Shown: positions 1 through 64,000 of the stretch, in pieces
Layout: every line of letters begins with the position of its first letter
Numbering within the stretch: the stretch's first letter is position 1
Assembly (NCBI RefSeq): GCF_049977125.1
Contig: NZ_JBMFGY010000005.1
Coordinates: 5,965-69,964 of the forward strand
Origin: Acidiphilium sp.
Lineage (GTDB): Bacteria > Pseudomonadota > Alphaproteobacteria > Acetobacterales > Acetobacteraceae
Direction: 5' to 3'
Length of the DNA stretch: 64,000 nucleotides
Translations under genes and position numbers: made by a program
The notes under the pieces: model-generated
Databases searched by the model: none
What the model was told of the DNA's origin: nothing
Seen by the model: the letters and a program-made list of their open reading frames with translations, nothing else

Positions 1-92
1 ACGGCAGAGTAAAGAACCAACCTTCACTCTATGACGCATGATGCATCGCACCATCGCGGGCGTAAAGGAAAATCGGCGGGGATTATTCATAA

Positions 93-136
93 AAAATGCA
101 CTTTGAGGCGGTTGTTGCTCATTTTGTGTGCATTTT
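93..136 (-). terminator. Possible weak intrinsic terminator downstream of rnj
   Basis: Inverted repeat AAAATGCAC (93-101) / GTGCATTTT (128-136) with a 26-nt loop. On the minus strand the 3' arm runs into a T-run (GTGCATTTTTT). The stem is AT-rich and the loop is large, so the call is weak. Confidence 0.25.
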
Positions 137-170
137 ATGCTGTGACTTGGTGTTTTTGCCTATGAGATAA

Positions 171-1832
171 TCAACCGATCTGGATGACGTGGACATCAAC
201 CATGGGACGCTTGCCGAATCGGCGGCCGAGGACGCGGCGGAGGGCGGATTGCGCGGCTTCCTTCACGGCGCCGCGATCGGTGCGCAGGCTGGCGGGAAGT
301 TCCTCGAAACTCGTGACGAAATCGGCTTCGAGGGCGGCGAGGGCGGAATCCTCGGTGTCGAACAGACCCGGCGCGGTGATCTGCGCGCCGCCCTTGACCC
401 GGCCGGATTGGTCGATCGCGATGCTGCCGATCACGACGCCGTTGAACATCATGCGCCGGCGCGCGGCCATGACGCCGCCCTGCATCGGGACGAGGCGATC
501 GCCATCGACCGCGAGGCGTCCGACCGGGACAGAATCGATCACCTCGGGTTCGCCGGGGCCGAGGCGGGCGACGTCGCCATCTTCGAGCAGGAGGGTGCTG
601 ATGCCCTCGGCTTCGGCGAGATCGGCCTGGGCGGCCATGTGACGCCATTCGCCATGGGTCGGGATGATGTATTTCGGGCGGACCAGGCGGTAGAGATGGC
701 GCAGCTCGTCACGCGCGGGGTGGCCGGAGACGTGAACCATGTGGTCATCCGCGGTCATGACGTTGACGCCGGCGCGGACCAGATCGTCCTGGACGTTGCC
801 GATCGCGCGCTCGTTGCCGGGGATCATGCGCGAGGAGAAGATGACGGTGTCGCCTTCGCCGAGGGCGATATTGCGGTGGGTGTCGGCGGCGATGCGGGCG
901 AGGGCGGAGCGTTTTTCGCCCTGGCTGCCGGTGGCGAGGATCAGGAGATTGTCGTCGGGGATGCGGCCGGCTTCGTCCTCGGGGACGAAATCGGGCAGGT
1001 CCTGGAGGTAGCCGGTCTCCTGCGCGGCTTCGACATATTTGGCGAGGCTGCGGCCGACCAAAGCGACGTGGCGATCCGCGGCGAGGGCGGCTTTTACCAC
1101 CGTGTCGATCCTTGCGATGTTGCTCGAGAAACAGGTGACGACCACCCTGCCCTTCAGCCCGGCGATCAGCGCGGTCATGCTTTTGCGCACCGTGGCCTCC
1201 GAGCCGGAATGGCCTTCGACCTGGGCGTTGGTGGAATCGGAGACCATCGCGAGCACGCCCCGATCGCCCAGCGCCTTGAGGGCGGCTTCGTCGGTCGGCG
1301 GGCCGACCAGGGGTTCGGGGTCGAGTTTCCAGTCGCCGGTGTGCAGGATGGTGCCGACCCTGGTGGTGATGGCGAGCGCCTGCGCTTCCGGGGTGGAGTG
1401 GGCCATGCGGATGTATTGCAGGTCGAACCCGCCGATTTTGAACGCGGAACCGGGGGCGGTTTCGTGGATTTTCACGCTGCGCAGCAGGCCGGCTTCGCTG
1501 AGACGGTAGCGGATGAGGGCGGCGGTGAAGGGGGTGGCGTAGATCGGGCAGCGCAGCGCATCCCAGATGCGGGCGATGCCGCCGATGTGGTCTTCATGGG
1601 CGTGGGTGATCACGAGGCCGGTGATGCGGTCGCGGTTGGCCCTGAGATAGGCGGGGTCGGGGACCAGCAATTCGGCTTCGGGGGCTTCCGGCCCGGCGAA
1701 GCCCATGCCGCAATCGACCACCAGCAGCTCGTCATCGATGCCGTAGACATTGAGGTTCATGCCGATTTCGCCGGTGCCGCCGAGCGGGGTGAAGGTGAAG
1801 CCGGCGTTGGATTTTGTGGGTTTTTTGGTCAT
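171..1832 (-). CDS. rnj: Ribonuclease J (metallo-beta-lactamase/beta-CASP family)
   Basis: The 585-aa ORF was trimmed to the ATG at 1832 (MTKKPTKSNAGFTFTPLGG...). It has the HxHxDH motif (THAHEDHIGG) and an RNase J-like length of about 553 aa. It starts 22 nt after the coaX stop. Confidence 0.85.
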   Translation of the reverse strand: MTKKPTKSNAGFTFTPLGGTGEIGMNLNVYGIDDELLVVDCGMGFAGPEAPEAELLVPDPAYLRANRDRITGLVITHAHEDHIGGIARIWDALRCPIYATPFTAALIRYRLSEAGLLRSVKIHETAPGSAFKIGGFDLQYIRMAHSTPEAQALAITTRVGTILHTGDWKLDPEPLVGPPTDEAALKALGDRGVLAMVSDSTNAQVEGHSGSEATVRKSMTALIAGLKGRVVVTCFSSNIARIDTVVKAALAADRHVALVGRSLAKYVEAAQETGYLQDLPDFVPEDEAGRIPDDNLLILATGSQGEKRSALARIAADTHRNIALGEGDTVIFSSRMIPGNERAIGNVQDDLVRAGVNVMTADDHMVHVSGHPARDELRHLYRLVRPKYIIPTHGEWRHMAAQADLAEAEGISTLLLEDGDVARLGPGEPEVIDSVPVGRLAVDGDRLVPMQGGVMAARRRMMFNGVVIGSIAIDQSGRVKGGAQITAPGLFDTEDSALAALEADFVTSFEELPASLRTDRGAVKEAAQSALRRVLGRRFGKRPMVDVHVIQIG

Positions 1833-1854
1833 TCGTGATGGTCTTTCATGATCG

Positions 1855-2655
1855 TCAGTCGTTTTCCGGCTCGCGGTTGCGCAATGGCGGGGATGGGTTG
1901 CGCAGCGCCAGCAGGCGCAACCCTTCAAGGGTGAGATCGGGGTCGGTGCGCTCGATCCGGGGGCTGCCCTCGGCGATCAGGGGGGCGAGGCCGCCGGTGG
2001 CGATGGTTTTCATCGGCGCGCCGAATTCGGCTTCGATCCGGGTGATCAGGCCTTCGACCAGGCCGACATAGCCCCAGTAGATGCCTGAGCGCATGGCGGG
2101 AATGGTGGAGGTGCCGATCACCCGCTGCGGGCGGCCGATGCCGATGCGCGGCAGGCGGGCGGCGGCCTGGTGCAGCGCCTCGACCGAGAGGTTGATGCCG
2201 GGTGCGATCGCGCCGCCGATATAGGCGCCGGTTTGATCGACGACGTCGAAGGTGGTGGCGGTGCCGAAATCGACCACGATCAAGGGGCCGCCATAGGTCT
2301 GATGGGCGGCGAGCGCGTTGAGCAGACGGTCGGCGCCAACCTCGGCGGGATTGTCGACCGCGATGGCGAAGCCCCAGTCGAGCGTGGCGCTGGCGATCAG
2401 GGGTTCGATGCCGAACCAGTCACGGCAGAGGCGGCGGAGGTGGTAGAGGGCGGCGGGAACCACGGTGCCGATGACGGCGCGGGTGATCGCCGCGACCGCG
2501 ATGCCGTTGCGTTCGAGCAGAAAGCCGAGCCAGACGCCGTATTCATCGGACGTGCGCTGCGCATCGGTCGCGATGCGCCAGGTGCCGCGCCAGGCGATGC
2601 CGTCATGCACCGCGAAGACGATGTTGGTGTTACCGGCATCGATGACCAGTCTCAT
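1855..2655 (-). CDS. coaX: Type III pantothenate kinase
   Basis: The ORF was trimmed to the ATG at 2655. The N-terminus [16 protein letters not shown] carries the CoaX DxGNT signature. Length is 266 aa. The upstream in-frame extension is Pro/Ser/Ala-rich junk that overlaps birA. Confidence 0.85.
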
Positions 2656-2677
2656 GTGGTTCGGTCCCTGGCGCTGC

Positions 2678-3406
2678 TCATAGCAGGGCGACGTCGCCGC
2701 TGCGGATGGTGGTGATGGTGTCGCCCTGTCGGAGCAATAAACTGCCCGCGGCGTCAATCCCGGCGAAGGTTCCGGTACGGCGTCCGCCGTCGATGGTGAG
2801 GGCGGCACCTTGGGGGTGGGCGCGCGATTGCCACGCCGCGCGGAGGGTGGCGCCGTGATCGGCGGCGAGGCTGGCTTGCCAGTGGTCGAGCCGGGCGCAG
2901 AGTGTCGGGAGGAGGTCGGCCGGGGTGGCGCGGCCACCGAGCGCGGCGAGGCTGGTGGTGGCGCGGCCCTCGATTTCGGGGGCATGGGCGAGGTTGACGC
3001 CGAAGCCGATGATCAGCGTGGCGATCATGCCCTGCTCGACCGTGGCATCGAGCAGGATGCCGGCGAGTTTGGCGCCGTTGGCCATGAGGTCGTTCGGCCA
3101 TTTGAGGCTGAGCGGCGACGGGTGGGGCAGCATGGGATCGAGCGACTCGAGCAGCGACAATCCGGCGATCAGGGCGAACATTCCTCCCTCGGCGGCCGGG
3201 ATGGCGGGGCGCAGCAGGGCGGAGGCGTAGAAATTACCCGACGGCGAGGACCAGACCCGACCGGCGCGGCCGCGCCCGGCGGTCTGGCGTGTCGCGGTGA
3301 CGAACAGGCGGTCGGGCTCACCGTTGCGGGCGCGCTCGGCGCAAAGATCGGAGGTGGAGGCGAGGGTCTCATGACAGGCGAACCGCCACCCCGGCTCGGC
3401 CGTCAA
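2678..3406 (-). CDS. birA: Biotin--[acetyl-CoA-carboxylase] ligase (group I, no HTH domain)
   Basis: Carries the [19 protein letters not shown] biotin-binding motif and KWPNDL. No ATG lies between the homologous region and nuoN. I propose the TTG at 3406-3404, which overlaps the nuoN TGA (TTGA junction). The stop is firm; the start is inferred. Confidence 0.7.
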
Positions 3407-4851
3407 AAGCCCTGGCTCGGAAACAGCGCGTGGGCCGCGAGCGAGGAGACGGTGGACAACGGCGCGGGGTAGAAGACGAACAAGGCGATCGCGATCGCGC
3501 TCACACCGATCACGAGGTTGATGCCGGCGCTGCGCCGGTCGAAACCGGGGGAGCCCGTGTCGAAATACATCACTTTGATCACGCGGAGATAATAAAACGC
3601 GGCGATCGTGCTGGTGATGATGCCGATGACCGCCAGAATGTCGAGACGCGCGTCGATCGCGGCGGCGAAGACGTAGAATTTGCCGAAGAAGCCCGCCAGC
3701 GGCGGGATGCCCGCCATCGACCACATCATGATCGCGAGCACCAGAGCGTAGCGCCCGTCCTCGCTCGCCATGCCGGCGAGATCGGCGATGCGTTCGACCG
3801 GGCGGCCCTTGCGCGACATCGCGATGATGCAGCCGAAGGTGCCGAGCGACATCACGAGGTAGATCGCGAGGTAGATCAGGGTCGCGCGGATGCCCATGAG
3901 CGTGCCGGCGGCGAGACCCATCAGGGCGTAGCCCATGTGCCCGATCGAGGAATACCCCATCAGGCGCTTGATGTTGGTCTGCCCGATCGCGCCGAGCGCG
4001 CCGACGATCATCGAGGTGGCGGCGAGGATTTCGACCAGATCCTGCCATTGCATGAACAATGGCCCGAACGGGCCGAGCATCACGCGCAACAGCAGCGCGA
4101 ACACCGCGAGTTTCGGCGCGGTGGCGAAAAAGACGGTGACCGAACTGGGCGCGCCTTCATAGACATCCGGCGTCCACATATGGAACGGGGCGGCGGAGAT
4201 TTTGAAGGCGAGGCCGACCAGGACGAAGACGATGCCGACGGTCGACCCCAGCGACGCGGCGGCGCTGCCGGTGAGGGCGCGGGCGATGCCCTCGAAATTG
4301 GTGGTGCCGGAAAAGCCATAGACCAGCGAAATTCCGTAGAGAAGGATGCCGGAGGACAGCGCGCCGAGGACGAAGTATTTCAGCCCGGCTTCGGAGGAGC
4401 GCAGATTGTTGCGCGCGAAGGCGGCGAGCACGTAGAGGGCGAGCGACATGATCTCGAAGCCGAGATACAGCGTCAGCAGGTCGCCGGCCGAGATCAGCAC
4501 GATCATGCCGACCACGGCGAAGATGATCAGCACCGGATATTCGAAACGGGTGATGCCGGTGCGCTCGTTGAACGCGACCGAGAGCGACAGCGCGCCGGCG
4601 GCGCCGAGCAGCACCAGCATGTCGGCGAAGCGGGTGAAATCGCTGGTGAGGTAGAGGCCGTGGAAGACCTCGCCATCGGGTGCGGCGAAGATCAGGCGGG
4701 CGGTGATCGCCAGGATCACGATGGCGCTGCCGGTGATCGCGAAACTATGATCGCGCGCGGTGAACACGCCGGACATCAACATGATCATGCCGGCGATGGC
4801 GAGGAACAGGAGGGGGAGCATGGTGTTGAACATGATCATCGCGGCACTCAT
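3403..4851 (-). CDS. nuoN: NADH-quinone oxidoreductase subunit N
   Basis: The 914-aa ORF was trimmed to the ATG at 4851 (MSAAMIMFNTMLPLLFLAIAG...), which forms an ATGA overlap with the nuoM stop. It is a polytopic antiporter-like protein of 482 aa in the last position of the nuo operon. Confidence 0.85.
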   Translation of the reverse strand: MSAAMIMFNTMLPLLFLAIAGMIMLMSGVFTARDHSFAITGSAIVILAITARLIFAAPDGEVFHGLYLTSDFTRFADMLVLLGAAGALSLSVAFNERTGITRFEYPVLIIFAVVGMIVLISAGDLLTLYLGFEIMSLALYVLAAFARNNLRSSEAGLKYFVLGALSSGILLYGISLVYGFSGTTNFEGIARALTGSAAASLGSTVGIVFVLVGLAFKISAAPFHMWTPDVYEGAPSSVTVFFATAPKLAVFALLLRVMLGPFGPLFMQWQDLVEILAATSMIVGALGAIGQTNIKRLMGYSSIGHMGYALMGLAAGTLMGIRATLIYLAIYLVMSLGTFGCIIAMSRKGRPVERIADLAGMASEDGRYALVLAIMMWSMAGIPPLAGFFGKFYVFAAAIDARLDILAVIGIITSTIAAFYYLRVIKVMYFDTGSPGFDRRSAGINLVIGVSAIAIALFVFYPAPLSTVSSLAAHALFPSQGF

Positions 4852-6365
4852 GGTTTGGCCATCGCAAGCGTTGCCGGCAGCTGAAGGGCGGCGACATGGG
4901 CGCGCACCAGATCGGTCACCGCGGTGTGGAACGCCTCGGTCAGACCGCCGGGCACGAAGCCAAGCCCGAGGACAAGGACGGCGAGCGGGGCGAGCATGAG
5001 CCATTCCTTGCCGGTGAGGTCGCTGATGACGGCGTTCGCGATGCTGCGCGCATGGTCGAACAGGACGCGGCGGACCATGACCAGCATGTAGATCACGCTC
5101 AGGATCATGCCGGTGCTGACCAGGAGGGCGACCCAGAAATTGACCTGGATGGCGCCGATCATGACCAGGATTTCGCCGACGAAGCCGGAGGTGCCGGGCA
5201 GGCCGATATTGGCGAGGACGAAAAACATCAGGAAGGCCGCATAAATCGGCATGCGGGTGGCAAGCCCGCCCAGCTGGTCGAGCCGGAGCGAATGGCCGCG
5301 CGCGAGCAGGATGCCGACGCAGAGGAACAGGCCGGCGATGACCAGGCCGTGCGAGACCATCTGGAACAACGCACCTTCGATGCCGATGACCGTGAAGGTG
5401 AAGATGCCGACGATGATGAGCCCCATGTGGGCGACCGAGGAATAGGCGATCATGCGCTTCATGTCGGTTTGCGCGAGGGCGGCGAAGGAGATGTAGATGA
5501 CGCCCATGATGCCGAGGGCGAACATCAGCGGTGCGAAATACTGCGAGGCTTGCGGCAGCATCGGCAGGGAGAAGCGCAGGAAGCCGAAGGCGCCCATTTT
5601 CGAGAGCACGGCGGCGAGCATGATGGTGCCGGGCAGCGGCGCTTCGCCATAAGCATCGGGCAGCCAGGTGTGCAGCGGCCAGACCGCGGCCTTGACGCCG
5701 AACGAGGCGAGGAAGGCGAGGAACAGCCAATCCTGAATATGCGGCGGGATCGGCGTGTGCATCAGGGTGATCATGTCGGTGGTGCCGGCGTTGTGCCACA
5801 TCCACACCAGGGCGAGCAGCATCGGCAACGAGCCGGCCAGAGTGAACAGGAAGAATTTGAGCGCGGCGTGGATGCGCCGCTCGCCGCCCCAGATTCCGAT
5901 GATCAGATACATCGGGATCAGCACGCCCTCGAAGAAGATGTAAAACATCAGGAAATCGAGCGAGCAGAACATGCCGATCGTCATGGTTTCCAGCAGCAGG
6001 AAGGCGGCCATGTACTCGCGCACGCGGCGGCTCTCGCGCCAGCTCGCGAGGATGGCGATCGGGGTCAGCAGCGCGCTGAGGGCGACGAAGAACAGGCTGA
6101 TGCCGTCGATGCCGAGACGGTAGGCGATATGGAATTGCGGAATCCACGGGGCGGTTTCGGTGAATTGGAAACCATGGGCCTGCGGGTTGAAATCGGACAG
6201 CATGATCGCGGCGAGCACCAGGACGAGCAGGCTGGTCCAGAGCGCGATCCAGCGGGCGTTGCGCGCGCTGGCAGCGAGGCTGCCCTGCGGGACGAAGATA
6301 AGCGCGGCACCGATCAGCGGCAACCAGATCATCAGCGAGAGGAGGGGAAACATCATGGTGCTCAC
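4848..6365 (-). CDS. nuoM: NADH-quinone oxidoreductase subunit M
   Basis: 505-aa polytopic ORF (MSTMMFPLLSLMIWLPLIGA...). The first codon is GTG at 6365 and overlaps the nuoL TGA. ATG codons at 6356 and 6353 are alternative starts. Confidence 0.85.
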   Translation of the reverse strand: MSTMMFPLLSLMIWLPLIGAALIFVPQGSLAASARNARWIALWTSLLVLVLAAIMLSDFNPQAHGFQFTETAPWIPQFHIAYRLGIDGISLFFVALSALLTPIAILASWRESRRVREYMAAFLLLETMTIGMFCSLDFLMFYIFFEGVLIPMYLIIGIWGGERRIHAALKFFLFTLAGSLPMLLALVWMWHNAGTTDMITLMHTPIPPHIQDWLFLAFLASFGVKAAVWPLHTWLPDAYGEAPLPGTIMLAAVLSKMGAFGFLRFSLPMLPQASQYFAPLMFALGIMGVIYISFAALAQTDMKRMIAYSSVAHMGLIIVGIFTFTVIGIEGALFQMVSHGLVIAGLFLCVGILLARGHSLRLDQLGGLATRMPIYAAFLMFFVLANIGLPGTSGFVGEILVMIGAIQVNFWVALLVSTGMILSVIYMLVMVRRVLFDHARSIANAVISDLTGKEWLMLAPLAVLVLGLGFVPGGLTEAFHTAVTDLVRAHVAALQLPATLAMAKP

Positions 6366-8290
6366 CGCGCCAGCAGGAAGATGGTGACCAGCACCATCAG
6401 GCCGATCAGCATGACGAAGCCATAGACCGCGATCGATCCGCTTTGCAGGCGGGCGGCCTGGCCCGACGCCTCGCTGGTGAGGCGGGCGAGGCCGGTGGGA
6501 ACGCCATCGATCACCTCATCATCGCCGACGCGCCAGATCAGCCGGGCGAGACGCAAGGCGGGGCGGACGAAGATGATGTCGTAGGCTTCGTCGAAATACC
6601 ATTTGTTCAGCACGAAGGCGTAGAGTCCGGGCAGTGATTTCGCGAGTTTTTCCGGCATCGCCGGGGCGATTTCGTAGAACCAGTAGGCGATGCCGATGCC
6701 GCCGATCGCCAGCAGCAGCGGCAGCTCCGCCCCCCATGCCGGGATGGTGTCGCGCAGGAGAAGGGCGGCGCCGTGGTGCGGCAGAGCGACGCTGGCACCC
6801 CAGAACGCGGCGAAATGCGTGCCGATGAAAATCGGCGCCAGCAGGAAGCCGCTGGTCAGGGCGCCGATCGCGAGGATGAGCAGAGGGCCGAGCATGACGA
6901 CGGGGCTTTCGTGGGCGTGGGCGATGGTTTCGGCCGGGCCGCGCGGCTTGCCGTGAAACACCAGAAGCATCAGCCGCACGATGTAGAAGGCGGTCAGCCC
7001 GGCGCCGAGCGAGCCGGCGAACCAGCCGAACAGAGCGGTGGGCGAGTGGTTGGCGAAGGCGGCGGCGAGGATCGCGTCCTTGGAGAAATAACCCGAGAAC
7101 GGCGGGATCGCGGCGAGGGCCAGGGCACCGAACCACATTGTGCCGTAGGTGATCGGCAGTTTGCGCCACAGGCCGCCCATTTTGCGGATGTCCTGCTCAT
7201 CGGCCAAAGCGTGGATCACTGAGCCGGCGCCGAGGAACAGGAGGGCCTTGAAGAAGGCGTGGTTGACCAGATGGAACATCGCCGCGGGCGCAGCACCGAC
7301 GCCGACCGCGATGAACATGTAGCCGAGCTGCGAGCAGGTGGAATAGGCGATGATGCGCTTGATGTCGTTTTGCACACAGCCGATCGTGGCGGTGAAGAAC
7401 GCGGTGGCGGCGCCGATGAGGGTGATGAGGTCGAGCGCGACCGGGGCATGATCGATCAGCGGGGTCATCCGCACCATCAGGAAGACCCCGGCGGTGACCA
7501 TGGTGGCGGCGTGGATCAGGGCGGAGATCGGGGTGGGGCCTTCCATCGCGTCCGGCAGCCAGGTGTGCAGGAATAATTGCGCCGATTTGCCCATGGCGCC
7601 GATGAACAGAAGGATCGAGATCACTTCGAGCACCGGCAACGCGCTGCCGAACAACGGGTAGGTCAGCGGGATCGCGGCGGGAACGCCAGCGAAAATCACG
7701 TCGAAACTGACGCTGTGGAAGGTCAGCCAGGTCAGGGCGATGCCGATCGCGAAGAACAGATCGCCGATCCGGTTGACGATGAACGCCTTGATCGCGGCTT
7801 CGTTGGCGCTCGCGCGGTCGTACCAGTAGCCGATCAGCAGATAGGACATCAGGCCGACCCCCTCCCAGCCGAAGAACAGCTGGATCAGGTTGTTGGCGGT
7901 GACCAGCATCAGCATGGCGAAGGTGAACAGGGAGATATAGACGAAGAAGCGCGGCTCGGTACGGTCGTGCGCCATGTAGCCGATGCTGTAGATGTGGATG
8001 ATCGCGGAGACCACCGTGACCATGCCGACCATGACCAAAGACAGCGTGTCCTGACGCAGCGACCAATGGGGGGTGAATTGCGCGACGGCAATCCAGGCGC
8101 CGAACATCACGCGGTGATCGGGCAGGTTCAGGACGAGATGGCGATAATCGGTGGCGATGGCGGCCGCGGCGGCGATGATCAGGCCAGCGACGCTGAGCCC
8201 GACCGCGAGGGCGCGGCTGGCGAAGGGACGGAACAGGGCGGCGAGCAAGGCACCGGCGAGCGGTGCCAGAACGGCGATGGCGATGAACAT
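6362..8290 (-). CDS. nuoL: NADH-quinone oxidoreductase subunit L
   Basis: 642-aa antiporter-like membrane protein with an ATG start, sitting between nuoK and nuoM. Confidence 0.9.
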   Translation of the reverse strand: MFIAIAVLAPLAGALLAALFRPFASRALAVGLSVAGLIIAAAAAIATDYRHLVLNLPDHRVMFGAWIAVAQFTPHWSLRQDTLSLVMVGMVTVVSAIIHIYSIGYMAHDRTEPRFFVYISLFTFAMLMLVTANNLIQLFFGWEGVGLMSYLLIGYWYDRASANEAAIKAFIVNRIGDLFFAIGIALTWLTFHSVSFDVIFAGVPAAIPLTYPLFGSALPVLEVISILLFIGAMGKSAQLFLHTWLPDAMEGPTPISALIHAATMVTAGVFLMVRMTPLIDHAPVALDLITLIGAATAFFTATIGCVQNDIKRIIAYSTCSQLGYMFIAVGVGAAPAAMFHLVNHAFFKALLFLGAGSVIHALADEQDIRKMGGLWRKLPITYGTMWFGALALAAIPPFSGYFSKDAILAAAFANHSPTALFGWFAGSLGAGLTAFYIVRLMLLVFHGKPRGPAETIAHAHESPVVMLGPLLILAIGALTSGFLLAPIFIGTHFAAFWGASVALPHHGAALLLRDTIPAWGAELPLLLAIGGIGIAYWFYEIAPAMPEKLAKSLPGLYAFVLNKWYFDEAYDIIFVRPALRLARLIWRVGDDEVIDGVPTGLARLTSEASGQAARLQSGSIAVYGFVMLIGLMVLVTIFLLAR

Positions 8291-8291
8291 G

Positions 8292-8600
8292 TCAGCCCTT
8301 CATCAACGTGACGTCTTCGACTTCGATCGAGCCGCGGTTGCGGAAATACACCACGACGATGGCCAGACCGATCGCTGATTCCGCCGCGGCGACCGAGAGG
8401 ACGAACATGGTGAACACCTGGCCCATCATGTCGTGCAGGGCCGCCGAGAAGGCGACGAAATTGATGTTCGCGGCCAGCAGGATCAGCTCGATCGACATCA
8501 TGATGACGATGATGTTTTTGCGGTTGAGGAAAATGCCGAACACGCCGATCACCAGCAACAGACCGGCGACCACGAGGTAATGAGCCAACCCGATGGTCAT
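8292..8600 (-). CDS. nuoK: NADH-quinone oxidoreductase subunit K
   Basis: 102-aa, 3-TM protein ([29 protein letters not shown]...). It has an ATGA overlap with the nuoJ stop. Confidence 0.9.
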
Positions 8601-9280
8601 TGCGCGATCTCCTTGTCAACGGCGGGGTCAACGGCGGGGTCGATGGCGGGTGCGGCCGTCGCCGGGGTGATGCGGCGCGCGCCCTCGCCCAGTTTCATCG
8701 TCACCATCGTCAATGTGTCGCCGACCTCGCGATCGTGCTGGGCGCGGATGTTCTGACGGCGGGCGCCGCGACGGTCGGTGTGGGTGAGCACGATGGCGCC
8801 GATCATGGCAACCAGGAGGAGCAGCGCGACCAGTTCGAAGGGGAACATGTAGCGCGTGTAGATCAGATCGCCCAGCGCGTTGGTGTTGGGCAGCCCGGCC
8901 GGGATGGGCACCATGGTCGCGAGATGGGCGGCGGGGGCGATGGTCCAGTTGACCGCCATCAGCCCGATTTCGATCATCAGGATGAAGCCGATGGTCAGGC
9001 CGAGCGGCGCGTAACGCTGAAACCCCTCGCGCAGGGCGGCGAAATCGACATCGAGCATCATGACCACGAACAGGAATAGCACCGCGACCGCGCCGACATA
9101 GACGATGACGAGAACCATCGCGAGGAATTCAGCGCCGGCGAGCACGAACAGGGCGGCCGCGTTGATGAAGGCGAGGATCAGGAACAGAACGGAATGCACC
9201 GGATTGCGCGCGGTGATCACCATGCAGGAAGCGGCGAGCAGGATGCCAGCGAAGACATAGAAGGCGATGGCGGCGATCAT
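8597..9280 (-). CDS. nuoJ: NADH-quinone oxidoreductase subunit J
   Basis: 227 aa, with the typical N-terminus [35 protein letters not shown]. The C-terminal tail contains a PAVD/PAID repeat. Confidence 0.9.
8615..8650. repeat. Three tandem copies of a 12-nt unit inside the nuoJ 3' end
   Basis: GTCAACGGCGGG / GTCAACGGCGGG / GTCGATGGCGGG read directly on the plus strand. On the minus strand they encode the [10 protein letters not shown] tail. Confidence 0.8.
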
Positions 9281-9286
9281 GCGGCG

Positions 9287-9775
9287 CTACCGGTAGGGCG
9301 CGTCGAGTTCGAGGCGCTTGGCCAGTTCAGACTCCCAGCGATCGCCGTTGTCGAGCAGTTTCGCTTTGTCATAGAGCAATTCCTCGCGGGTTTCGGTCGC
9401 GAATTCGAAATTCGGGCCTTCGACGATGGCATCGACCGGGCAGGCTTCCTCGCACAGGCCGCAGTAGATGCATTTCGACATGTCGATATCGTAGCGTGTG
9501 GTGCGGCGCGAACCGTCGGCGCGGGGTTCGGCCTCGATGGTGATCGCCTGGGCCGGGCAGATCGCCTCGCAGAGTTTGCAGGCGATGCAGCGTTCCTCGC
9601 CGTTCGGGTAGCGGCGCAGCGCGTGTTCGCCCTTGAAGCGCGGGCTGATCGCGTTTTTCTCGTAGGGGTAGTTCAGCGTGGCCTTGCGCTTGAAAAAATA
9701 GCGCAAGGTGATTCCCATGCCGGAGAGGATTTCCAGCAGGAGGAAGCGGCGGGCGGTACGGTCTAGCAGGGGCAT
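9287..9775 (-). CDS. nuoI: NADH-quinone oxidoreductase subunit I (2x[4Fe-4S] ferredoxin)
   Basis: 162 aa with two CxxCxxCxxxCP motifs ([24 protein letters not shown]). A GGAGG Shine-Dalgarno (SD) sequence lies about 9 nt upstream of the ATG. Confidence 0.92.
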
Positions 9776-9797
9776 TGAGGACGCCTCCGAAACAGCG

Positions 9798-9941
9798 AAG
9801 GGAGAAGGACTTCTTTTTTTGTAAAAAAAGAAGCAAAAAAACTTTTGTTGATTGGGGGCGTACCCGTGACAACGCCCGAGACCCTGCGAATAGAAGTTTT
9901 TTGCTTCTTTTTTTCAAAAAAGAAGTCTTCTCTTTTCCCTT
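9798..9941. repeat. AT-rich nested inverted repeat filling the nuoH-nuoI spacer
   Basis: Arms 9798-9844 and 9892-9941 are reverse complements (about 45 nt, a few indels). Each arm holds its own hairpin of the CTTCTTTTTTT-GT-AAAAAAAGAAG type. The centre has a GC hairpin, GGGCGT-N10-ACGCCC (9856-9877). Confidence 0.85.
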
Positions 9942-9943
9942 GC

Positions 9944-10960
9944 TCAAGCATGCGGCAACCACCCGAACATCTCGAGCACGCTGGCGGTGAGCACGAGCCA
10001 GGCGAGCGAGAACGGCAGGAAGACTTTCCAGCCGAGTTGCATCAATTGATCGTAGCGGAATCGCGGCAGCGTGGCCCGCACCCAGAGAAACACGAACAGG
10101 CAGGCCGCGACCTTGAGGATGAACCAGATCGGGCCGGGGACCCAGGTGAAGGGCGCCAGCGGAACGGGCGACAGCCAGCCACCGAGGAAGAGAATGGTGG
10201 TCATGCCGCTCATCAGGATCATGTTGGCGTATTCGCCGAGAAAGAACAGCGCGAAGCTCATGGCGCTGTATTCGACGAAGAAGCCGGCGACGATTTCACT
10301 CTCGCCCTCGGCCAGGTCGAACGGGGCGCGGTTGGTCTCCGCGAGGCCGGAGATGAAGAACACCACCAGCATCGGCAACAGCGGGATCGCGAACCAGATG
10401 GTGCGCTGGGCGAGAACGATCCGGTTGAGGTCGAGACTGCCGGCGCAGAGCAGCACCGAGACGATCACCAGCCCGATCGAAACCTCGTAGCTGATCATTT
10501 GCGCGGCACTGCGCAACGCGCCGAGGAAGGCGTATTTCGAGTTGCTCGCCCACCCGGCGATGATGATGCCATAGACGCCGAGCGAGGAGATCGCGAATAG
10601 ATAGAGCATGCCGACGTTGATGTTGGCGATCGCCCAATGGTCGTTCACCGGAATTACCGCCCAGGCGATGATCGCGAGGCCGAAGGTGATGATGGGCGCG
10701 AACAGGAACAGCAGCCGGTTGGAGCCGTCAGGGATGATGGTTTCCTTGAACAGCATTTTGATCGCGTCGGCGAAGGGTTGCCACAGGCCGAACGGGCCGG
10801 TGACGTTGGGGCCGCGGCGCAGTTGCATCGCGGCCAGCACCTTGCGCTCGGCATAGGTGAGATAGGCGACGCCGAGCAGAAGGGGCACGATCAGGGCGAG
10901 GGATTTCAGCAAAGTGAGAATCAGGATGCCGAGATCGGAGGCGAAGAAACCGGTGCTCAT
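9944..10960 (-). CDS. nuoH: NADH-quinone oxidoreductase subunit H
   Basis: 338-aa polytopic protein with the conserved [17 protein letters not shown] segment. Confidence 0.92.
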
Positions 10961-10964
10961 GACA

Positions 10965-13022
10965 TCACTCCGCCGCCTGTTGCAGGGGGGCGAGAATTTC
11001 GGTCACACATTTCGCCATGGTCGGGCTGGCGCGGCTGATCGGGTCGGTCTGGTAGTAGGTTTCGAAGGCGGGGGTGAACGGCGCATCGCTCAGTTGCGTG
11101 GCGTCGCCCATTGGTTTTGGACCGGCGTGAGCGGTGCGGCCCACCGTGTCGGGCGTGGCGAAGATCGGGTTGGCCTGGGCGAGGCGGTGACGCAGGGTCT
11201 CGATCGTGTCGTAGGGCAGCGGCTTGCCGAGCAGGGCGCTGGCGGCGCGGATGATGGTCCAATCCTCCCGCGCCGCGCCGGGTGGGAAGACCGCGCGCTG
11301 GGCGAGCTGAACGCGGCCCTCGGTGTTGACATAGATGCCGGGTTTTTCGGTGTAGGCGGCGCCGGGCAGGACGATGTCGGCGCGGGCGGCACCGCGGTCG
11401 CCGTGATGGCCTTGATAGATCACGAAGGTTTCGGGCGGGATCGCCGTCATGTCGATCTCGTCGGCGCCGAGCAGCCAGAGCACATCGACGCCGCCGGCGA
11501 CCATGGAGGCGACATCCTTGCCATCCGGCGTCGGGACGAAGCCGAGATCGAGGCCGCCGACGCGGGCGGCGGCGTTGTGCAGCACGTTGAACCCGTGCCA
11601 GTCGGGGGTGAGCATGCCGGTGGCTTCGGCGATCTGCCAGCAGGCGGCGAAAACCGCGGCGCCATCGGGTCGGGCCAGCGCCTGTTGCCCGACGATCAGG
11701 AGCGGTTTTTTCGCGGCGGCGAGTTGTTTGGTGAAGGCGGCTTCAGGGTCGAGCAGGGCGCGCAAGGCGGCGCCGTCACTGCCGAGATGCGTGTAGCCGT
11801 AGGTGATGTCAGCTGGTGCGCCGATCAGGCCGGCGACGAATTTGGTATCTTCGACCCAGCGGCGGCGGATGCGGGCGTTCAGCACCGGGGCTTCGTGGCG
11901 CGGATTGACGCCGACGAACAGGACGGCGTCCGCTTCATCGATGCCTTCGATCGTTGTGTTGAACAGATAGAATTCGCGACGGGAGGTTTCGAGCGCGGCG
12001 CCGTCCTGACGGCAATCGAGATTGGGCACGCCGATTGAGGTCAGCAGGTCCTTCAAGGCCATCATGCTCTCGGCATCGCACAGATTGCCGGCAATCGCCC
12101 CGATGCGGGCGGGTTCGGCCCCGTTCAGGCGCGCGACCACGGCGGCGAGCGCTTCATCCCAGGTCGCGGCATGAAGTTTGCCGTCGCGGCGTATCCAGGG
12201 CCGGTCGAGCCGTTTGCGCTTCAGGCCGTCGAGCGCGAAGCGGGATTTATCGGCCAGCCATTCCTCGTTCACGGCGTCGTTGATGCGGGGCAGGATGCGC
12301 AGCACTTCACCGCCACGGGAATCGATACGGATATTGGTGCCGAGCGCGTCGAACACGTCGATACTATCGGTTTTGCGGAGTTCCCAGGTGCGGGCGATGA
12401 AGGCGTAGGGCTTGGCGGTGAGCGCGCCGACCGGGCAGAGGTCGATGATGTTGCCGGAAAGCTCGGAGGTCAGGCCGCGTTCGACGTAATTGGTGATTTC
12501 GAGGTTCTCGCCCCGCGAAATGCCGCCGAGTTCCGGCACGCCGGCGACCTCGGCGAGGAAGCGGACGCAGCGGGTGCATTGGATGCAGCGGGTCATGACG
12601 GTTTTGACCAGGGGGCCGAAATTCTTGTCGGTCACCGCGCGCTTGACCTCGTGATAGCGGGTATGGTCGCGGCCGTAACCGACCGCCTCGTCCTGCAGAT
12701 CGCATTCGCCGCCCTGATCGCAGATCGGGCAGTCGAGCGGGTGGTTGATCAGCAGGAATTCCATCACGTTGCGGCGTGACTGGCGCACTTTTTCGGTGTC
12801 GGTGAAAATGACCATGCCCTCGGCGACCGGCTGGCCGCAGGAGGCGACCGGTTTGGGCATTTTTTCGATCTCGACCAGGCACATCCGGCAATTACCGGCG
12901 ATCGAGAGGCGCTCGTGGTAGCAGAAGCGGGGGATTTCCTTGCCCGCCGCCTCGGCCGCCTGGAGGACCGAAAAGCCGGTGGGGACGTCGAGTTCGATTC
13001 CGTCGATCGTGACTTTGGGCAT
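10965..13022 (-). CDS. nuoG: NADH-quinone oxidoreductase subunit G
   Basis: The ORF was trimmed to the ATG at 13022 ([24 protein letters not shown]...). It has 2Fe-2S/4Fe-4S Cys clusters ([19 protein letters not shown]). Length is 685 aa. Confidence 0.9.
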
Positions 13023-13068
13023 CAGTTCCGGCTTCCAATCGATCGTGACATCGGATGGGCTTTGAGGG

Positions 13069-14364
13069 TCATTCCGCTGCAATCCTCGGTGCGGTGCGCG
13101 CCTTGTAGTCCGCGATCCGCTGCTCGACCATCGGGCGGAAATGGCGGAGCAGGCCCTGGACCGGCCAGGCGGCGGCATCGGCGAGCATGCAGATGGTGTG
13201 GCCCTCGAGTTGGCGGGTCACCTGTTCCATCAGGTCGATCTCGGCGACTTCGGCGCGGCCTTCGACCATGCGGTTCATCATCCGCATCACCCAGCCGGTG
13301 CCTTCGCGGCAGGGGGTGCACTGGCCACAGCTTTCGTGTTTGTAGAAAGCCGAAATCCGGGCGATGGCGCGGATCAGATCGGTCGATTTATCCATCACGA
13401 TGACCGCGGCGGTGCCGAGGCTGCTGCCGGCCTCGCGCAAACTGTCGAAATCCATCAGCACATTGTCACAGACCGATTTCGGGATCATCGGCACCGAGGA
13501 ACCGCCGGGGATCACGGCGAGCAGATTGTCCCACCCGCCGCGCACGCCACCGGCGTGACGGTCGATCAACTCACGCATCGGAATGCCGAGTTCATCCTCG
13601 ACGGTGCATGGTTTGTTGACGTGACCGGAGATGCAATAGAGCTTGGTGCCGGCGTTTTTGGGGCGGCCAAGCCCGGCGAACCAGCCGCCACCGCGCCGCA
13701 GGATGGTCGATACCGCCGCGATCGACTCGACGTTGTTGACCGTGGTCGGGCAGCCATACACCCCCATGGCGGCCGGGAACGGCGGCTTCATCCGGGGCAT
13801 GCCCTTCTTGCCCTCAAGGCTTTCGAGCAAAGCGGATTCCTCGCCGCAGATATAGGCGCCGCCGCCGCGATGGATTGTGATGTCGAAATCCCAGCCGGAC
13901 CCGCAGGCATCCGGCCCGATCAACCCGGCGTCGCGGGCTTCATCGACCGCGGTCTGCAAATGCAGGAATTCGTTGTAATATTCGCCCCTTATGTAGATGA
14001 AGGCCCGGTGCGCGCCCATCGCGAAACTCGCGATCAGGCAGCCTTCGACCAGCTTGTGCGGATCGTGGCGGATGATGTCGCGGTCCTTGCAGGTGCCAGG
14101 CTCGCTTTCATCGGCGTTGACCACGAGATAGCTCGGCCGGCCATCGCTGGTTTTGGGCATGAACGACCATTTCAGCCCGGTCGGGAAGCCCGCGCCGCCA
14201 CGGCCGCGCAGTCCGGAGGTTTTTATCTCCTCGACGATCGCATCCCGGCCACGGGCGAGAATGGCGGCGGTGCCATCCCAGTCGCCGCGGGCGCGGGCGC
14301 CTGGGAGGCGCCAGTCGTGGAGGCCGTAAAGATTGGTGAAAATACGGTCCCGATCGCTCAGCAT
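13069..14364 (-). CDS. nuoF: NADH-quinone oxidoreductase subunit F
   Basis: The ORF was trimmed to the ATG at 14364 ([14 protein letters not shown]...), which overlaps the nuoE TGA by 1 nt (TGATG). It has the [23 protein letters not shown] motif and the [12 protein letters not shown] 4Fe-4S motif. Length is 431 aa. Confidence 0.92.
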
Positions 14365-14987
14365 CAGGTCTCTGCTCCGGGTTCCGGCTGGGTGACAGCG
14401 GCGAATAGCGTGGTGCGTCCGCCTTCGGGGGCGGCATTCTGCCGGCCGATCGTGGAGCCGGGTTGCGGGGGATCGCCGCGGCGGAACGCCTCGAGCAGCG
14501 CCACGGTGCGGGCTTCGTCGAGGTCTTCGTAATAATCGTCGTTGACCACGAGAACCGGCGCGTTGACGCAGGCGCCGACACATTCGAGCTCTTCCAGGCT
14601 GAAGACCTCGCCGTGGTCAGCGACGGCACGGCGGCAGGCGTCGCGCACGCCGTCCGACCCGCGCAGCCAACAGGGCGTGGTGGTGCAGACCTGAAGGTGG
14701 AATTTCTGCACCGGCTTGAGATGGAACATGGTGTAGAAGGTCGCGACCTCATAGACGCGGATGCGGGGCATGCCGAGACGATCGGCGATCACATCCATGG
14801 CGGCGCGCGGCACCCACGCATGATCGGTGGTGCGCGCCATCTGGCGTTGGGCGAGATCGAGCAACGGCATCACGGCGCTGGCCTGACGGCCTTCGGGATA
14901 TTTCGCGATGATGCCGGGAATCCGGGCCTCGCTGAACTCATCGAAGCTGAAGGCTTCGTTTGCTGTGTCGTTCATCATTTCGCTCAT
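14364..14987 (-). CDS. nuoE: NADH-quinone oxidoreductase subunit E
   Basis: 207 aa with a thioredoxin-like 2Fe-2S pattern ([11 protein letters not shown] ... CVGACVNAP). Confidence 0.9.
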
Positions 14988-14990
14988 CGC

Positions 14991-16202
14991 TTAACGGTCC
15001 ACTTCACCGAACACCACATCGATCGAGCCGAGCACGGCGATGGCATCGGCGAGGAGATGATTTTTCGCCAGACGTTCGATCGCTTGCAGATGGGCAAAAC
15101 CGGTCGGACGGATTTTGCAGCGGTAGGGGTGATTGGTGCCATCGGCGATGAGATACACCCCGAACTCCCCCTTGGGGGCTTCCACCGTGGTATAGGTGGT
15201 TCCCGCTGGCACGTGATAGCCTTCGGTATAGAGTTTGAAATGATGGATCAGCGCCTCCATCGAGCGCTTCATCTCGGCGCGTTTGGGCGGGGTGATCTTG
15301 TTGTCCTGCACCTTGATCGGGCCGGGCTGCATTTTCTGGAGCGCCTGGCGGATGATTTTGACGCTTTCGCGCATTTCGTGCAGGCGCACCAGATAGCGAT
15401 CGTAGCAATCGCCATGCCTTCCGACCGGAATGTCGAACTCGACCTCGGCGTATTTGTCATACGGCCGGGCGCGGCGCTGATCCCATGCGATGCCGGTGGC
15501 GCGCAGGTTGGGGCCGGAGAATCCCATGGCCAGCGCGTCCTCGGCGGAGATGATGCCGATGTCGACCAATCGCTGTTTGAAGATGCGGTTGCCGGTGAGA
15601 AGACCTTCCAGATCATCGAGAAATTTCGGGAACCCTTCGCTCCACGCCCAGATCTGTTCGGCCAGACCTTCCGGCATGTCTTTCGAGACGCCGCCGGGGC
15701 GGAAATAATTGGCGTGGAACCGCGCGCCGGAGACGGCCTCATGAAAAATGAACAGTTTTTCGCGCTCTTCATAGCCCCACAGGCTCGGTGTCTGTGCGCC
15801 GACATCGAGGCCGAGATGAACCGCGTTCTGGGTGTGGTTGAGAATGCGGGTGATTTCCGCGAACAGCACCCTGATCCATTGACCGCGATCCGGCACGGTG
15901 ATGCCGAGCAGCTTCTCGGTCGCCAGGGCGAAGGCATGTTCGCACGCCATCGGGCTGACGTAATCGAGACGGTCGAAATACGGCACGGCCTGGAGATAGG
16001 ATTTGTATTCGATCAGTTTTTCGGTGCCGCGATGCAGCAGCCCGATATGGGGATCGGCGCGGGTGACCGTTTCGCCGTCCAGCTCCATGATCAGGCGCAG
16101 CACGCCGTGCATCGAGGGATGCTGCGGCCCGAAATTGATGGTGTGGCGCTCGCCCTGGGTGAATTCCTGCACCACGTTCTGGCGTTCGCTCGCCGCCGTC
16201 AT
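14991..16202 (-). CDS. nuoD: NADH-quinone oxidoreductase subunit D
   Basis: 403 aa with [16 protein letters not shown] and a C-terminal DVVFGEVDR. It has an ATGA overlap with the nuoC stop. Confidence 0.92.
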
Positions 16203-16834
16203 GACGCGGCCTCCGGTTTCCGTGTGGCTTTTTCGTCGCCGGGCAGCGTGGTCATGGCTTCCCAGGGCGAGAGGAAATCGAAATTGCGGAATTCCTGGGC
16301 GAGAGCGACTTTTTCATAGACCACGCGTTTTTGCTCCTCATCGTAGCGGAGTTCGACATAGCCGGTCAGTGGAAAATCCTTGCGCAGCGGATAGCCCTCG
16401 AAACCATTGTCGGTGAGGATGCGGCGATGGTCGAGCAGCCCGTCGAAGCTGATGCCGAACAGGTCGAACACCTCGCGCTCCCACCACGCGGCGCCGGGCC
16501 AGATCGGGGTGACGCTCGGCACCGGCGTGGCTTCGTCGGTGGTCACGATGATGCGCAGACGGTCGTTGCGGCCGATCGAGAGCAGATTATAGACGACATC
16601 GAACCGCTCGGCGCGCTGCGGCCAGTCAACGCCACACACATCCATGCACTGCGCGAAGGCGAAGCGGGGATCGTCGCGGAGGGTGCGCATGATCGCGGGC
16701 AATGCGTCACGCGCGACCGTGGCGATTCGCTCATCGCGTTCCAGCCACACCGATTGGACGCCCGGCAGGGCGCGCAGGGCGGCGGTGACGCGATCGACCG
16801 GGGCCGCCGGCGCGGCGGGATCGGTCTCACTCAC
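16199..16834 (-). CDS. nuoC: NADH-quinone oxidoreductase subunit C
   Basis: The homologous region starts just after nuoB. I propose the GTG at 16834-16832, which overlaps the nuoB end (GTGAGTGA), giving 211 aa. The 265-aa ORF-track start at 16996 would overlap nuoB by 170 nt. Confidence 0.8.
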
Positions 16835-17387
16835 GGAAAATCGTCCCGGTGCGGCGGATCTTTTTTTGCAGCTGCATGATGCCGTAAACCAAAGCCTCGG
16901 CGGTTGGCGGACAACCGGGGACATAGATGTCGACCGGCACGATCCGGTCGCAACCGCGCACCACCGAATAGGAGAAATGGTAATAGCCGCCGCCATTGGC
17001 GCAGCTGCCCATCGAGATCACCCAGCGGGGCTCGGGCATCTGGTCGTAAACCTTGCGCAGGGCGGGCGCCATTTTATTGGTCAGTGTGCCGGCGACGATC
17101 ATGACATCACTCTGACGCGGCGAGTTGCGCGGGATGATGCCGAAGCGATCGAGGTCCCAGCGCGGCATGTAGGCGTGAATCATTTCGATGGCGCAGCAGG
17201 CGAGGCCGAAGGTCATTGGCCACAGGCTGCCGGTGCGCGCCCAATTCACCATTTTGTCGAGATTGGCGACGACGAAGCCCTTGCCGGCGATCTCGCCGGT
17301 GATGCCGCGGATCACCGCATCCTGTTCGGGGCCGGGCGCCAGAGCGTCGCGGTTCCAGGCGATATCGGGTTGCTGTATGGCGTTCAT
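16827..17387 (-). CDS. nuoB: NADH-quinone oxidoreductase subunit B
   Basis: 186 aa with the GLACCAIEM and CANGGGYY / PGCPP Fe-S ligand motifs. Confidence 0.92.
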
Positions 17388-17480
17388 ATCAGATGTTCCG
17401 ATCAGACCGATGTCCGGTCAATACCTTTATCCTGGTGAGATGCCAAAGCGTCGTGCCGCGGGCGGTGGAGACAAATGCGC

Positions 17481-17846
17481 CTACTCCCAGTCGAGCGCGC
17501 CCTTGCGCCATTCATAGATGAAGCCGACCACGAGAATTGCCAGGAACCCCATCATCGACCAGAATCCCAAGGTGCCGATCCGCGCGAGGCTGACCGCCCA
17601 GGGAAACAGAAACGCGACCTCGACATCGAAAATGATGAACAGGATCGCGACCAGATAGTAGCGCACGTCGAATTTGCGGCGCGCATCGCCGAACGGTTCG
17701 AAACCGCATTCATAGGCGCTGAGTTTTTCGCGATAGGGCTTCTGCCGCGCCACCAGCAACGAACCGGCGACGAAGGCGACGCCGAGCAAGCCGGCGATGC
17801 CGAGGAAAACCAGGATCGGGAAATAATTCATCAAGCTCGGCTGCAT
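17481..17846 (-). CDS. nuoA: NADH-quinone oxidoreductase subunit A
   Basis: The ORF was trimmed to the ATG at 17846 ([19 protein letters not shown]...), giving 121 aa with the YECGF motif. The ATG at 17864 is an alternative start. Confidence 0.85.
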
Positions 17847-17864
17847 CGCGGTTCGCCCTTTCAT

Positions 17865-17894
17865 GCCCCAAGTCGTGTCAAGCCCCAAGTCGTG
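17865..17894. repeat. Direct repeat GCCCCAAGTCGTG x2 (17-nt period) in the nuoA leader
   Basis: Exact 13-mers at 17865-17877 and 17882-17894, lying 19-48 nt upstream of the chosen nuoA ATG. Confidence 0.8.
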
Positions 17895-18059
17895 CAGGTG
17901 TCGCACGAGACGTGACCAACACCACCTGTTAACGTCCTGCCGCGCGCCAAACAATGCGCGCACCAACGGGCCGATCGTTGACCCTGCCGTGACGGACCTG
18001 ATCCCCCGATCGTATTCCATCAGATCTAAACATTCGATGGTTTTTAACTGGCTCGAAAC

Positions 18060-18136
<77 letters not shown>

Positions 18137-18380
18137 TTCGTTGCCGTGCTCGTAACGCGGCGATGTGGCAGCGTCAAGCGTGGCGGCTTCTGATCGGCAG
18201 GCGGGGGGGTGGACGGGATACCCGATGCCGGGTGCGCCGGTCGCGATGCGAGGGCGACGAGCCGGGGCACGGAGTCGAGTTTCGCTGCGCAGTCCGCTTG
18301 AAACCAGGGGATGATTGGTCCGCTGACCCGACGGGCGGCCGGCGGCCGTGCCGATTTTGATCGGGTCGACGGCGGACGTA

Positions 18381-18452
18381 TGGGCGGTGACGGGATCGAA
18401 CCGCCGACCCTCTCGGTGTAAACGAGACGCTCTACCGCTGAGCTAACCGCCC
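18381..18452 (-). tRNA. tRNA-Val (TAC)
   Basis: The reverse complement reads GGGCGGTTAGCTCAGCGGTAGAGCGTCTCGTTTACACCGAGAGGGTCGGCGGTTCGATCCCGTCACCGCCCA. The anticodon loop is TTTACAC. The CCA end is not encoded. Confidence 0.92.
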
Positions 18453-18500
18453 GAATAGGCAGTCTGCCGATTCGACAAACCACCCTATCACGGTATGGGG

Positions 18501-18521
18501 CGAACCGGCAGGACCGGTTTC
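18501..18521 (-). terminator. Possible hairpin terminator after the HU gene
   Basis: CGAACCGG-cagga-CCGGTTTCG, a stem with one bulge, lies 11 nt downstream of the HU stop. It has no clear U-tract. Confidence 0.3.
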
Positions 18522-18531
18522 GTCCGGCTGC

Positions 18532-18804
18532 TTAATTCACGGCGTCCTTGAGGGTCTTGCCGGGCTTGAAACGAACCGAGGTTGATGCCGGGATTTTGAT
18601 TTCCTCGCCGGTGCGGGGGTTGCGGCCGGTACCGGCTTTACGTTCGGCGGTGGCGAAAGTGCCGAAGCCGACCAGACGGACTTCCTGCTTCTGCTTCAGC
18701 GCCGATTCGATCGCCGAAAACACGGCGTCAACAACCTCGGTCGCTTTGGCTTTGGTTAGGTCGGTCTGCTCTGCCACGTCTGCGACAAGATCCATTTTGT
18801 TCAC
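18532..18804 (-). CDS. hupB: DNA-binding protein HU
   Basis: I chose the GTG at 18804, which gives MNKMDLVADVAEQT..., the canonical 90-aa HU. A GGGAGAG SD lies about 6 nt upstream. It has the RNPRTGEEIKIPA arm motif. The ATG at 18795 is an alternative start. Confidence 0.88.
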   Translation of the reverse strand: MNKMDLVADVAEQTDLTKAKATEVVDAVFSAIESALKQKQEVRLVGFGTFATAERKAGTGRNPRTGEEIKIPASTSVRFKPGKTLKDAVN

Positions 18805-18904
18805 GGGTTGCTCTCCCAGTTGTAAAAAATGCACAGAACATGGAGCGGTCGGAGGGTACCCCGGCCGCGATGTCCTGTATCCGAATCGAAGGTTGCACTT
18901 TAGA

Positions 18905-18951
18905 GGGGCCGGTTTGCTGCCGTCAACGAAGACGGCGGCAAATCCGGCCCC
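18905..18951 (-). terminator. GC-rich hairpin downstream of lon
   Basis: GGGGCCGGTTTGCTGCCGTC-aacgaa-GACGGCGGCAAATCCGGCCCC is a near-perfect stem of about 20 bp, 47 nt after the lon stop. No U-tract follows it. Confidence 0.5.
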
Positions 18952-18997
18952 ATGAGCGTCATTTAAGGCGCGGGACGCTGGTTTTACCGGGCTGCGC

Positions 18998-21457
18998 TCA
19001 ATGGGCCAGCGCGGCACCCGATGATTCGGCGGCACGGGGGGCGATGGGCTCGACCGGTTCCTCCCATTCGATGGGCACCAGGGTTCCCGCCAGCGCCTGA
19101 GCGATCACCTGGTCGACATGGGAGACCGGGATGATGGTCAGGGATTTCTTGACGTTGTCGGGAATGTCGGCCAGGTCCTTCTCGTTGTCCTTCGGGATCA
19201 GCACGGTGGTAATTCCCGCACGCAGGGCGGCCAGAAGTTTTTCCTTCAGGCCGCCGATCGGCAGGACCCGGCCACGCAGGGTGATCTCGCCGGTCATGGC
19301 GATGTCCTTGCGCACCGGCACGCCGGTCAATGCCGAGACGATCGATACCGCCATGGCGATACCCGCCGACGGGCCATCTTTCGGTGTCGCGCCTTCCGGC
19401 ACGTGGACGTGAATGTCACGTTTTTCGAACAGGGTGGGTTTGATCCCGAAGGTGATCGCGCGTGAGCGGATGTAGGAGATTGCGGCCGAGACGCTCTCCT
19501 GCATCACGTCACCGAGTTTGCCGGTGTTTTTGACGTTGCCCTTGCCGGGCAGCAGCACACTCTCGATCGTGAGGATTTCGCCGCCAACCTCGGTCCAGGC
19601 GAGGCCGGTGACAACGCCGACCATATCCTCCGCCTCGGTCTCGCCGAAGCGAAAACGCGGCACGCCGGCGAAGGCTTCCAGATTGTCGAGGGTGATGGCG
19701 ACGGTCTTGACTTTTTTGGTGACGATTTCCTTGACCGATTTGCGGGCCAGATTGGCAAGCTCGCGCTCGAGGTTACGCACGCCGGCCTCGCGGGTGTAGG
19801 TGCGGATCAATTCGTGCAGAACCTCATCGGAGACCGACCACTCGCCGGGTTTCAGCCCATGCGCCTCGGCCTGTTTCTCGACCAGATGACGCTTGGCGAT
19901 CTCGACTTTTTCATCCTCGGTATAGCCGGGGATTCGGATGATCTCCATCCGGTCAAGGAGCGGCTGCGGCATCCGCAGGGTGTTGGCGGTTGTCACGAAC
20001 ATCACATCCGACAGATCGTAATCAACTTCCAGATAGTGATCGTTGAAATTGGCATTCTGCTCGGGGTCCAGCACCTCGAGCAGAGCCGAGGTGGGATCGC
20101 CACGCCAATCGGCCCCCAGCTTGTCGATTTCATCGAGCAGAAACAGGGGGTTAGACGTCTTTGCTTTCTTCATGCCCTGAATCACCTTGCCGGGCATCGA
20201 ACCGATATAGGTGCGGCGATGGCCCCGGATCTCGGCCTCGTCACGCATGCCACCAAGCGACATCCGAACAAAGTTGCGGCCGGTCGCCTTGGCGATCGAC
20301 TTGCCGAGCGAGGTTTTACCGACGCCCGGCGGGCCGACCAGGCACAGGATCGGGCCGCGCAGTTTCGGGCTGCGGGACTGGACCGCCAGGTATTCGATGA
20401 TGCGTTCCTTGACTTTGTCCAGCCCGTAATGATCGGCATCGAGCACGCGCTCGGCCTCGATCACGTCGTTCTTGATTTTCGCGCGTTTTTTCCAGGGGAT
20501 GCCGAGGAGCCAGTCGAGATAGTTGCGCACCACTGTTGCTTCCGCGCTCATCGGGCTCATGGTCTTGAGCTTTTTCAGCTCCGCGGTGGCTTTTTCACGG
20601 GCTTCCTTGCTCAGCTTGAGGGTTTTGATCTTTTCCTCGATCTCGGCGGTCTCGTCCTTGCCCTCTTCGCCCTCGCCCAGTTCCTTCTGGATCGCTTTCA
20701 GCTGTTCGTTGAGGTAATATTCGCGCTGCGTTTTTTCCATCTGGCGCTTGACGCGATTGCGGATGCGCTTCTCGACCTGAAGGACGCCGATTTCGGCTTC
20801 CATATGGGCGAACACCCGTTCCAGCCGCTCGGCGACCGAGGCGGTCTCGAGCAATTCCTGTTTGTCGGCGATTTTCAAGCCGAGATGGCTGGCGATGGTA
20901 TCCGCAAGTTTCGACGGATCGTCGATCTGATTGATCGAAACCAGAACTTCCGGCGCGATTTTTTTGTTCAGCTTGATATATTGCTCGAACTGGGTCACCA
21001 CGCCGCGGGCGAGACCCTCGGTTTCCTTGGATTTATCGACGATATCGTCGATCGGTTCGGCCAGAACCTCGAAATGGGTCTCGGTTTCATGGTAGCCGGT
21101 GATGCGCGCGCGACGCACCCCCTCGACAAGCACCTTGACCGTGCCATCCGGCAGTTTCAAGAGTTGAAGCACGGTCGAGACCGTGCCGACGTTGTAGATG
21201 TCGGCCGCCAGCGGGTCGTCCTGCTGGGCGTTACGTTGGGCGACGAGCAGAATCTGCTTATCTTCCTTCATCACCCCTTCGAGCGCCCGAACCGATTTTT
21301 CACGGCCGACGAATAACGGCACGATCATGTGCGGAAACACGACGATATCGCGCAGGGGCAACACCGACAAGGCCTCTCCGGTGGTGGGAGCCGGCGGTGT
21401 CGTTCTGACGGAGGCGGCGGACACCGATTTGGATTTTTTGGGATTGGTCTCTGACAT
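18998..21457 (-). CDS. lon: ATP-dependent Lon protease
   Basis: The ORF was trimmed to the ATG at 21457 ([10 protein letters not shown]...). It has Walker [10 protein letters not shown] and the catalytic PKDGPSAG. Length is 819 aa. Confidence 0.93.
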
Positions 21458-21536
21458 CAGACTACCTTTCGTGAGCCACGCGCCCTGCCCTGTTGCGGCA
21501 CAGAACGCGGTGCCGGCTGATCCGGCCACAACAGCA

Positions 21537-21565
21537 ATATGGGGCGAGGGTCGCAATACCGCAAC
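21537..21565 (-). promoter_or_regulatory. Candidate sigma-32 (RpoH)-type promoter upstream of lon
   Basis: The minus strand reads GTTGCG-N15-CCCCATAT. The CCCCATnT -10 element is the heat-shock hallmark and lies about 80 nt upstream of the lon ATG. The -35 element is weak. Confidence 0.3.
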
Positions 21566-21649
21566 AGAGCGTCGATGCGCTCACGGCGAAGCCCGGCCCT
21601 GTCGTAGAATCGTGACCCGCGTGACCGGGGGCAGCGCCTATTCCGTCGC

Positions 21650-22906
<1,257 letters not shown>

Positions 22907-23041
22907 CGGCGCTCCAGCCGCGCCCCACAAATGGCGGCGCATCAGTTATCGGCGAGAGACTAGCCCTCAACCCCGAATGACACAAGCATTCCGGTAAAAA
23001 CTGACACCGGATTGCAACAACACCCCGCGATGACGCCCGGA

Positions 23042-23704
23042 TCAGGCGGCTTCCTGCTTGGCGACCCTGGCGGTCTGATCCGACGGGCCGGTGGGCTTGT
23101 GGGCCATCACCTCATCGACCAGGCCAAAAACCTTGGCCTCATCGGCGGACATGAACCGGTCGCGTTCCAGCGCCTGCTCGATATCCTCAAGGGTCTGGCC
23201 GGTGTGCGTCACATAGATATCGTTGAGGCGGCGGCGCAGCGTGAGGATCTCGCGGGCCTGGATTTCGATGTCGGCGGCCTGACCCTGGGCACCGCCGGAG
23301 GGCTGGTGGACCATGATCCGTGCGTTGGGCAGGGCGAAGCGCTTACCCTTCTCACCGGCTGCCAGCAGAAGGCTGCCCATCGAGGCGGCCTGACCGATGC
23401 ATACGGTCGAGACCGGCGATTTGATGTATTGCATCGTGTCGTAGATCGCGAGGCCGGCGGAAACAACGCCGCCGGGACTGTTGATATAGAAGGAAATATC
23501 CTTCGACGGGTTTTCGCTTTCCAGAAACAGCAATTGTGCTGCGATCAGCGAGCCGACCTGATCATAGACCGTGCCGGTCAGGAAGATGATGCGCTCCTTG
23601 AGCAGCCGGGAGAAAATATCGTAGGAGCGCTCGCCGCGGGCGGTCTGTTCGACGACCATCGGCACCAGGCTGTTCATGTAAATCTCGGTCGGGTCGCGTT
23701 CCAT
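23042..23704 (-). CDS. clpP: ATP-dependent Clp protease proteolytic subunit
   Basis: The ORF was trimmed to the ATG at 23704 ([35 protein letters not shown]...). The catalytic Ser sits in the GQAASMGS context. Length is 220 aa. Confidence 0.92.
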
Positions 23705-23860
23705 CGGCGTCTGTCTCCTGGTTGCGGGCCGGAGCCGCCGCACCCGCATGAACTGTCTTTTACCTGTCAACCGCCTACCGCCTCACCGAGGCCGGAATCG
23801 CGATCACAGGGGCTTAAGATGACCCGAGATCGGGTTGGCGTAAACCCCTGCCCGGCGCGA

Positions 23861-25183
23861 TCAATCCTCGTCGTCGGCGAACAATGCCTCAATCGTGACT
23901 TCCTCATCGGTCACCGTCGCGAGTTCGAGGGCGTAATCGACGACTTTATCCTCGAAAATCGGTCCGCGCAGACGATCCATCGCGCGCGGGTTTTTCTGGT
24001 AGAAATCGATGATCATTTTTTCCTGGCCCGGAAACTGCTGCATCTCGTTGATCATCGCCTGGCGCATATCCTGCTCGGTCACCTGGACATTGGTGCTGCG
24101 GCCAATTTCGGCAACGAGCAGGCCGAGTCGCACTCGACGATCGGCGATGGCGCGATATTCGGCCCTCAACGTGTCTTCATCCTTGGCGGCGTCTTCGGCA
24201 TCGAGACGGCCGGCGGCGCGTTCGGACTCGACCTGACGCCAGATTTCGGCGAACTCGGCCTCAACAAGGGTTTCAGGGGCGGCGAAATCGGCCTGTTTCG
24301 CCAATTCGTCGAGCAAGGCGCGCTTGACCTTCATGCGGCTCGCGCCGGCACGCTGCTGCTCGATCCGGTCCTTGAAGAATTTGCGGAATTCTTCAAGATT
24401 TTCAAAGCCATTGGCTTCGGCGAACGCATCGTCGATCACGGGCGCCACCTTGCGCTTGAGTGCCTTGACCGTGATATCGAAGGTGACGTCTTTGCCGGCA
24501 AGATTGGCTGCGTGATATTCCGCCGGGAACGTGACGTTGATGACTTTGGATTCGCCGGCCGACATGCCCTCGATTTGCTCGGCAAAGCCCGGAATGAAGC
24601 CGTTGCCGCCGATTTCGACATTGGCGTCCTGTGCGGCGCCACCCTCGAACGGCGTACCGTCGAGCTTGCCGAGAAAATCGACGGTGACGATGTCACCCGT
24701 CGCGGCGGGACGGACCTCCTCGATGGTTTCCATCGTGGCGCGCTGTTCGGCGAATTTGGCGATCGCCTCATCGACCTCGGAATCGGAAACCGGTGCGGTC
24801 GGGCGCGTGAGGGTGAGGGACTTGAGATCGGGGATCGCGACATCAGGCAGGATTTCCATCTCGACCTTGAACTCGAGATCGGCATCGGTGCCCGGATTGA
24901 CCACCTCGACTTTGGGCGACACGGCGGGGCGCAGGCTGCGTTCAGCCATCATCTGGTCGGTCGCCTCGTTGACCGAGGCTTCGAGAATTTCGGCATCGAC
25001 CGCCTGGCCGAATCGCTTGCGCACCATCGAAAGCGGCACTTTGCCCGGACGGAACCCCGGCATCTGCATCGTCCTCGACAATTCGGCGAGGCGTTTTTCA
25101 CGCTTTTCGCTCAGATCGGCGCTCGGAATGACCACGGTGAAGCCGCGCTTCAGACCTTCGGTCAGGGTTTCGGTAACCTGCAT
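23861..25183 (-). CDS. tig: Trigger factor
   Basis: The ORF was trimmed to the ATG at 25183 (MQVTETLTEGLKRGFTV...). It has the GFRPGKVP ribosome-binding motif. Length is 440 aa. It follows the conserved tig-clpP-clpX-lon order. Confidence 0.9.
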   Translation of the reverse strand: MQVTETLTEGLKRGFTVVIPSADLSEKREKRLAELSRTMQMPGFRPGKVPLSMVRKRFGQAVDAEILEASVNEATDQMMAERSLRPAVSPKVEVVNPGTDADLEFKVEMEILPDVAIPDLKSLTLTRPTAPVSDSEVDEAIAKFAEQRATMETIEEVRPAATGDIVTVDFLGKLDGTPFEGGAAQDANVEIGGNGFIPGFAEQIEGMSAGESKVINVTFPAEYHAANLAGKDVTFDITVKALKRKVAPVIDDAFAEANGFENLEEFRKFFKDRIEQQRAGASRMKVKRALLDELAKQADFAAPETLVEAEFAEIWRQVESERAAGRLDAEDAAKDEDTLRAEYRAIADRRVRLGLLVAEIGRSTNVQVTEQDMRQAMINEMQQFPGQEKMIIDFYQKNPRAMDRLRGPIFEDKVVDYALELATVTDEEVTIEALFADDED

Positions 25184-25219
25184 ATCGAACAAAATCCTTA
25201 CGTTACGCCTATAGAAAAA

Positions 25220-25301
<82 letters not shown>

Positions 25302-25400
25302 CCGAACGAACACCAGCCCCCGTGTGCGGTTGCTCACGCGGGTTCTCGCGGCGCACCTAGCGCGGATTGCCGCCCCCGACAAGCGAGAGCGGCGCCACGG

Positions 25401-27359
25401 TCAGAACTTATAGCGCAACCCGGCGGTGACCATGCGCTGATCGCCGTTCGAACGGGCGAAGGTGCTGGCAAGATCGACCGTGGCGGCGAGCCGGCCGGTC
25501 ACTGCGGCGCTAAGTCCGAGATCGGCGACGCCCCAGGTCGTCGCCTGGTTCGGGTAGGTCGTGGTCAGGCCGACCAGCGGTTCGTCGGTGAACACGCTGG
25601 CGAAACTGCCGCCACTGCCGCCGACTTCGCTTTGCAATTCGATCGACCCATGGGGCGTGATCGACAAGCTGCCGAGATGCCCCGCCGCCGAAGCCGCGAT
25701 GCCGGCGTCAAACAGCGCACGCGATAGCGACTGATTCTGCACCGCCATGGTCAGCGCCGGATCGCCCTGCTCGGTGTAGGCGCCGATATTGGCTTCAACC
25801 GCATCGAATCCGACCACCGGACCATAGGTCAGCGTGCCGCGATGGAACAGATAGCCGGCATTGGCGACGACGCTGACCGTGTGGCCATTTGGTGTCGCGG
25901 TGATCGGGGCGAGCACGCCGGGGCGGCTGATCTGGTTGAACTGATCGACGCCGTAATCGACCTGGCCATCGGCAAACAGATGACGCGATTGCGCCATGAC
26001 GTAGCCGGCGAATTGATAGGCATTGGCGTGGATGGTCTCCCCGCCGTTCACCGTTGCGCTGTCGGTGCCGTAGCCGAACGCGATACCGGCGGCGATATGC
26101 GGGTTGAACCGGTAGTCGGCGCCGCCGGTGACAGTGCCGATATTATCGGTGAAGCCAAGATTGCCCGGCGCATTGGTGCGGCTGCCGTAGTCGTAATTAC
26201 CGGTTACATAGACCGACAGGCGGTGATCGCCGCCCGCCCCCATCGGCCCGGTATCCCCCATCGCGGCGTCGGCGAGCATCGGGGCGGAGGGCAGATTGAT
26301 CGAAAGACCGCCCGCGCCCTCGCGCAACGCTTCCATGCGGGCGGTCACCGAAGCCGAGAAGGCTTGCGCGCCGGTGGCGAGCAGACGGGCCGGAACCGAT
26401 AGGGAGTCGAACCCGTTCAGGGCGCTGGCGACATATTCCGCGATGATGAGATGACTATGCGTGGTCGGATGCACGTTCCACCATTGGTAGGTGTTTTGCA
26501 CCGACAACGGCGCGGCGACGCAGCTTGGCGTGTCGAGACAGGCCGAGGTTGTGTTGGAAATGCCATAAGCGCCGGGATTGGCATCGATTTCAGCGGAGAT
26601 CTGCTGTTGGTTGATCAATAGAATATTCAGGCCGAGTTTCTGATGCAGTGTCGCCGCGACCTGACTCAGGCCGGCGTTATGGGCGCCGATGATCGCATCG
26701 CCGAGCGCGACCTGCTGCGGCGTATCGTTGACCGTGGGCACGTTTCCAAACGGAACCAGGTTCTGAAGAATGATTTGCCGCGCGCCGAGTTGACCGACCG
26801 CCTCGATCGCCTGCGCCGTCTGTTGCAGCACCGTACTGACGTTCTGCGTGACGATCTGCTGGGCGTTCGCCGGATTTTCGGCCACCAACGCCTCGGTTAA
26901 AAAATAATTGTTGCCGCCGATCCAGATCCCGACAACATCGGATGGTGAAAAATGGCCGCCGGTCGCCGCGAAACTCTGGATTTCCTGCAACTCGTTGGGT
27001 AACGCGGGAAAGGCCGGGTCGGAAAAGTTGATATAATTATTATAGACTTGTCCGTTTGCTTCAAGCGGCCCACTGAGCGCGCCACCGACGGCGTAATCGT
27101 TCGAGGCCTTGAACCCCAGCCCCGTCAGGGCCGGTAGATACTCGGCCCAGACCGGCCCGTTCGAAAAGCGATATCCTGAATAGGGCGGCGATGGTGGGTA
27201 GAGGATACCGGTCAGGCGCGGAATATTGCCATTATCGCTCAGGCTGTCACCAAAGACATAGAGACTGCCGGGCGCTTGCGCCCGGGCGAGCGGCGCGGCC
27301 ACAGCGATGGCGAGAGCAGACGCGGCAAAGCCGCCCATCAGAGCTGTCTTGAAAGTCAT
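25401..27359 (-). CDS. SGNH/GDSL esterase-lipase autotransporter (EstA-like)
   Basis: 652 aa with a signal peptide ending ...PLARAQA and GDSL block I (YVFGDSLSDNGN). The C-terminal third is beta-barrel-like and ends in the typical ...GLRYKF. Confidence 0.8.
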   Translation of the reverse strand: MTFKTALMGGFAASALAIAVAAPLARAQAPGSLYVFGDSLSDNGNIPRLTGILYPPSPPYSGYRFSNGPVWAEYLPALTGLGFKASNDYAVGGALSGPLEANGQVYNNYINFSDPAFPALPNELQEIQSFAATGGHFSPSDVVGIWIGGNNYFLTEALVAENPANAQQIVTQNVSTVLQQTAQAIEAVGQLGARQIILQNLVPFGNVPTVNDTPQQVALGDAIIGAHNAGLSQVAATLHQKLGLNILLINQQQISAEIDANPGAYGISNTTSACLDTPSCVAAPLSVQNTYQWWNVHPTTHSHLIIAEYVASALNGFDSLSVPARLLATGAQAFSASVTARMEALREGAGGLSINLPSAPMLADAAMGDTGPMGAGGDHRLSVYVTGNYDYGSRTNAPGNLGFTDNIGTVTGGADYRFNPHIAAGIAFGYGTDSATVNGGETIHANAYQFAGYVMAQSRHLFADGQVDYGVDQFNQISRPGVLAPITATPNGHTVSVVANAGYLFHRGTLTYGPVVGFDAVEANIGAYTEQGDPALTMAVQNQSLSRALFDAGIAASAAGHLGSLSITPHGSIELQSEVGGSGGSFASVFTDEPLVGLTTTYPNQATTWGVADLGLSAAVTGRLAATVDLASTFARSNGDQRMVTAGLRYKF

Positions 27360-27384
27360 GTTTCACTCCCTTGCGCTATCGAAC

Positions 27385-27402
27385 GTTGTCGTTAACGATA
27401 AC
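27385..27402. promoter_or_regulatory. Palindromic candidate operator upstream of the esterase autotransporter
   Basis: GTTGTCGTTAACGATAAC has a perfect 10-bp core TCGTTAACGA (27389-27398). It lies 26-43 nt upstream of the ATG at 27359. Confidence 0.3.
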
Positions 27403-27520
27403 AGATGTGCGCTAGGGGTCAGACTCGCGTCAATCGGTGTTTACGCAGGAAACCGCGGTGATGACGATTTGGTAACCGAGTGTTGCATCTCTGCCATGCT
27501 CGTGAAGGTGTGAAACTTGA

Positions 27521-30358
27521 TCACGCCGGCGCGCGGTCGCGGGCGGCATCCTCCGGTCGATCCGCCAGCGAGGCGATCAGGGCGGTGCGCAATTGCGCGA
27601 GTTTACGCTCGTTTTCCACTTTCAGGCCGAACACGTCCTTCACATAAAACACGTCCACCGCGCGGACGCCGTAGGTGGTGATGTGGGCCGAGGCGATCTG
27701 CAGCCCCTGCGCGCTGATGGCGGCCGTGACATCGTGCAGCAGACCGGGCCGGTCGCGACCATTGATTTCGATCACGGTGTGACGATTCGAGGCGCTGTTG
27801 TCGACCACGACACGGGGCGGGACATGGATGGCGCGCATGCGGCCACTGACCACGCTGCGACCGGCTTTGCGGATTTCGGCCGAGAGGCGCAGACGACCGG
27901 ACAGAACCTGTTCGATCAAGGCGGATACCCGGGCCAGGCGGTGCGGCGCATCGAGCGGACCGCCCCCGGCATCCTGAATCCAGAACGTATCGAGCGCCAT
28001 GCCGTCGGTCATGGTATGGATGCGGGCATCGACGATCGAGGCGCCGGCGACGGCGAGCGCCCCGGCGATGCGGCTGAACAGGCCGGCATGATCGGCGGTA
28101 TAGACCACGACCTCGGTTACCGCGCGAGCGGGCAGCGGCACGGTGGAGACGACAAGCGGCATTTTGCGCGTGCGCGCATCCTGGATCAGGCGACCGTGAC
28201 GGGCAATGCTGTCGGGGTCGAAGCTCAACCAGTAGCCGGGATAGCCCATGCCGAGAAATTGTTCACGATCGGCGGCCGGCCAATCGGCAAGCAACTCGCC
28301 GACCATTTGCTTGACCCGCGCGACGCGGACATCGCGCTCCGTGGTGGCAAGACCGCCCTCGAGCACTTCGGCGACGCGGGCGTAGATCTCGCGCAGGAGA
28401 GTCGCTTTCCAGCCGTTCCAGACCTTGGGCGAAACGGCCCGGATATCAGCCACCGTGAGAATGAGCAGCAGGCGCAGACGTTCGGGCGATTGGACCACAT
28501 CGGCAACGTCGAGAATGGTTTTGGGATCGTCGATGTCGCGGGAGAAGGCGGTCTGGCTGAGCAGCAGATGGTGCAGCACGAGCCAGGAGACCATTTCGGT
28601 TTCCTCGGGCTCGAGACCCAACGCGGGGCCGATGGTGAGCGCGAGTTCGGCGCCAATTTCGGAATGATCGCCCCCCCTGCCCTTCGCGATGTCGTGGATC
28701 AGCAGGGCGACGTAGAGTGCCCGGCGCGATTGCAGGTGCTGCGCGATGCCGCTGGCGACCGGCAGGGTCTCGGCGAGATCGCCCCGTTCGATCGCGTTGA
28801 GGACGCTGATCGCCTGGATCGTGTGCATATCGACGGTGAAGACATGATAGGAATCAAATTGCATCTGACCGACGATGCGTCGCCAGTCGGGCAGGTAGCG
28901 ACCGAGAGCGCCGGTTTCGTTCAGGATGGTGAGCCAGACGGCGCCATCCGACGTGGGTTCAGTGGCACCGCAGAGCAGATCGAGAAAGAGCGCCGCCGCC
29001 GCGGGATTGCCGCGTAGTTCGGCGGTTCGTCGGGCACCGCGGATCATGGCACGCAGTGAGAGAGGGTGCAGCGTCAGCGCACGGTCGCGCGCGAAGCGCA
29101 GAATGCGGAACAATTGCAGCGGTTCGGCCATCGGCTCGCGACCCGGGGCGAACAGAATTTTGCCATCGGCCAGAACAAACCCGGCGTCCGCGAGTTCGGC
29201 ATCCGTCGCGGCGGCGATCGCGGGGGGGCCGAGGGCGGCGCGGATGACCGCGGGTTCCAGAACGCCGGTGACGCGCGCAACCTCGCGCACGACCAGGAAA
29301 TAATGACGCATGAAGCGTTCGACGCCGTCCTGCCGCCCATGGCGGGTGTATCCCATGCGGGCCCCGATCACGGGTTGCAGGTCGAAGGTCAGGCGCTCCT
29401 CGGCACGGCCGGCGACGTAATGCAGGTGGAACCGCACGGTCCAGAGATAGTCCCATGCGCGTTTGCAGGCGCGCGCCTCGGACTCACTCAGGATGCCCCC
29501 ACCGGGTGCCGAGGCCCCGACCAGTTCGGTCATGGCGAACGTGCCGAATACATACCGGGCGACCCAGTACAGGGTCTGGAGGTCGCGCAGCCCGCCTTTG
29601 CCCTCCTTGATGTTGGGTTCGACCATGAAGGGGGTATCGCCGAAACGTTTGTGGCGGGTGGCGCGCTCTTCCTGCTTGGCCGCGATATAGCCGGCGGGAC
29701 TGTCCGCGGCACAATCCGCGCGGAATGCGATCTGGAAATGGGCGAACAAGGCGCGGTCGCCGGCGATGCACCTTGCGTCGAGCAGCGAGGTGCGGATGGT
29801 GATGTCTCCTTGCGCCTCAGTGAGACAATCGGCGGTCGAGCGTGTGGCATGCCCGACTTTGAGACCGAGATCCCACAGGAAATACAGGGTGAATTCGACC
29901 GCGCGCTCCACCCGTGCCGAGGGTTCATGATCGGTGAGGAACAGCAGATCGATGTCGCTGAACGGCGCCAGCGTCGCGCGGCCGTAACCGCCGGTGGCGG
30001 CGATGGCGAGGCGGTCGTCGGACTCGATCGGCAGCAGATCGAGCGTATAGCCGATCAGGGCGCCGATGAATTCGTCCATCAGCCCCGAGAGAAGGCGCGA
30101 GGCGGTGAGGCCGCCGAGATTTCCCCGCTCGAAGCGGGCCTGCACATGGGCCTGTAACCGGCCGAGCTGGCGGCGGAACACGCCGAGAGCAAGATCGCGT
30201 GGCGGCGGTGCCGCTTTGGGGATCAGCGTTGCAAGAACCGCCGCGATATTCGGTCGGTCTGCTTCGGCATCGGCGACGACGGGAAGGTCGGCCTGGGAAT
30301 GGGGCAGGCCACCCGTGGCGAAGAATGGCTGGTTGATGAGATCGGACATGTCAGTCAT
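27521..30358 (-). CDS. glnD: [Protein-PII] uridylyltransferase/uridylyl-removing enzyme
   Basis: 945 aa with a nucleotidyltransferase N-domain (GGYGRATLAPFSDIDLLF), an HD domain (HDIAKGRGGDHSE) and two C-terminal ACT-like repeats. The ATG at 30349 is an alternative start that would remove the 8-nt overlap with mutS. Confidence 0.9.
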   Translation of the reverse strand: MTDMSDLINQPFFATGGLPHSQADLPVVADAEADRPNIAAVLATLIPKAAPPPRDLALGVFRRQLGRLQAHVQARFERGNLGGLTASRLLSGLMDEFIGALIGYTLDLLPIESDDRLAIAATGGYGRATLAPFSDIDLLFLTDHEPSARVERAVEFTLYFLWDLGLKVGHATRSTADCLTEAQGDITIRTSLLDARCIAGDRALFAHFQIAFRADCAADSPAGYIAAKQEERATRHKRFGDTPFMVEPNIKEGKGGLRDLQTLYWVARYVFGTFAMTELVGASAPGGGILSESEARACKRAWDYLWTVRFHLHYVAGRAEERLTFDLQPVIGARMGYTRHGRQDGVERFMRHYFLVVREVARVTGVLEPAVIRAALGPPAIAAATDAELADAGFVLADGKILFAPGREPMAEPLQLFRILRFARDRALTLHPLSLRAMIRGARRTAELRGNPAAAALFLDLLCGATEPTSDGAVWLTILNETGALGRYLPDWRRIVGQMQFDSYHVFTVDMHTIQAISVLNAIERGDLAETLPVASGIAQHLQSRRALYVALLIHDIAKGRGGDHSEIGAELALTIGPALGLEPEETEMVSWLVLHHLLLSQTAFSRDIDDPKTILDVADVVQSPERLRLLLILTVADIRAVSPKVWNGWKATLLREIYARVAEVLEGGLATTERDVRVARVKQMVGELLADWPAADREQFLGMGYPGYWLSFDPDSIARHGRLIQDARTRKMPLVVSTVPLPARAVTEVVVYTADHAGLFSRIAGALAVAGASIVDARIHTMTDGMALDTFWIQDAGGGPLDAPHRLARVSALIEQVLSGRLRLSAEIRKAGRSVVSGRMRAIHVPPRVVVDNSASNRHTVIEINGRDRPGLLHDVTAAISAQGLQIASAHITTYGVRAVDVFYVKDVFGLKVENERKLAQLRTALIASLADRPEDAARDRAPA

Positions 30359-33005
30359 TCTCTACCGCGCCTTGCGCGCCATCGCCAAGAAACTTTCGGC
30401 GCCACGCATAAATAAGGTCGAGCGCCTGACGCGGCGTGAGTTGATCGGGTGAGGCGGCGGCGAGCGCCTCGCGCCAGGACGTCGCCTCGGGATCTGGCGG
30501 TGGCGCCGCTTCATCGAGACCGGCGAACAGCGGCAGCGGTGGTGCCGCGCCGCGCCCGCGCTCAGCGGCGCGCAGCAGCACATCGGCACGGCGCACCACA
30601 CCCTCCGGCACCCCGGCAAGTTTGGCGACATGCACGCCCCAGCTTCGTTCCGCAGCACCCTCGATCACCTCGTGCAAAAACACTACCTCGCCATGCCATG
30701 ATTTCACCCGCATCGTACAAGGGTGGAGCCGTGGCAACGCGCCACCCAGTTGAATCAGATCATGAAAATGTGTCGCGAAAATGGTTCGGCAGCGCACCTG
30801 TCCGTGCAGCGCCTCGAGTACTGCCTGCGCAATCGCCAAACCATCGCGCGTACCGGTACCGCGACCGATTTCATCGATGATGACGAAACTGCGCGGCCCG
30901 GCCTGATGCAGGATGGCGGCGGTTTCGATCATTTCGACCATGAAGGTTGAACGACCGGCGGCGAGATCGTCGGCGGCGCCGACGCGCGAGAACAACCGAT
31001 CGACCAGGCCGATCCGCGCGGCATCGGCCGGCACCGGCAGGCCAGCCTGGGCGAGGATGATGATCAGGGCGTTCTGGCGCAGGAAGGTCGATTTGCCGGC
31101 CATGTTCGGGCCGGTCAGCAGCATGAGCCGCCGGGCGGGCGAGAGATCAGCGTCGTTGGCGATATACGGCACCCCGGGCGGCAGCGCCGCCTCGACCACC
31201 GGGTGGCGGCCGGCCTCGATGGTGAAATCATGTTCGGTGGTCAGGCACGGGGCGACCCAGCGGCCGTTTTGCGCAAGACTAGCCGCGGATTGCAAGGCAT
31301 CGAGGCGGGCCAGCGCGTCCGCACAGGCGGCAAGCGCCTCCTGCACGGCCATGACACGGTGCAACAGGTGATCGAGCACCAGGGCCTCCCGCGTGGCGGC
31401 GCGCTCATGCGCTTCGGCGATGCGGCGGTCGAGTTCGGAGAGTTCCGGTTGGGTGAAGCGGGCGGCGGCGGCCAGGCCCTGGCGCAGGATGAGTTCGGGG
31501 AATGCGCGCAGGGCCGCGACCGCGCTGGAGGGTGCTTCGAGCACATAGCCGAGTTGATGATGATGGCGCACTTTGAGACTGGCGACACCGTATTTCGAGG
31601 CGAGCTCGATCTGCAGCGCGGCAATCACCTGTCGGGTGTCATCGCGCAGACGGCGTTCACCATCGAGTTCGCCGTCGAATCCGGGGGCGATCGACGGGGC
31701 GTCGCCGGGGCGTTGAGGGGGGGTATCGACCAGGGCGCGGCACAACAGATCGGTGAGTTCGGCCGATGGATCGAGGGCGAGCGCATCGGCGGCGAGCGGG
31801 TGGGTCGGGTCGGTGCTGGCGGCCGGAAGCGCGGCGCGCAGCGCGGCGGCGGCGGACAGGGCGTCGCGTACCTGGGCCAGATCGCGCGGCGCGAGGCGTC
31901 CGGATTTGCCGGCCGCGAGGCTGAGACGGGCGAGGGCGCGGGCGAGATCGGGCGCGCCGCGCAGAGCGTGGCGGATCGCTTGCAGGCAATCAGGCTCGAT
32001 CAGAAGGCTCTGCCAACCGGATTGGCGGGCACGCAGCGGTTCGATCGCATCGAGCGGTTCGGCGATCCAGCGGGCGAGATGACGCGCGCCGGCGGCGCTT
32101 ACCGTGCGTCTGATCGCACCGAACAGGCTGCCGGCTTCGCCGCCATCGCGGGTGCGCAGCAGATCGAGGCTGGCGCGGGTGGCGGCGTCCATCGCGAGCA
32201 GCCCGGCCTCACCCGCGCGCACCGGATGGCCGATGCGCGGCAGATTACCGCCCTGGCTGCGCTCGATGTAACGCAACGCCATCGCGGCGGCCTGCGACTC
32301 GAGATCGCTGAAGGCTCCGAATGCATCGATCGACGCAACGGCAAAGACGCGGGCGAGGTGGCGACGCGCGATGGCGGGGGGCGGGGGCGGATCGGTTTGG
32401 GCGCGGCGGACGGCCAGGGCGCCGAGATCGGCTTGATCGGAAGCCAGGATTTCGGCGGGGTCGAGCCTTGCGAGCAGGGCCGGCAAATCGACGCGTGCGA
32501 TCAAGGCCGTGTCGAAGGCGGCGGTCGAGACATCGATCCAGGCGGCGCCGATTTGCGCGTCATCCGGCACGAGTGCGACCAGAAGGTTTGATCGGCCGGC
32601 CTCGAGCAGGGCTTCCTCGGTGATGGTGCCGGGCGTGATCAGTCGCACCACGGCGCGCTCGATCAGGGACTTGCCACCCGCTGTCTTTGCCGCGCGCGCG
32701 CGGGCGGCCTCGGGTGCCTCGATCTGCTCGGCAATGGCGATCCGAAAGCCACGTTTGACCAGGCGGCCCAGATAGACGTCGCGCTGCGCGACGGGAACGC
32801 CGCACATGCGGATCGGTGCGCCCTGGTGGGTACCGCGCGCGGTCAGGGCGATGTCCAGCGCCGCGGACGCGGCTTCGGCATCGTCGAAGAACAGCTCATA
32901 GAAATCGCCCATGCGAAAAAAAATCAGCGCATCCGGGTATTCGGCCTTCGCTGCAAACCATTGCGCCATGGCGGGGGTTGCGCCGGCGGCGCGATCGAGA
33001 TCCAT
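30351..33005 (-). CDS. mutS: DNA mismatch repair protein MutS
   Basis: 884 aa with the N-terminal mismatch-recognition motif (FFRMGDFYELFFDDA) and Walker A GPNMAGKSTF. Confidence 0.93.
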   Translation of the reverse strand: MDLDRAAGATPAMAQWFAAKAEYPDALIFFRMGDFYELFFDDAEAASAALDIALTARGTHQGAPIRMCGVPVAQRDVYLGRLVKRGFRIAIAEQIEAPEAARARAAKTAGGKSLIERAVVRLITPGTITEEALLEAGRSNLLVALVPDDAQIGAAWIDVSTAAFDTALIARVDLPALLARLDPAEILASDQADLGALAVRRAQTDPPPPPAIARRHLARVFAVASIDAFGAFSDLESQAAAMALRYIERSQGGNLPRIGHPVRAGEAGLLAMDAATRASLDLLRTRDGGEAGSLFGAIRRTVSAAGARHLARWIAEPLDAIEPLRARQSGWQSLLIEPDCLQAIRHALRGAPDLARALARLSLAAGKSGRLAPRDLAQVRDALSAAAALRAALPAASTDPTHPLAADALALDPSAELTDLLCRALVDTPPQRPGDAPSIAPGFDGELDGERRLRDDTRQVIAALQIELASKYGVASLKVRHHHQLGYVLEAPSSAVAALRAFPELILRQGLAAAARFTQPELSELDRRIAEAHERAATREALVLDHLLHRVMAVQEALAACADALARLDALQSAASLAQNGRWVAPCLTTEHDFTIEAGRHPVVEAALPPGVPYIANDADLSPARRLMLLTGPNMAGKSTFLRQNALIIILAQAGLPVPADAARIGLVDRLFSRVGAADDLAAGRSTFMVEMIETAAILHQAGPRSFVIIDEIGRGTGTRDGLAIAQAVLEALHGQVRCRTIFATHFHDLIQLGGALPRLHPCTMRVKSWHGEVVFLHEVIEGAAERSWGVHVAKLAGVPEGVVRRADVLLRAAERGRGAAPPLPLFAGLDEAAPPPDPEATSWREALAAASPDQLTPRQALDLIYAWRRKFLGDGAQGAVEND

Positions 33006-33066
33006 AATCCGATACTAATCGAGGCGCGCGCTGCTGCGAAGCGCCGATTGCTGGCCGGCGGACGAG

Positions 33067-35832
33067 ATGTTAAGCGGGCGTTGCATGACATTGCCGCCGC
33101 GCGCCGTCACGAACCGGCATTTGATCCCGATCCTGGCGTTGATCGTCCTGCCCATCGCGGCGAACGGGCTGATGCTTGCCGGTATCACGCATGGCAACCC
33201 TGCGATTTTCGTGATGTTTCTGACCCGAGGATTGGTTGGCGGGTGGCTGCCGGGCGCGCCGGGTTGGCGCGATCCGACGATCGGGTTGATCACCCAGCCC
33301 CTTGGGATGTTGAGTGCGCGCGATTGGTTGCACGGCATTGTTCCCTGGTGGAACCCGTATTCCGGCGTCGGCATGCCGCTGGCGGCGGAAATGCAGACGA
33401 TGTCATTTTTTTTGCCGTTCGTGCTGCTGCTGAAATTCTGGGGCGGCTGGCTGGCGTTGAAACTCATCATCCAGATCCTGTGTGGATTGTTCACCTATGC
33501 GCTGCTGATCGAGTTACGCCTGACCCGGCTGGCCGCTGGGCTGGGAGCGCTGTTCTTTGCGCTTTCACCGACGATTTATCTGGTGCCGCATGTAATGGGG
33601 CCGCTGCCGTTCGCACCGCTGCTACTACTCGGCATCGAACGCGCCGATCGGGCCGCGCGCGACAGCAGGGGGCTGGGCTTCGGTTTGATTCCGGTGGCGC
33701 TGGCGTATTCGATTTATGGCGGCTACCCCGAAGTTGCTTATGCCGACGCAACGCTGGCGGCGGTATGGACGATCTGGCGCTTCGCCGGCGCGGGCGCCGC
33801 ACGGTGGCGATTCGCCCGCAAGATTGTTCTGGGCTGCGGCATCGGGCTGGTGATGAGCCTGCCGCTGGTGGTGCCGTTTTTCCAGTATGTCCGTCTGTCC
33901 TACCTTGGGCAGCACGCTGATTTATATAGCTGGATCTGGTTGTTGCCGCCCGGCGCACCGTTGCAATTGTTTCCGTTCATTTACGGGCCGATCGGCGCGC
34001 TGACGCCTCCGGGCGTGTCACCGGTATTGTCCAATCTGATCACGGCGAGTTGGAACCAGCTCGGTGGCTGGTTCGGGCCGCTGGCGGCGCTGCTGGGTCT
34101 GGCCGCGATTATCCGGCCGGGGCGGCTGCGTGGACTGGGCTTCGTGCTGACCGGATTTATTCTGGTCTGGCAGTTGCGCATCTGGGGATTTCCTCCGGCG
34201 GTCTGGCTGATCGACCGGATTCCGTTGATGGCGCGCACCAATGCGATCAGGTTCAGCGGTCCGGCAATGGAACTCGCCTGTTTCATCCTGCTCGCGATCA
34301 CCGTCGATCGCTGGCAGACCGGTGGAGCGTTCGATCGCCGCGCCGTTTGGTGCCTGAGTACGCTCGGTGCCGCGATCGGTCTGTTCGCGGTGCTGCCAGC
34401 GCTGCGCAGTCTGATTGACTGGTTCGCGCCCGGTACCGCGATGCTGGGATTTGCGCTGGGGGCCACGGGTATCGAACTCGCTCTTGCGGTTGCGGCGGTG
34501 ACGCTGTTGACCCGTCCACCGGGTCGAGCGACGACGCTCGCGCTTACGCTCGTCGTCGGGACGGAGTGTTTCGCGACCGCAGCACTCAGCCAGTTCGCGG
34601 CGCCTCGTCATGGCACGATCGACCTTAGCGGTGTTGCGTATTTGCAACGTCATCTGAGGCTGGCGCGGCTTTATTCATTGCAGCCGTTCGGGCCGAATTA
34701 TCCGGCGGCGTTCGGGCTGGCGGCGATCGATGAAAATGAATTACCGGTGCCCGCAGCATGGAACGACTACATCCATCGCCATCTCGACCCCTATGCCGAT
34801 GTGGTGATGTTCACCGGCTCTCAGGCACGCAGCATAGGTTGCACCCTGCTGCCGCGCGCGGCGGCGGCGTTGCGCGATGGCGTGTTCATCCGTCCACAAC
34901 GCTCGGTGACGCCGCCCGATCAGAGTGCCGAATTGCGGCGCCATCTCGCGGCATACGGCGCGATTGGGGTGAAATACGTGCTGACGCCACCGGATCAGAA
35001 TCCGTTCGTCACCCACGCGGATCTGCCGGTGACCTCGGCCGGGCAGGTGCCATTTGCCCTGCCTGCGGGCGGTGTGCTGAGCGGCGACATTCCGGCCGGC
35101 ACGATCTCCTTGCGCCATGTCGATCGGGTGGATGTGTTGATCGGCACCTATGACGGCGCGGCCCGCGGCGCACTGAGTGTGCAACTGTGTACTCGCAAAA
35201 TATGCGCCACGGGCCATGCCGAACTTGCAACAGCACAGGATGATCATTTTCTGGCAATCAAGCTCGATCACCGCCTGGATGTGCCGGTCGATGCCGGATT
35301 GCGCTACCGGTTCACCCATCGGCACGGGGCGGCGGTGGCGATCTGGCTGGGCAGCTTTCGGATCGATGCGCCGCCGGCGCTGGCGGTGGGCGGCATCGCG
35401 CCGCCGCACGCACCGCTGCTCCGGCTGATCGACACACCGCGCGATGCACCACCGCTGGTGTTTGCCAACCAGGTCATGCGGATCTACCGGCTGGATCGGC
35501 CGCGCGAATTTTTTACCACCGTTCCGGCTTGCCACCTGACCCGCCTCGCGATCGATGCGGTGGATGCCGACTGCCCGGCACCGGCGCGGCTGCTGCGGCT
35601 TGAAGCCTATTATCCGGGATGGCACGCGCGCATCGCTGGGCGAGCCGTGCCGATCGAGCGGACAGAATCGATCTTTCAGTCCGTGGCATTGCCCGCGGGG
35701 CGCAGCAAGGTGCGGTTTTTCTATCGCCCACCGTTCATTCGGATAAGTTGCGCTATGGCTCTGGCAGGACTCGCAATGTGGCTCGGCCTGATGCTCGCAT
35801 CGGTTCTGCGGGCGCGCCGCGCCCGACGGTGA
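33067..35832 (+). CDS. Large polytopic membrane protein, YfhO-like / GT-C-fold putative glycosyltransferase
   Basis: 921 aa. The N-terminal ~480 aa has many TM helices, followed by a ~400-aa soluble region and one terminal TM helix (AMALAGLAMWLGLMLASVL). This architecture resembles the YfhO family. Family assignment is by architecture only. The ATG at 33085 is an alternative start. Confidence 0.55.
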   Translation: MLSGRCMTLPPRAVTNRHLIPILALIVLPIAANGLMLAGITHGNPAIFVMFLTRGLVGGWLPGAPGWRDPTIGLITQPLGMLSARDWLHGIVPWWNPYSGVGMPLAAEMQTMSFFLPFVLLLKFWGGWLALKLIIQILCGLFTYALLIELRLTRLAAGLGALFFALSPTIYLVPHVMGPLPFAPLLLLGIERADRAARDSRGLGFGLIPVALAYSIYGGYPEVAYADATLAAVWTIWRFAGAGAARWRFARKIVLGCGIGLVMSLPLVVPFFQYVRLSYLGQHADLYSWIWLLPPGAPLQLFPFIYGPIGALTPPGVSPVLSNLITASWNQLGGWFGPLAALLGLAAIIRPGRLRGLGFVLTGFILVWQLRIWGFPPAVWLIDRIPLMARTNAIRFSGPAMELACFILLAITVDRWQTGGAFDRRAVWCLSTLGAAIGLFAVLPALRSLIDWFAPGTAMLGFALGATGIELALAVAAVTLLTRPPGRATTLALTLVVGTECFATAALSQFAAPRHGTIDLSGVAYLQRHLRLARLYSLQPFGPNYPAAFGLAAIDENELPVPAAWNDYIHRHLDPYADVVMFTGSQARSIGCTLLPRAAAALRDGVFIRPQRSVTPPDQSAELRRHLAAYGAIGVKYVLTPPDQNPFVTHADLPVTSAGQVPFALPAGGVLSGDIPAGTISLRHVDRVDVLIGTYDGAARGALSVQLCTRKICATGHAELATAQDDHFLAIKLDHRLDVPVDAGLRYRFTHRHGAAVAIWLGSFRIDAPPALAVGGIAPPHAPLLRLIDTPRDAPPLVFANQVMRIYRLDRPREFFTTVPACHLTRLAIDAVDADCPAPARLLRLEAYYPGWHARIAGRAVPIERTESIFQSVALPAGRSKVRFFYRPPFIRISCAMALAGLAMWLGLMLASVLRARRARR

Positions 35833-38209
35833 AGCTGGTGACGGTTCGACCCGTTTCGAACAAATCGAGGATTTTGTCCGCGCGCACCGGCGGCGAAAAC
35901 AGATAACCCTGCCCGTCGTTGCAGCCATAGCTTTTCAGCACCGCGGCGTGACGTTCGGTTTCGATGCCCTCGGCCGTTACGCGCAGACCCAGCGTATGGC
36001 TGAGTTCGATGATCGCCTTGACGATCGGCGCATCGTTTTCGTTGCATGCGAGATCGTTGATGAAACTGCGGTCGATTTTCAGACGGTCGAACGGAAAGCG
36101 GCGCAACGTCGCGAGGGAGGAATAGCCAGTGCCAAAATCGTCGATTGCGATGCGGCACCCAAGGGCGCGCAGCCCGTGCAGATGTTCGATTGTGCGCCCT
36201 TCGGTTTCGAGCACGGCGGATTCGGTGACTTCGAATTCGATCCGAGCGGGGGTGACGCCGGCCGCCTCGATGATTGCGTGGAGTTGGTCGACCAGCCAGG
36301 CCTCGCGCAGGTGCAGCGGCGAGAGATTGACCGCGACAGTGATGGCCGGAGGCAGCTTGGCCGCGAGCGCGGTGGCCTCGGCCAGCACGAAGGCCGTGAC
36401 GGTGCTGATCAGCCCGCTGCGTTCAGCGATTTCGATGAAATCACCGGGTGGGATAATGCCGCGTTCCGGATGGCGCCAGCGCACCAGGGCTTCAAGACCG
36501 ACAATGCTGCTCGAGGCAAGGGCGATAACCGGTTGGAATTCGACGAACAACTGATCGTCACGCAAGGCGCGTTTCATGTCGCGCTGGAGGCCGCGCCGAT
36601 CCTGTAAATGGCGGTCCATCGTGCGATCGAACAGCCGCCAGGTGCCGCGACCGGAATCTTTCGCACGATACAGGGCGAGATCGGCGTTTTTATACAGATC
36701 CTCGGCTGTGGTACCGTCCCGTGGGGCGAGTGCGATGCCGATGCTGACACCGATTTCGACGGTAACCCCATCGAATTTATAAGGGCGGGCCACACGGTCG
36801 ATGACCCGTTCGGCCACAGATGTCGCTTCGAACTCATCATCCGACGGCAGGACAATGGAAAATTCATCCCCTCCGAGACGAGCGGCGACGTCGCGATCGC
36901 GGATCGCGCCGCGAATCCGGTGCGCCACCGCGCGCAGGACCGAATCACCCATCCCATGGCCATAGGAATCATTGACCGCCTTGAACTGATCAAGATCAAG
37001 ACAGAGCAGCGCCGCCCCCGGCTGACGATCATCGCTGAGCCACTGGCTCAGGGTATTGTTGAATTCGGTACGATTGGCGAGGTCGGTCAAGGAATCGTGG
37101 CGGGCCAGATGGGCGATGCGCTCGCGCGAGCGGTGCATGGCGGTGACATCGGACCCGACGCCACGATACCCGATGAAATTGCCGCGGCGATCCTCGATCG
37201 GTTTGCCGGTCATCGACCACCAGCGTCGTTCACTGCCCATGCTGACCGGGACCACCAGATCGCGGAATGGCTTGCGTGCAGCCATCTGCCGACGCATCGC
37301 CTCGAAGGCGTCTCCCGCTGCCACCGAGGGTCGGCGCAGGGTCTCGTCGGCGCCGGCCATGAAGGTGAACAGATCACCGCCGATCGCCTCCACGGGCCGT
37401 CGTGCCACTTCGGCGAAACGGGCCGATACCTGTTTGATCTGACCCGAAGCATCGGTTTCCCACAACCAGTCGCTGGCATTTTCCTCGAAATCGCGCAGCA
37501 GGATGCGGATGGTTTCAGTGGTTTGAGCGAGGCGAATGGAGCCGATGTTGCGTTCAAACAATCGTCGATTGACATAGAATATCGATGAAATCGCCAAAAA
37601 ACTGTAGCCTAGAAAGCAGACAACAATGGGCCAGACTTCGAACTTGTAGTTCAAAACGATAATCACGACGGTACCCGTGATGATCGGCATAACGAATAAC
37701 AGTGATGACAGGATTGGTCCTGCCGTTGTCGCCGTTGAAATGAGGCCGATCACAACACCGAACAATAATCCGCTTTGGAGTTTATCCGCAAACGACATCA
37801 ATCTGTCGATATAGATAATCCAGTCACTACCAATCAAAAATATCAATATGTTATATATATTTTTAAAGCGACCTGATTCAATCGAAAAGAATTTCATATA
37901 TTGATATGTTCGACAGAACGTTGATAGTAACGTGTATAATAATATTAGTGAAATAAAAAGCGCATTTGCAAAAGCGTTATATCGGTTATTTTGAAATTCA
38001 AAATAAATTGCAACCGTGATTATGATTCCGATTAGCGCGGAAGTCGCGCTGAGTTTCGCCCGAACGATAAACTGATCGTTTTCAACTTGCCGAACAAGAT
38101 CCTCCGACTCCCGGGCGTTGGCGTTCCCGGTCTCCAACAGCATTCTCAGTCGCTGAGCAAACGGCATCGTCATCGCACGAGCGTGATAGCGAGGGCGACA
38201 ATTTGACAC
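35753..38209 (-). CDS. Membrane-bound PAS-GGDEF-EAL protein (c-di-GMP synthase/phosphodiesterase)
   Basis: 818 aa. About 6 TM helices at the N-terminus are encoded by AT-rich DNA. A PAS-like segment follows (DWLWETDASGQIKQV). It has an intact GGDEF (RLGGDEFSIV) and an intact EAL (VGLEALVRW ... GYLFSPP). The start is uncertain: GTG 38209, ATG 38173 or ATG 38167. Confidence 0.85.
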   Translation of the reverse strand: MSNCRPRYHARAMTMPFAQRLRMLLETGNANARESEDLVRQVENDQFIVRAKLSATSALIGIIITVAIYFEFQNNRYNAFANALFISLILLYTLLSTFCRTYQYMKFFSIESGRFKNIYNILIFLIGSDWIIYIDRLMSFADKLQSGLLFGVVIGLISTATTAGPILSSLLFVMPIITGTVVIIVLNYKFEVWPIVVCFLGYSFLAISSIFYVNRRLFERNIGSIRLAQTTETIRILLRDFEENASDWLWETDASGQIKQVSARFAEVARRPVEAIGGDLFTFMAGADETLRRPSVAAGDAFEAMRRQMAARKPFRDLVVPVSMGSERRWWSMTGKPIEDRRGNFIGYRGVGSDVTAMHRSRERIAHLARHDSLTDLANRTEFNNTLSQWLSDDRQPGAALLCLDLDQFKAVNDSYGHGMGDSVLRAVAHRIRGAIRDRDVAARLGGDEFSIVLPSDDEFEATSVAERVIDRVARPYKFDGVTVEIGVSIGIALAPRDGTTAEDLYKNADLALYRAKDSGRGTWRLFDRTMDRHLQDRRGLQRDMKRALRDDQLFVEFQPVIALASSSIVGLEALVRWRHPERGIIPPGDFIEIAERSGLISTVTAFVLAEATALAAKLPPAITVAVNLSPLHLREAWLVDQLHAIIEAAGVTPARIEFEVTESAVLETEGRTIEHLHGLRALGCRIAIDDFGTGYSSLATLRRFPFDRLKIDRSFINDLACNENDAPIVKAIIELSHTLGLRVTAEGIETERHAAVLKSYGCNDGQGYLFSPPVRADKILDLFETGRTVTSFTVGRGAPAEPMRASGRATLRVLPEP

Positions 38210-38318
38210 TCCTCAAAGTTGTGATTCGGCAACGTTAAATTTATTGAAAACGTCGTGGCCTTTACATCTTCTGTTAAGTATTTTGTCATGAGGTACAACC
38301 GAAGATAAAGGAGTTACC

Positions 38319-39137
38319 GTGGTGAATGATCCTGGAGTGGCAACGACTCATATAAATCGCCTTAGCAATGAGTCCCTCGAAGGCAGCATCGCCGAACAGT
38401 TGTTCGCAAAAATTGTAACAGATGCGCAGGATTTCGAAGTAGCCTTCGCACTGCGATACCGGGCGTATTTCAATGCGGGTTATCTCAAAAACATCGACCA
38501 TCATAGTTTTTCTGACATATACGATGATCGTCCATCAAGCAAAACAATCCTGATCTATCGCGGCGAACAAGCGGTGGGGTCGATCCGGGTCTGCGTGTTG
38601 GATCGCGCCAAGCCGGACGCGATCGATCTGCCCGCATCCAGGATGTTTCACGAAGAAATTGACAATCTCTTAACCGTGCCACCGCATTCTACGGCGCCTC
38701 GCAGGGCTGTCGAGATCACCCGCTTGGCGCGCGACCCGGAACGCCTGGATGATCGGCGCGTGCTATGGGCGATGTTTCGAATGGTTGGGTATCTGATCAT
38801 CGCCAACAATGCGGACATCGTGTTCGTGGCTGTCACAAAAAATCACATGCCGCTCTACCGCCGAATGGGATATCAGATCGTCGCGGCGCCTAAAGCCTAT
38901 CCTGGTTTGGATGTCGAAACCGGTCTGATGGCTTGTTTTCGCGATGATTTCACAAGCGTACAGCGGCAGGTTGCCATATTGGGCAGTGTGTCCCGATCGA
39001 GTTTGATCTATGCGGATTTCATTGGCGGCAACAAAGTACCCGTGTTTGAGGACGCCGTAACCGACGTCTCCAGCCGATTGATCAGCAACCGTACCGACGC
39101 GCGGGGCACTGAAACCGGTGTTCGAAAAATCGCCTGA
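38319..39137 (+). CDS. GNAT-fold N-acyltransferase, N-acyl amino acid synthase (FeeM)/LuxI-like
   Basis: 272 aa. The GTG start has an AAGGAG SD 8 nt upstream. It has an N-terminal FALRYRAYF..GY motif, then D.YD and G..VGS.RV, then an EITRLA core. This pattern is shared by LuxI, FeeM and OlsB-type acyl-ACP/CoA-dependent N-acyltransferases. The family call is by motif only. Confidence 0.5.
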   Translation: MVNDPGVATTHINRLSNESLEGSIAEQLFAKIVTDAQDFEVAFALRYRAYFNAGYLKNIDHHSFSDIYDDRPSSKTILIYRGEQAVGSIRVCVLDRAKPDAIDLPASRMFHEEIDNLLTVPPHSTAPRRAVEITRLARDPERLDDRRVLWAMFRMVGYLIIANNADIVFVAVTKNHMPLYRRMGYQIVAAPKAYPGLDVETGLMACFRDDFTSVQRQVAILGSVSRSSLIYADFIGGNKVPVFEDAVTDVSSRLISNRTDARGTETGVRKIA

Positions 39138-39216
39138 GGGGCGCGCCCACGCATCAGGCGAATGTAACGAATCTATTCATCTAACAAAAATCGGGGAACC
39201 GCCAAGACTCAATTCC

Positions 39217-39239
39217 GACTGAACCCCGCCGGTTCAGTC
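39217..39239. terminator. Hairpin between convergent genes (possible bidirectional terminator)
   Basis: GACTGAACC-ccgcc-GGTTCAGTC is a perfect 9-bp stem. It lies 17 nt past the gcdH stop and 80 nt past the acyltransferase stop. No U-tract. Confidence 0.35.
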
Positions 39240-39255
39240 AGATCGAAGGCTGTAG

Positions 39256-40482
39256 CTAGAAGGCAGAGAGACCGGTCTGCGCCCGCCCCAGAATAAGGGC
39301 ATGCACATCGTGCGCGCCTTCATACGTATTCACGGTTTCAAGGTTCAACAGATGACGGATGACATGGTATTCATCGACGATCCCGTTGCCGCCGTGCATG
39401 TCGCGCGACAGGCGGGCGATGTCGAGTGCCTTGCCGCAATTGTTGCGCTTCAACAGCGAAATCATTTCTGGCGCCGCTTCGCCGGCATCAAGCAGGCGAC
39501 CGAGGCGGAGTACGGCTTGCAGCCCGAGGGTGATTTCAGTCTGCATATCGGCCAGTTTTTTCTGAACCAATTGTGTGCCGGCGAGCGGACGGCCGAACAT
39601 CTGACGATCCAGCGTGTACTGCCGGGCGGCATGCCAGCAAAACTCGGCGGCACCGAGCGCACCCCAGGCGATGCCATAGCGCGCGTTGTTGAGGCAGGAA
39701 AATGGTCCCCGCAGTCCCTTCACGCCGGGCAGCATATGATCGTCCGGCACGAACACGTCGGACAGCATGATCATGCCGGTAATCGAGGCACGGAGCGAAA
39801 ACTTGCCCTCGATTTTCGGGGTCTCAAAGCCTTTGCTCGCACGATCAACCAGAAAGCCGCGGATAACGTCGGCATCGTCCTTGGCCCAGATCAGCGCCAT
39901 GTCCGCGATCGGCGCGTTGCTGATCCAGGTTTTGGAGCCGTTCAGCAGATAGCCGCCGTCAACCTTCCGTGCGCGCGTCCGCATTGATCCGGGGTCCGAC
40001 CCGGCGTCCGGCTCGGTCAGGCCGAAGCAGCCGACCCAGTCACCGCTACGCAGTTTGGGCAGGTATTTATCCTGCTGCGCCGGCGATCCGAAGGCGGCGA
40101 TCGGGTACATCACCAATGAGGATTGCACGGAGAACACCGAGCGATAGCCGCTATCAACCCGTTCCAGTTCGCGCGCGATCAAACCGTAGGCGACGTAGGA
40201 GACATCGGCGCAACCGTGGCTGGCGAGCGTCGCGCCCAGAAACCCCATCGCGCCCATTTCGGAAACGATGGCACGATCGAAGGTTTCGGTGCGAAAGGCG
40301 TGCAGCACGCGGGGGAGCAGCTTCTCCTGGGCGTAATCATGGGCGGCGTCGCGGATGGCGCGCTCGTCCTCGCTCAATTGTGGTTCAAGGTGCAGCGGAT
40401 CGGCCCAGTCGAAGGGGATGAATCCCCCTTTCTTCGGAGCGGTTGCGGGTCCGGGAGCGATCACCTTGAGCATTTCATTCAC
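39256..40482 (-). CDS. gcdH: Glutaryl-CoA dehydrogenase
   Basis: 408-aa acyl-CoA dehydrogenase fold ([12 protein letters not shown]) with a C-terminal ...[23 protein letters not shown] typical of GCDH. Confidence 0.82.
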
Positions 40483-42017
40483 GCCGCAATCTCCGTGTCG
40501 TCGTTATGAGTGTCCTCCCCATCATGGAAGGCCGGTTCCGGCTCCGTTGTACGGCGGCGCCGAGTTATGTGCATGAAGGCGGGAACATCCTCGCCGAATC
40601 CGACCACGATGCTCCGATCCTCGACGATATCGCTGTCGCGGCGGGCAGGTCGCGGCGCGTCGCGCCGGGGTGCGGCACGAGGCGGGAGGCGGGATGATTT
40701 TCGATCGTCTCCTCGAGCGGCCTCGACCGGGGTTTCGCGGCGTGGCGGCGTGGTGATTTCGACCGCGGGCGCATCGGCGCGGGCCATTGATTTTGACCGC
40801 GCTGCGGGAGCGGATGTGCGGCCGCGGCTCCGACCCCGTTTTTCACTTACCGCCCATTCGACCGGATCAAGCCCCTCGACCGCGAGGGGTGGAATGGCAT
40901 GGCCGGTCAATTTCTCGATCGCCTCAACCGCTAGACGGTCATCCGGCGTTGCGAGGGTGAGCGCACGGCCTTCAAGCCCGGCGCGGCCGGTGCGACCGAT
41001 CCGATGGACGTAATCTTCCGCGTGATGCGGCACGTCGAAATTGAAGACATGCGATAGCCCACCGATGTCGATGCCGCGCGCCGCGACATCCGAACAGACG
41101 AGCAAACGGATCGTGCCGGCCTTGAACGCCTCCAGGGTTGCAAAGCGCGCCGATTGCGGCATGTCGCCATGTAGCATTCCGGTCGAAAAACCGTGCCTGG
41201 ACAGGGATTTATAGAGGATATCGACGTCTCGCTTGCGGTTGCAGAACACTAGGGCATTCTGCACGTCCTCTGTGCGCACCAGGCGGCGCAGCGCCTCGCG
41301 CTTATCATGGGTGGCGACCAGAAACAGTCCTTCGGTAATGGTGGTTGCGACCGAGGCTGGTTTGGAGACGCTGATTTCCTTGGGATTCCAGAGAAACGCA
41401 TCGGCGAGGCGCTTGATCTCCGGCGCCATGGTCGCTGAGAAAAACAGGGTTTGCCGCGGCTTCGGCAACATGGCGACGATCCGCTCGACATCTGGAATGA
41501 AGCCCATGTCCAACATGCGGTCGGCCTCGTCGATCACCAGCACCCGCACATCCGAGAGCAGCAGACCGCCACGCTCGAAAATATCGATCAGCCTTCCCGG
41601 CGTCGCGATCAGGACATCGACGCCGCGGGTCAGCACATCGCGCTGCTCGCCCATGCTCTCGCCGCCGATCAGCAGCGCGTGGGTGAGTTTGAGATGCTTG
41701 CCATACTGCACGAAATTTTCCGCGACCTGCAGGGCGAGTTCACGAGTCGGCTCCAGGATCAGCGAGCGGGGCATCCTGGCGCGGGCGCGTGAACCGGACA
41801 GAATATCGAGCATCGGCAGTGTGAAGCTGGCGGTCTTGCCGGTGCCGGTCTGCGCGCAGCCAAGTACATCACGCCCCATCAGTACCATCGGGATGGCCTG
41901 CTCCTGGATCGGTGTCGGCGTGGTGTAGCCTTTTTCGAGCAATGCCCGCAGCACTGGTTCGGACAGACCAAGAGCGGCGAAACCGGTCGCCTCGTTCAGC
42001 GCGTCCGGATCAGTCAT
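40479..42017 (-). CDS. DEAD-box ATP-dependent RNA helicase (RhlE-like) with a basic C-terminal tail
   Basis: Has the Q-motif (GYTTPTPIQ), [16 protein letters not shown] and [11 protein letters not shown] chose the ATG at 42017 ([13 protein letters not shown]...). The ORF-track start at 42110 is a TTG. The stop overlaps the gcdH ATG by 4 nt. Confidence 0.85.
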
Positions 42018-42232
42018 GAACGCGGCGCCGATCGGCGCATCCGGCGTTGGGTTTTTCGAAGCGTCAGATGCTTCTGAAGCAGAGGCATCGAAATCCTGAG
42101 TTTCGGGCAAATTGTCGACCAGTTCGGAAAAGAGGGCGTTGACCGGGCTTAATGATACCGGATCAGACGTGAAAATTTTGGCGCGATTTCACGCACCTCA
42201 CCGCGCCTGTATCCTTGGACTCGGCAAAAAAG

Positions 42233-43276
42233 TCAAGAGATCAGTGATGCCAGCGCCGTCTCGGCGCGCAGCACACCGCGCGCAAGGGCGGCGATGTCCA
42301 CCTCGGTTTGCAACATGTGACGCTCGCCCAACGGCAGAGCGGTTCTGACCGGATAGCGGGGTGCCGGTGACAGGATCAATCGCCATTCCAGACCGAACAT
42401 CCGCGCGCAGGCGGCAATCGTGGTGTCGCGCCAGCCATCGATGCCGAGCTCGAGCACCATCGTGCCGGGATCGCAGAACCCAAGCAGCGGCGCCTGAGCC
42501 GGATCATCGATGACGATGACGCGTGATGCCGCCAATGACGCCACGAGGTCGGTCAGGCCAAGTTGGTTCACGCCGAGGCGCATGGCGGCGACGTCGAGGA
42601 CCGCGAAGCCACGGGCGCGCAGCCAGGCCAGCACACTGGCCTGATTGGCACGGGTGAACCGGGCTTCATCGGCCGGCGCCAGAATCGCGATGCGCGCGCT
42701 GACTTCGTAGGGTTCGACCATGAAGCGCAACGACTCGATCGCGGGACGGATCATGCGCGAGACGCCGCTGCCAACCGGCCGGGTCAGACAGAGCCGGGCA
42801 ATCCGGGTCGGGGTGGCGATCGGGGTATAACGATCGAGCAGGTTCATCGCTGCCAGCGCATCGATCTGCGCCAGCGTGAGCGGGGCGCCGATCAGGCCGG
42901 GGACGCCGCCCGCGCGACATTGCAGTGAGGCGATCGATAGAGTCTCGCCAAGAAACCGGCCCAACGGTTCGTCGGCGCCCGCCGCCAGCGGTGCCAGTAC
43001 GCCGGTGCCCGGATGAACGGCGATCGGTTCGGCGATATGCGATGGCATCACACCGTGGCGGAGCGCGCCCGCCGCATCGAGAATTGCAAAGGGGGTCGGA
43101 ATTACCAGCGCGTCATCAAGCATGACGGTTTCCCACCCCGGCATCGGTACTGCCGGATTGGCCAGTGTGCGATCGGGACGATCGACCCCGAACCAGGTAA
43201 CGTCATGGACCATGCCGCGCGGCACCATATCGGCGGCACCGGGCATCAGGTGGCAAAATACCTCGTGGTCGCTCAT
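42233..43276 (-). CDS. DUF563/GT61-like protein, degenerate paralog
   Basis: 347 aa. The C-terminal half aligns by eye to the upstream gene (LGFCDPGTMVLEL vs LGFCDPGTRVLEI; LLDRYTPIATPTRIARL vs LLDGYIALEAPTRFRKL). It lacks the NYGHF motif. It has an ATGA overlap with the upstream gene. Confidence 0.6.
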   Translation of the reverse strand: MSDHEVFCHLMPGAADMVPRGMVHDVTWFGVDRPDRTLANPAVPMPGWETVMLDDALVIPTPFAILDAAGALRHGVMPSHIAEPIAVHPGTGVLAPLAAGADEPLGRFLGETLSIASLQCRAGGVPGLIGAPLTLAQIDALAAMNLLDRYTPIATPTRIARLCLTRPVGSGVSRMIRPAIESLRFMVEPYEVSARIAILAPADEARFTRANQASVLAWLRARGFAVLDVAAMRLGVNQLGLTDLVASLAASRVIVIDDPAQAPLLGFCDPGTMVLELGIDGWRDTTIAACARMFGLEWRLILSPAPRYPVRTALPLGERHMLQTEVDIAALARGVLRAETALASLIS

Positions 43277-44457
43277 CGCGGCCCGAACACGGTGGCGAGG
43301 GCAGCGCGAAATGCGCCGGGATCGACGGTGAACTGGAATTCACGGGCAGTACCGATCTCCGCGGGCGCACCGGTCGCGAAAAAGACCTGCCACCTCAATC
43401 CAAACAAGTGGCATGACGCGCGGGTCCAACCATCGGAAAACCGATCCGGCTGAATTTCCAACACCCGCGTGCCCGGATCGCAGAAGCCCAGATTGGCGAG
43501 GCCCGCACCGGATTCGCCGATCACGCCAACAGCGGAGGCAAAAAGCCGCGCCTGCTCGGCCACGCTCATGGTGGCGGGGCGGACCAATTCAAATCCGAAA
43601 TCAGCAGCGATTGCTTCGATTTCGCTGCGATTGTCCATGATCCGGCGATTGTCCGGCGTATCACGCGAGATCATCAGACGGCGTCCGCTGGTGCGCTCCG
43701 TGCCAAAGCGAAACCGAAGACGGTCGAACACGGTACGGATGAAACGGTTGGGATAGGAAACGGTGAACGAAACCATCGTGCTGGTGAGCAGCTTGCGAAA
43801 CCGCGTCGGTGCTTCGAGCGCAATGTAGCCATCGAGCAGATCGAGAGCTTCGAGTATTTCCGCCTGCCAGGGCAGCAGCGTCCGCCCGGCAAGCACCGCG
43901 CCGGGGCCGAGGAGCAGCCGGTGATGCAGCGCCGCCGGCAGACCATCATAGAGGAAATGGCCATAATTATTGCCGCCAACACCACCGACCGGCAGGGCGA
44001 TCATCGGCGAATAGTCAATGTTGCGGTTGGAATCGGCAAAGCGCCAGCCATCCTTGGCGGTGGTGAAATTTCCGTCGATCAGTGATAACTCGCCGTTCCA
44101 CATGGCAAGATTGGCGATGGATGGCTCGAAAAATGCCTGTCGCGCGTTCAGCACGGCCATCGAATCCGGGGCAAGGATCGCCTCGTTGAGCAGAACGCTG
44201 GCGACATGCTGTAGCCGGTGGACCGGATCATCGCGCAAGGCGGCAATCGTGGGCTGGCCAGCGCCGAACACGGTGCGCCCAGCGACCAAACCGTGAGGTA
44301 CGACATCGAGAAACCGATCCGGGGTGTGACGAAGCTGGCAATCGACCGCCTCGGGGTCGCGCACCGCCCGCCTGAGCGCGGCAAACCCAGACACGGCCGG
44401 AAGATCATCGCTGGAGAAGCGGCGAATCGGCGCGGAGGAGATCGGTGGTCCATCCAT
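43273..44457 (-). CDS. DUF563 / glycosyltransferase family 61-like protein
   Basis: 394 aa with the GGNNYGHFLYDGLPAAL motif (the N-x-GHF..D/E.LP hallmark of DUF563 capsule-type glycosyltransferases). Confidence 0.65.
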   Translation of the reverse strand: MDGPPISSAPIRRFSSDDLPAVSGFAALRRAVRDPEAVDCQLRHTPDRFLDVVPHGLVAGRTVFGAGQPTIAALRDDPVHRLQHVASVLLNEAILAPDSMAVLNARQAFFEPSIANLAMWNGELSLIDGNFTTAKDGWRFADSNRNIDYSPMIALPVGGVGGNNYGHFLYDGLPAALHHRLLLGPGAVLAGRTLLPWQAEILEALDLLDGYIALEAPTRFRKLLTSTMVSFTVSYPNRFIRTVFDRLRFRFGTERTSGRRLMISRDTPDNRRIMDNRSEIEAIAADFGFELVRPATMSVAEQARLFASAVGVIGESGAGLANLGFCDPGTRVLEIQPDRFSDGWTRASCHLFGLRWQVFFATGAPAEIGTAREFQFTVDPGAFRAALATVFGPR

Positions 44458-44595
44458 ATTCGGTGCCGTGGGTTGCGTTCTGCCTGTGGTGAGCGCGGAA
44501 TAACGCTACATCTGGGTTATGGTGAGACATGTCAACGTTGCAATCGAGGTCACAGACCTCTGGCCTCAAAGCATAAGATCGGCGATTTTAGCGTG

Positions 44596-45321
44596 ATGAC
44601 AGCAAATCATACGATCATCGGAATTCTGATCGGGATGGGTTTCCTCGCCGGCTCCGGCGCGAGAGCGGCGGCAGCACCCTCCGCCGCGACCGTACTCAGC
44701 CTGACGGTGATCGGGCGGGCGGATCACACACCCGACCAGCTTGTCGCCAGAATGTCGGTTCAGGATGACGCGCCGACCGCCGCTTCGGCTCAGGCGGCGG
44801 TGAACCGGACGATGGGACTGGCGCTGGCTCAGGCTGAGGCGATCAAGGGACTGCATGTCACCACCGGGAGCTATGATGTGGCTCCGACGGATCCGAAACA
44901 CACAGCCTGGCATGCGCAGCAGACGATGATACTGCGCTACGCCGCCTCACCCAACACAGCGGCCACCGCGGCGGTGCGCCGCCTGATCGGCTCGTTCCAG
45001 GCGAGATCGATTGTGCTTGACGGTATCGCAGGGGGTCTCAGTTCCGCGGCCGCCCGTGACACACGTGAACGGGCGATCGCGGATGCGGTACGCCAATTGC
45101 GGGCCGAAGCCGCTGCCACCGCATCAGCCCTCGGCGATCGGGTCGGCGCGATCACCAGGATAACCCTCACCGGTCAGACCCCCTTCCACCCGCTGATGCT
45201 GGCCATGCGTTCGGCAGAAGTGGTGCTGCCTCAGACGCAACCGGGCGCGATAACCGAGCAGATCAGCCTGTTCGCGACAGTTGAGTTACATCCGGCACCG
45301 TCAGCCGGTTCGAAACGGTAA
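44596..45321 (+). CDS. SIMPL-domain (DUF541) periplasmic protein
   Basis: The ORF was trimmed to the ATG at 44596 (MTANHTIIGILIGMGFLAGSGARAAAAP..., a signal peptide). It is 241 aa, Ala-rich and two-lobed like the 26-kDa periplasmic immunogenic protein family. Confidence 0.6.
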   Translation: MTANHTIIGILIGMGFLAGSGARAAAAPSAATVLSLTVIGRADHTPDQLVARMSVQDDAPTAASAQAAVNRTMGLALAQAEAIKGLHVTTGSYDVAPTDPKHTAWHAQQTMILRYAASPNTAATAAVRRLIGSFQARSIVLDGIAGGLSSAAARDTRERAIADAVRQLRAEAAATASALGDRVGAITRITLTGQTPFHPLMLAMRSAEVVLPQTQPGAITEQISLFATVELHPAPSAGSKR

Positions 45322-46843
45322 GCCGCTCGTGGGCATCGTCGTCGGCGCCGATAGCCGCCAGAATCGCCGTAGCACTGTCACTCCATGAGGGCGGACGGAA
45401 TGCTCGCGCGATCTTGGCTTCGAGAGTGGCGACCCGTTCAGGTTCCAGGATGAAGCGGGTGATCACGCGATAGGCGTCGTTCAGGTCGTCGGGATCGAAA
45501 TAAACACAGAACTCACCCCCTGCTTCAGGCACCGATGCCCGGCTCGAGGCGGCGACGGTCTTGCCAAACGAGAGGCTCTCGGTGACTGGTAGGCCCCACC
45601 CCTCGTAAAACGAGGGAAACACCGTGAACAGACAATGTTGATAGAGCGAGGCAAGATCCTCATCGCTCGGGCTTTCAACAATTTTCAACTTGCCGTCGAG
45701 GTTCGACGAGTTCTCAATCTGCATCATCAGATCATGGGTCAACCAGCCGATCTTGCCGGCGAAGACCAGATTGGGAATCGCCTCTGGCGGCAGCGTGTTC
45801 ATCATGCGTCGCCACAGACGAAACATCAGGATGTGGTTCTTACGGGTCTCAATGGTCGAAACGAACAGAACGTAGGGCTGGGTCTGGATCGGCGGCCGCG
45901 GCGTGCGGTCGGGAAACGTCACACCGATCGGCACGATCTGCGGGGTCCGGATCGGGATCGACTCACGGTTGGCGAATGCGACGATATCGGAGGCTGTGGC
46001 CTGTGAAATCGTGAACAGCACATCGGCCAGACCAATGATCGGACCGAGCCAGGCAACGAATTGCCGCCGTAGCGCCATCACCGCCCATTCCGGCCAGTTC
46101 AGCGGGATCAGATCATAGATCATCACGGCGAAGCGGACACCGAACTGATCCTTCAGCCTCTGGATCATCGCCGGATAGTAGCCGCCGGGCCAGGACGCTC
46201 CGATCGACAGGATGACATCGCCGCGGGCCAGATCGACCGGCTTGCCGACAACGATACCGGGGGTGGTGGAACCGTTCTCAGTCTCGCCGGGCGGCAGCGT
46301 TGTGGCAGGTACCAGTGAACCGGTTCCACCGAGGCCGAGATAGCGACGCCCCCCCCTGACCGTGTCGTACAAGGCGCGACCAGCATGGCGCTGCGCGACC
46401 AAAGCGGTACGCGCCATGCTCAGACTGGCCCGAAGCGCCTGACCACTATTGCTTTGCGCCCGCACGAACGCGGCGATCGGAGCGCGCAGATCGGCCGGGA
46501 GCGTCTGGCCCCATCGCCGTAGCGACGACACGTTAGGCGACGGGTCCGTCATGGAAACCGCAGCCTGGGACTGATCGAGCCCACCCGGCGGCACCGCCTC
46601 GGCCGGCACGGCGGCGGGGTCGCTGATCATCGCCTGTGTGATGCGATGTTCGACATCGAGCCAGGAAACCTCCTCGAGGTCGCGACCGTTTGGCAGATGA
46701 CGAACAAAACGTATCGGACACGCACCGGTCTTTTTGCGGTCTAACTCGCGATAGATTTCAAAACAGAGCCTCTGGATACCGCTCGGGCGGCTGGTGGCAT
46801 AAAAATGGACCAATAGATCTTCAATATCGACCCAGACCGTCAT
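45263..46843 (-). CDS. Glycosyltransferase family 4 (GT-B, Glycos_transf_1 type) with a long N-terminal extension
   Basis: 526 aa. The C-terminal domain has the EGWGLPVTESLSFGK motif (E-x7-E region). It is divergent from gmd-rmd. Confidence 0.75.
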   Translation of the reverse strand: MTVWVDIEDLLVHFYATSRPSGIQRLCFEIYRELDRKKTGACPIRFVRHLPNGRDLEEVSWLDVEHRITQAMISDPAAVPAEAVPPGGLDQSQAAVSMTDPSPNVSSLRRWGQTLPADLRAPIAAFVRAQSNSGQALRASLSMARTALVAQRHAGRALYDTVRGGRRYLGLGGTGSLVPATTLPPGETENGSTTPGIVVGKPVDLARGDVILSIGASWPGGYYPAMIQRLKDQFGVRFAVMIYDLIPLNWPEWAVMALRRQFVAWLGPIIGLADVLFTISQATASDIVAFANRESIPIRTPQIVPIGVTFPDRTPRPPIQTQPYVLFVSTIETRKNHILMFRLWRRMMNTLPPEAIPNLVFAGKIGWLTHDLMMQIENSSNLDGKLKIVESPSDEDLASLYQHCLFTVFPSFYEGWGLPVTESLSFGKTVAASSRASVPEAGGEFCVYFDPDDLNDAYRVITRFILEPERVATLEAKIARAFRPPSWSDSATAILAAIGADDDAHERLTVSNRLTVPDVTQLSRTG

Positions 46844-46980
46844 GTCACCAACTTTACATTACTCAAAATACATCTCCGGAATATAACTGATCGACGATTT
46901 CATCGCTTCTTATCGGCCCCCTCTAGCCAGCTTCGCAGATTACGTCCAGAACGGCGCCGGATTTCAACTCTTTTTCTTGA

Positions 46981-47973
<993 letters not shown>

Positions 47974-47982
47974 GGGGCTGAC

Positions 47983-48888
47983 GTGACACCGCATCGTATT
48001 CTGATCACCGGCAGCAGCGGTTTCGTCGGCGGCTATCTGCGTGCCGAACTGGCCGCGATGTGGCCGGATGCCACCGTGATCGCCGGTGCTGCCGATGTCA
48101 CCGATACCGCGGCGGTTCACCGCATGATCAAATCGGGCGCGCCTGATGTCGTGGTGCATCTGGCTGGCATCGCCTCGGTGCCAGCGGCGCGGCAGGAGCC
48201 CGATCGGGCCTTCGCGGTCAATCTCGGCGGCAGCATCGCGGTGGCGCGCGCGATCATCGAAACGTCGCCGCGCTGCCTGATGATCCATGTCGGCAGTGCT
48301 GAGGCCTACGGTGCAAGCTTCCGCAGCGGTATCGCGCTGGATGAAACCGCACCGCTGGCGCCGCTCAATATCTATGCCGCGACGAAGGCGGCGGCGGATC
48401 TGACCCTCGGAGCCATGGCGGGCGAATCAGGATTGCGTCTGGTGCGGTTCAGACCGTTCAACCACACCGGTCCGGGTCAATCCGGCGCCTTCGTCATCCC
48501 CGCATTTGCCGCTCAGATCGCCGCGATCATGGCACAGACCCAGCCGCCGGTGATCAAGGTCGGCAATCTGGAGGCGGCGCGGGATTTTCTCGATGTCCGC
48601 GACGTGGTGCGGGCTTACGCGCTGGCCATCGCCCATGCCGAAGCGCTGGCGTCGGATGCGGTGTTCAATCTGGCCTCCGGCACCCCACGCCGGATTGGCG
48701 ATTTGCTTGAAACAATGATCGCAGCAGCCGGTCGGCCGATCGCCATCGAGATCGATCCTGCCCGGCTGCGCCCGGTCGATATTCCAATGGCGTTTGGCAA
48801 TGCCGCCGCCGCGCGGCGCGATCTGGGATGGGAGCCGCAGATCGATCTCGCCACGACGCTGCGGGCGATGCTGCCCAATCGGAGCTGA
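47983..48888 (+). CDS. rmd: GDP-4-dehydro-6-deoxy-D-mannose reductase (GDP-D-rhamnose forming)
   Basis: 301 aa with a GTG start and an SDR fold (GSSGFVGG, YAATK). The segment RPFNHTGPGQSGAFVIPAFAAQIA...ARDFLDVRDVV closely resembles my recollection of Pseudomonas Rmd. It sits directly downstream of gmd. Confidence 0.8.
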   Translation: MTPHRILITGSSGFVGGYLRAELAAMWPDATVIAGAADVTDTAAVHRMIKSGAPDVVVHLAGIASVPAARQEPDRAFAVNLGGSIAVARAIIETSPRCLMIHVGSAEAYGASFRSGIALDETAPLAPLNIYAATKAAADLTLGAMAGESGLRLVRFRPFNHTGPGQSGAFVIPAFAAQIAAIMAQTQPPVIKVGNLEAARDFLDVRDVVRAYALAIAHAEALASDAVFNLASGTPRRIGDLLETMIAAAGRPIAIEIDPARLRPVDIPMAFGNAAAARRDLGWEPQIDLATTLRAMLPNRS

Positions 48889-48912
48889 AAACAACCACTG
48901 GCGGTCAAGTGT

Positions 48913-49422
48913 CTACGGCACCCGCGCCGACACCTGATCGAGCAGGATCGCCCAACGCTCGTGATCGCGCCAGGCACCGTCGATGAACAGGTAGTCCGGC
49001 GAATACCCCTCGCGGCAAAATCCGAGGCGTTGAACCAGCCGGATCGATCGCACGTTACCCGGCTGGATATTGGCCTCAACTCGATGCAAACCGACGATTT
49101 CACGCATATGGATCAGGCCGGCCCGCAAGCACAGGCTCATCAGACCCTGTCCGGCGCAGGCGACCATGCCGTAATAGCCAAGATAGCACGAGCGGAAATT
49201 AGCCAGAACGATCTCGCTAAAATTGAAAACACCGATAATCGTACCATCGTCGGTCAATCCGATCATCGAGACCGCGCGTCGGTGATCGACACCGGCGAAC
49301 CATTGTTCGAACGCGGCACGATCGAGCGGTGGTTGCACCCAGGGGGCATGATAGTCGCGGCTGGCCCGGTTGGCCGCGATCAAGGCGTCGGCGTCGCTGG
49401 CCTCAAGCAATCGCAGCATCAT
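48913..49422 (-). CDS. GNAT family N-acetyltransferase (RimJ/RimL-like)
   Basis: 169 aa with the motif-A region GQGLMSLCL and NVRSIRLVQRLGF. It has a 4-nt overlap with the upstream kinase gene. Confidence 0.75.
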   Translation of the reverse strand: MMLRLLEASDADALIAANRASRDYHAPWVQPPLDRAAFEQWFAGVDHRRAVSMIGLTDDGTIIGVFNFSEIVLANFRSCYLGYYGMVACAGQGLMSLCLRAGLIHMREIVGLHRVEANIQPGNVRSIRLVQRLGFCREGYSPDYLFIDGAWRDHERWAILLDQVSARVP

Positions 49423-50740
49423 AGCGGCAGCACGATTGTCACGCGGAGCCCGCCGAGTGGACTGTCATCGAGCCGGATATCGCCGCCGTGCGCCGCGATG
49501 ATGTCGCGCGCAATGGCGAGGCCAAGGCCGGTGCCGCTGGCGCTGCCGCTCTCGAACGGACGAAACATCTGCTCACGCCGGTCGGGTGGAATCCCGGGAC
49601 CGTCGTCATCGATCACCACGCGGACGCTGCTGGCACCGTCCGGAGCGGCGGCAAGGTTGATCCGCCCGGCATGACGCGCGGCATTATCGAGGAGATTAGC
49701 CAGCGCCCTGCGCATCGCCTCGGGGCGTAGCACAACGCTCGGCAGTGGCGAGAGCGCGAGAGCAACGGTTATACCGCCACGCGCGGCACGGGCGGCGACT
49801 TCCTCGATCAATAGCCCGAAATCGGTCGGCTGAGGGGCTTCGGCCCCCTCACCGCGGGCAAAGGCGAGATACAGCGCCACCAGACGTTCCATTTCATCGA
49901 TGTCGCTGGTCATGCCTTCGATGTCAGCCGTCGTTTCCGGGAGCATCGCGATGGCAAGGCGCAACCGGGTCAGTGGTGTACGCAAATCATGCGACACCCC
50001 GGCCAGCATGGCGGTACGTTGGGCGAGGAAGCGGCGAACCCGGTCCTGCATCCGGTTGAAGGCGGTGCCGGCCCGGCGTACCTCGGTTGCGCCCTCGGGA
50101 CGGATCGGGCCGGTATCGCGCCCCATGCCGAAGGCTTCGGCGGCCAGGGCAAGGCGTCGAATACCCCGCACCTGATTCCGCAAAAACAGAATCGCGAGGG
50201 TGAGCAGTATCAGCGTCGTCCCCCCGAGCCAGGCGAAAAAAATATAAAGCTCCCCGATATAGAGCCGCTTGCGCGGCACATCGATGGTCAGCACGCCGTC
50301 GGACACCTGGACATCGACCCGCACCATCCCCGGCGGGCCGTGCCAGACCAATGCGAAAGGACGCCCAAGTCCAGTGGCGAGCGCGTTCGCCAGATCGGTA
50401 TCGACCGGACCGAACGCGTGCGGCAGACGATGAGGCCTCAGGGTACGGCCAGGATGGAAATGGAACGCGAATTCGAAGCGGTAGGCGGCATTGGCGAAGA
50501 TCTGACGTCGCGCGTCGGGAAACACATCCGCCTGATCGAGCACGAAGGCGATTTCCCCGGCGACGCTGCCGGCAAGGCGGCGCGACAGGGTATCGAGGTG
50601 GCTGCCATAGAAAATCTGTAGCGCCACCCCTTCGAGCAGGATCAGCGGCAGCACCACGATCAGCAGGGTACGACCGAACAGGCTGCGCGGCAGAATTTTG
50701 CGGAGCGCGCGGTCCGGTTCGAGACCGCGGGGAACCAGTC

Positions 50741-50744
<4 letters not shown>
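49419..50744 (-). CDS. Two-component sensor histidine kinase (EnvZ-like)
   Basis: 441 aa with two TM helices, a HAMP domain, the H-box GVSHDLRTPLT, and N/G boxes (DDDGPGI, GTGLGLAI). Confidence 0.88.
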
Positions 50745-51436
<692 letters not shown>

Positions 51437-51449
51437 GACGTGGCCGCGA

Positions 51450-51968
51450 TCATCGTTTCGATGCGCGGGCCGCCTCGGCGCGATCGAGCCAGGCGCGGGC
51501 ATCATCCTTCATCATCCCGCGCAGCACCTTGCGAAACCCCTCGACGGCCGGCCCCCCGGCCTCGCGAAACGCCATCGTCAGGCGCTCATGCTGAGTTTCG
51601 AACAGACGGCGTTCCAGCGCGACTCCCTCCGGCGTGAGCGACAACAGCCGCTGCCGGCGGTCGGTGCGGCCAGGAGTTTGCTTCACATAACCCTCACGAA
51701 TCAACGGTCCGAGCACCCGGGCGAGACTCTGCTTGGCGATCCCGAGAATATGCAGCAACTCGCCGACCGGCAGACCGGGATTGCGGCCGATGAAATGCAG
51801 GGTCCGGTGATGCGCGCGGCCGAACCCCATTTCGGCCAGCATCGCATCAGCAGTCGCGACCAAATCGCGATTGGCGAAAAAAATCATATCTTGCGCCAGA
51901 CGGAGTTCGTCCTCGCGAAGGAATAGCAGGCCGGCGGTCTGACCGGTTTGAGCGGATTTTTCATGCAT
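51450..51968 (-). CDS. MarR-family transcriptional regulator
   Basis: The ORF was trimmed to the ATG at 51968 (MHEKSAQTG...). It has a winged HTH (VGELLHILGIAKQSLARVL ... TDRRQRLLSLTPEG). Confidence 0.75.
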   Translation of the reverse strand: MHEKSAQTGQTAGLLFLREDELRLAQDMIFFANRDLVATADAMLAEMGFGRAHHRTLHFIGRNPGLPVGELLHILGIAKQSLARVLGPLIREGYVKQTPGRTDRRQRLLSLTPEGVALERRLFETQHERLTMAFREAGGPAVEGFRKVLRGMMKDDARAWLDRAEAARASKR

Positions 51969-52169
51969 GACGCACTCATTATTACTGGTATAGGAGGTAT
52001 GTGATAAGACAGTGTTTATACCCGATTGCACAAAATGCCCATGGCAAACCGGATTTTGTCTGGGCAGACCCGAGACTCGCCCCTTGGCCACCGACCGCCG
52101 ACAATCTAAAGGTGGTGATATGAACTACGGCCGCATCGATCCGCGGCCCGATCGAGAGGGGACGCGACC

Positions 52170-53069
52170 ATGAGCCTGATTCCATTCGACGACCGCGACG
52201 GCATGATCTGGTGGGACGGCGCCTTGCGTCCGTGGCGCGAGGCCAATTTGCACGTTCTCTCGCACGGGCTGCACTATGCCTCGGCCGTTTTTGAAGGCGA
52301 ACGCGCCTATGCCGGCAATATCTTCCGCTTGCGCGACCACACCAACCGGCTGATCCAGTCAGGCAAAATACTTGGGTTTGATATCCCTTATACCGCCGCC
52401 GAAATCGATGCCGCATGTAATGAGGTGCTGGCCGCCAATGGCTTCACCGATGCTTACATACGCCCGATCGCCTGGCGCGGCTCGGAACAACTCTCGGTCT
52501 CGGCGCAGCAGACCCGGATTCATCTTGCGATTGCCGCCTGGGCCTGGCCCAATCTGTTCGGTTCGGACCGGATGAAGGGTATTACCCTCGGCATGGCGCA
52601 ATGGCGTCGGCCCGATCCACGCAGCGCCCCCACCGCCTCGAAGGCTGCCGGCCTTTATATGATCGGCACCCTGTCAAAGCACGCGGCCGAGGCCGAGGGG
52701 TTCAATGACGCGCTGATGTTAACGCTGGATGGAAACGTCGCTGAAGCGACCGGGGCGAATATTTTCTTCGCGATCGATGGTGCGCTGCACACGCCGACGC
52801 CGGACAGTTTCCTCGATGGCATCACCCGGCGCACGGTGATGGCGCTTGCGCGCGCCCGCCAGATCCCCGTTGTTGAGCGCCATATCAAACCCGAGGAAAT
52901 GGCGCAGGCGAGCGAAGTGTTTCTCGCCGGCACCGCTGCCGAGGTTACACCGGTCCGCCAGATCGGCGATCTCCATTTCAACCCCGGCCGCATTACCCAG
53001 GTGCTGATTGGCGATTACGATGCCCTTGTGCGGATGTCGCCCGACGAGGTTGCCAGGCGCGCCGCATGA
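52170..53069 (+). CDS. ilvE: Branched-chain amino acid aminotransferase (class IV)
   Basis: 299 aa with HYASAVFEGERAY and YIRPIAWRG. A GAGAGGGGA SD lies upstream. Confidence 0.88.
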   Translation: MSLIPFDDRDGMIWWDGALRPWREANLHVLSHGLHYASAVFEGERAYAGNIFRLRDHTNRLIQSGKILGFDIPYTAAEIDAACNEVLAANGFTDAYIRPIAWRGSEQLSVSAQQTRIHLAIAAWAWPNLFGSDRMKGITLGMAQWRRPDPRSAPTASKAAGLYMIGTLSKHAAEAEGFNDALMLTLDGNVAEATGANIFFAIDGALHTPTPDSFLDGITRRTVMALARARQIPVVERHIKPEEMAQASEVFLAGTAAEVTPVRQIGDLHFNPGRITQVLIGDYDALVRMSPDEVARRAA

Positions 53070-53090
53070 GCCATCCGCACTGACCACAAC

Positions 53091-53486
53091 GTGACGGTTC
53101 CGCATTTCACCGACCACGCTGCCAATGAGCGGACGTTTCTGGCCTGGGTCCGCACCGCCATCGCCGTGATGGCGTTTGGTTTCCTGGTCGAACGTTTCGA
53201 TATTTTTCTCAAAATCGCCGGTAAGTCGCTCGGCAAAACCGTAACAATGTCAGGTCAGGTCGCCGGCAGCTTGGTCGGGCTGGCGCTGATCGTCGCCGGC
53301 GCTCTAATGGTCATGGCCGCGATGCTGCGGTTCGTGCGTAACCGTGCCGACATCGCCGACGATCAAACCCACGGCGCCACCAGCGACCGGCTCGACTTGG
53401 TCCTGGCCGGGCTGATCGTGGTGCTTGGCGTCGCACTTGCGATCTATCTCGGCCTGACCATGCTGCACGGCGCGAAACAGGGGTGA
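53091..53486 (+). CDS. DUF202 (YidH) family membrane protein
   Basis: 131 aa with the NERTFLAWVRT motif and 3 TM helices. The start is GTG. Confidence 0.7.
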   Translation: MTVPHFTDHAANERTFLAWVRTAIAVMAFGFLVERFDIFLKIAGKSLGKTVTMSGQVAGSLVGLALIVAGALMVMAAMLRFVRNRADIADDQTHGATSDRLDLVLAGLIVVLGVALAIYLGLTMLHGAKQG

Positions 53487-53557
53487 GCCGCGTGCGACCG
53501 GCAGCGTTGCGCGGATCGCTCATTCTCCCGGCAGCACCAAGGCCGTAAATCCCCTCA

Positions 53558-54775
53558 ATGTCCACTGCTCCGATCGCCCTGGTGCCGCCCGCCACAATAT
53601 CGCCGCCGACCACCCGTCACCTCGCGCTACTGCTTGGGTTTCTGATCGCGATCGGTCCGGTCTCGGTCGATATGTATCTGCCGGCTTTCCCGACCATCGC
53701 GAGGGATTTTCATGATCCCGCGGCACCTGGATTGACTCTCGCGGCCTATTTCGCTGGTTTGGCCATCGGGCAGATGACCCAGGGGCCGTTCTCCGACCGA
53801 ACCGGTCGACGGTTACCCATCCTGATCGGTCTGACCATATACACCCTTGCCTCGCTCGGATGCGCCCTGGCTTGGAGTACCGATTCGCTCATCGGCTTCC
53901 GTCTGCTTGCGGCATTCGGCGGCTCCGCTTCCGTGGTGGTGCCCCGCGCAATGGTGCGTGACGTGGCAGACGGACCGGCCGCGGCAATGCTATTTTCCAA
54001 GCTGATGCTTGTGATGGGCGTCGCCCCGATCATCGCGCCAATTCTGGGCAGCGCAATCGTGTCGGTCGGCTCCTGGCGCTGGATTTTCGTCCTCGCGGCG
54101 GCTTATGGCGTCATCGCCCTGGCGTTGGTCTGGTTCAAACTGCCCGACACGCTGGCAGCCGGTCGACGCAGCATGGTCGGATTTCGCTCGATTCTGGTCC
54201 GCTATGGCCATATCGCCAGTGATCGGGGATTTCTGACCAATGCTCTGACCGGCACATTCGCGATCGGGGCCTTGTTCGCCTATCTCACAGGGACGCCCGG
54301 CGTTTTCATCGGTGAGTTTCACTGGCAACCGCTCAGCTATGCTGCCCTGTTCGGCATGAATGCGGCTCTCTATATCGGTTTCAATCAATGGAACCCCCAT
54401 CTGGTGGCCCGGTTCGGGCTGCGGCCGGTGGTCACGACGGCGATTGCGCTGTTGCTCATTGGCACGCTGGCACTGACCATCGGCGCCATGAGCAATGCCG
54501 GTCCGATCGCGATCATCGGCGCGCTCCTGATCTGCCAGGCGAGTTACGGCTTCGCGCTGCCGAGCACCATGGTTGCGGCATTGTCGCGCCATCAGGCCCA
54601 TGCTGGGTCGGCCTCGGCGTTGATGGGGACTTGGCAGTATCTGGGGGGCGCAATCGCTGGGTCGCTGGTCGGTGGTTTTGCCGACGGAACCGCGCGGCCA
54701 ATGGCGCTCACCATGCTCGGCTGTGCCGTGCTGGCCTTGGGGACTGGCGCATTCCGGCCGCAAAACCTGCTCTGA
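53558..54775 (+). CDS. MFS transporter, Bcr/CflA drug-resistance subfamily
   Basis: 405 aa with 12 TM helices. It has VDMYLPAFP and GPFSDRTGRR, typical of Bcr/CflA. Confidence 0.82.
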   Translation: MSTAPIALVPPATISPPTTRHLALLLGFLIAIGPVSVDMYLPAFPTIARDFHDPAAPGLTLAAYFAGLAIGQMTQGPFSDRTGRRLPILIGLTIYTLASLGCALAWSTDSLIGFRLLAAFGGSASVVVPRAMVRDVADGPAAAMLFSKLMLVMGVAPIIAPILGSAIVSVGSWRWIFVLAAAYGVIALALVWFKLPDTLAAGRRSMVGFRSILVRYGHIASDRGFLTNALTGTFAIGALFAYLTGTPGVFIGEFHWQPLSYAALFGMNAALYIGFNQWNPHLVARFGLRPVVTTAIALLLIGTLALTIGAMSNAGPIAIIGALLICQASYGFALPSTMVAALSRHQAHAGSASALMGTWQYLGGAIAGSLVGGFADGTARPMALTMLGCAVLALGTGAFRPQNLL

Positions 54776-54796
54776 AAATGCTATAGGATCATCATC

Positions 54797-55540
54797 ATGA
54801 CCAGTATCATCGGGATTCCCGCCTGCACCAAGATGATTGCCAACCACCACCAGCATGCCACGCCGGCGCGCTACGGCGAGGCGCTGATTCGCGCTGCCGA
54901 CGCAGTGCCGCTACTGATCCCGCCCGAAGGCGAACGGATGCTGGCCGTGCTCGACCGGCTGGACGGCCTACTCGTCAACGGCAGTCCGAGCAACGTAATG
55001 CCGACCCGCTATGGCGTGGCAGGTGATGAAACACCCGACGCGCACGACCCCGACCGCGACGCCACCACTCTGCCGCTGATCCGGGCTGCGATCGCGCGCG
55101 GCATGCCGGTGCTGGGAATCTGCCGCGGTCTGCAGGAGCTGAATGTTGCGTTCGGTGGCACACTGCACCAGCAGGTCCATACACTGGCCGGGCGATTGGA
55201 TCATCGCGGCGGCATCGGCACCAGGGCCGAGCAATATGCGGTGCGCCACATTGTTACCCTCAGCGGCAGTCTCGCACGGATCTGCGGTGCTGAAAGCATC
55301 ATGGTGAATTCGCTGCATGGCCAGGCGATCGATCGATTGGCTCCGGGTCTGGCGGTCGAGGCGGTGGCGCCCGATGGCACGATCGAGGCGGTGCGCGTCG
55401 AAGCCGCCCGCAATTTCGCCCTGGCGGTGCAGTGGCATCCGGAGTGGGATGTACTCGGCGCGCCGGATCGACAGCGCCTGTTTGCCGCGTTCGGCGCGGC
55501 CTGCACCGCTTATCGGAACCGGGAAGCCCAGGCGGCCTGA
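54797..55540 (+). CDS. Gamma-glutamyl-gamma-aminobutyrate hydrolase family (class I glutamine amidotransferase, PuuD-like)
   Basis: 247 aa with the nucleophile elbow GICRGLQELN and QWHPEW. Confidence 0.78.
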   Translation: MTSIIGIPACTKMIANHHQHATPARYGEALIRAADAVPLLIPPEGERMLAVLDRLDGLLVNGSPSNVMPTRYGVAGDETPDAHDPDRDATTLPLIRAAIARGMPVLGICRGLQELNVAFGGTLHQQVHTLAGRLDHRGGIGTRAEQYAVRHIVTLSGSLARICGAESIMVNSLHGQAIDRLAPGLAVEAVAPDGTIEAVRVEAARNFALAVQWHPEWDVLGAPDRQRLFAAFGAACTAYRNREAQAA

Positions 55541-55594
55541 CTTTTGCCGTGAGCCGGTCTATATAGGCCTTATCATATCCCAGGAGCCTCGATC

Positions 55595-56065
55595 ATGGAC
55601 ATCCAGACCATCGACAACCAATATTCCCAATTGCAATCCCAGTCGCAGCAGACCGTCGAATCGCTCAAGGGTCTGGCCACCAAGCTACAGGCGGCATCGC
55701 AATCGGGTAATCAGGACGCGCGCGAATGGATGCTCGACCTGAAAGAGATCGCTTTGGCGATGCAAGCCGAACAAAATCAGGTCGCCGCTCTTCTGCAAGC
55801 TCTGCATGGCTTCGTCGCCAATCAGTCCCAGCAGATGAGTTCGGTGCCGCAAACCCAACAACAGGGTCAACAACCCTGGGGCGCACCGCAGCAGCAAGGC
55901 TATCCCCCTCAAGGTTATCCTCAACAGGGCTATCCTCAGCAGGGCTACCCGCCGCCGCCGCAGGGCGGCATCCTTGGTGGGTTTCTGAACTCTGGCTTTG
56001 GCCGCGCAATCACCATGGGAGCTGGTTTCGGCATCGGCGACAGCATCATCAACGATATCTTCTGA
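55595..56065 (+). CDS. Hypothetical Gln-rich protein with QGYP repeats and a glycine-zipper C-terminus
   Basis: 156 aa. A CAGGAG SD lies 8 nt upstream. It has a helical Q-rich N-half, then (Q)QGYP x4 (DNA 55889-55969), then GGILGGFLNSGFGRAITMGAGFGIGDSII. I recognised no family. Confidence 0.6.
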   Translation: MDIQTIDNQYSQLQSQSQQTVESLKGLATKLQAASQSGNQDAREWMLDLKEIALAMQAEQNQVAALLQALHGFVANQSQQMSSVPQTQQQGQQPWGAPQQQGYPPQGYPQQGYPQQGYPPPPQGGILGGFLNSGFGRAITMGAGFGIGDSIINDIF

Positions 56066-56074
56066 CCGAACCCG

Positions 56075-56944
56075 ATGAACTGGCTCACTGAATTCGTTCG
56101 CCCGCGCGTCCGCACGTTGCTTGGGCGCAAAGAGGCTCCGGATAATCTCTGGCACCAATGTCCCTCGTGCCAACAGATGATCTTTCACCGCGAACTCGAG
56201 GCTGCCCAGAAGGTCTGCCCGCATTGTGGCCACCACATGCGCGCCACCGCGGCCGAACGCTTGAGCTGGACCTTCGATGACGGGGCGTTCACGCGAATTG
56301 AGTTGCCGAAAGTGCCGGCCGATCCGCTCAAATTCCAGGACAAGAAACGCTATTCCGATCGTCTGTCCGAGTCCCGCAAGAAAACCGGGATGGATGATGC
56401 CGTACTGGTCGCGCATGGCAGCATCGGCGGGCATAAGGCCGTCGTCGCGGCGATGGATTTCCGCTTCATGGCTGGCTCGATGGGGGCTGCGACCGGCGAG
56501 GCTCTGGTCGCCGCCGCACGGCTTGCCGTGCTGCAACGGGCGGCGCTGATCATCTTCACCGCGTCGGGCGGCGCACGAATGCAAGAAGGCCCGATCAGCC
56601 TGATGCAGATGCCGCGTAGCATCATTGCGGTTCAGATGGTCCGTGAAGCCGGGCTGCCCTATATCGTTGTATTGACCGACCCTACGACGGGCGGCGTTTC
56701 CGCTTCCTTCGCCATGCTCGGTGATATCCAGATCGCGGAACCCAATGCCTTGATCGGTTTCGCCGGCGCTCGGGTGATCGAGGAGACCATCCGCGAAAAA
56801 TTGCCGCCCGGCTTTCAGCGGGCGGAATATCTACTCGAACACGGCATGATCGACATGGTCACCCCGCGCGGCGAACTCGCCGCAACCCTCGGCCGTTTGC
56901 TCGGTCTTTTGAACGTGCGACGGGCGGAGCCGCTGGCGGCGTGA
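56075..56944 (+). CDS. accD: Acetyl-CoA carboxylase carboxyltransferase subunit beta
   Basis: 289 aa with the Zn ribbon CPSCQQ...CPHCGHH and FMAGSMG. Confidence 0.93.
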   Translation: MNWLTEFVRPRVRTLLGRKEAPDNLWHQCPSCQQMIFHRELEAAQKVCPHCGHHMRATAAERLSWTFDDGAFTRIELPKVPADPLKFQDKKRYSDRLSESRKKTGMDDAVLVAHGSIGGHKAVVAAMDFRFMAGSMGAATGEALVAAARLAVLQRAALIIFTASGGARMQEGPISLMQMPRSIIAVQMVREAGLPYIVVLTDPTTGGVSASFAMLGDIQIAEPNALIGFAGARVIEETIREKLPPGFQRAEYLLEHGMIDMVTPRGELAATLGRLLGLLNVRRAEPLAA

Positions 56945-58236
56945 GCCTGATGCGCTCGCGAATCGATCACCGGATTGAGCGTCTACATACGCTCTATCCG
57001 CGATTGATCGACCTGCGGCTCGAACGGCTGGAGCGACTTCTTGCCGCTCTCGGCCATCCCGAACGTCAGTTGCCGCCGACCATCCACGTCGCCGGCACCA
57101 ACGGCAAGGGCAGCACCTGCGCCTTCCTCCGTGCTATCGCCGAGGCCGCCGGGTTACGCGCCCATGTCTATATCTCGCCGCATCTGGTGCGCTTCAACGA
57201 GCGCATCCGCCTCGCCGGCAATCTGGTGACGGATGAAGCGCTCGATGATGCATTGGCCGAGATCGAACGCGTCAACGACGCGGCTCCGATTACCGTGTTC
57301 GAGGCCATCACCGCGGCGGCATTCGTGCTGTTCGCCCGCAACCCTGCCGATCTTGCGATCATCGAAGTTGGGTTGGGCGGCAAATTCGATGCCACCAATG
57401 TCATCCCTCCCCCGCTGGTCGCCGCGATCACGGCCATCTCGCTCGATCATCGTGAATTCTTCGGCGACACCGAAGCCCTGATCGCGCTCGAAAAATCGGG
57501 AATCATCAAACCTGGATCGCGCGTGATCACCGGCCAGCAACCACCTGACGTGCTCGACGTGATCACAGCGACCGCGCAGGTCCACGCGGTGCCCCTTTTG
57601 GCGCGCGGGCGTGACTGGCAGGTCAACCCAACGACCGATGGATTCCTCTTCCGCGATGCGTCCGTCGCCTTGTCCTTGCCGCCCCCCGCCCTGCACGGCG
57701 CACACCAGATGGATAACGCCGGCATCGCTATCGCCGCCCTTCGCAGCAGTGGCCTGATCGTCCCCGATCACGCCTATGCCCAGGGTATGCGTGACGTCGA
57801 ATGGCCGGCGCGGATGCAGCAGATCGGCGCACCCCTCGCCAATCTGCTGCCCGTCGGTTCCAGCCTGTGGCTCGATGGTGCTCATAATCCAGGTGGCGCC
57901 ACCGCGATCGCCGATGCCCTGCAAGCGTTCGACGGCCCGACCCATCTGGTGGTCGGTATGAAGCAAGCTAAGGATTGCGCTGAATTCCTGCGCATCGTCG
58001 CCCCTTTCGCCGCCAGTATCCAAGCCGTGGCCGAGCCTGACCAGCATCTGGCACTCCCGGTCGAACAAATCGTCGTCGCCTCGGGAGGCATTGCCCGCCC
58101 GGGCCCCACGGTCGACGCCGCCTTGCGTCATCTGGCGATCGATGATGAGCCGAAACGCGTATTGATCTGCGGCTCGCTCTACCTCGCCGGCGTGATCCTG
58201 GCACGATTGGATCGATCAGGTACCGCACCCCTCTGA
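56941..58236 (+). CDS. folC: Bifunctional folylpolyglutamate synthase/dihydrofolate synthase
   Basis: 431 aa with the P-loop HVAGTNGKGST. The GTG start overlaps the accD TGA. The ATG at 56950 is an alternative start. Confidence 0.88.
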   Translation: MSLMRSRIDHRIERLHTLYPRLIDLRLERLERLLAALGHPERQLPPTIHVAGTNGKGSTCAFLRAIAEAAGLRAHVYISPHLVRFNERIRLAGNLVTDEALDDALAEIERVNDAAPITVFEAITAAAFVLFARNPADLAIIEVGLGGKFDATNVIPPPLVAAITAISLDHREFFGDTEALIALEKSGIIKPGSRVITGQQPPDVLDVITATAQVHAVPLLARGRDWQVNPTTDGFLFRDASVALSLPPPALHGAHQMDNAGIAIAALRSSGLIVPDHAYAQGMRDVEWPARMQQIGAPLANLLPVGSSLWLDGAHNPGGATAIADALQAFDGPTHLVVGMKQAKDCAEFLRIVAPFAASIQAVAEPDQHLALPVEQIVVASGGIARPGPTVDAALRHLAIDDEPKRVLICGSLYLAGVILARLDRSGTAPL

Positions 58237-58283
58237 CCTCTGGCGCTCGATATATATTTTTGGCTATAACGGGAGGAATGACA

Positions 58284-59360
58284 ATGACCGCGACCACCAT
58301 GAAAGCCTGGGCCGTCGTCGCGAATGGTGCCCCGCTTGCCGAAATCGACCTGCCGATGCCCGAACCGCAGGGCAGTGAAATCCTGCTCGAAGTCACCCAT
58401 TGCGGCGTCTGCCACTCTGATCTGCATCTCTGGGACGGGTATTACGACCTCGGCAGCGCCGGGCGGTTCGACATCATTCAGCGTGGCATCGCGCTGCCCT
58501 TGGCACTCGGTCATGAAATCGTCGGCCGGGTCGTAAAACTGGGGCCGGAGGCATCGGGTGTCACGCCCGGCGACATCCGCATCGTCTATCCCTGGATCGG
58601 TTGCGGCACCTGCGCGCGCTGCATGGCCGGCGAAGATAATCTCTGCACCAAGCAGCGCTCGCTGGGTATCTACCAGCACGGCGGTTTTGCCACCCATGTG
58701 ATCGCCGCGCATGCCCGCCATCTGATCGACCCCGGCGATATCGATCCGGCGCTGGCCGCTACCTATGCCTGTTCGGGCATTACGGTATTCGCCGCGATCC
58801 GCAAGGTGATGCCTCTGCCGCCGGACGCGCCGATCGTGCTGATCGGCGCCGGCGGCCTGGGCCTGTCTGCGATCGCGGTGCTCCGGGCACTGGGTCATCG
58901 GGCGATCGTCAGCGTCGATACCAGCGCCGCCAAACGCGCCACGGCGGCTTCAGCGGGAGCCACCGCCACAGTTGATGGTCTGGCAGAGCGGCTCGATAAA
59001 GCCATCATCGCCGCCTGCGGTGGTCAGCCGATCGCCATCATTGATCTGGTCAACGGCTCCGGCACCGCGAGGGCTGCCCACGCCGCGTTGGCCAAAGGCG
59101 GCAAATTGGTCATGGTCGGGCTGTTCGGCGGTGAGTTAACCCTGCCCCTGCCGTTCATGCCGATGCGCGCACTAACCATCCAGGGCAGTTTCGTCGGCAC
59201 ACCCGGCGATCTGCAGGATCTGGTCGACCTCGCGCAAGGTGGTGGCCTGCCGGCGCTGCCAATCGAAACCATGCCCCAGCGCGACGCCAACGCCGCGCTA
59301 AATCGACTGAAGGATGGCACCGTCACGGGTAGACTCGTGCTCGTCGCCGTGCCGTCTTGA
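58284..59360 (+). CDS. Zinc-dependent alcohol dehydrogenase family oxidoreductase
   Basis: Has CGVCHSDLH, GHEIVGRV and the structural Zn motif CGTCARCMAGEDNLC. I chose the ATG at 58284, 7 nt after the GGAGG core of a GGGAGG SD. The ORF-track start at 58260 is a TTG. Confidence 0.85.
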   Translation: MTATTMKAWAVVANGAPLAEIDLPMPEPQGSEILLEVTHCGVCHSDLHLWDGYYDLGSAGRFDIIQRGIALPLALGHEIVGRVVKLGPEASGVTPGDIRIVYPWIGCGTCARCMAGEDNLCTKQRSLGIYQHGGFATHVIAAHARHLIDPGDIDPALAATYACSGITVFAAIRKVMPLPPDAPIVLIGAGGLGLSAIAVLRALGHRAIVSVDTSAAKRATAASAGATATVDGLAERLDKAIIAACGGQPIAIIDLVNGSGTARAAHAALAKGGKLVMVGLFGGELTLPLPFMPMRALTIQGSFVGTPGDLQDLVDLAQGGGLPALPIETMPQRDANAALNRLKDGTVTGRLVLVAVPS

Positions 59361-60256
59361 TCGACAAACTCGGCTACCTGCTCGCGCTGGCGCGCGAAAA
59401 GCATTTCGGCCGGGCGGCGGAAACCTGCGGCGTCACCCAGCCGACGTTTTCCGCCGGCATCCGCGTACTCGAGGAAACCCTCGGCATGCCGCTGGTCGAG
59501 CGATCCTCACGGTTCCAGGGCTTCACCCCCGAAGGCGAACGGGTGCTTGACTGGGCGCGCCGCATTGTCGGCGACATGCAGGCGATGCGAGCGGATATCG
59601 TTGCGCTCAAGCGCGGCCTGTCCGGCCTGCTCAGGATCGCTGCGATCCCGACCGCGCTTGCAACGATCGCGGAGCTCACCACCCCGTTTCGCGCGCAGCA
59701 TCCGGCAGTGCGCTTCTCGATCCAGTCCTGCACCTCCAATGAGGTGCTGCGGCGGTTGAACAATTTCGAGGTCGATGCCGGTGTGACCTATCTCGACAAC
59801 GAACCGATCGGTCGCAATCGGGTGGTGCCCCTTTATCAGGAACGCTACCGGCTGCTCACTGCCGCCGACGCCCCTCTCGGTCAGCACGAAAAAGTGACTT
59901 GGGCCGAGCTTGGCCAAATCCCCCTATGTCTGCTGACTCCTGACATGCAGAACCGCCGCATCCTCGATCGGCTGTTGCATAATGCCGGCGTCGATCTGCT
60001 GCCGACGCTCGAGAGCAACTCAATTGTAGTGCTGGTCAGCCATGTTCAAACCGGCCGATGGGCCTGCGTTCTGCCGGAAAAACTGGCACAGATTTTCGGC
60101 CTGACTGCCCGACTGCGCGCGATCCCGATCGTCGCACCGGAGGAAGTCTACACCGTCGGCCTCGTGCTCCCCGACCGTGAGCCGATGCTGCCCCTGGTCG
60201 CTGCACTGGTCCAGATCGCCACTCAGCACGCCAGCATCCTGGCTGATACCGTTTGA
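59357..60256 (+). CDS. LysR-family transcriptional regulator (possible formate dehydrogenase regulator, FdsR-like)
   Basis: 299 aa with an N-terminal HTH (LLALAREKHFGRAAETCGVTQPTFSAGIRVLEETLG). The only start at the right place is the TTG at 59357, which overlaps the ADH TGA (TTGA). It lies immediately upstream of fdsG. Confidence 0.82.
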   Translation: MIDKLGYLLALAREKHFGRAAETCGVTQPTFSAGIRVLEETLGMPLVERSSRFQGFTPEGERVLDWARRIVGDMQAMRADIVALKRGLSGLLRIAAIPTALATIAELTTPFRAQHPAVRFSIQSCTSNEVLRRLNNFEVDAGVTYLDNEPIGRNRVVPLYQERYRLLTAADAPLGQHEKVTWAELGQIPLCLLTPDMQNRRILDRLLHNAGVDLLPTLESNSIVVLVSHVQTGRWACVLPEKLAQIFGLTARLRAIPIVAPEEVYTVGLVLPDREPMLPLVAALVQIATQHASILADTV

Positions 60257-60275
60257 TAGACAGTCTCTATCAAAC
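60251..60275. promoter_or_regulatory. Perfect 10-bp-arm palindrome containing a T-N11-A LysR-type box
   Basis: GTTTGATAGA-cagtc-TCTATCAAAC. The inner TAGACAGTCTCTA fits the T-N11-A pattern with dyad symmetry. It overlaps the LysR stop codon and lies about 130 nt upstream of fdsG. It could instead be a terminator hairpin. Confidence 0.4.
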
Positions 60276-60402
60276 GATCCAGTAATCAGCTTGTTTCCTT
60301 TTGTGAATTGCGGATATTATTCATCCAATCTTAAATCGCTTTGACGTATCTTACCCTGGTCCCCAACGAGATCGGGGCTGACGGATCGGGAATGAAACAT
60401 CC

Positions 60403-60879
60403 ATGACCACACGGCGACCATCGGCCTGGGATAGCACGACAGCGCGCGCAATTATCGAATCGTACGCCGGACGGGAGGGATCGATGCTACCGATTCTGCA
60501 TTCATTGCAGGCGGAATTCGGGTTCGTCCCGCGCGAGGCGGAACCGCTGATCGCTGACTCACTCAATCTCAGCCGTGCCGAGGTTCATGGTGTAATCAGT
60601 TTCTATCACGATTTCCGCCGCAACCCCGCCGGTCGCCACATTCTAAAACTATGCCGCGCCGAGGCCTGTCAGGCGATGGGGTCGGAAGCGACCGCACAGC
60701 AAGTGCTCGACGCGCTAGGTCTCGATTGGGGTGAAACCACTCCGGATGGCCGGATCACGGTGGAGCCAATCTATTGTCTCGGTCTGTGCGCCACTGCACC
60801 GAGCGCCCTGTTCGACGGCGAACCAATTGGCCGGATCAACGCCTCCTTGATCCACCATCTGGTGCAGGAGGTGGCCTGA
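60403..60879 (+). CDS. fdsG: NAD-dependent formate dehydrogenase gamma subunit (NuoE-like 2Fe-2S)
   Basis: 158 aa with a NuoE-type Cys pattern (LCRAEACQAMG ... CLGLCATAP). Confidence 0.85.
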   Translation: MTTRRPSAWDSTTARAIIESYAGREGSMLPILHSLQAEFGFVPREAEPLIADSLNLSRAEVHGVISFYHDFRRNPAGRHILKLCRAEACQAMGSEATAQQVLDALGLDWGETTPDGRITVEPIYCLGLCATAPSALFDGEPIGRINASLIHHLVQEVA

Positions 60880-62429
60880 TGAAAATTTTTATCCCCCAGG
60901 ACATGGCCGCCGTTGCTCTCAGCGCCGATCGGGTTGCCATTGCCATTGAGGCTGAGGCGCGGTCGCGCAACATTCCCGTCACCATCGTGCGCAACGGTTC
61001 GCGCGGAATGTTCTGGCTCGAACCATTGGTCGAAGTCGCGACCGCGTCCGGGCGAATCGGCTACGGTCGGGTCTCTGTCGGCGACGTTCCTGCCCTGTTT
61101 GAGGCACGATTCTTCGAAGGGGCGCCACACCCTTGCTGCGTCGGCCACATCGAGGCGATTCCGTTCTTTGCTAAACAGACCCGCTTTACCTTCCTCCGCG
61201 CCGGCGTGATCGACCCATTATCCCTCGATGACTACCGCCATCACGGCGGCTATCGCGGGCTCGACGCAGCCCTTACCCTCGGCCCGGCCGCGATCATCGC
61301 CGCGGTCAAGGCCTCCGGTCTGCGGGGCCGCGGTGGTGCCGGCTTCCCCACCGGCATCAAATGGGAGACCGTCGCGCGCACCGCTGCCGAGCGAAAATTC
61401 ATCGTCTGCAATGCCGATGAGGGCGATTCCGGCACTTTTGCCGATCGTTTGATCATGGAGGCCGATCCCTTCGTGCTGATCGAGGGCATGACGATCGCGG
61501 GCATCGGCGTTGGCGCCACCAGAGGCTACATTTACATCCGGTCCGAATATCCCTTCGCGATCCGCATGATGGAACGAGCCATCGGAATCGCAAAACGTGC
61601 CGGACTACTCGGAGCCGCAATCGCCGGCAGCAGCCACGAGTTCCACCTCGAAGTCCGCGTCGGCGCTGGCGCTTATGTCTGCGGCGAGGAAACCGCGCTG
61701 CTCGAAAGTATCGAGGGCAAACGCGGCCAAGTCAGGGCGAAACCACCCCTACCCGCGATCAAGGGGTTATTCGGCCAACCGACCATCATCAACAACACGA
61801 TCAGCCTCGCCAGCATCCCCTTCATCCTCGCCGAAGGAGCGCAGCGCTACGCCGAGATCGGCTACGGTCGCTCGCGCGGCACCATGCCGGTGCAGCTCGC
61901 CGGCAATATCCGCCATGGCGGGTTGTTCGAATGCGCCTTCGGCATCACCCTCGGCGAATTGATCGAGGATGTCGGCGGCGGCACCGCCTCTGGCCGCCCG
62001 GTCCGCGCGGTCCAGGCCGGCGGCCCGCTCGGCGCCTATTTCCCCCCCTCGCTGTTCGACACCCCCTACGACTACGAAGCCTTCGCCAAGCGCGACGGCC
62101 TGATCGGCCACGGCGGCCTCGTCCTGTTCGACGATACCGCCGACATGGCCAAAATGGCCCGGTTCGCCATGGCATTCTGCGCCCACGAATCCTGCGGCAA
62201 ATGCACCCCCTGCCGGATCGGCGCGGTCCGCGGCGTCGAAACCTTCGATAAGATCGCCGCCGGCATCGAACCCGAGAAAAACCTCGCCCTGGTGCGCGAC
62301 CTTTGCGAGACCATGAAGCTCGGCTCGCTCTGCGCCCTCGGCGGCTTCACCCCCTACCCGGTGCTCAGCGCGCTGAACCATTTCCCCGAGGATTTCGCGG
62401 CGAAACCACTCCCTCTGGCCGCCGAATAA
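60879..62429 (+). CDS. fdsB: NAD-dependent formate dehydrogenase beta subunit (NuoF-like)
   Basis: The ORF was trimmed to the ATG at 60879 (MKIFIPQDMAAVAL...), which overlaps the fdsG TGA by 1 nt. It has [16 protein letters not shown] and ESCGKCTPCR. Length is 516 aa. Confidence 0.88.
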   Translation: MKIFIPQDMAAVALSADRVAIAIEAEARSRNIPVTIVRNGSRGMFWLEPLVEVATASGRIGYGRVSVGDVPALFEARFFEGAPHPCCVGHIEAIPFFAKQTRFTFLRAGVIDPLSLDDYRHHGGYRGLDAALTLGPAAIIAAVKASGLRGRGGAGFPTGIKWETVARTAAERKFIVCNADEGDSGTFADRLIMEADPFVLIEGMTIAGIGVGATRGYIYIRSEYPFAIRMMERAIGIAKRAGLLGAAIAGSSHEFHLEVRVGAGAYVCGEETALLESIEGKRGQVRAKPPLPAIKGLFGQPTIINNTISLASIPFILAEGAQRYAEIGYGRSRGTMPVQLAGNIRHGGLFECAFGITLGELIEDVGGGTASGRPVRAVQAGGPLGAYFPPSLFDTPYDYEAFAKRDGLIGHGGLVLFDDTADMAKMARFAMAFCAHESCGKCTPCRIGAVRGVETFDKIAAGIEPEKNLALVRDLCETMKLGSLCALGGFTPYPVLSALNHFPEDFAAKPLPLAAE

Positions 62430-62441
62430 AGGAACACACCC

Positions 62442-64000
62442 ATGGGTCTCGTTCACGAAATCGACTACGGCACCAAACCCTCCCAGTCCGAAAAACTGGT
62501 CGCCCTCATCATCGACGGCGTCGCCGTCAGCGTGCCCGAAGGCACCTCGGTGATGCGTGCCGCGATGGACATCGGCACCAAAATCCCCAAACTCTGCGCG
62601 ACCGACATGCTGGACAGTTTCGGCTCCTGCCGCCTCTGCCTGGTCGAAATCGAAGGCCGCGCCGGCACCCCCGCCTCCTGCACCACCCCGGTCGCCGAGG
62701 GCATGGTGGTCCACACCCAAAACGAGCGCCTCGGCAAAATCCGCCGCGGCGTCATGGAACTCTACATCTCGGACCACCCGCTCGACTGCCTGACCTGCTC
62801 GGCCAACGGCGATTGCGAATTACAGGCCATGGCCGGCGCGGTCGGCCTGCGCGATGTCCGCTACGGCTATGCCGGCGACAATCACCTCGACTCCGCCAAG
62901 GACGTCTCCAACCCCTATTTCCAGTTCGACCCCGCCAAATGCATCGTCTGCTCGCGCTGCGTGCGCGCGTGCGAGGAAGTCCAAGGCACTTTCGCCCTCA
63001 CCATCGCCGGCCGCGGTTTCGACTCCAAGGTCTCGCCGGGCATGGAGGAAAGCTTCTTCGACTCCGAATGCGTCTCCTGCGGCGCCTGCGTCCAGGCCTG
63101 CCCGACCGCGACGCTGATGGAAAAATCCGTCATCGACATCGGCCAGCCCGAACATTCCAAAGTCACCACCTGCGCCTATTGCGGCGTCGGCTGCTCGTTC
63201 AAGGTCGAAATGCGCGGCGAACAAATCGTCCGCATGGTCCCCTACAAGGACGGCAAGGCCAACCACGGCCATTCCTGCGTCAAGGGCCGCTTCGCCTGGG
63301 GCTACGCCACCCACCGCGACCGCATCACAAAGCCCATGATCCGCGCCCACATCAACGACCCCTGGCGCGAGGTCTCGTGGGACGAAGCGATCGCCCACAC
63401 CGCCTCCGAATTCAAGCGCATCCAGGCGAACTATGGCAAAAACGCCGTCGGCGCCATCACCTCCTCGCGCTGCACCAACGAGGAAACCTACCTGGTGCAG
63501 AAACTCGTCCGCGCCGTCTTCGGCAACAACAACACCGACACCTGTGCCCGCGTCTGCCACTCCCCCACCGGCTACGGCCTCAGCCAGACCTTCGGCACCT
63601 CCGCCGGCACCCAGGATTTCGACAGCGTCGAACACGCCGATGTCATGCTCCTGATCGGCGCGAACCCGACCGATGGCCATCCGGTGTTCGCCTCGCGCAT
63701 GAAAAAACGCCTCCGCGACGGCGCCAAACTCATCGTGATCGACCCGCGCCAAATCGATCTGGTGCGCACCCCGCATGTCGAGGCCGCGATCCATCTGCAA
63801 ATCCGCCCCGGCACCAACGTCGCCATCCTCACCGCACTCGCCCACGTCATCGTCACCGAAAACCTGGTCGATACCGATTACGTCCGCGAGCGCTGCGAGG
63901 CGGATGCCTTCGCCCATTGGGCCGAATTCGCAGCCCAGGACGCCAACAGCCCCGAAGCGACCGCCGCGATCACCGGCGCCGACCCGCACGCCGTCCGCGA
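62442..64000 (+). CDS. fdsA: NAD-dependent formate dehydrogenase alpha subunit (molybdopterin), 5'-partial in window
   Basis: This frame is open from the ATG at 62442 to the window end. It is absent from the ORF track because it has no stop. My translation reads MGLVHEIDYGTKPSQSEKLVALIIDGVAVSVPEGTSVMRAAMDIGTKIPKLCATDMLDSFGSCRLCLVEIEG... It has 2Fe-2S, CxxCxxCxxxC and CAYCGVGC clusters, plus TCARVCHSP, the Mo-ligand Cys context. Confidence 0.88.
   Translation, partial: MGLVHEIDYGTKPSQSEKLVALIIDGVAVSVPEGTSVMRAAMDIGTKIPKLCATDMLDSFGSCRLCLVEIEGRAGTPASCTTPVAEGMVVHTQNERLGKIRRGVMELYISDHPLDCLTCSANGDCELQAMAGAVGLRDVRYGYAGDNHLDSAKDVSNPYFQFDPAKCIVCSRCVRACEEVQGTFALTIAGRGFDSKVSPGMEESFFDSECVSCGACVQACPTATLMEKSVIDIGQPEHSKVTTCAYCGVGCSFKVEMRGEQIVRMVPYKDGKANHGHSCVKGRFAWGYATHRDRITKPMIRAHINDPWREVSWDEAIAHTASEFKRIQANYGKNAVGAITSSRCTNEETYLVQKLVRAVFGNNNTDTCARVCHSPTGYGLSQTFGTSAGTQDFDSVEHADVMLLIGANPTDGHPVFASRMKKRLRDGAKLIVIDPRQIDLVRTPHVEAAIHLQIRPGTNVAILTALAHVIVTENLVDTDYVRERCEADAFAHWAEFAAQDANSPEATAAITGADPHAVR

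Follow-up and report, generated by a model that had tools for sequence, protein, structure and literature searches.

A stretch of 64,000 nucleotides of Acidiphilium sp. DNA (the window) carries a gene for a 272-aa N-acyltransferase, transcribed back-to-back with a gene for an 818-aa multi-TM protein with PAS, GGDEF and EAL domains. The question is whether this arrangement reflects a circuit in which an acyl lipid made by one protein is sensed by the other and converted into a change in c-di-GMP, as a preliminary description had proposed, or whether the two genes are associated for some other reason. Both open reading frames were found where that description had placed them (Table 1), as were the motifs it had quoted from the acyltransferase (ALRYRAYFNAGY, SDIYDD, VGSIRV and VEITRLA), and the larger gene is the only GGDEF/EAL gene in the window. 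The true start of the 272-aa protein is possibly the second GTG, at 38322, which lies 8 nt past a GGAG; the database copy of the protein (P0001) is 271 aa long.

Table 1. Features of the divergent gene pair and its control region (window positions, or residues where marked aa).
Feature	Position	Strand	Details and basis
FeeM-family N-acyltransferase gene	38319..39137	+	272 aa; Pfam PF21926, AF2 model, Foldseek
GNAT/LuxI-like core of FeeM-family protein	aa 28-207		
Subfamily-specific C-terminal extension of FeeM-family protein	aa 208-245		
Disordered tails of FeeM-family protein	aa 1-23 and 246-272		
Shared divergent control region	38210..38318	.	109 nt, up to ~150 nt with M13/M15 start; AT-rich
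Motif TTAAGTATTT in control region	38273-38282		
Inverted repeat in control region	38266-38275 / 38297-38306		
AAAGGAG, candidate ribosome-binding site	38307-38313		
6-TM/PAS/GGDEF/EAL protein gene	35753-38209	-	818 aa; Pfam PAS_4, GGDEF, EAL
N-terminal module (aa 1-225): cytoplasmic leader, then ~6 TM helices	37535..38209	-	hydropathy
PAS domain (aa 226-360)	37130..37534	-	Pfam PAS_4, E 2.5e-07, aa 243-359
GGDEF diguanylate-cyclase domain (aa 361-530)	36620..37129	-	Pfam GGDEF, 153 bits
EAL phosphodiesterase domain (aa 531-790) and C-terminal tail	35753..36619	-	Pfam EAL, 244 bits

The acyltransferase had been described as LuxI/FeeM-like, and both profile and fold bear this out. It matches the Pfam FeeM family (PF21926) with 109.1 bits against a cut-off of 27 (E 2.4e-31), over profile positions 2-156 of 158, and the same family is matched by 47 of the 47 subfamily members. 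The AF2 model (pLDDT 82 overall, with means >90 in most 10-residue blocks of aa 31-240) has a GNAT/LuxI-like fold whose nearest crystal structure is FeeM (2G0B; Foldseek E 7.7e-13, TM 0.83); chains of 2G0B occupy ranks 1-6 (target TM 0.80-0.84) and are followed by the AHL synthases LasI, BjaI and TofI. The enzyme differs from FeeM in that identity is only ~16%, in that its subfamily adds a C-terminal extension of ~40 aa and keeps an invariant set of its own, and in having as its partner a GGDEF-EAL sensor rather than a fee-type biosynthetic cluster or a PEP-CTERM/exosortase system. A phmmer search of the PDB with the single sequence returned no match. Genes for FeeM-type fatty-acyl transferases are of a rare type.

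Other assignments for this protein fared less well. A housekeeping OlsB-type enzyme, which the preliminary description had named as an alternative, is ruled out by the top fold match to FeeM and by the lack of an Acetyltransf_5 (PF13444) match in the 272-aa protein or the 47 subfamily members; a sub-threshold match to that profile was seen only in P0097, a distant relative outside the subfamily. With the LuxI-type synthases (LasI, EsaI, TofI, BjaI) the enzyme shares a related fold (Foldseek E ~1e-8 to 1e-7), a similar spacing of conserved R, D..D, R and E..R and, on our proposal, a role in signal synthesis, but it differs from these AHL synthases in having no Autoind_synth (PF00765) match, at E<=0.1 for the protein itself or at E<=0.01 for the 47 members, and no LuxR partner. 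As had been noted, no LuxR-type receptor gene is adjacent, and none was found among the annotated neighbours within ~8 kb of the pair. A PEP-CTERM/exosortase-associated acyltransferase is likewise not indicated, given that TIGR03694 gave no match (the NCBIfam search of the protein returned only a weak PRK14852, 17.8 bits against a cut-off of 1337) and that no exosortase gene was seen in any of the homologous loci.

All 47 members keep R46, D66, D69, E132, H176 and Y180, and the invariant residues follow the R..D..D..R..E..R pattern of LuxI enzymes. E132 lies within VEITRLA on the central strand (129-138), a position held by Asp in the distant co-directional clade. A catalytic Glu has been reported in NAS enzymes (Glu95 of FeeM, Glu103 of Nas354; PMC4897644), and we infer that E132 is its match. 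Distant relatives are fused to AMP-binding (acyl-AMP ligase) plus ACP domains, or to ACP, a likeness to the FeeM/NAS enzymes that is in keeping with an acyl-carrier donor and would lend indirect support to the making of long-chain N-acyl amino acids from acyl-ACP.

By its domains and intact motifs the 818-aa protein is a predicted bifunctional GGDEF-EAL c-di-GMP enzyme. Its catalytic signatures, previously called intact, are so: RDRD (the RxxD I-site) and GGDEF in the cyclase domain, and EALVR, VNLS, DDFGTGYSSL, KIDR, EGIE and QGY in the EAL domain. The sensor, too, is the loop-poor multi-TM module it had been said to be; by hydropathy it has ~6 TM segments at aa 50-215, joined by loops of 7-19 residues, and lacks a periplasmic domain. 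This N-terminal module matches no Pfam family even at E<=10, no characterised relatives of it were found, and its model has a pLDDT of 40 only; its conserved intramembrane residues are Y92, G127, W130, S158, G164, P175, G179 and Y202.

Co-occurrence of the enzyme with GGDEF/EAL genes had been proposed as the decisive test of the circuit, and the outcome was positive. Across homologous loci, most of them short metagenome contigs, the immediate upstream neighbour of the FeeM-type gene is a multi-TM PAS-GGDEF-EAL gene in 14 of the 17 that are informative, and with loci counted as independent the binomial tail for this adjacency is 4e-16 even at p=0.05 per neighbour. The pairing is not due to chance. 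Every complete partner protein has intact GGDEF and EAL motifs. Eleven pairs, that of the window included, are divergent and have a homologous TM module (L002, L004, L005, L010, L016, L017, L019, L020, L022 and L023), and three are co-directional (L006, L008 and L027) with a TM module unrelated to that of the window (hhalign probability 0.2%, no detectable homology). The element common to all pairs is thus a multi-TM segment followed by PAS, GGDEF and EAL, and, by analogy with RpfR, the ligand could bind in the PAS domain.

Conserved adjacency might nonetheless arise with no direct functional coupling, the two genes being a mobile pair held together by co-transfer or shared regulation; in another form of this explanation the product is an aminolipid that serves as a structural part of the membrane, and the TM protein does no more than require or report that lipid environment. 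The pair does lie within a low-GC islet, as had been described from its composition (GC 0.39 at 37500-37999 and 0.48-0.56 to 39500, against 0.63 for the window; GC3 0.49 in the TM module, 0.59 in the FeeM gene and 0.71 in the remainder of the GGDEF-EAL gene), homologs have integrase, PAAR and toxin-antitoxin genes beside them, and the enzyme occurs by itself on Acidiphilium plasmids. We nevertheless consider this quite unlikely, given that adjacency survives across FeeM proteins 25-77% identical, in either of two gene orders and beside flanking genes that differ from locus to locus, and that a breakpoint falling precisely at the TM/PAS junction calls for more than selfish co-transfer. The enzyme is found without a GGDEF-EAL partner in three lineages (L003, L009 and the Acidiphilium plasmids) and does not strictly depend on it, a point against the proposed circuit.

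That breakpoint emerged from the closest relatives, in which the block formed by the TM module, the intergenic region and the FeeM gene is hypervariable and the flanks are conserved. Between the window and an Acidocella MAG (L002), identity is 35-39% for FeeM and 31% for the TM module but 71% for PAS, 83% for GGDEF and 84% for EAL, and blastn similarity stops at 37525, the TM/PAS junction. On the other side, the downstream acyl-CoA dehydrogenases of the window, L001 and L015 are 85-88% identical, whereas their FeeM proteins are only 38-51% identical. Two other pairs of loci (L016/L022 and L017/L020) diverge uniformly across all modules, and so the mosaic is not merely a faster clock; in the window, L002 and L010 the cassette has a lowered GC3. 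Synthase and sensor domain are thus far more divergent than output domain and neighbours, a pherotype-like pattern seen in four related metagenome-derived loci rather than in a population sample. Pairwise identities of FeeM and TM module are correlated (Spearman 0.86). That the enzyme is coupled to the TM module in particular is supported indirectly, in that the two are exchanged or diverge together and PAS-GGDEF-EAL is conserved.

Co-divergence of this kind could also mark a physical complex with two-way control, in which the TM module offers the enzyme a docking site in its cytoplasmic leader or loops, and the synthase is held in check by the receptor until the product frees it; the hypervariable block would in that case bear the mark of a co-evolving protein-protein interface as much as of a ligand pocket. 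RpfR is an inhibitory binding partner of its synthase, RpfF (PMC6361424), the correlation and the cassette mosaic are both compatible with such a complex, and variation or disorder is seen in the cytoplasmic leader of the sensor and in the two tails of the enzyme. We regard this arrangement as unlikely, and it overlaps the signal/sensor explanation without excluding it. Very unlikely indeed is protein acylation, in which the enzyme would modify not a free amino acid but, for example, the N-terminal leader of its partner: its GNAT fold and its co-variation with the N-terminal part of the partner would suit this, but the nearest structural and profile relatives, FeeM and the AHL synthases, acylate small amines, and the leader has no evident conserved Lys or N-terminal Gly.

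The reading that we prefer, and to which we attach about an even chance, is that the pair is a two-gene signalling cassette made up of a cognate N-acyl-amine signal and a membrane sensor with c-di-GMP output. The FeeM-family enzyme, in the cytosol, would transfer a fatty acyl group from an acyl carrier (acyl-ACP or acyl-CoA) to an amine, most likely an amino acid, to give an N-acyl amide that partitions into the membrane. This product would itself be the ligand of the partner, an inner-membrane protein whose loop-poor 6-TM module, possibly together with PAS, would sense it there; binding would shift the balance between synthesis by GGDEF and hydrolysis by EAL, in one direction or the other, such that the level of the signal is read as c-di-GMP, and the signal may act between cells or in its producer only. 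Information would presumably flow from the enzyme to the c-di-GMP protein. Enzyme gene and TM module would form a co-adapted specificity unit, inherited, exchanged and diversified jointly as in pherotype loci.

The reverse direction is unlikely. Here the TM-PAS-GGDEF-EAL protein would sense some other membrane or environmental cue, the c-di-GMP formed or broken down by it would govern how active, how stable or how strongly expressed the FeeM-type enzyme is, and an N-acyl lipid (surfactant, antibiotic or membrane aminolipid) would be the output of c-di-GMP signalling. Functional metagenomics has yielded NAS enzymes fused to a PilZ-like c-di-GMP-binding domain (Nas343 and Nas354; Thies et al. 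2016, PMC4897644), which are presumed to be regulated by c-di-GMP because of that domain and are a published precedent for c-di-GMP upstream of FeeM-type enzymes, and another NAS is reported to be activated by cAMP (PMC4897644). The window pair would resemble them in tying a FeeM-type NAS to c-di-GMP signalling, but the link would be a neighbouring c-di-GMP-metabolising sensor rather than a fused domain, and profile searches found no PilZ or other known c-di-GMP-binding domain in the enzyme. Its subfamily does have a conserved and confidently modelled C-terminal extension, and a terminal -AA resembling a proteolysis tag is carried by many members, which suggests post-translational control. On the other hand, recombination and divergence link FeeM to the TM module and not to the domains that make c-di-GMP, which would be unexpected were a diffusible nucleotide their sole connection.

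Returning to the signal/sensor reading, the nearest described counterpart is RpfF/RpfR, the BDSF system of Burkholderia and Cronobacter, in which the signal and sensor genes form a conserved pair, the receptor is of PAS-GGDEF-EAL type and the signal acts directly on the turnover of c-di-GMP, with no DNA-binding receptor in between (PMC6361424, PMC4698668). The earlier suggestion that the usual LuxR-type readout is replaced is for this reason not new as a concept; what stands is that the synthase family differs and that RpfR is soluble. In both cases a lipid-synthase gene adjoins a PAS-GGDEF-EAL gene and the pair is kept across species, but RpfF belongs to the crotonase family and produces a cis-2 fatty acid whereas the window synthase is GNAT/FeeM, and RpfR binds its signal in PAS whereas the putative receptor of the window carries a 6-TM module whose sequence varies along with that of the synthase. 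Lacking a crotonase-family synthase, and with a 6-TM N-terminus in place of the FI domain, the pair does not belong to the RpfF/RpfR type, and the resemblance would be functional only.

The mosaic has its closest parallel elsewhere. In agrBDC of staphylococci and comQXP of Bacillus, a hypervariable block spans the gene or genes for making the signal as well as the receptor's membrane sensor domain. The window pair likewise has a hypervariable synthase and sensor block between conserved output domains and neighbour genes; it differs in that agr and comQXP have modified-peptide signals and histidine-kinase receptors, and in that the case made here rests on four related metagenome loci. Hypervariable quorum-sensing loci of the pherotype kind have been described (PMC4408185).

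We found no description of a FeeM-type/GGDEF-EAL pairing in the literature searched, and the sequence evidence suggests an undescribed circuit from lipid signal to second messenger. That it represents a new class of bacterial cell-cell (or self) signalling, with an N-acyl amino acid autoinducer made by a FeeM-type enzyme, a 6-TM intramembrane sensor, direct c-di-GMP turnover and cassette 'lipotypes' among related Acetobacteraceae, is possible but doubtful; such lipotypes would be the mutually specific lipid counterpart of agr/comQXP pherotypes. The physiological role of bacterial N-acyl amino acids is still described as unclear (PMC4897644), and a conserved, co-diversifying partnership with a c-di-GMP sensor makes the product as signal a genetically testable idea, with an output in the nucleotide that sets the balance between biofilm and motility. 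If true, it would provide such a role, add a third lipid-type chemistry to the autoinducers known as AHLs and DSF-family fatty acids, give the c-di-GMP field a new domain for sensing within the membrane, and be an example outside Firmicutes of specificity-cassette polymorphism in a signalling locus. Were the direction reversed, the pair would still reveal a new c-di-GMP-controlled lipid output.

The neighbours of the pair in the window encode GlnD, MutS, a YfhO-like membrane protein, an acyl-CoA dehydrogenase, a DEAD-box helicase and a GT61 glycosyltransferase. The single 109-nt control region of the preliminary description holds if the GGDEF-EAL gene starts at the GTG at 38209; with an ATG start at M13 or M15 the spacer to the FeeM gene would be longer, within a range of 109-150 nt. 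The TAAGTATT of this region is common to L002 and L004.

Both genes of the divergent pair were confirmed as real open reading frames (see the table of features); the acyltransferase gene could start equally well at a second GTG, at 38322, which follows GGAG by 8 nt; P0001, the copy of the protein in the database, has 271 aa. The preliminary description had listed a set of acyltransferase motifs, every one of which is found in the 272-aa protein, and the profile search that it had proposed assigned this protein to the Pfam family FeeM (PF21926; 109 bits against a cut-off of 27), with no match to Autoind_synth or Acetyltransf_5 in Pfam and nothing meaningful in NCBIfam. The same held across the subfamily, in which 47/47 members match the FeeM profile and 0/47 match Autoind_synth or Acetyltransf_5. 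The housekeeping OlsB-type enzyme that would have counted against the preliminary reading is therefore not what the profiles found.

An AlphaFold2 model of the enzyme, built on 19 homologs, had a mean pLDDT of 82, with most 10-residue blocks in aa 31-240 averaging >90. In the Foldseek comparison with the PDB, also proposed at the outset, chains of FeeM 2G0B occupied ranks 1-6 (E 7.7e-13, target TM-score 0.80-0.84), and the AHL synthases came further down, with LasI, BjaI, TofI, RpaI, EsaI and MesI at ranks 7-39 (E 2e-8 to 3e-6), interleaved with other acetyltransferases; the remaining matches were mostly generic GNATs. Against PDB sequences the single sequence gave no match with phmmer, and the 47-sequence profile reached FeeM weakly (E 0.005). 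By profile and fold the enzyme is a FeeM family member, and not of the LuxI, OlsB or exosortase type. The family is rare: of 1.84 billion clusters, an exhaustive search over representatives found 305 at E<=1e-3, and ~60 of these 305 are full-length relatives of 240-290 aa with a common C-terminal extension past the FeeM core. The exhaustive search was called for, a word-indexed single-sequence search having returned 2 FeeM-homolog proteins only. R46, D66, D69, E132, H176 and Y180 are invariant in the 47-member alignment, R90 and R182 are nearly so, and the R-20-D-2-D-20-R...E-2-R spacing presumably agrees with the LuxI conserved set. E132 lies in the central strand, within VEITRLA, at the position where the catalytic Glu of N-acyl amino acid synthases (NAS; FeeM Glu95, Nas354 Glu103; PMC4897644) would be expected.

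Two distant FeeM relatives, P0093 (901 aa; fatty-acyl-AMP-ligase of the AMP-binding type, carrier protein and FeeM) and P0097 (309 aa; carrier protein and FeeM), are fusions, and in locus L009 an AMP-binding enzyme gene lies directly downstream of the FeeM homolog. Given these arrangements, acyl-carrier-dependent N-acylation is supported as the probable chemistry of the enzyme; that it would acylate proteins we consider extremely unlikely. P0065 (438 aa) was grouped with P0093 and P0097 as a distant FeeM-domain fusion protein.

The partner is a GGDEF-EAL protein of the standard bifunctional type, and the transmembrane (TM) module at its N-terminus is undescribed. Its GGDEF and EAL signatures, which had been called intact, are so: the I-site RDRD stands five residues ahead of GGDEF, and EALVR, VNLS, DDFGTGYSSL, KIDR, EGIE and QGY are all found. 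Hydropathy likewise bore out a loop-poor multi-TM sensor module, with ~6 TM segments in aa 50-215 joined by loops of 7-19 residues, without a periplasmic domain, and with K/R-rich segments on alternate sides, as an N-in/C-in topology would give. No family in Pfam matched the module, even with the threshold relaxed to E<=10, and an AlphaFold2 model of the TM and PAS region, built without an alignment, was unusable (pLDDT 40). The last ~30 residues of the protein, after aa 790, are unconserved, and its gene ends in a convergent overlap with the ORF of a YfhO-like protein.

Features of the gene pair and its surroundings (window coordinates unless marked aa)
Feature	Position	Strand	Size	Remark
Acyltransferase ORF	38319-39137	+	272 aa	FeeM family
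C-terminus of acyltransferase	39126-39137	+		KIA
c-di-GMP enzyme (sensor) ORF	35753-38209	-	818 aa	stop at 35753
TM module	sensor aa 1-225
PAS_4	sensor aa 243-359			Pfam
GGDEF	sensor aa 369-522			Pfam, 153 bits
EAL	sensor aa 543-774			Pfam, 244 bits
YfhO-like ORF	33067-35832	+	921 aa
Overlap of YfhO-like and sensor ORFs	35753-35832		80 nt	convergent
Spacer motif TTAAGTATTT	38273-38282
Inverted repeat ATCTTCTGTT / AACCGAAGAT	38266-38306			contains TTAAGTATTT
DEAD-box helicase	40479-42110
Two adjacent paralog-like genes	42233-44457	-	347 + 394 aa

Scans of genomes and of metagenomes, exact-protein look-ups and plasmids supplied the loci encoding subfamily members, most of these loci being short metagenome contigs; the genome scan, made with a 3-sequence alignment, yielded one genome locus only, in an Acidocella MAG (L002). 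The loci were searched with sensor modules and then with an HMM built from ten TM modules. Given that tblastn with the window TM module alone missed L016 and L023, both of which the ten-module HMM found (L023 at E 5e-68), early assignments of loci as unpaired were unreliable.

Divergent pairs with a homologous TM-PAS-GGDEF-EAL gene occur in the window, L002, L004, L005, L010 (with which L011-L014, encoding the same protein, were grouped), L016, L017, L019, L020, L022 and L023, and their TM modules are homologous to that of the window (HMM E 5e-68 to 1e-101). In L006, L008 and L027 a co-directional multi-TM PAS_7-GGDEF-EAL gene is followed directly by a FeeM gene of a more distant clade, the pair being inserted between tolB and pal/ompA. 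Homology between the TM modules of the divergent and co-directional pairs was ruled out (hhalign probability 0.2%). Unpaired genes were found in L003, next to a BamB/PQQ-like protein, in L009 (3-2530), downstream of a sigma-54 activator (enhancer-binding protein), and on Acidiphilium cryptum and A. multivorum plasmids, near a winged-HTH protein and an integrase. With six loci left out because their contig ends were too near the gene, a GGDEF-EAL partner adjoins the FeeM gene in 14/17 informative lineages (binomial tail 4e-16 at a 5% chance per neighbour, the lineages not being fully independent), a positive outcome for the co-occurrence that the preliminary description had wanted examined. Every complete partner has intact GGDEF and EAL motifs. 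Outside the pair the gene content varies from locus to locus (sigma-70 and PAAR, integrase and WGR, acyl-CoA dehydrogenase, or tol-pal), and it is therefore the pair itself that is conserved as a unit. Three lineages carry the enzyme without a GGDEF-EAL partner, a caveat to the circuit proposed below. That the two genes merely travel together, with no direct coupling, or that the lipid is structural, we think very unlikely.

Several details of these loci may be recorded here. In L006 (433-5976) the genes that enclose the pair, tolB and pal/ompA, belong to a Tol-Pal cluster, and L027 shows an OmpA gene downstream; the co-directional FeeM proteins have 230-254 aa, with Asp replacing the invariant Glu. 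On the Acidiphilium plasmids, which include L025 (6698-8726; A. cryptum JF-5 pACRY02), a divergent 383-aa winged-HTH gene adjoins FeeM, with an integrase and RES-Xre toxin-antitoxin genes beside it; on these plasmids, as in L009, a gene of regulator type thus takes the place of the missing partner. The downstream acyl-CoA dehydrogenase was rejected as a member of the module, being syntenic in the closest relatives only (window and the metagenome contigs L001 and L015), where it acts as a conserved flank. A search for further TM modules with the TM-module alignment scored nothing among the 8000 low-complexity candidates that it covered.

Across ten divergent pairs (L023 left out) the pairwise identities of enzyme and TM module are correlated (Spearman 0.86, the pairs being non-independent and a p-value not meaningful). 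The closest relatives tell more. The window and L002 are mosaic: the sensors as a whole are 62% identical, and nucleotide similarity ends at 37525, precisely the TM/PAS junction. From the 62% identity to the Acidocella MAG, the window would come from a relative of it, probably an acidophilic alphaproteobacterium of Acetobacteraceae-like kind. On the other side it is the downstream dehydrogenase gene, also present in L001 and L015, at whose 3' end similarity resumes, and the helicase is also common to the window and L015 (77%).

Identity (%) between loci, by module
Comparison	FeeM	TM	PAS	GGDEF	EAL	Flanking acyl-CoA dehydrogenase	Remark
Window/L002	35-39	31	71	83	84		dehydrogenase beyond contig end
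Window/L001	51					88	contig ends before TM module
Window/L015	40-42					85	contig ends before TM module
L001/L015	38					87.5
L016/L022	72	72	71	72	83		control
L017/L020	72	71	71	85	88		control

Because both control pairs diverge roughly evenly across their modules, the TM module and enzyme are not intrinsically fast-evolving. The best explanation of the mosaic is that a ~1.7-kb cassette, comprising the TM module, the intergenic region and the acyltransferase, was exchanged while its flanks stayed conserved; alternatively, the same cassette would have diversified in episodes. The GC3 of the cassette is depressed in the window, L002 and L010.

The mosaic resembles that of pherotype loci such as agr and comP. 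In pherotype loci the signal-making genes and the membrane sensor domain of the receptor co-vary and the output domain is kept (PMC4408185), the same pattern as here, and signalling systems that diversify in specificity typically show such cassette polymorphism. From this pattern the TM module would be the functional partner of the enzyme, as had been guessed; a link solely through diffusible c-di-GMP is harder to reconcile with it. It thus fits poorly with the reversed direction, in which c-di-GMP would control the enzyme; functional NAS-PilZ fusions suggest such a direction (PMC4897644), but we consider this reading unlikely.

We propose instead that the enzyme would produce an N-acyl amide, that this amide would be sensed in the membrane by the 6-TM module, possibly aided by the PAS domain, and that the GGDEF/EAL balance of the sensor would turn the level of the amide into a change in c-di-GMP. 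The fold, the motifs, the adjacency and the mosaic are observed, and the whole circuit is the explanation we find best, with about an even chance of being right. As to its product, ligand, binding site and sign of response, these we infer. The element universal to divergent and co-directional partners is multi-TM, PAS, GGDEF and EAL, and given that RpfR binds its signal through its PAS domain (PMC6361424), the PAS domain could, by analogy, be the signal-binding site here too. The closest functional likeness is RpfF/RpfR, a conserved pair of lipid-signal synthase and PAS-GGDEF-EAL receptor (PMC4698668, PMC6361424), but here the synthase is no crotonase and the receptor is without the FI domain, so that the pair falls outside that system. 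A physical enzyme-sensor complex of the RpfF/RpfR kind, which would overlap with the proposed circuit, seems quite improbable. Full-text literature on FeeM or NAS with GGDEF, diguanylate or c-di-GMP yielded the NAS-PilZ paper (PMC4897644) only, and a genomic survey records NasY homologs in Acidiphilium (PMC8776678); neither describes the pairing. The circuit would assign to an orphan class of enzymes a physiological role that can be tested, and it points to a new intramembrane sensor domain.

The divergent genes are 109 nt apart; with a sensor start at M13 or M15 this spacer would lengthen to as much as ~150 nt. The motif TTAAGTATTT, within the inverted repeat of the window spacer, recurs in L002 and L004, whose spacers are dissimilar in other respects, and the window and L004 also have CATGAGGT in common; the TTAAGTATTT region may serve the acyltransferase gene as a -10 element or operator. 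A promoter and terminator scan was not above shuffle expectation, Rfam found three tRNAs only in the window and no riboswitch, for c-di-GMP or any other ligand, close to the pair, and PADLOC gave no defence-system match. The compositional islet noted earlier is present, GC being 0.39-0.55 across 37500-39500 against 0.63 for the window, and GC3 is lowest in the TM module (0.49), followed by the acyltransferase (0.59) and the remainder of the sensor gene (0.71). The neighbours are of housekeeping type (GlnD, MutS, the YfhO-like membrane protein, the acyl-CoA dehydrogenase, which is glutaryl-CoA-dehydrogenase-like, the DEAD-box helicase and a GT61 glycosyltransferase); no LuxR-type gene is annotated among them, in keeping with the earlier reading, and the window has no GGDEF/EAL gene besides that of the sensor. 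The helicase has an Arg/Pro/Ala-rich C-terminal tail far more variable than its core: identity to L001 is 49% over aa 345-543, which span the tail, and identity to L015 is 77% over nearly the full length. Of the two paralog-like genes, only the second has a match in Pfam, to Glycosyltransferase 61; with the YfhO-like protein, they hint at a surface-glycan theme around the pair.

The 47 aligned subfamily members have C-termini enriched for alanine: 13/47 end in -AA (-LAA in five) and 20/47 in A, at an overall Ala frequency of 0.11. These Ala-rich C-termini resemble an ssrA-type C-terminal degron, which suggests that the synthase may be subject to regulated proteolysis. At the other terminus, 15/47 members begin with MDG.

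What the first reader, a model, noticed from the sequence alone, without database searches (positions are those of the whole stretch)
37550..39250. Sharp AT-rich islet whose left boundary falls inside the GGDEF-EAL gene
From about 37.55 kb to about 39.25 kb the sequence switches from the window-typical high GC to visibly AT-rich DNA. Examples are atatatatttttaaag and aataatattagtgaaataaaaag. By eye it is roughly one third G+C at its core, against roughly two thirds elsewhere; I did not compute this. The switch happens within the 35753-38209 ORF. The PAS, GGDEF and EAL parts are GC-rich, but the ~6-TM N-terminal module (about the first 220 codons) is AT-rich. The 109-nt divergent promoter region and the neighbouring acyltransferase gene are also GC-depleted. 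This pattern fits a horizontally acquired cassette (sensor module plus acyltransferase) fused in frame onto a resident c-di-GMP enzyme. I saw no integrase, transposase or tRNA at the edges.
Basis: seen in the sequence. Interest (0 to 1): 0.65.

Follow-up and report, generated by a model that had tools for sequence, protein, structure and literature searches.

The report
Swappable AT-rich synthase–sensor gene cassette
The AT-rich patch is real, but it is not a foreign piece newly fused to a resident gene: it is an old, hypervariable cassette (a lipid-synthase gene plus the membrane-sensor part of the neighbouring c-di-GMP enzyme) that occurs as several very different versions, which related acid-loving bacteria exchange between conserved flanks, much like the "dialect" loci of bacterial cell-to-cell signalling.

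Summary
Window 37550-39250 has 48% G+C (core 37760-38045: 31.5%) against 63% for the window (z about -6.7). It is the lowest stretch in the 64 kb. The trough falls inside a real ORF: codons ~46-150 have GC3 0.2-0.5, against 0.71 downstream.

The "new fusion from a foreign donor" reading fails. The 6TM-PAS-GGDEF-EAL architecture, the divergent FeeM-family N-acyl amino acid synthase gene and the flanking synteny are conserved across Acidiphilium. FeeM lies directly upstream in all 28 testable metagenome loci of the closest subfamily. An exhaustive search found no outside donor. There are no mobility marks, and substitution directions show no amelioration.

"Membrane composition" also fails. Homologous TM modules in A. 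cryptum and in soil relatives are GC-rich.

The islet coincides exactly with a hypervariable block: FeeM, the promoter region and TM codons 1-~205. This block exists as at least four deeply diverged types, and the types do not follow the flanking phylogeny. Two genomes about 91% identical in the flanks carry unrelated cassettes (FeeM 31% identical). FeeM divergence tracks TM-module divergence after controlling for the C-terminus (partial Mantel r 0.73-0.89).

Best reading (inferred): a pherotype-like cognate lipid-signal synthase and membrane receptor pair that controls c-di-GMP. The cause of the AT-richness is unresolved. An excess of GC-to-AT substitutions appears to maintain it locally.

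The parts
37570..39255 (.). Hypervariable, GC-depleted cassette as a whole: 3' intergenic spacer, FeeM gene, divergent promoter region and the first ~205-214 codons of the GGDEF-EAL gene
   Evidence: Nucleotide identity to seven related loci drops from 0.7-0.9 to ~0.3-0.55 between ~37600 and 39250. The same block boundaries appear in the L118/L119 pair. G+C is 0.48, z = -6.7.
35753..38209 (-). 6TM-PAS-GGDEF-EAL c-di-GMP enzyme gene (818-codon ORF from GTG 38209; an ATG at 38173 is an alternative start)
   Evidence: ORF and translation. Pfam: PAS_4, GGDEF and EAL. Full-length orthologues of 785-805 aa exist. AF2 model has mean pLDDT 87.9. The GGDEF motif, the RxxD I-site, and the EAL and DDFGTGYSS motifs can be read.
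37535..38209 (-). N-terminal membrane module (residues 1-225): a cytoplasmic lead helix plus six TM helices. TM6 runs without a break into the linker helix that enters PAS
   Evidence: AF2 on the TM part alone: pLDDT 89.7, pTM 0.81, helices 32-71, 79-105, 112-138, 143-161, 166-186 and 193-244. No Pfam or NCBIfam match. Homologous across the family, with conserved positions G61, Y92, W130, L148, P165, W173, P175 and G179.
37760..38045 (-). AT-rich core (TM1-TM3, codons ~55-150): lowest G+C of the window, lowest GC3 and most divergent protein segment
   Evidence: G+C 0.315. GC3 0.20-0.37 and a CAI-like index of 0.25-0.42 against 0.71 downstream. FYMINK residues 49% and GARP residues 15%, against 22% and 38% in A. 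cryptum. Mean pairwise identity 0.22-0.26.
37133..37569 (-). Conserved left flank where the cassette ends: end of TM6, linker helix (NRRLFER...ETIRILLRDFEENASDWLWETD) and PAS domain
   Evidence: Invariant or near-invariant columns L237-T252. Identity recovers to 0.67-0.76 at 37450-37600.
38210..38318 (.). Divergent intergenic (promoter) region between the GGDEF-EAL gene and the FeeM gene
   Evidence: G+C 0.376. Not alignable with relatives. Sigma-70-like matches in 37400-39400 are not above shuffle expectation: 5 found against 3.1 +/- 1.9.
38319..39137 (+). FeeM-family N-acyl amino acid synthase gene (272 codons)
   Evidence: PF21926, E = 2.4e-31, 109 bits against a cutoff of 27. Invariant R46, Y50, D66, D69, S88, R90, E132, R135, H176, Y180 and R182 across 15 diverse homologues. 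Only 31-50% identical to the FeeM of other Acidiphilium loci, while ACAD is 85-90% identical.
39138..39255 (.). Spacer between the convergent FeeM and ACAD genes, with a 12-bp-stem hairpin (39214-39242). This is the right edge of the variable block
   Evidence: Inverted repeat I5. Identity 0.13-0.39 at 39100-39250, then 0.73-0.80 from 39250 onward in the six loci that reach this flank (L003 ends here).
39256..40482 (-). Conserved right flank: acyl-CoA dehydrogenase gene
   Evidence: Pfam Acyl-CoA_dh_N/M/1. 85-90% amino-acid identity to all Acidiphilium loci.

Best explanation
The AT-rich islet is a discrete polymorphic cassette sitting in a conserved, syntenic chromosomal backbone. It holds a FeeM-family N-acyl amino acid synthase gene, the divergent promoter region, and the first ~205 codons of the neighbouring gene. 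Those codons encode the six-helix membrane module of a PAS-GGDEF-EAL c-di-GMP enzyme.

Shown:
- The gene pair and the domain architecture are ancestral.
- The cassette exists as at least four deeply diverged types in Acidiphilium: A (A. rubrum group, A. cryptum, L118, L008), B (this window and L003), C (L005, L119) and D (L036).
- The types are distributed against the phylogeny of the flanks.
- The block always ends at the same two places: the ACAD stop codon, and the TM6/linker junction.
- Synthase divergence tracks membrane-module divergence, not C-terminal divergence.
- Within a type, FeeM is under purifying selection (dN/dS about 0.1). For TM1-3, one within-type pair (L001/L006) also gives about 0.1.

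Inferred:
- Whole cassettes are exchanged by homologous recombination in the conserved flanks, or are kept as an old polymorphism across species.
- The reason would be that the synthase and the membrane module are a cognate pair. The synthase would make an N-acyl amino acid that partitions into the membrane. The six-helix module would recognise it. TM6, through its continuous helix into PAS, would shift the balance between c-di-GMP synthesis and breakdown. Different types would be different 'dialects', as in the agr and comQXP pherotypes.

The AT-richness is a second, lineage-specific layer. In this clade the cassette has a lower local compositional equilibrium (GC* about 0.35-0.44, against 0.59 in the flanks). 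An approximately two-fold excess of GC-to-AT substitutions produces it, and it has reshaped both synonymous sites and amino-acid composition. Its cause is not settled. The most likely causes are that the mutational AT bias goes unopposed inside a block that cannot undergo gene conversion with non-cognate alleles, and weaker codon selection.
For: Architecture and synteny are conserved. FeeM is immediately upstream in 28 of 28 testable loci of the close subfamily, 19 divergent and 9 co-directional. It is absent from more distant relatives.

The block coincides with the islet.

Identity matrices for the window against other Acidiphilium loci:
- ACAD 85-90%, MutS 77-85%, C-terminus 75-80% (64% to A. 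cryptum)
- FeeM 31-50%, TM4-6 29-64%, TM1-3 19-38%

Incongruence with the flanks has 100%/0% bootstrap support in three independent triplets.

The cleanest case is L118 against L119. Flanks are ~91% identical in nucleotides, ACAD 98% and the C-terminus 94% in amino acids. FeeM is 31%, TM4-6 35% and TM1-3 26% identical, with the breakpoints at the ACAD stop and at TM6.

Partial Mantel test of FeeM against TM4-6, controlling for the C-terminus: r = 0.73 (39 loci), 0.89 (Acidiphilium clade) and 0.76 (other loci); p = 0.0002 in each.

Within type A, FeeM dN/dS is 0.07-0.11. For TM1-3, dN/dS is about 0.10 in the L001/L006 pair; dS was saturated in the other within-type pairs. Catalytic-type residues are invariant.

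The membrane module folds with high confidence, and TM6 is continuous with the PAS linker.

Composition:
- GC-to-AT rate per GC site is 0.122 in the cassette against 0.058 in the flanks (Fisher p = 2e-9).
- AT-to-GC rate is 0.094 against 0.084 (p = 0.41).
- FYMINK/GARP shift.

Precedents from the literature:
- RpfF synthase next to the RpfR PAS-GGDEF-EAL receptor (PMC6361424)
- the agr hypervariable region spanning agrB, agrD and agrC (PMC10482373)
- a variable ComP membrane domain with a conserved cytoplasmic part (PMC4008528)
Against: - No chemistry, binding or expression data exist. Signal production and recognition are inference only.
- FeeM and the TM module are physically adjacent. Any replacement tract would carry both, so co-variation does not by itself prove functional matching.
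- Coexistence of types within one species is not shown. L118 and L119 are ~91% identical in the flanks, so they are sister species or distant strains.
- Within types B and C, FeeM identity is only ~50%, so 'types' may be a continuum.
- The AT-richness does not follow from the pherotype idea. Equally diverged cassettes in soil relatives, and the type A cassette of A. cryptum, are GC-rich.
- Low-identity windows elsewhere in the region are not AT-rich.
- The counts of polarised substitutions in TM1-3 are small (12 against 17).
- The FeeM assignment rests on the Pfam model. The profile match to the FeeM crystal-structure sequence is weak (E = 0.14).
Confidence: 0.6

Rival explanations
1. A foreign, low-GC cassette (sensor module plus acyltransferase) was recently acquired horizontally and fused in frame onto a resident cytoplasmic PAS-GGDEF-EAL enzyme, creating a new architecture.
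For: Atypical composition with sharp edges. The cassette's history differs from that of the flanks.
Against: - The same architecture, gene pair and position occur in all relatives, including distant ones with C-termini about 50% identical.
- There are no tRNA, repeats or mobility genes at the edges.
- An exhaustive search gives no donor. The best hit to residues 1-235 is a family member at 32% identity. The nearest FeeM is 51% identical.
- There is no amelioration signal. In TM1-3, GC* is 0.35 against the present G+C of 0.28.
Confidence: 0.04
2. A composition or translation effect of membrane segments. Hydrophobic helices need U-rich codons, and rare AT-ending codons slow translation for co-translational membrane insertion. 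On this view the AT patch is a by-product of encoding a TM domain.
For: Low GC1/GC2 in codons 136-225 with near-normal GC3. A rare-codon cluster and a CAI-like drop over TM1-3. The coding strand is T-rich.
Against: - Homologous six-helix modules in A. cryptum and in about 40 soil or peat loci are encoded with GC3 0.75-0.99 and total G+C about 0.60-0.70, the same as their C-termini.
- The neighbouring 921-aa YfhO-like membrane protein has GC3 0.74.
- The soluble FeeM gene and the intergenic spacers are also depleted.
Confidence: 0.05
3. Neutral hypervariability. The synthase and the membrane module are simply weakly constrained and fast-evolving. They are carried together in recombination tracts because they are adjacent. 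Mutational AT bias shows through. No type-specific signalling is involved.
For: - The order of G+C follows the order of divergence: TM1-3 < TM4-6 ~ FeeM < C-terminus.
- There is an excess of GC-to-AT fixation.
- A related strain in run X3 differs by 7% at 37612-37876, against 1-4% in most flanking pieces.
- Adjacency alone can generate co-variation.
Against: - Within a type, dN/dS is about 0.1 for FeeM and for TM1-3 (one pair).
- Catalytic-type residues are invariant across types.
- The module folds confidently.
- Differences between types are step-like. They are incongruent with phylogeny and have recurrent, identical breakpoints.
- The gene pair is retained in 28 of 28 loci despite changes in orientation.
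- Other low-identity windows are not AT-rich.
Confidence: 0.2
4. The AT-rich DNA is itself the selected feature. It would be a binding platform for a nucleoid-associated silencer of AT-rich DNA, or a set of internal or antisense promoters. On this view it controls expression of the divergent pair, for example through a long FeeM leader antisense to the 5' end of the receptor gene.
For: - The AT trough is kept at the same position in all cassette types of the clade, even though the sequence is not alignable.
- Its local equilibrium G+C is low rather than relaxing toward the genome value.
- Four promoter-like matches lie on the FeeM strand inside 37553-38026.
Against: - Promoter-like matches are not enriched over shuffles: 5 against 3.1 +/- 1.9.
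- The trough is centred ~300 nt inside the gene, not on the intergenic region. A GC-normal stretch (codons 1-45) lies in between.
- A. cryptum and the soil relatives do without it.
- No usable RNA data were found.
Confidence: 0.1
5. Protein-protein pairing rather than signal pairing. On this view the synthase docks on the cytoplasmic face of the membrane module, as RpfF binds the FI domain of RpfR. Alternatively, c-di-GMP from its neighbour regulates the synthase. The product would be a membrane or surface lipid, not a diffusible signal. Co-variation would reflect an interface.
For: RpfR binds and inhibits its synthase (PMC6361424). NAS-PilZ fusions link this enzyme class to c-di-GMP control (PMC4897644). 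FeeM co-varies with the TM module but not with the C-terminus.
Against: The most variable part (TM1-3) is largely membrane-embedded in the model. Pfam finds no c-di-GMP-binding domain in the 272-aa FeeM protein. Neither point excludes this reading.
Confidence: 0.2

Closest known systems
Pherotype loci of Gram-positive quorum sensing: the agr hypervariable region of staphylococci (agrB-agrD-agrC) and comQXP of Bacillus subtilis
   Same: - A hypervariable block spans the signal-making gene(s) and the membrane-sensor part of the receptor.
- The cytoplasmic catalytic part and the flanks stay conserved.
- There are discrete, deeply diverged types.
- The types do not follow strain or species phylogeny.
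(PMC10482373, PMC4008528; here.)
   Different: - Those signals are peptides, and the receptors are histidine kinases in Firmicutes.
- Here the synthase is a FeeM-family acyltransferase, the output is a GGDEF-EAL c-di-GMP enzyme, and the host is an alphaproteobacterium.
- Type-specific signalling and coexistence of types within a species are untested here.
- The strong AT shift is not a defining trait of those loci.
RpfF/RpfR (BDSF) system of Burkholderia and Cronobacter
   Same: A lipid-signal synthase gene sits next to a PAS-GGDEF-EAL receptor that converts the signal into c-di-GMP turnover. The synthase and the receptor also interact functionally (PMC6361424, PMC4698668).
   Different: RpfF is a crotonase-family enzyme, and RpfR is soluble and binds the fatty acid in its PAS domain. 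Here the synthase is FeeM-like, and the part that co-varies with it is a six-helix membrane module. I know of no polymorphic cassette behaviour reported for rpfF/R (own knowledge, not searched).
FeeM and other N-acyl amino acid synthases (NAS) from environmental DNA, including the NAS-PilZ fusions Nas343 and Nas354
   Same: The Pfam FeeM family match. A fold related to autoinducer synthases and a proposed signalling role. A link between NAS enzymes and c-di-GMP (PMC4897644).
   Different: The link here is by gene neighbourhood to a c-di-GMP-metabolising enzyme with a membrane sensor, not by fusion to a PilZ receptor. The product is unknown. The sequence match to the FeeM crystal-structure protein itself is weak.
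Low-GC polymorphic surface-polysaccharide loci (for example O-antigen clusters with AT-rich wzx/wzy membrane-protein genes). This comparison is from my own knowledge, not tested here.
   Same: Allelic cassettes between conserved flanking genes. Highly diverged membrane-protein genes. G+C well below the genome value, without mobility genes.
   Different: Those are multi-gene biosynthetic clusters under selection from phage and host immunity. Here the unit is 1.7 kb, and one of its ends lies inside a gene, at a domain junction.

Membership tests
FeeM-family N-acyl amino acid synthase (Pfam PF21926) | Match to the family model above its curated threshold | tested here: met
   109.1 bits against a cutoff of 27, E = 2.4e-31, residues 42-205. 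The orthologous neighbours in all fetched loci carry the same Pfam hit.
FeeM-family N-acyl amino acid synthase (Pfam PF21926) | Conserved catalytic glutamate and the surrounding core of the FeeM / autoinducer-synthase-like fold | tested here: inconclusive
   E132, R135, S88, R90, H176 and Y180 are invariant in 15 diverse homologues. The profile match to the FeeM structure sequence 2G0B is weak (E = 0.14) and covers only residues 152-199. Equivalence of E132 to the FeeM catalytic Glu was therefore not verified.
FeeM-family N-acyl amino acid synthase (Pfam PF21926) | Makes N-acyl amino acids from acyl-ACP | not testable with these tools
   Needs expression and LC-MS.
PAS-GGDEF-EAL c-di-GMP enzymes | PAS, GGDEF and EAL domains with intact catalytic motifs | tested here: met
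   Pfam PAS_4 (2.5e-7), GGDEF (1e-44) and EAL (1.3e-72). The motifs RDRD-x5-GGDEF, EAL, DDFGTGYSS and EGIE are read in the translation. Foldseek top hits are GGDEF-EAL structures (PA0575, MorA) at E about 1e-38. Which activity dominates is untested.
Pherotype-type polymorphic signalling locus (agr / comQXP kind) | A hypervariable block covers the signal-synthesis gene and the membrane-sensor part of the receptor. The cytoplasmic part and the flanks are conserved. | tested here: met
Pherotype-type polymorphic signalling locus (agr / comQXP kind) | Discrete types distributed against the phylogeny of the surrounding genome | tested here: met
   Three triplet bootstraps at 100%/0%. L118 and L119 have ~91% identical flanks but unrelated cassettes.
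Pherotype-type polymorphic signalling locus (agr / comQXP kind) | Several types coexist within one species or population | tested here: inconclusive
   The closest pair with different types has ~91% flank identity. Metagenome contigs 90-95% like the A. rubrum flanks do not cover its cassette, but coverage is fragmentary.
Pherotype-type polymorphic signalling locus (agr / comQXP kind) | A secreted signal activates its cognate receptor and not (or inhibits) non-cognate receptors | not testable with these tools
   No chemistry or genetics is available. Co-variation of synthase and sensor (partial Mantel r 0.73-0.89) is only compatible with this feature.
RpfF/RpfR-type lipid signalling | Crotonase-family DSF synthase and ligand binding in the receptor's PAS domain | tested here: not met
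   The synthase is FeeM-like, not crotonase. The segment that co-varies is the membrane module, not PAS. The analogy is functional only.
Horizontally acquired genomic islet | Mobility marks at the edges (tRNA, direct repeats, integrase or transposase) | tested here: not met
   The nearest tRNAs are at 18-25 kb. Only chance-level 12-21 nt repeats were found. The flanking genes are ACAD and YfhO-like.
Horizontally acquired genomic islet | Absent from the same site in related genomes | tested here: not met
   A homologous cassette is present at the same site in every related locus.
Horizontally acquired genomic islet | Composition relaxing toward the host value (excess of AT-to-GC changes) | tested here: not met
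   For the cassette, GC* is 0.44 against a present G+C of 0.49. For TM1-3, GC* is 0.35 against 0.28. The GC-to-AT rate is 2.1-fold that of the flanks. Counts are small for TM1-3.
Described membrane sensor domains (MASE, MHYT, 5TMR-LYT and similar) | Match to a curated domain model or to a solved fold | tested here: not met
   No Pfam hit at E <= 0.01 and no NCBIfam hit at E <= 0.1 for residues 1-240. Foldseek against PDB gave nothing at E <= 0.001. The best by probability is the membrane domain of the diguanylate cyclase ImcA, 8wcn_B (prob 0.96, TM-score 0.52), followed by the adenylyl cyclase 9 TM domain.

The most novel reading that the evidence does not exclude
This would be a pherotype system in a Gram-negative lineage, built from parts not known to be used this way. 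A FeeM-type N-acyl amino acid synthase would make a type-specific lipid signal. An undescribed six-helix membrane domain would read it inside the membrane and feed it directly into c-di-GMP turnover. Whole synthase+sensor cassettes would be maintained as an ancient polymorphism across species and exchanged between Acidiphilium species. The AT-rich composition would mark a block that is shut out of gene conversion with non-cognate alleles.
Probability: 0.3. Interest if true: 0.8.

Novelty: new variant of a known kind. Interest (0 to 1): 0.62.

Why it matters
If the pairing is functional, three things follow:
- It gives a physiological role and a candidate receptor to the FeeM / N-acyl amino acid synthases, which are so far known mostly from metagenomic clones.
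- It defines a new membrane sensor domain for c-di-GMP enzymes.
- It extends 'dialect' (pherotype) polymorphism, a hallmark of peptide signalling in Firmicutes, to lipid signalling in Proteobacteria.

For acidophile communities (mine drainage, acidic hot springs), it offers a testable handle on kin or strain discrimination and on biofilm control.

For genome evolution, the locus is a compact natural experiment. It is a 1.7-kb block with a locally different G+C equilibrium inside a conserved backbone. That makes it useful for separating mutational bias, gene conversion and selection.

There is also a practical point. The AT-rich 5' third makes gene callers truncate the protein and lose the sensor domain. 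The window's own entry starts at M174, and several orthologues are called at 557-654 aa.

Tried and rejected
- A search for flanking direct repeats, tRNAs or mobility genes found nothing.
- The promoter/terminator scan was not above shuffle expectation.
- A word-indexed homologue search with residues 1-235 returned nothing. The exhaustive HMMER search then found only family members at 32% identity or less.
- The FeeM homologue search returned only the query itself and one 51% relative.
- Searches for RNA evidence of transcription starts failed. The window's organism is present only in low-coverage hot-spring DNA runs. The 'RNA' runs that match A. rubrum gave fragmentary contigs with no coverage of the cassette. 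They are not usable for 5' ends.
- Searches with FeeM against solved structures were weak. The single sequence gave nothing, and the profile gave only E = 0.14 to 2G0B.
- Foldseek with the TM module gave no significant match.
- The second-lowest G+C stretch of the window (46.8-47.0 kb) was checked as a possible second islet. It is an ordinary divergent intergenic region.
- Upstream genes of the FeeM-less distant relatives are unrelated to each other, so there is no alternative partner enzyme.
- 'Fast evolution alone makes DNA AT-rich in this genome' was considered and set aside. Other low-identity windows (32350, 40600) are among the most GC-rich.
- No paper in the library holds both 'FeeM' and 'diguanylate cyclase'.

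Full report
**1. The observation**

The window has 62.9% G+C. The lowest 200-nt window of all 64 kb is 37801-38000 (27.5%), and the lowest 500-nt window starts at 37501 (39%).

The trough is inside ORF 35753-38209(-). Pfam finds PAS_4 (residues 243-359), GGDEF (369-522) and EAL (543-774) in this ORF and nothing in residues 1-240.

The ORF is genuine. Over 37550-38209 the coding frame has no stop codon, while the other five frames have 11-17. AlphaFold models the N-terminus confidently (pLDDT 89.7, pTM 0.81) as six long helices, and the last one runs on into the PAS linker.

GC3 does not step at the domain border:
- codons 1-45 are normal (0.60-0.63)
- codons ~61-135 fall to 0.20-0.37
- codons 136-225 are intermediate
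- the rest of the gene averages 0.71

A codon-adaptation index built from neighbouring genes falls from 0.71 to 0.25-0.42 over the trough.

The neighbouring gene 38319-39137(+) is a FeeM-family N-acyl amino acid synthase (PF21926, 109 bits). It is moderately depleted (G+C 0.534, GC3 0.60).

**2. Not a new fusion**

A homologue search with the whole protein found full-length orthologues of 785-805 aa in Acidiphilium at 60-71% identity. They have alignable N-terminal membrane modules, with conserved G127, W130, L148, P175, G179, Y202 and N214.

The window's own database entry is only 645 aa and starts at M174. Several orthologues are likewise called short, which looks like an effect of the AT-rich 5' part on gene callers.

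Contigs that carry these orthologues all show the same neighbourhood: DEAD helicase, acyl-CoA dehydrogenase (ACAD), a divergent FeeM gene, the GGDEF/EAL gene, a YfhO-like gene, MutS and GlnD. A. cryptum keeps DEAD-ACAD-FeeM-GGDEF/EAL.

A metagenome scan used the conserved junction motif (LLRDFEENASDWLWETD). In the closest subfamily, every locus with at least 1 kb of upstream sequence has a FeeM gene directly upstream. That is 28 of 28, with 19 divergent and 9 co-directional. More distant family members lack FeeM and have unrelated neighbours. The gene pair is therefore old and selectively retained.

**3. Not a membrane-composition effect**

The same GC3 trough at the same codons appears in nearly all loci of the Acidiphilium/Acidocella clade. 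GC3 for codons 76-100 and 101-125:

| Locus | 76-100 | 101-125 |
|---|---|---|
| L001 | 0.24 | 0.36 |
| L005 | 0.04 | 0.36 |
| L006 | 0.28 | 0.28 |
| L036 | 0.16 | 0.18 |

. The homologous module of A. cryptum has GC3 0.84-0.88. Those of about 40 soil or peat relatives have GC3 0.75-0.99, equal to their C-termini.

In the window, TM1-3 holds 49% FYMINK and 15% GARP residues. In A. cryptum the figures are 22% and 38%. The DNA bias has reshaped the protein, not the reverse.

**4. What the islet coincides with**

I aligned the window region to seven related loci. Nucleotide identity is 0.7-0.9 in the flanks. It is ~0.3-0.55, the level of unrelated sequence, from ~37600 to 39250. The right edge is sharp, at the ACAD stop (39256). 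The left edge is at the end of TM6.

Amino-acid identity of the window to other Acidiphilium loci:

| Segment | Identity |
|---|---|
| ACAD | 85-90% |
| MutS | 77-85% |
| PAS-GGDEF-EAL | 75-80% (64% to A. cryptum) |
| FeeM | 31-50% |
| TM4-6 | 29-64% |
| TM1-3 | 19-38% |

**5. Cassette types and incongruence**

The cassettes fall into groups:
- A: L001, L006 (A. rubrum ATCC 35905), L007, L118, A. cryptum L004, L008
- B: the window and L003
- C: L005, L119
- D: L036

These groups cut across the flanking phylogeny. All three comparisons below have 100%/0% bootstrap support:
- By MutS+YfhO the window is closer to L001 than to L003 (80% against 70%). By cassette it is closer to L003 (52% against 35%).
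- L003 and L036 are sisters in the flanks (83%) and in the C-terminus (89%), but L003's cassette is closer to the window's (52% against 38%).
- L001 shares its cassette type with A. cryptum (59%) rather than with the window (35%), although its C-terminus is closer to the window (79% against 63%).

The cleanest case is L118 against L119. Their flanks are ~91% identical in nucleotides, ACAD is 98% identical and the C-terminus 94%. Identity collapses from the ACAD stop to TM6, where FeeM is 31%, TM4-6 35% and TM1-3 26% identical. The block has the same two ends as in the window.

**6. Co-variation and constraint**

Across 39 loci, FeeM divergence follows TM-module divergence after the C-terminal divergence is removed. 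The partial Mantel r is 0.73 overall, 0.89 in the Acidiphilium clade and 0.76 in the others, with p = 0.0002 in each.

The decoupling from the C-terminus also occurs among GC-rich soil loci. L054 and L062, for example, have a C-terminus 81% identical, TM4-6 31% and FeeM 50%.

Within type A, FeeM has dN/dS 0.07-0.11. For TM1-3, dN/dS is about 0.10 in the L001/L006 pair, with both dN and dS raised; dS was saturated in the other within-type pairs. Catalytic-type residues of FeeM are invariant across types. These are working genes that differ in steps between types.

**7. Origin of the AT-richness**

An exhaustive HMMER search of 1.84 billion representative proteins with residues 1-235 found 44 relatives. 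The best is 32% identical. The full-length hits (about 750-820 aa) are the size of the same architecture, the rest are shorter proteins or fragments, and no outside donor appeared. The nearest FeeM in 5.8 billion proteins is 51% identical.

I polarised substitutions on the L001 and L006 branches with L007 as outgroup:

| Measure | Cassette | Flanks | Fisher p |
|---|---|---|---|
| GC-to-AT changes per GC site | 0.122 | 0.058 | 2e-9 |
| AT-to-GC changes per AT site | 0.094 | 0.084 | 0.41 |
| Implied equilibrium G+C | 0.44 (TM1-3: 0.35) | 0.59 | |

The AT-rich state is therefore near a local equilibrium. It is not foreign DNA being ameliorated.

The cause remains open. Hypervariability alone is not enough, because the soil relatives and A. 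cryptum lack the trough. Other low-identity windows nearby are GC-rich.

**8. Mechanism proposed**

Shown: the anatomy, the conservation of the pair, the cassette behaviour and the co-variation.

Inferred:
- The synthase makes an N-acyl amino acid.
- The six-helix module recognises it in the membrane.
- TM6, with its continuous helix into PAS, transmits the signal to an enzyme whose GGDEF motif, I-site and EAL motifs are all intact.
- Cassette types act as signalling dialects.

The closest precedents are:
- the agr and comQXP pherotype loci (PMC10482373, PMC4008528)
- the RpfF/RpfR fatty-acid system, in which the synthase gene neighbours a PAS-GGDEF-EAL receptor and the two proteins also touch (PMC6361424)
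- N-acyl amino acid synthases fused to a PilZ c-di-GMP receptor (PMC4897644)

A survey of quorum-sensing genes in acidophiles does not mention this pair (PMC9040811). No paper in the library holds both 'FeeM' and 'diguanylate cyclase'.

**9. Limits**

- No chemistry, genetics or transcript data exist for this locus.
- Adjacency could explain the co-variation.
- Coexistence of types within a species is not shown.
- Counts for TM1-3 in the polarised analysis are small.
- The membrane module matches no described domain and no solved fold with significance. The best lead is the membrane domain of the diguanylate cyclase ImcA (prob 0.96, TM-score 0.52).

**10. Verdict**

The unit and its separate history are right.

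The feature is best filed as a new variant of a known kind: a pherotype-like polymorphic synthase/sensor cassette, here built from a FeeM-type enzyme and a c-di-GMP enzyme.

Noticed in passing
window 37688-38209 (residues 1-173 of the ORF); also P0009, P0011-P0015, P0017, P0020: The database's own gene call for this protein is 645 aa and starts at M174, so it drops most of the membrane module. Several orthologues are likewise called at 557-654 aa. The AT-rich 5' third seems to mislead gene callers, and annotations lose the sensor domain.
   Followed up: partly
window 35753-35832: The 3' ends of the convergent GGDEF-EAL gene and the YfhO-like gene (33067-35832, +) overlap by 80 nt. A similar overlap of about 100-107 nt is called in L001, L118 and L119. 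The overlapping tail of the GGDEF-EAL protein (residues 792-818) is modelled with pLDDT < 50.
   Followed up: no
L001 vs L006, ACAD-DEAD side against YfhO side: ACAD and DEAD are 99% identical between L001 and A. rubrum L006, while YfhO on the other side of the cassette is only 90% identical. Polarised substitution rates are about 5-fold lower on the ACAD side. This suggests separate recombination histories for the two flanks as well.
   Followed up: no
L040, L058-L061, L063-L066: In nine soil-metagenome relatives the FeeM gene lies upstream on the same strand as the GGDEF-EAL gene, with a gap of 386-764 nt, instead of divergently. The pair is kept even though its orientation changed.
   Followed up: partly
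window 46844-47001: The second-lowest G+C stretch of the window (0.435 over 200 nt) is an ordinary divergent intergenic region. It lies between a glycosyltransferase-like ORF (45263-46843, -) and a GDP-mannose 4,6-dehydratase-like ORF (47002-47973, +).
   Followed up: yes
window 37834-37856 / 37891-37913 and 39214-39242: There is an imperfect 23-nt inverted repeat (78% complementary, 34-nt spacer) in the middle of the AT core. A 12-bp-stem hairpin lies between the convergent FeeM and ACAD genes and could be a bidirectional terminator.
   Followed up: no
window 37612-37876, run X3: A hot-spring metagenome run holds a strain variant of this organism. It carries the same cassette type but has 19 differences in 265 nt (7%) in the AT core. 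Most flanking pieces differ by 1-4%.
   Followed up: partly
window 40600-40750 and 32350-32500: Patches of low identity to relatives (0.42-0.64) lie inside the DEAD helicase and MutS genes. They are among the most GC-rich stretches of the region (0.73-0.75), the opposite of the islet.
   Followed up: no
L100: A family member (797 aa, no FeeM neighbour, valyl-tRNA synthetase upstream) sits in a 41% G+C organism. Its GC3 is uniform at 0.34-0.40 along the gene. So low-GC lineages do carry this membrane-module family, although none resembles the window's cassette.
   Followed up: no
L001 5010-6011 vs L002 5010-5819: The same FeeM gene is called as 333 aa in one assembly, where it overlaps the start of the GGDEF-EAL gene, and as 269 aa in another. 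Start-codon calls in the AT-rich divergent region are unstable.
   Followed up: no
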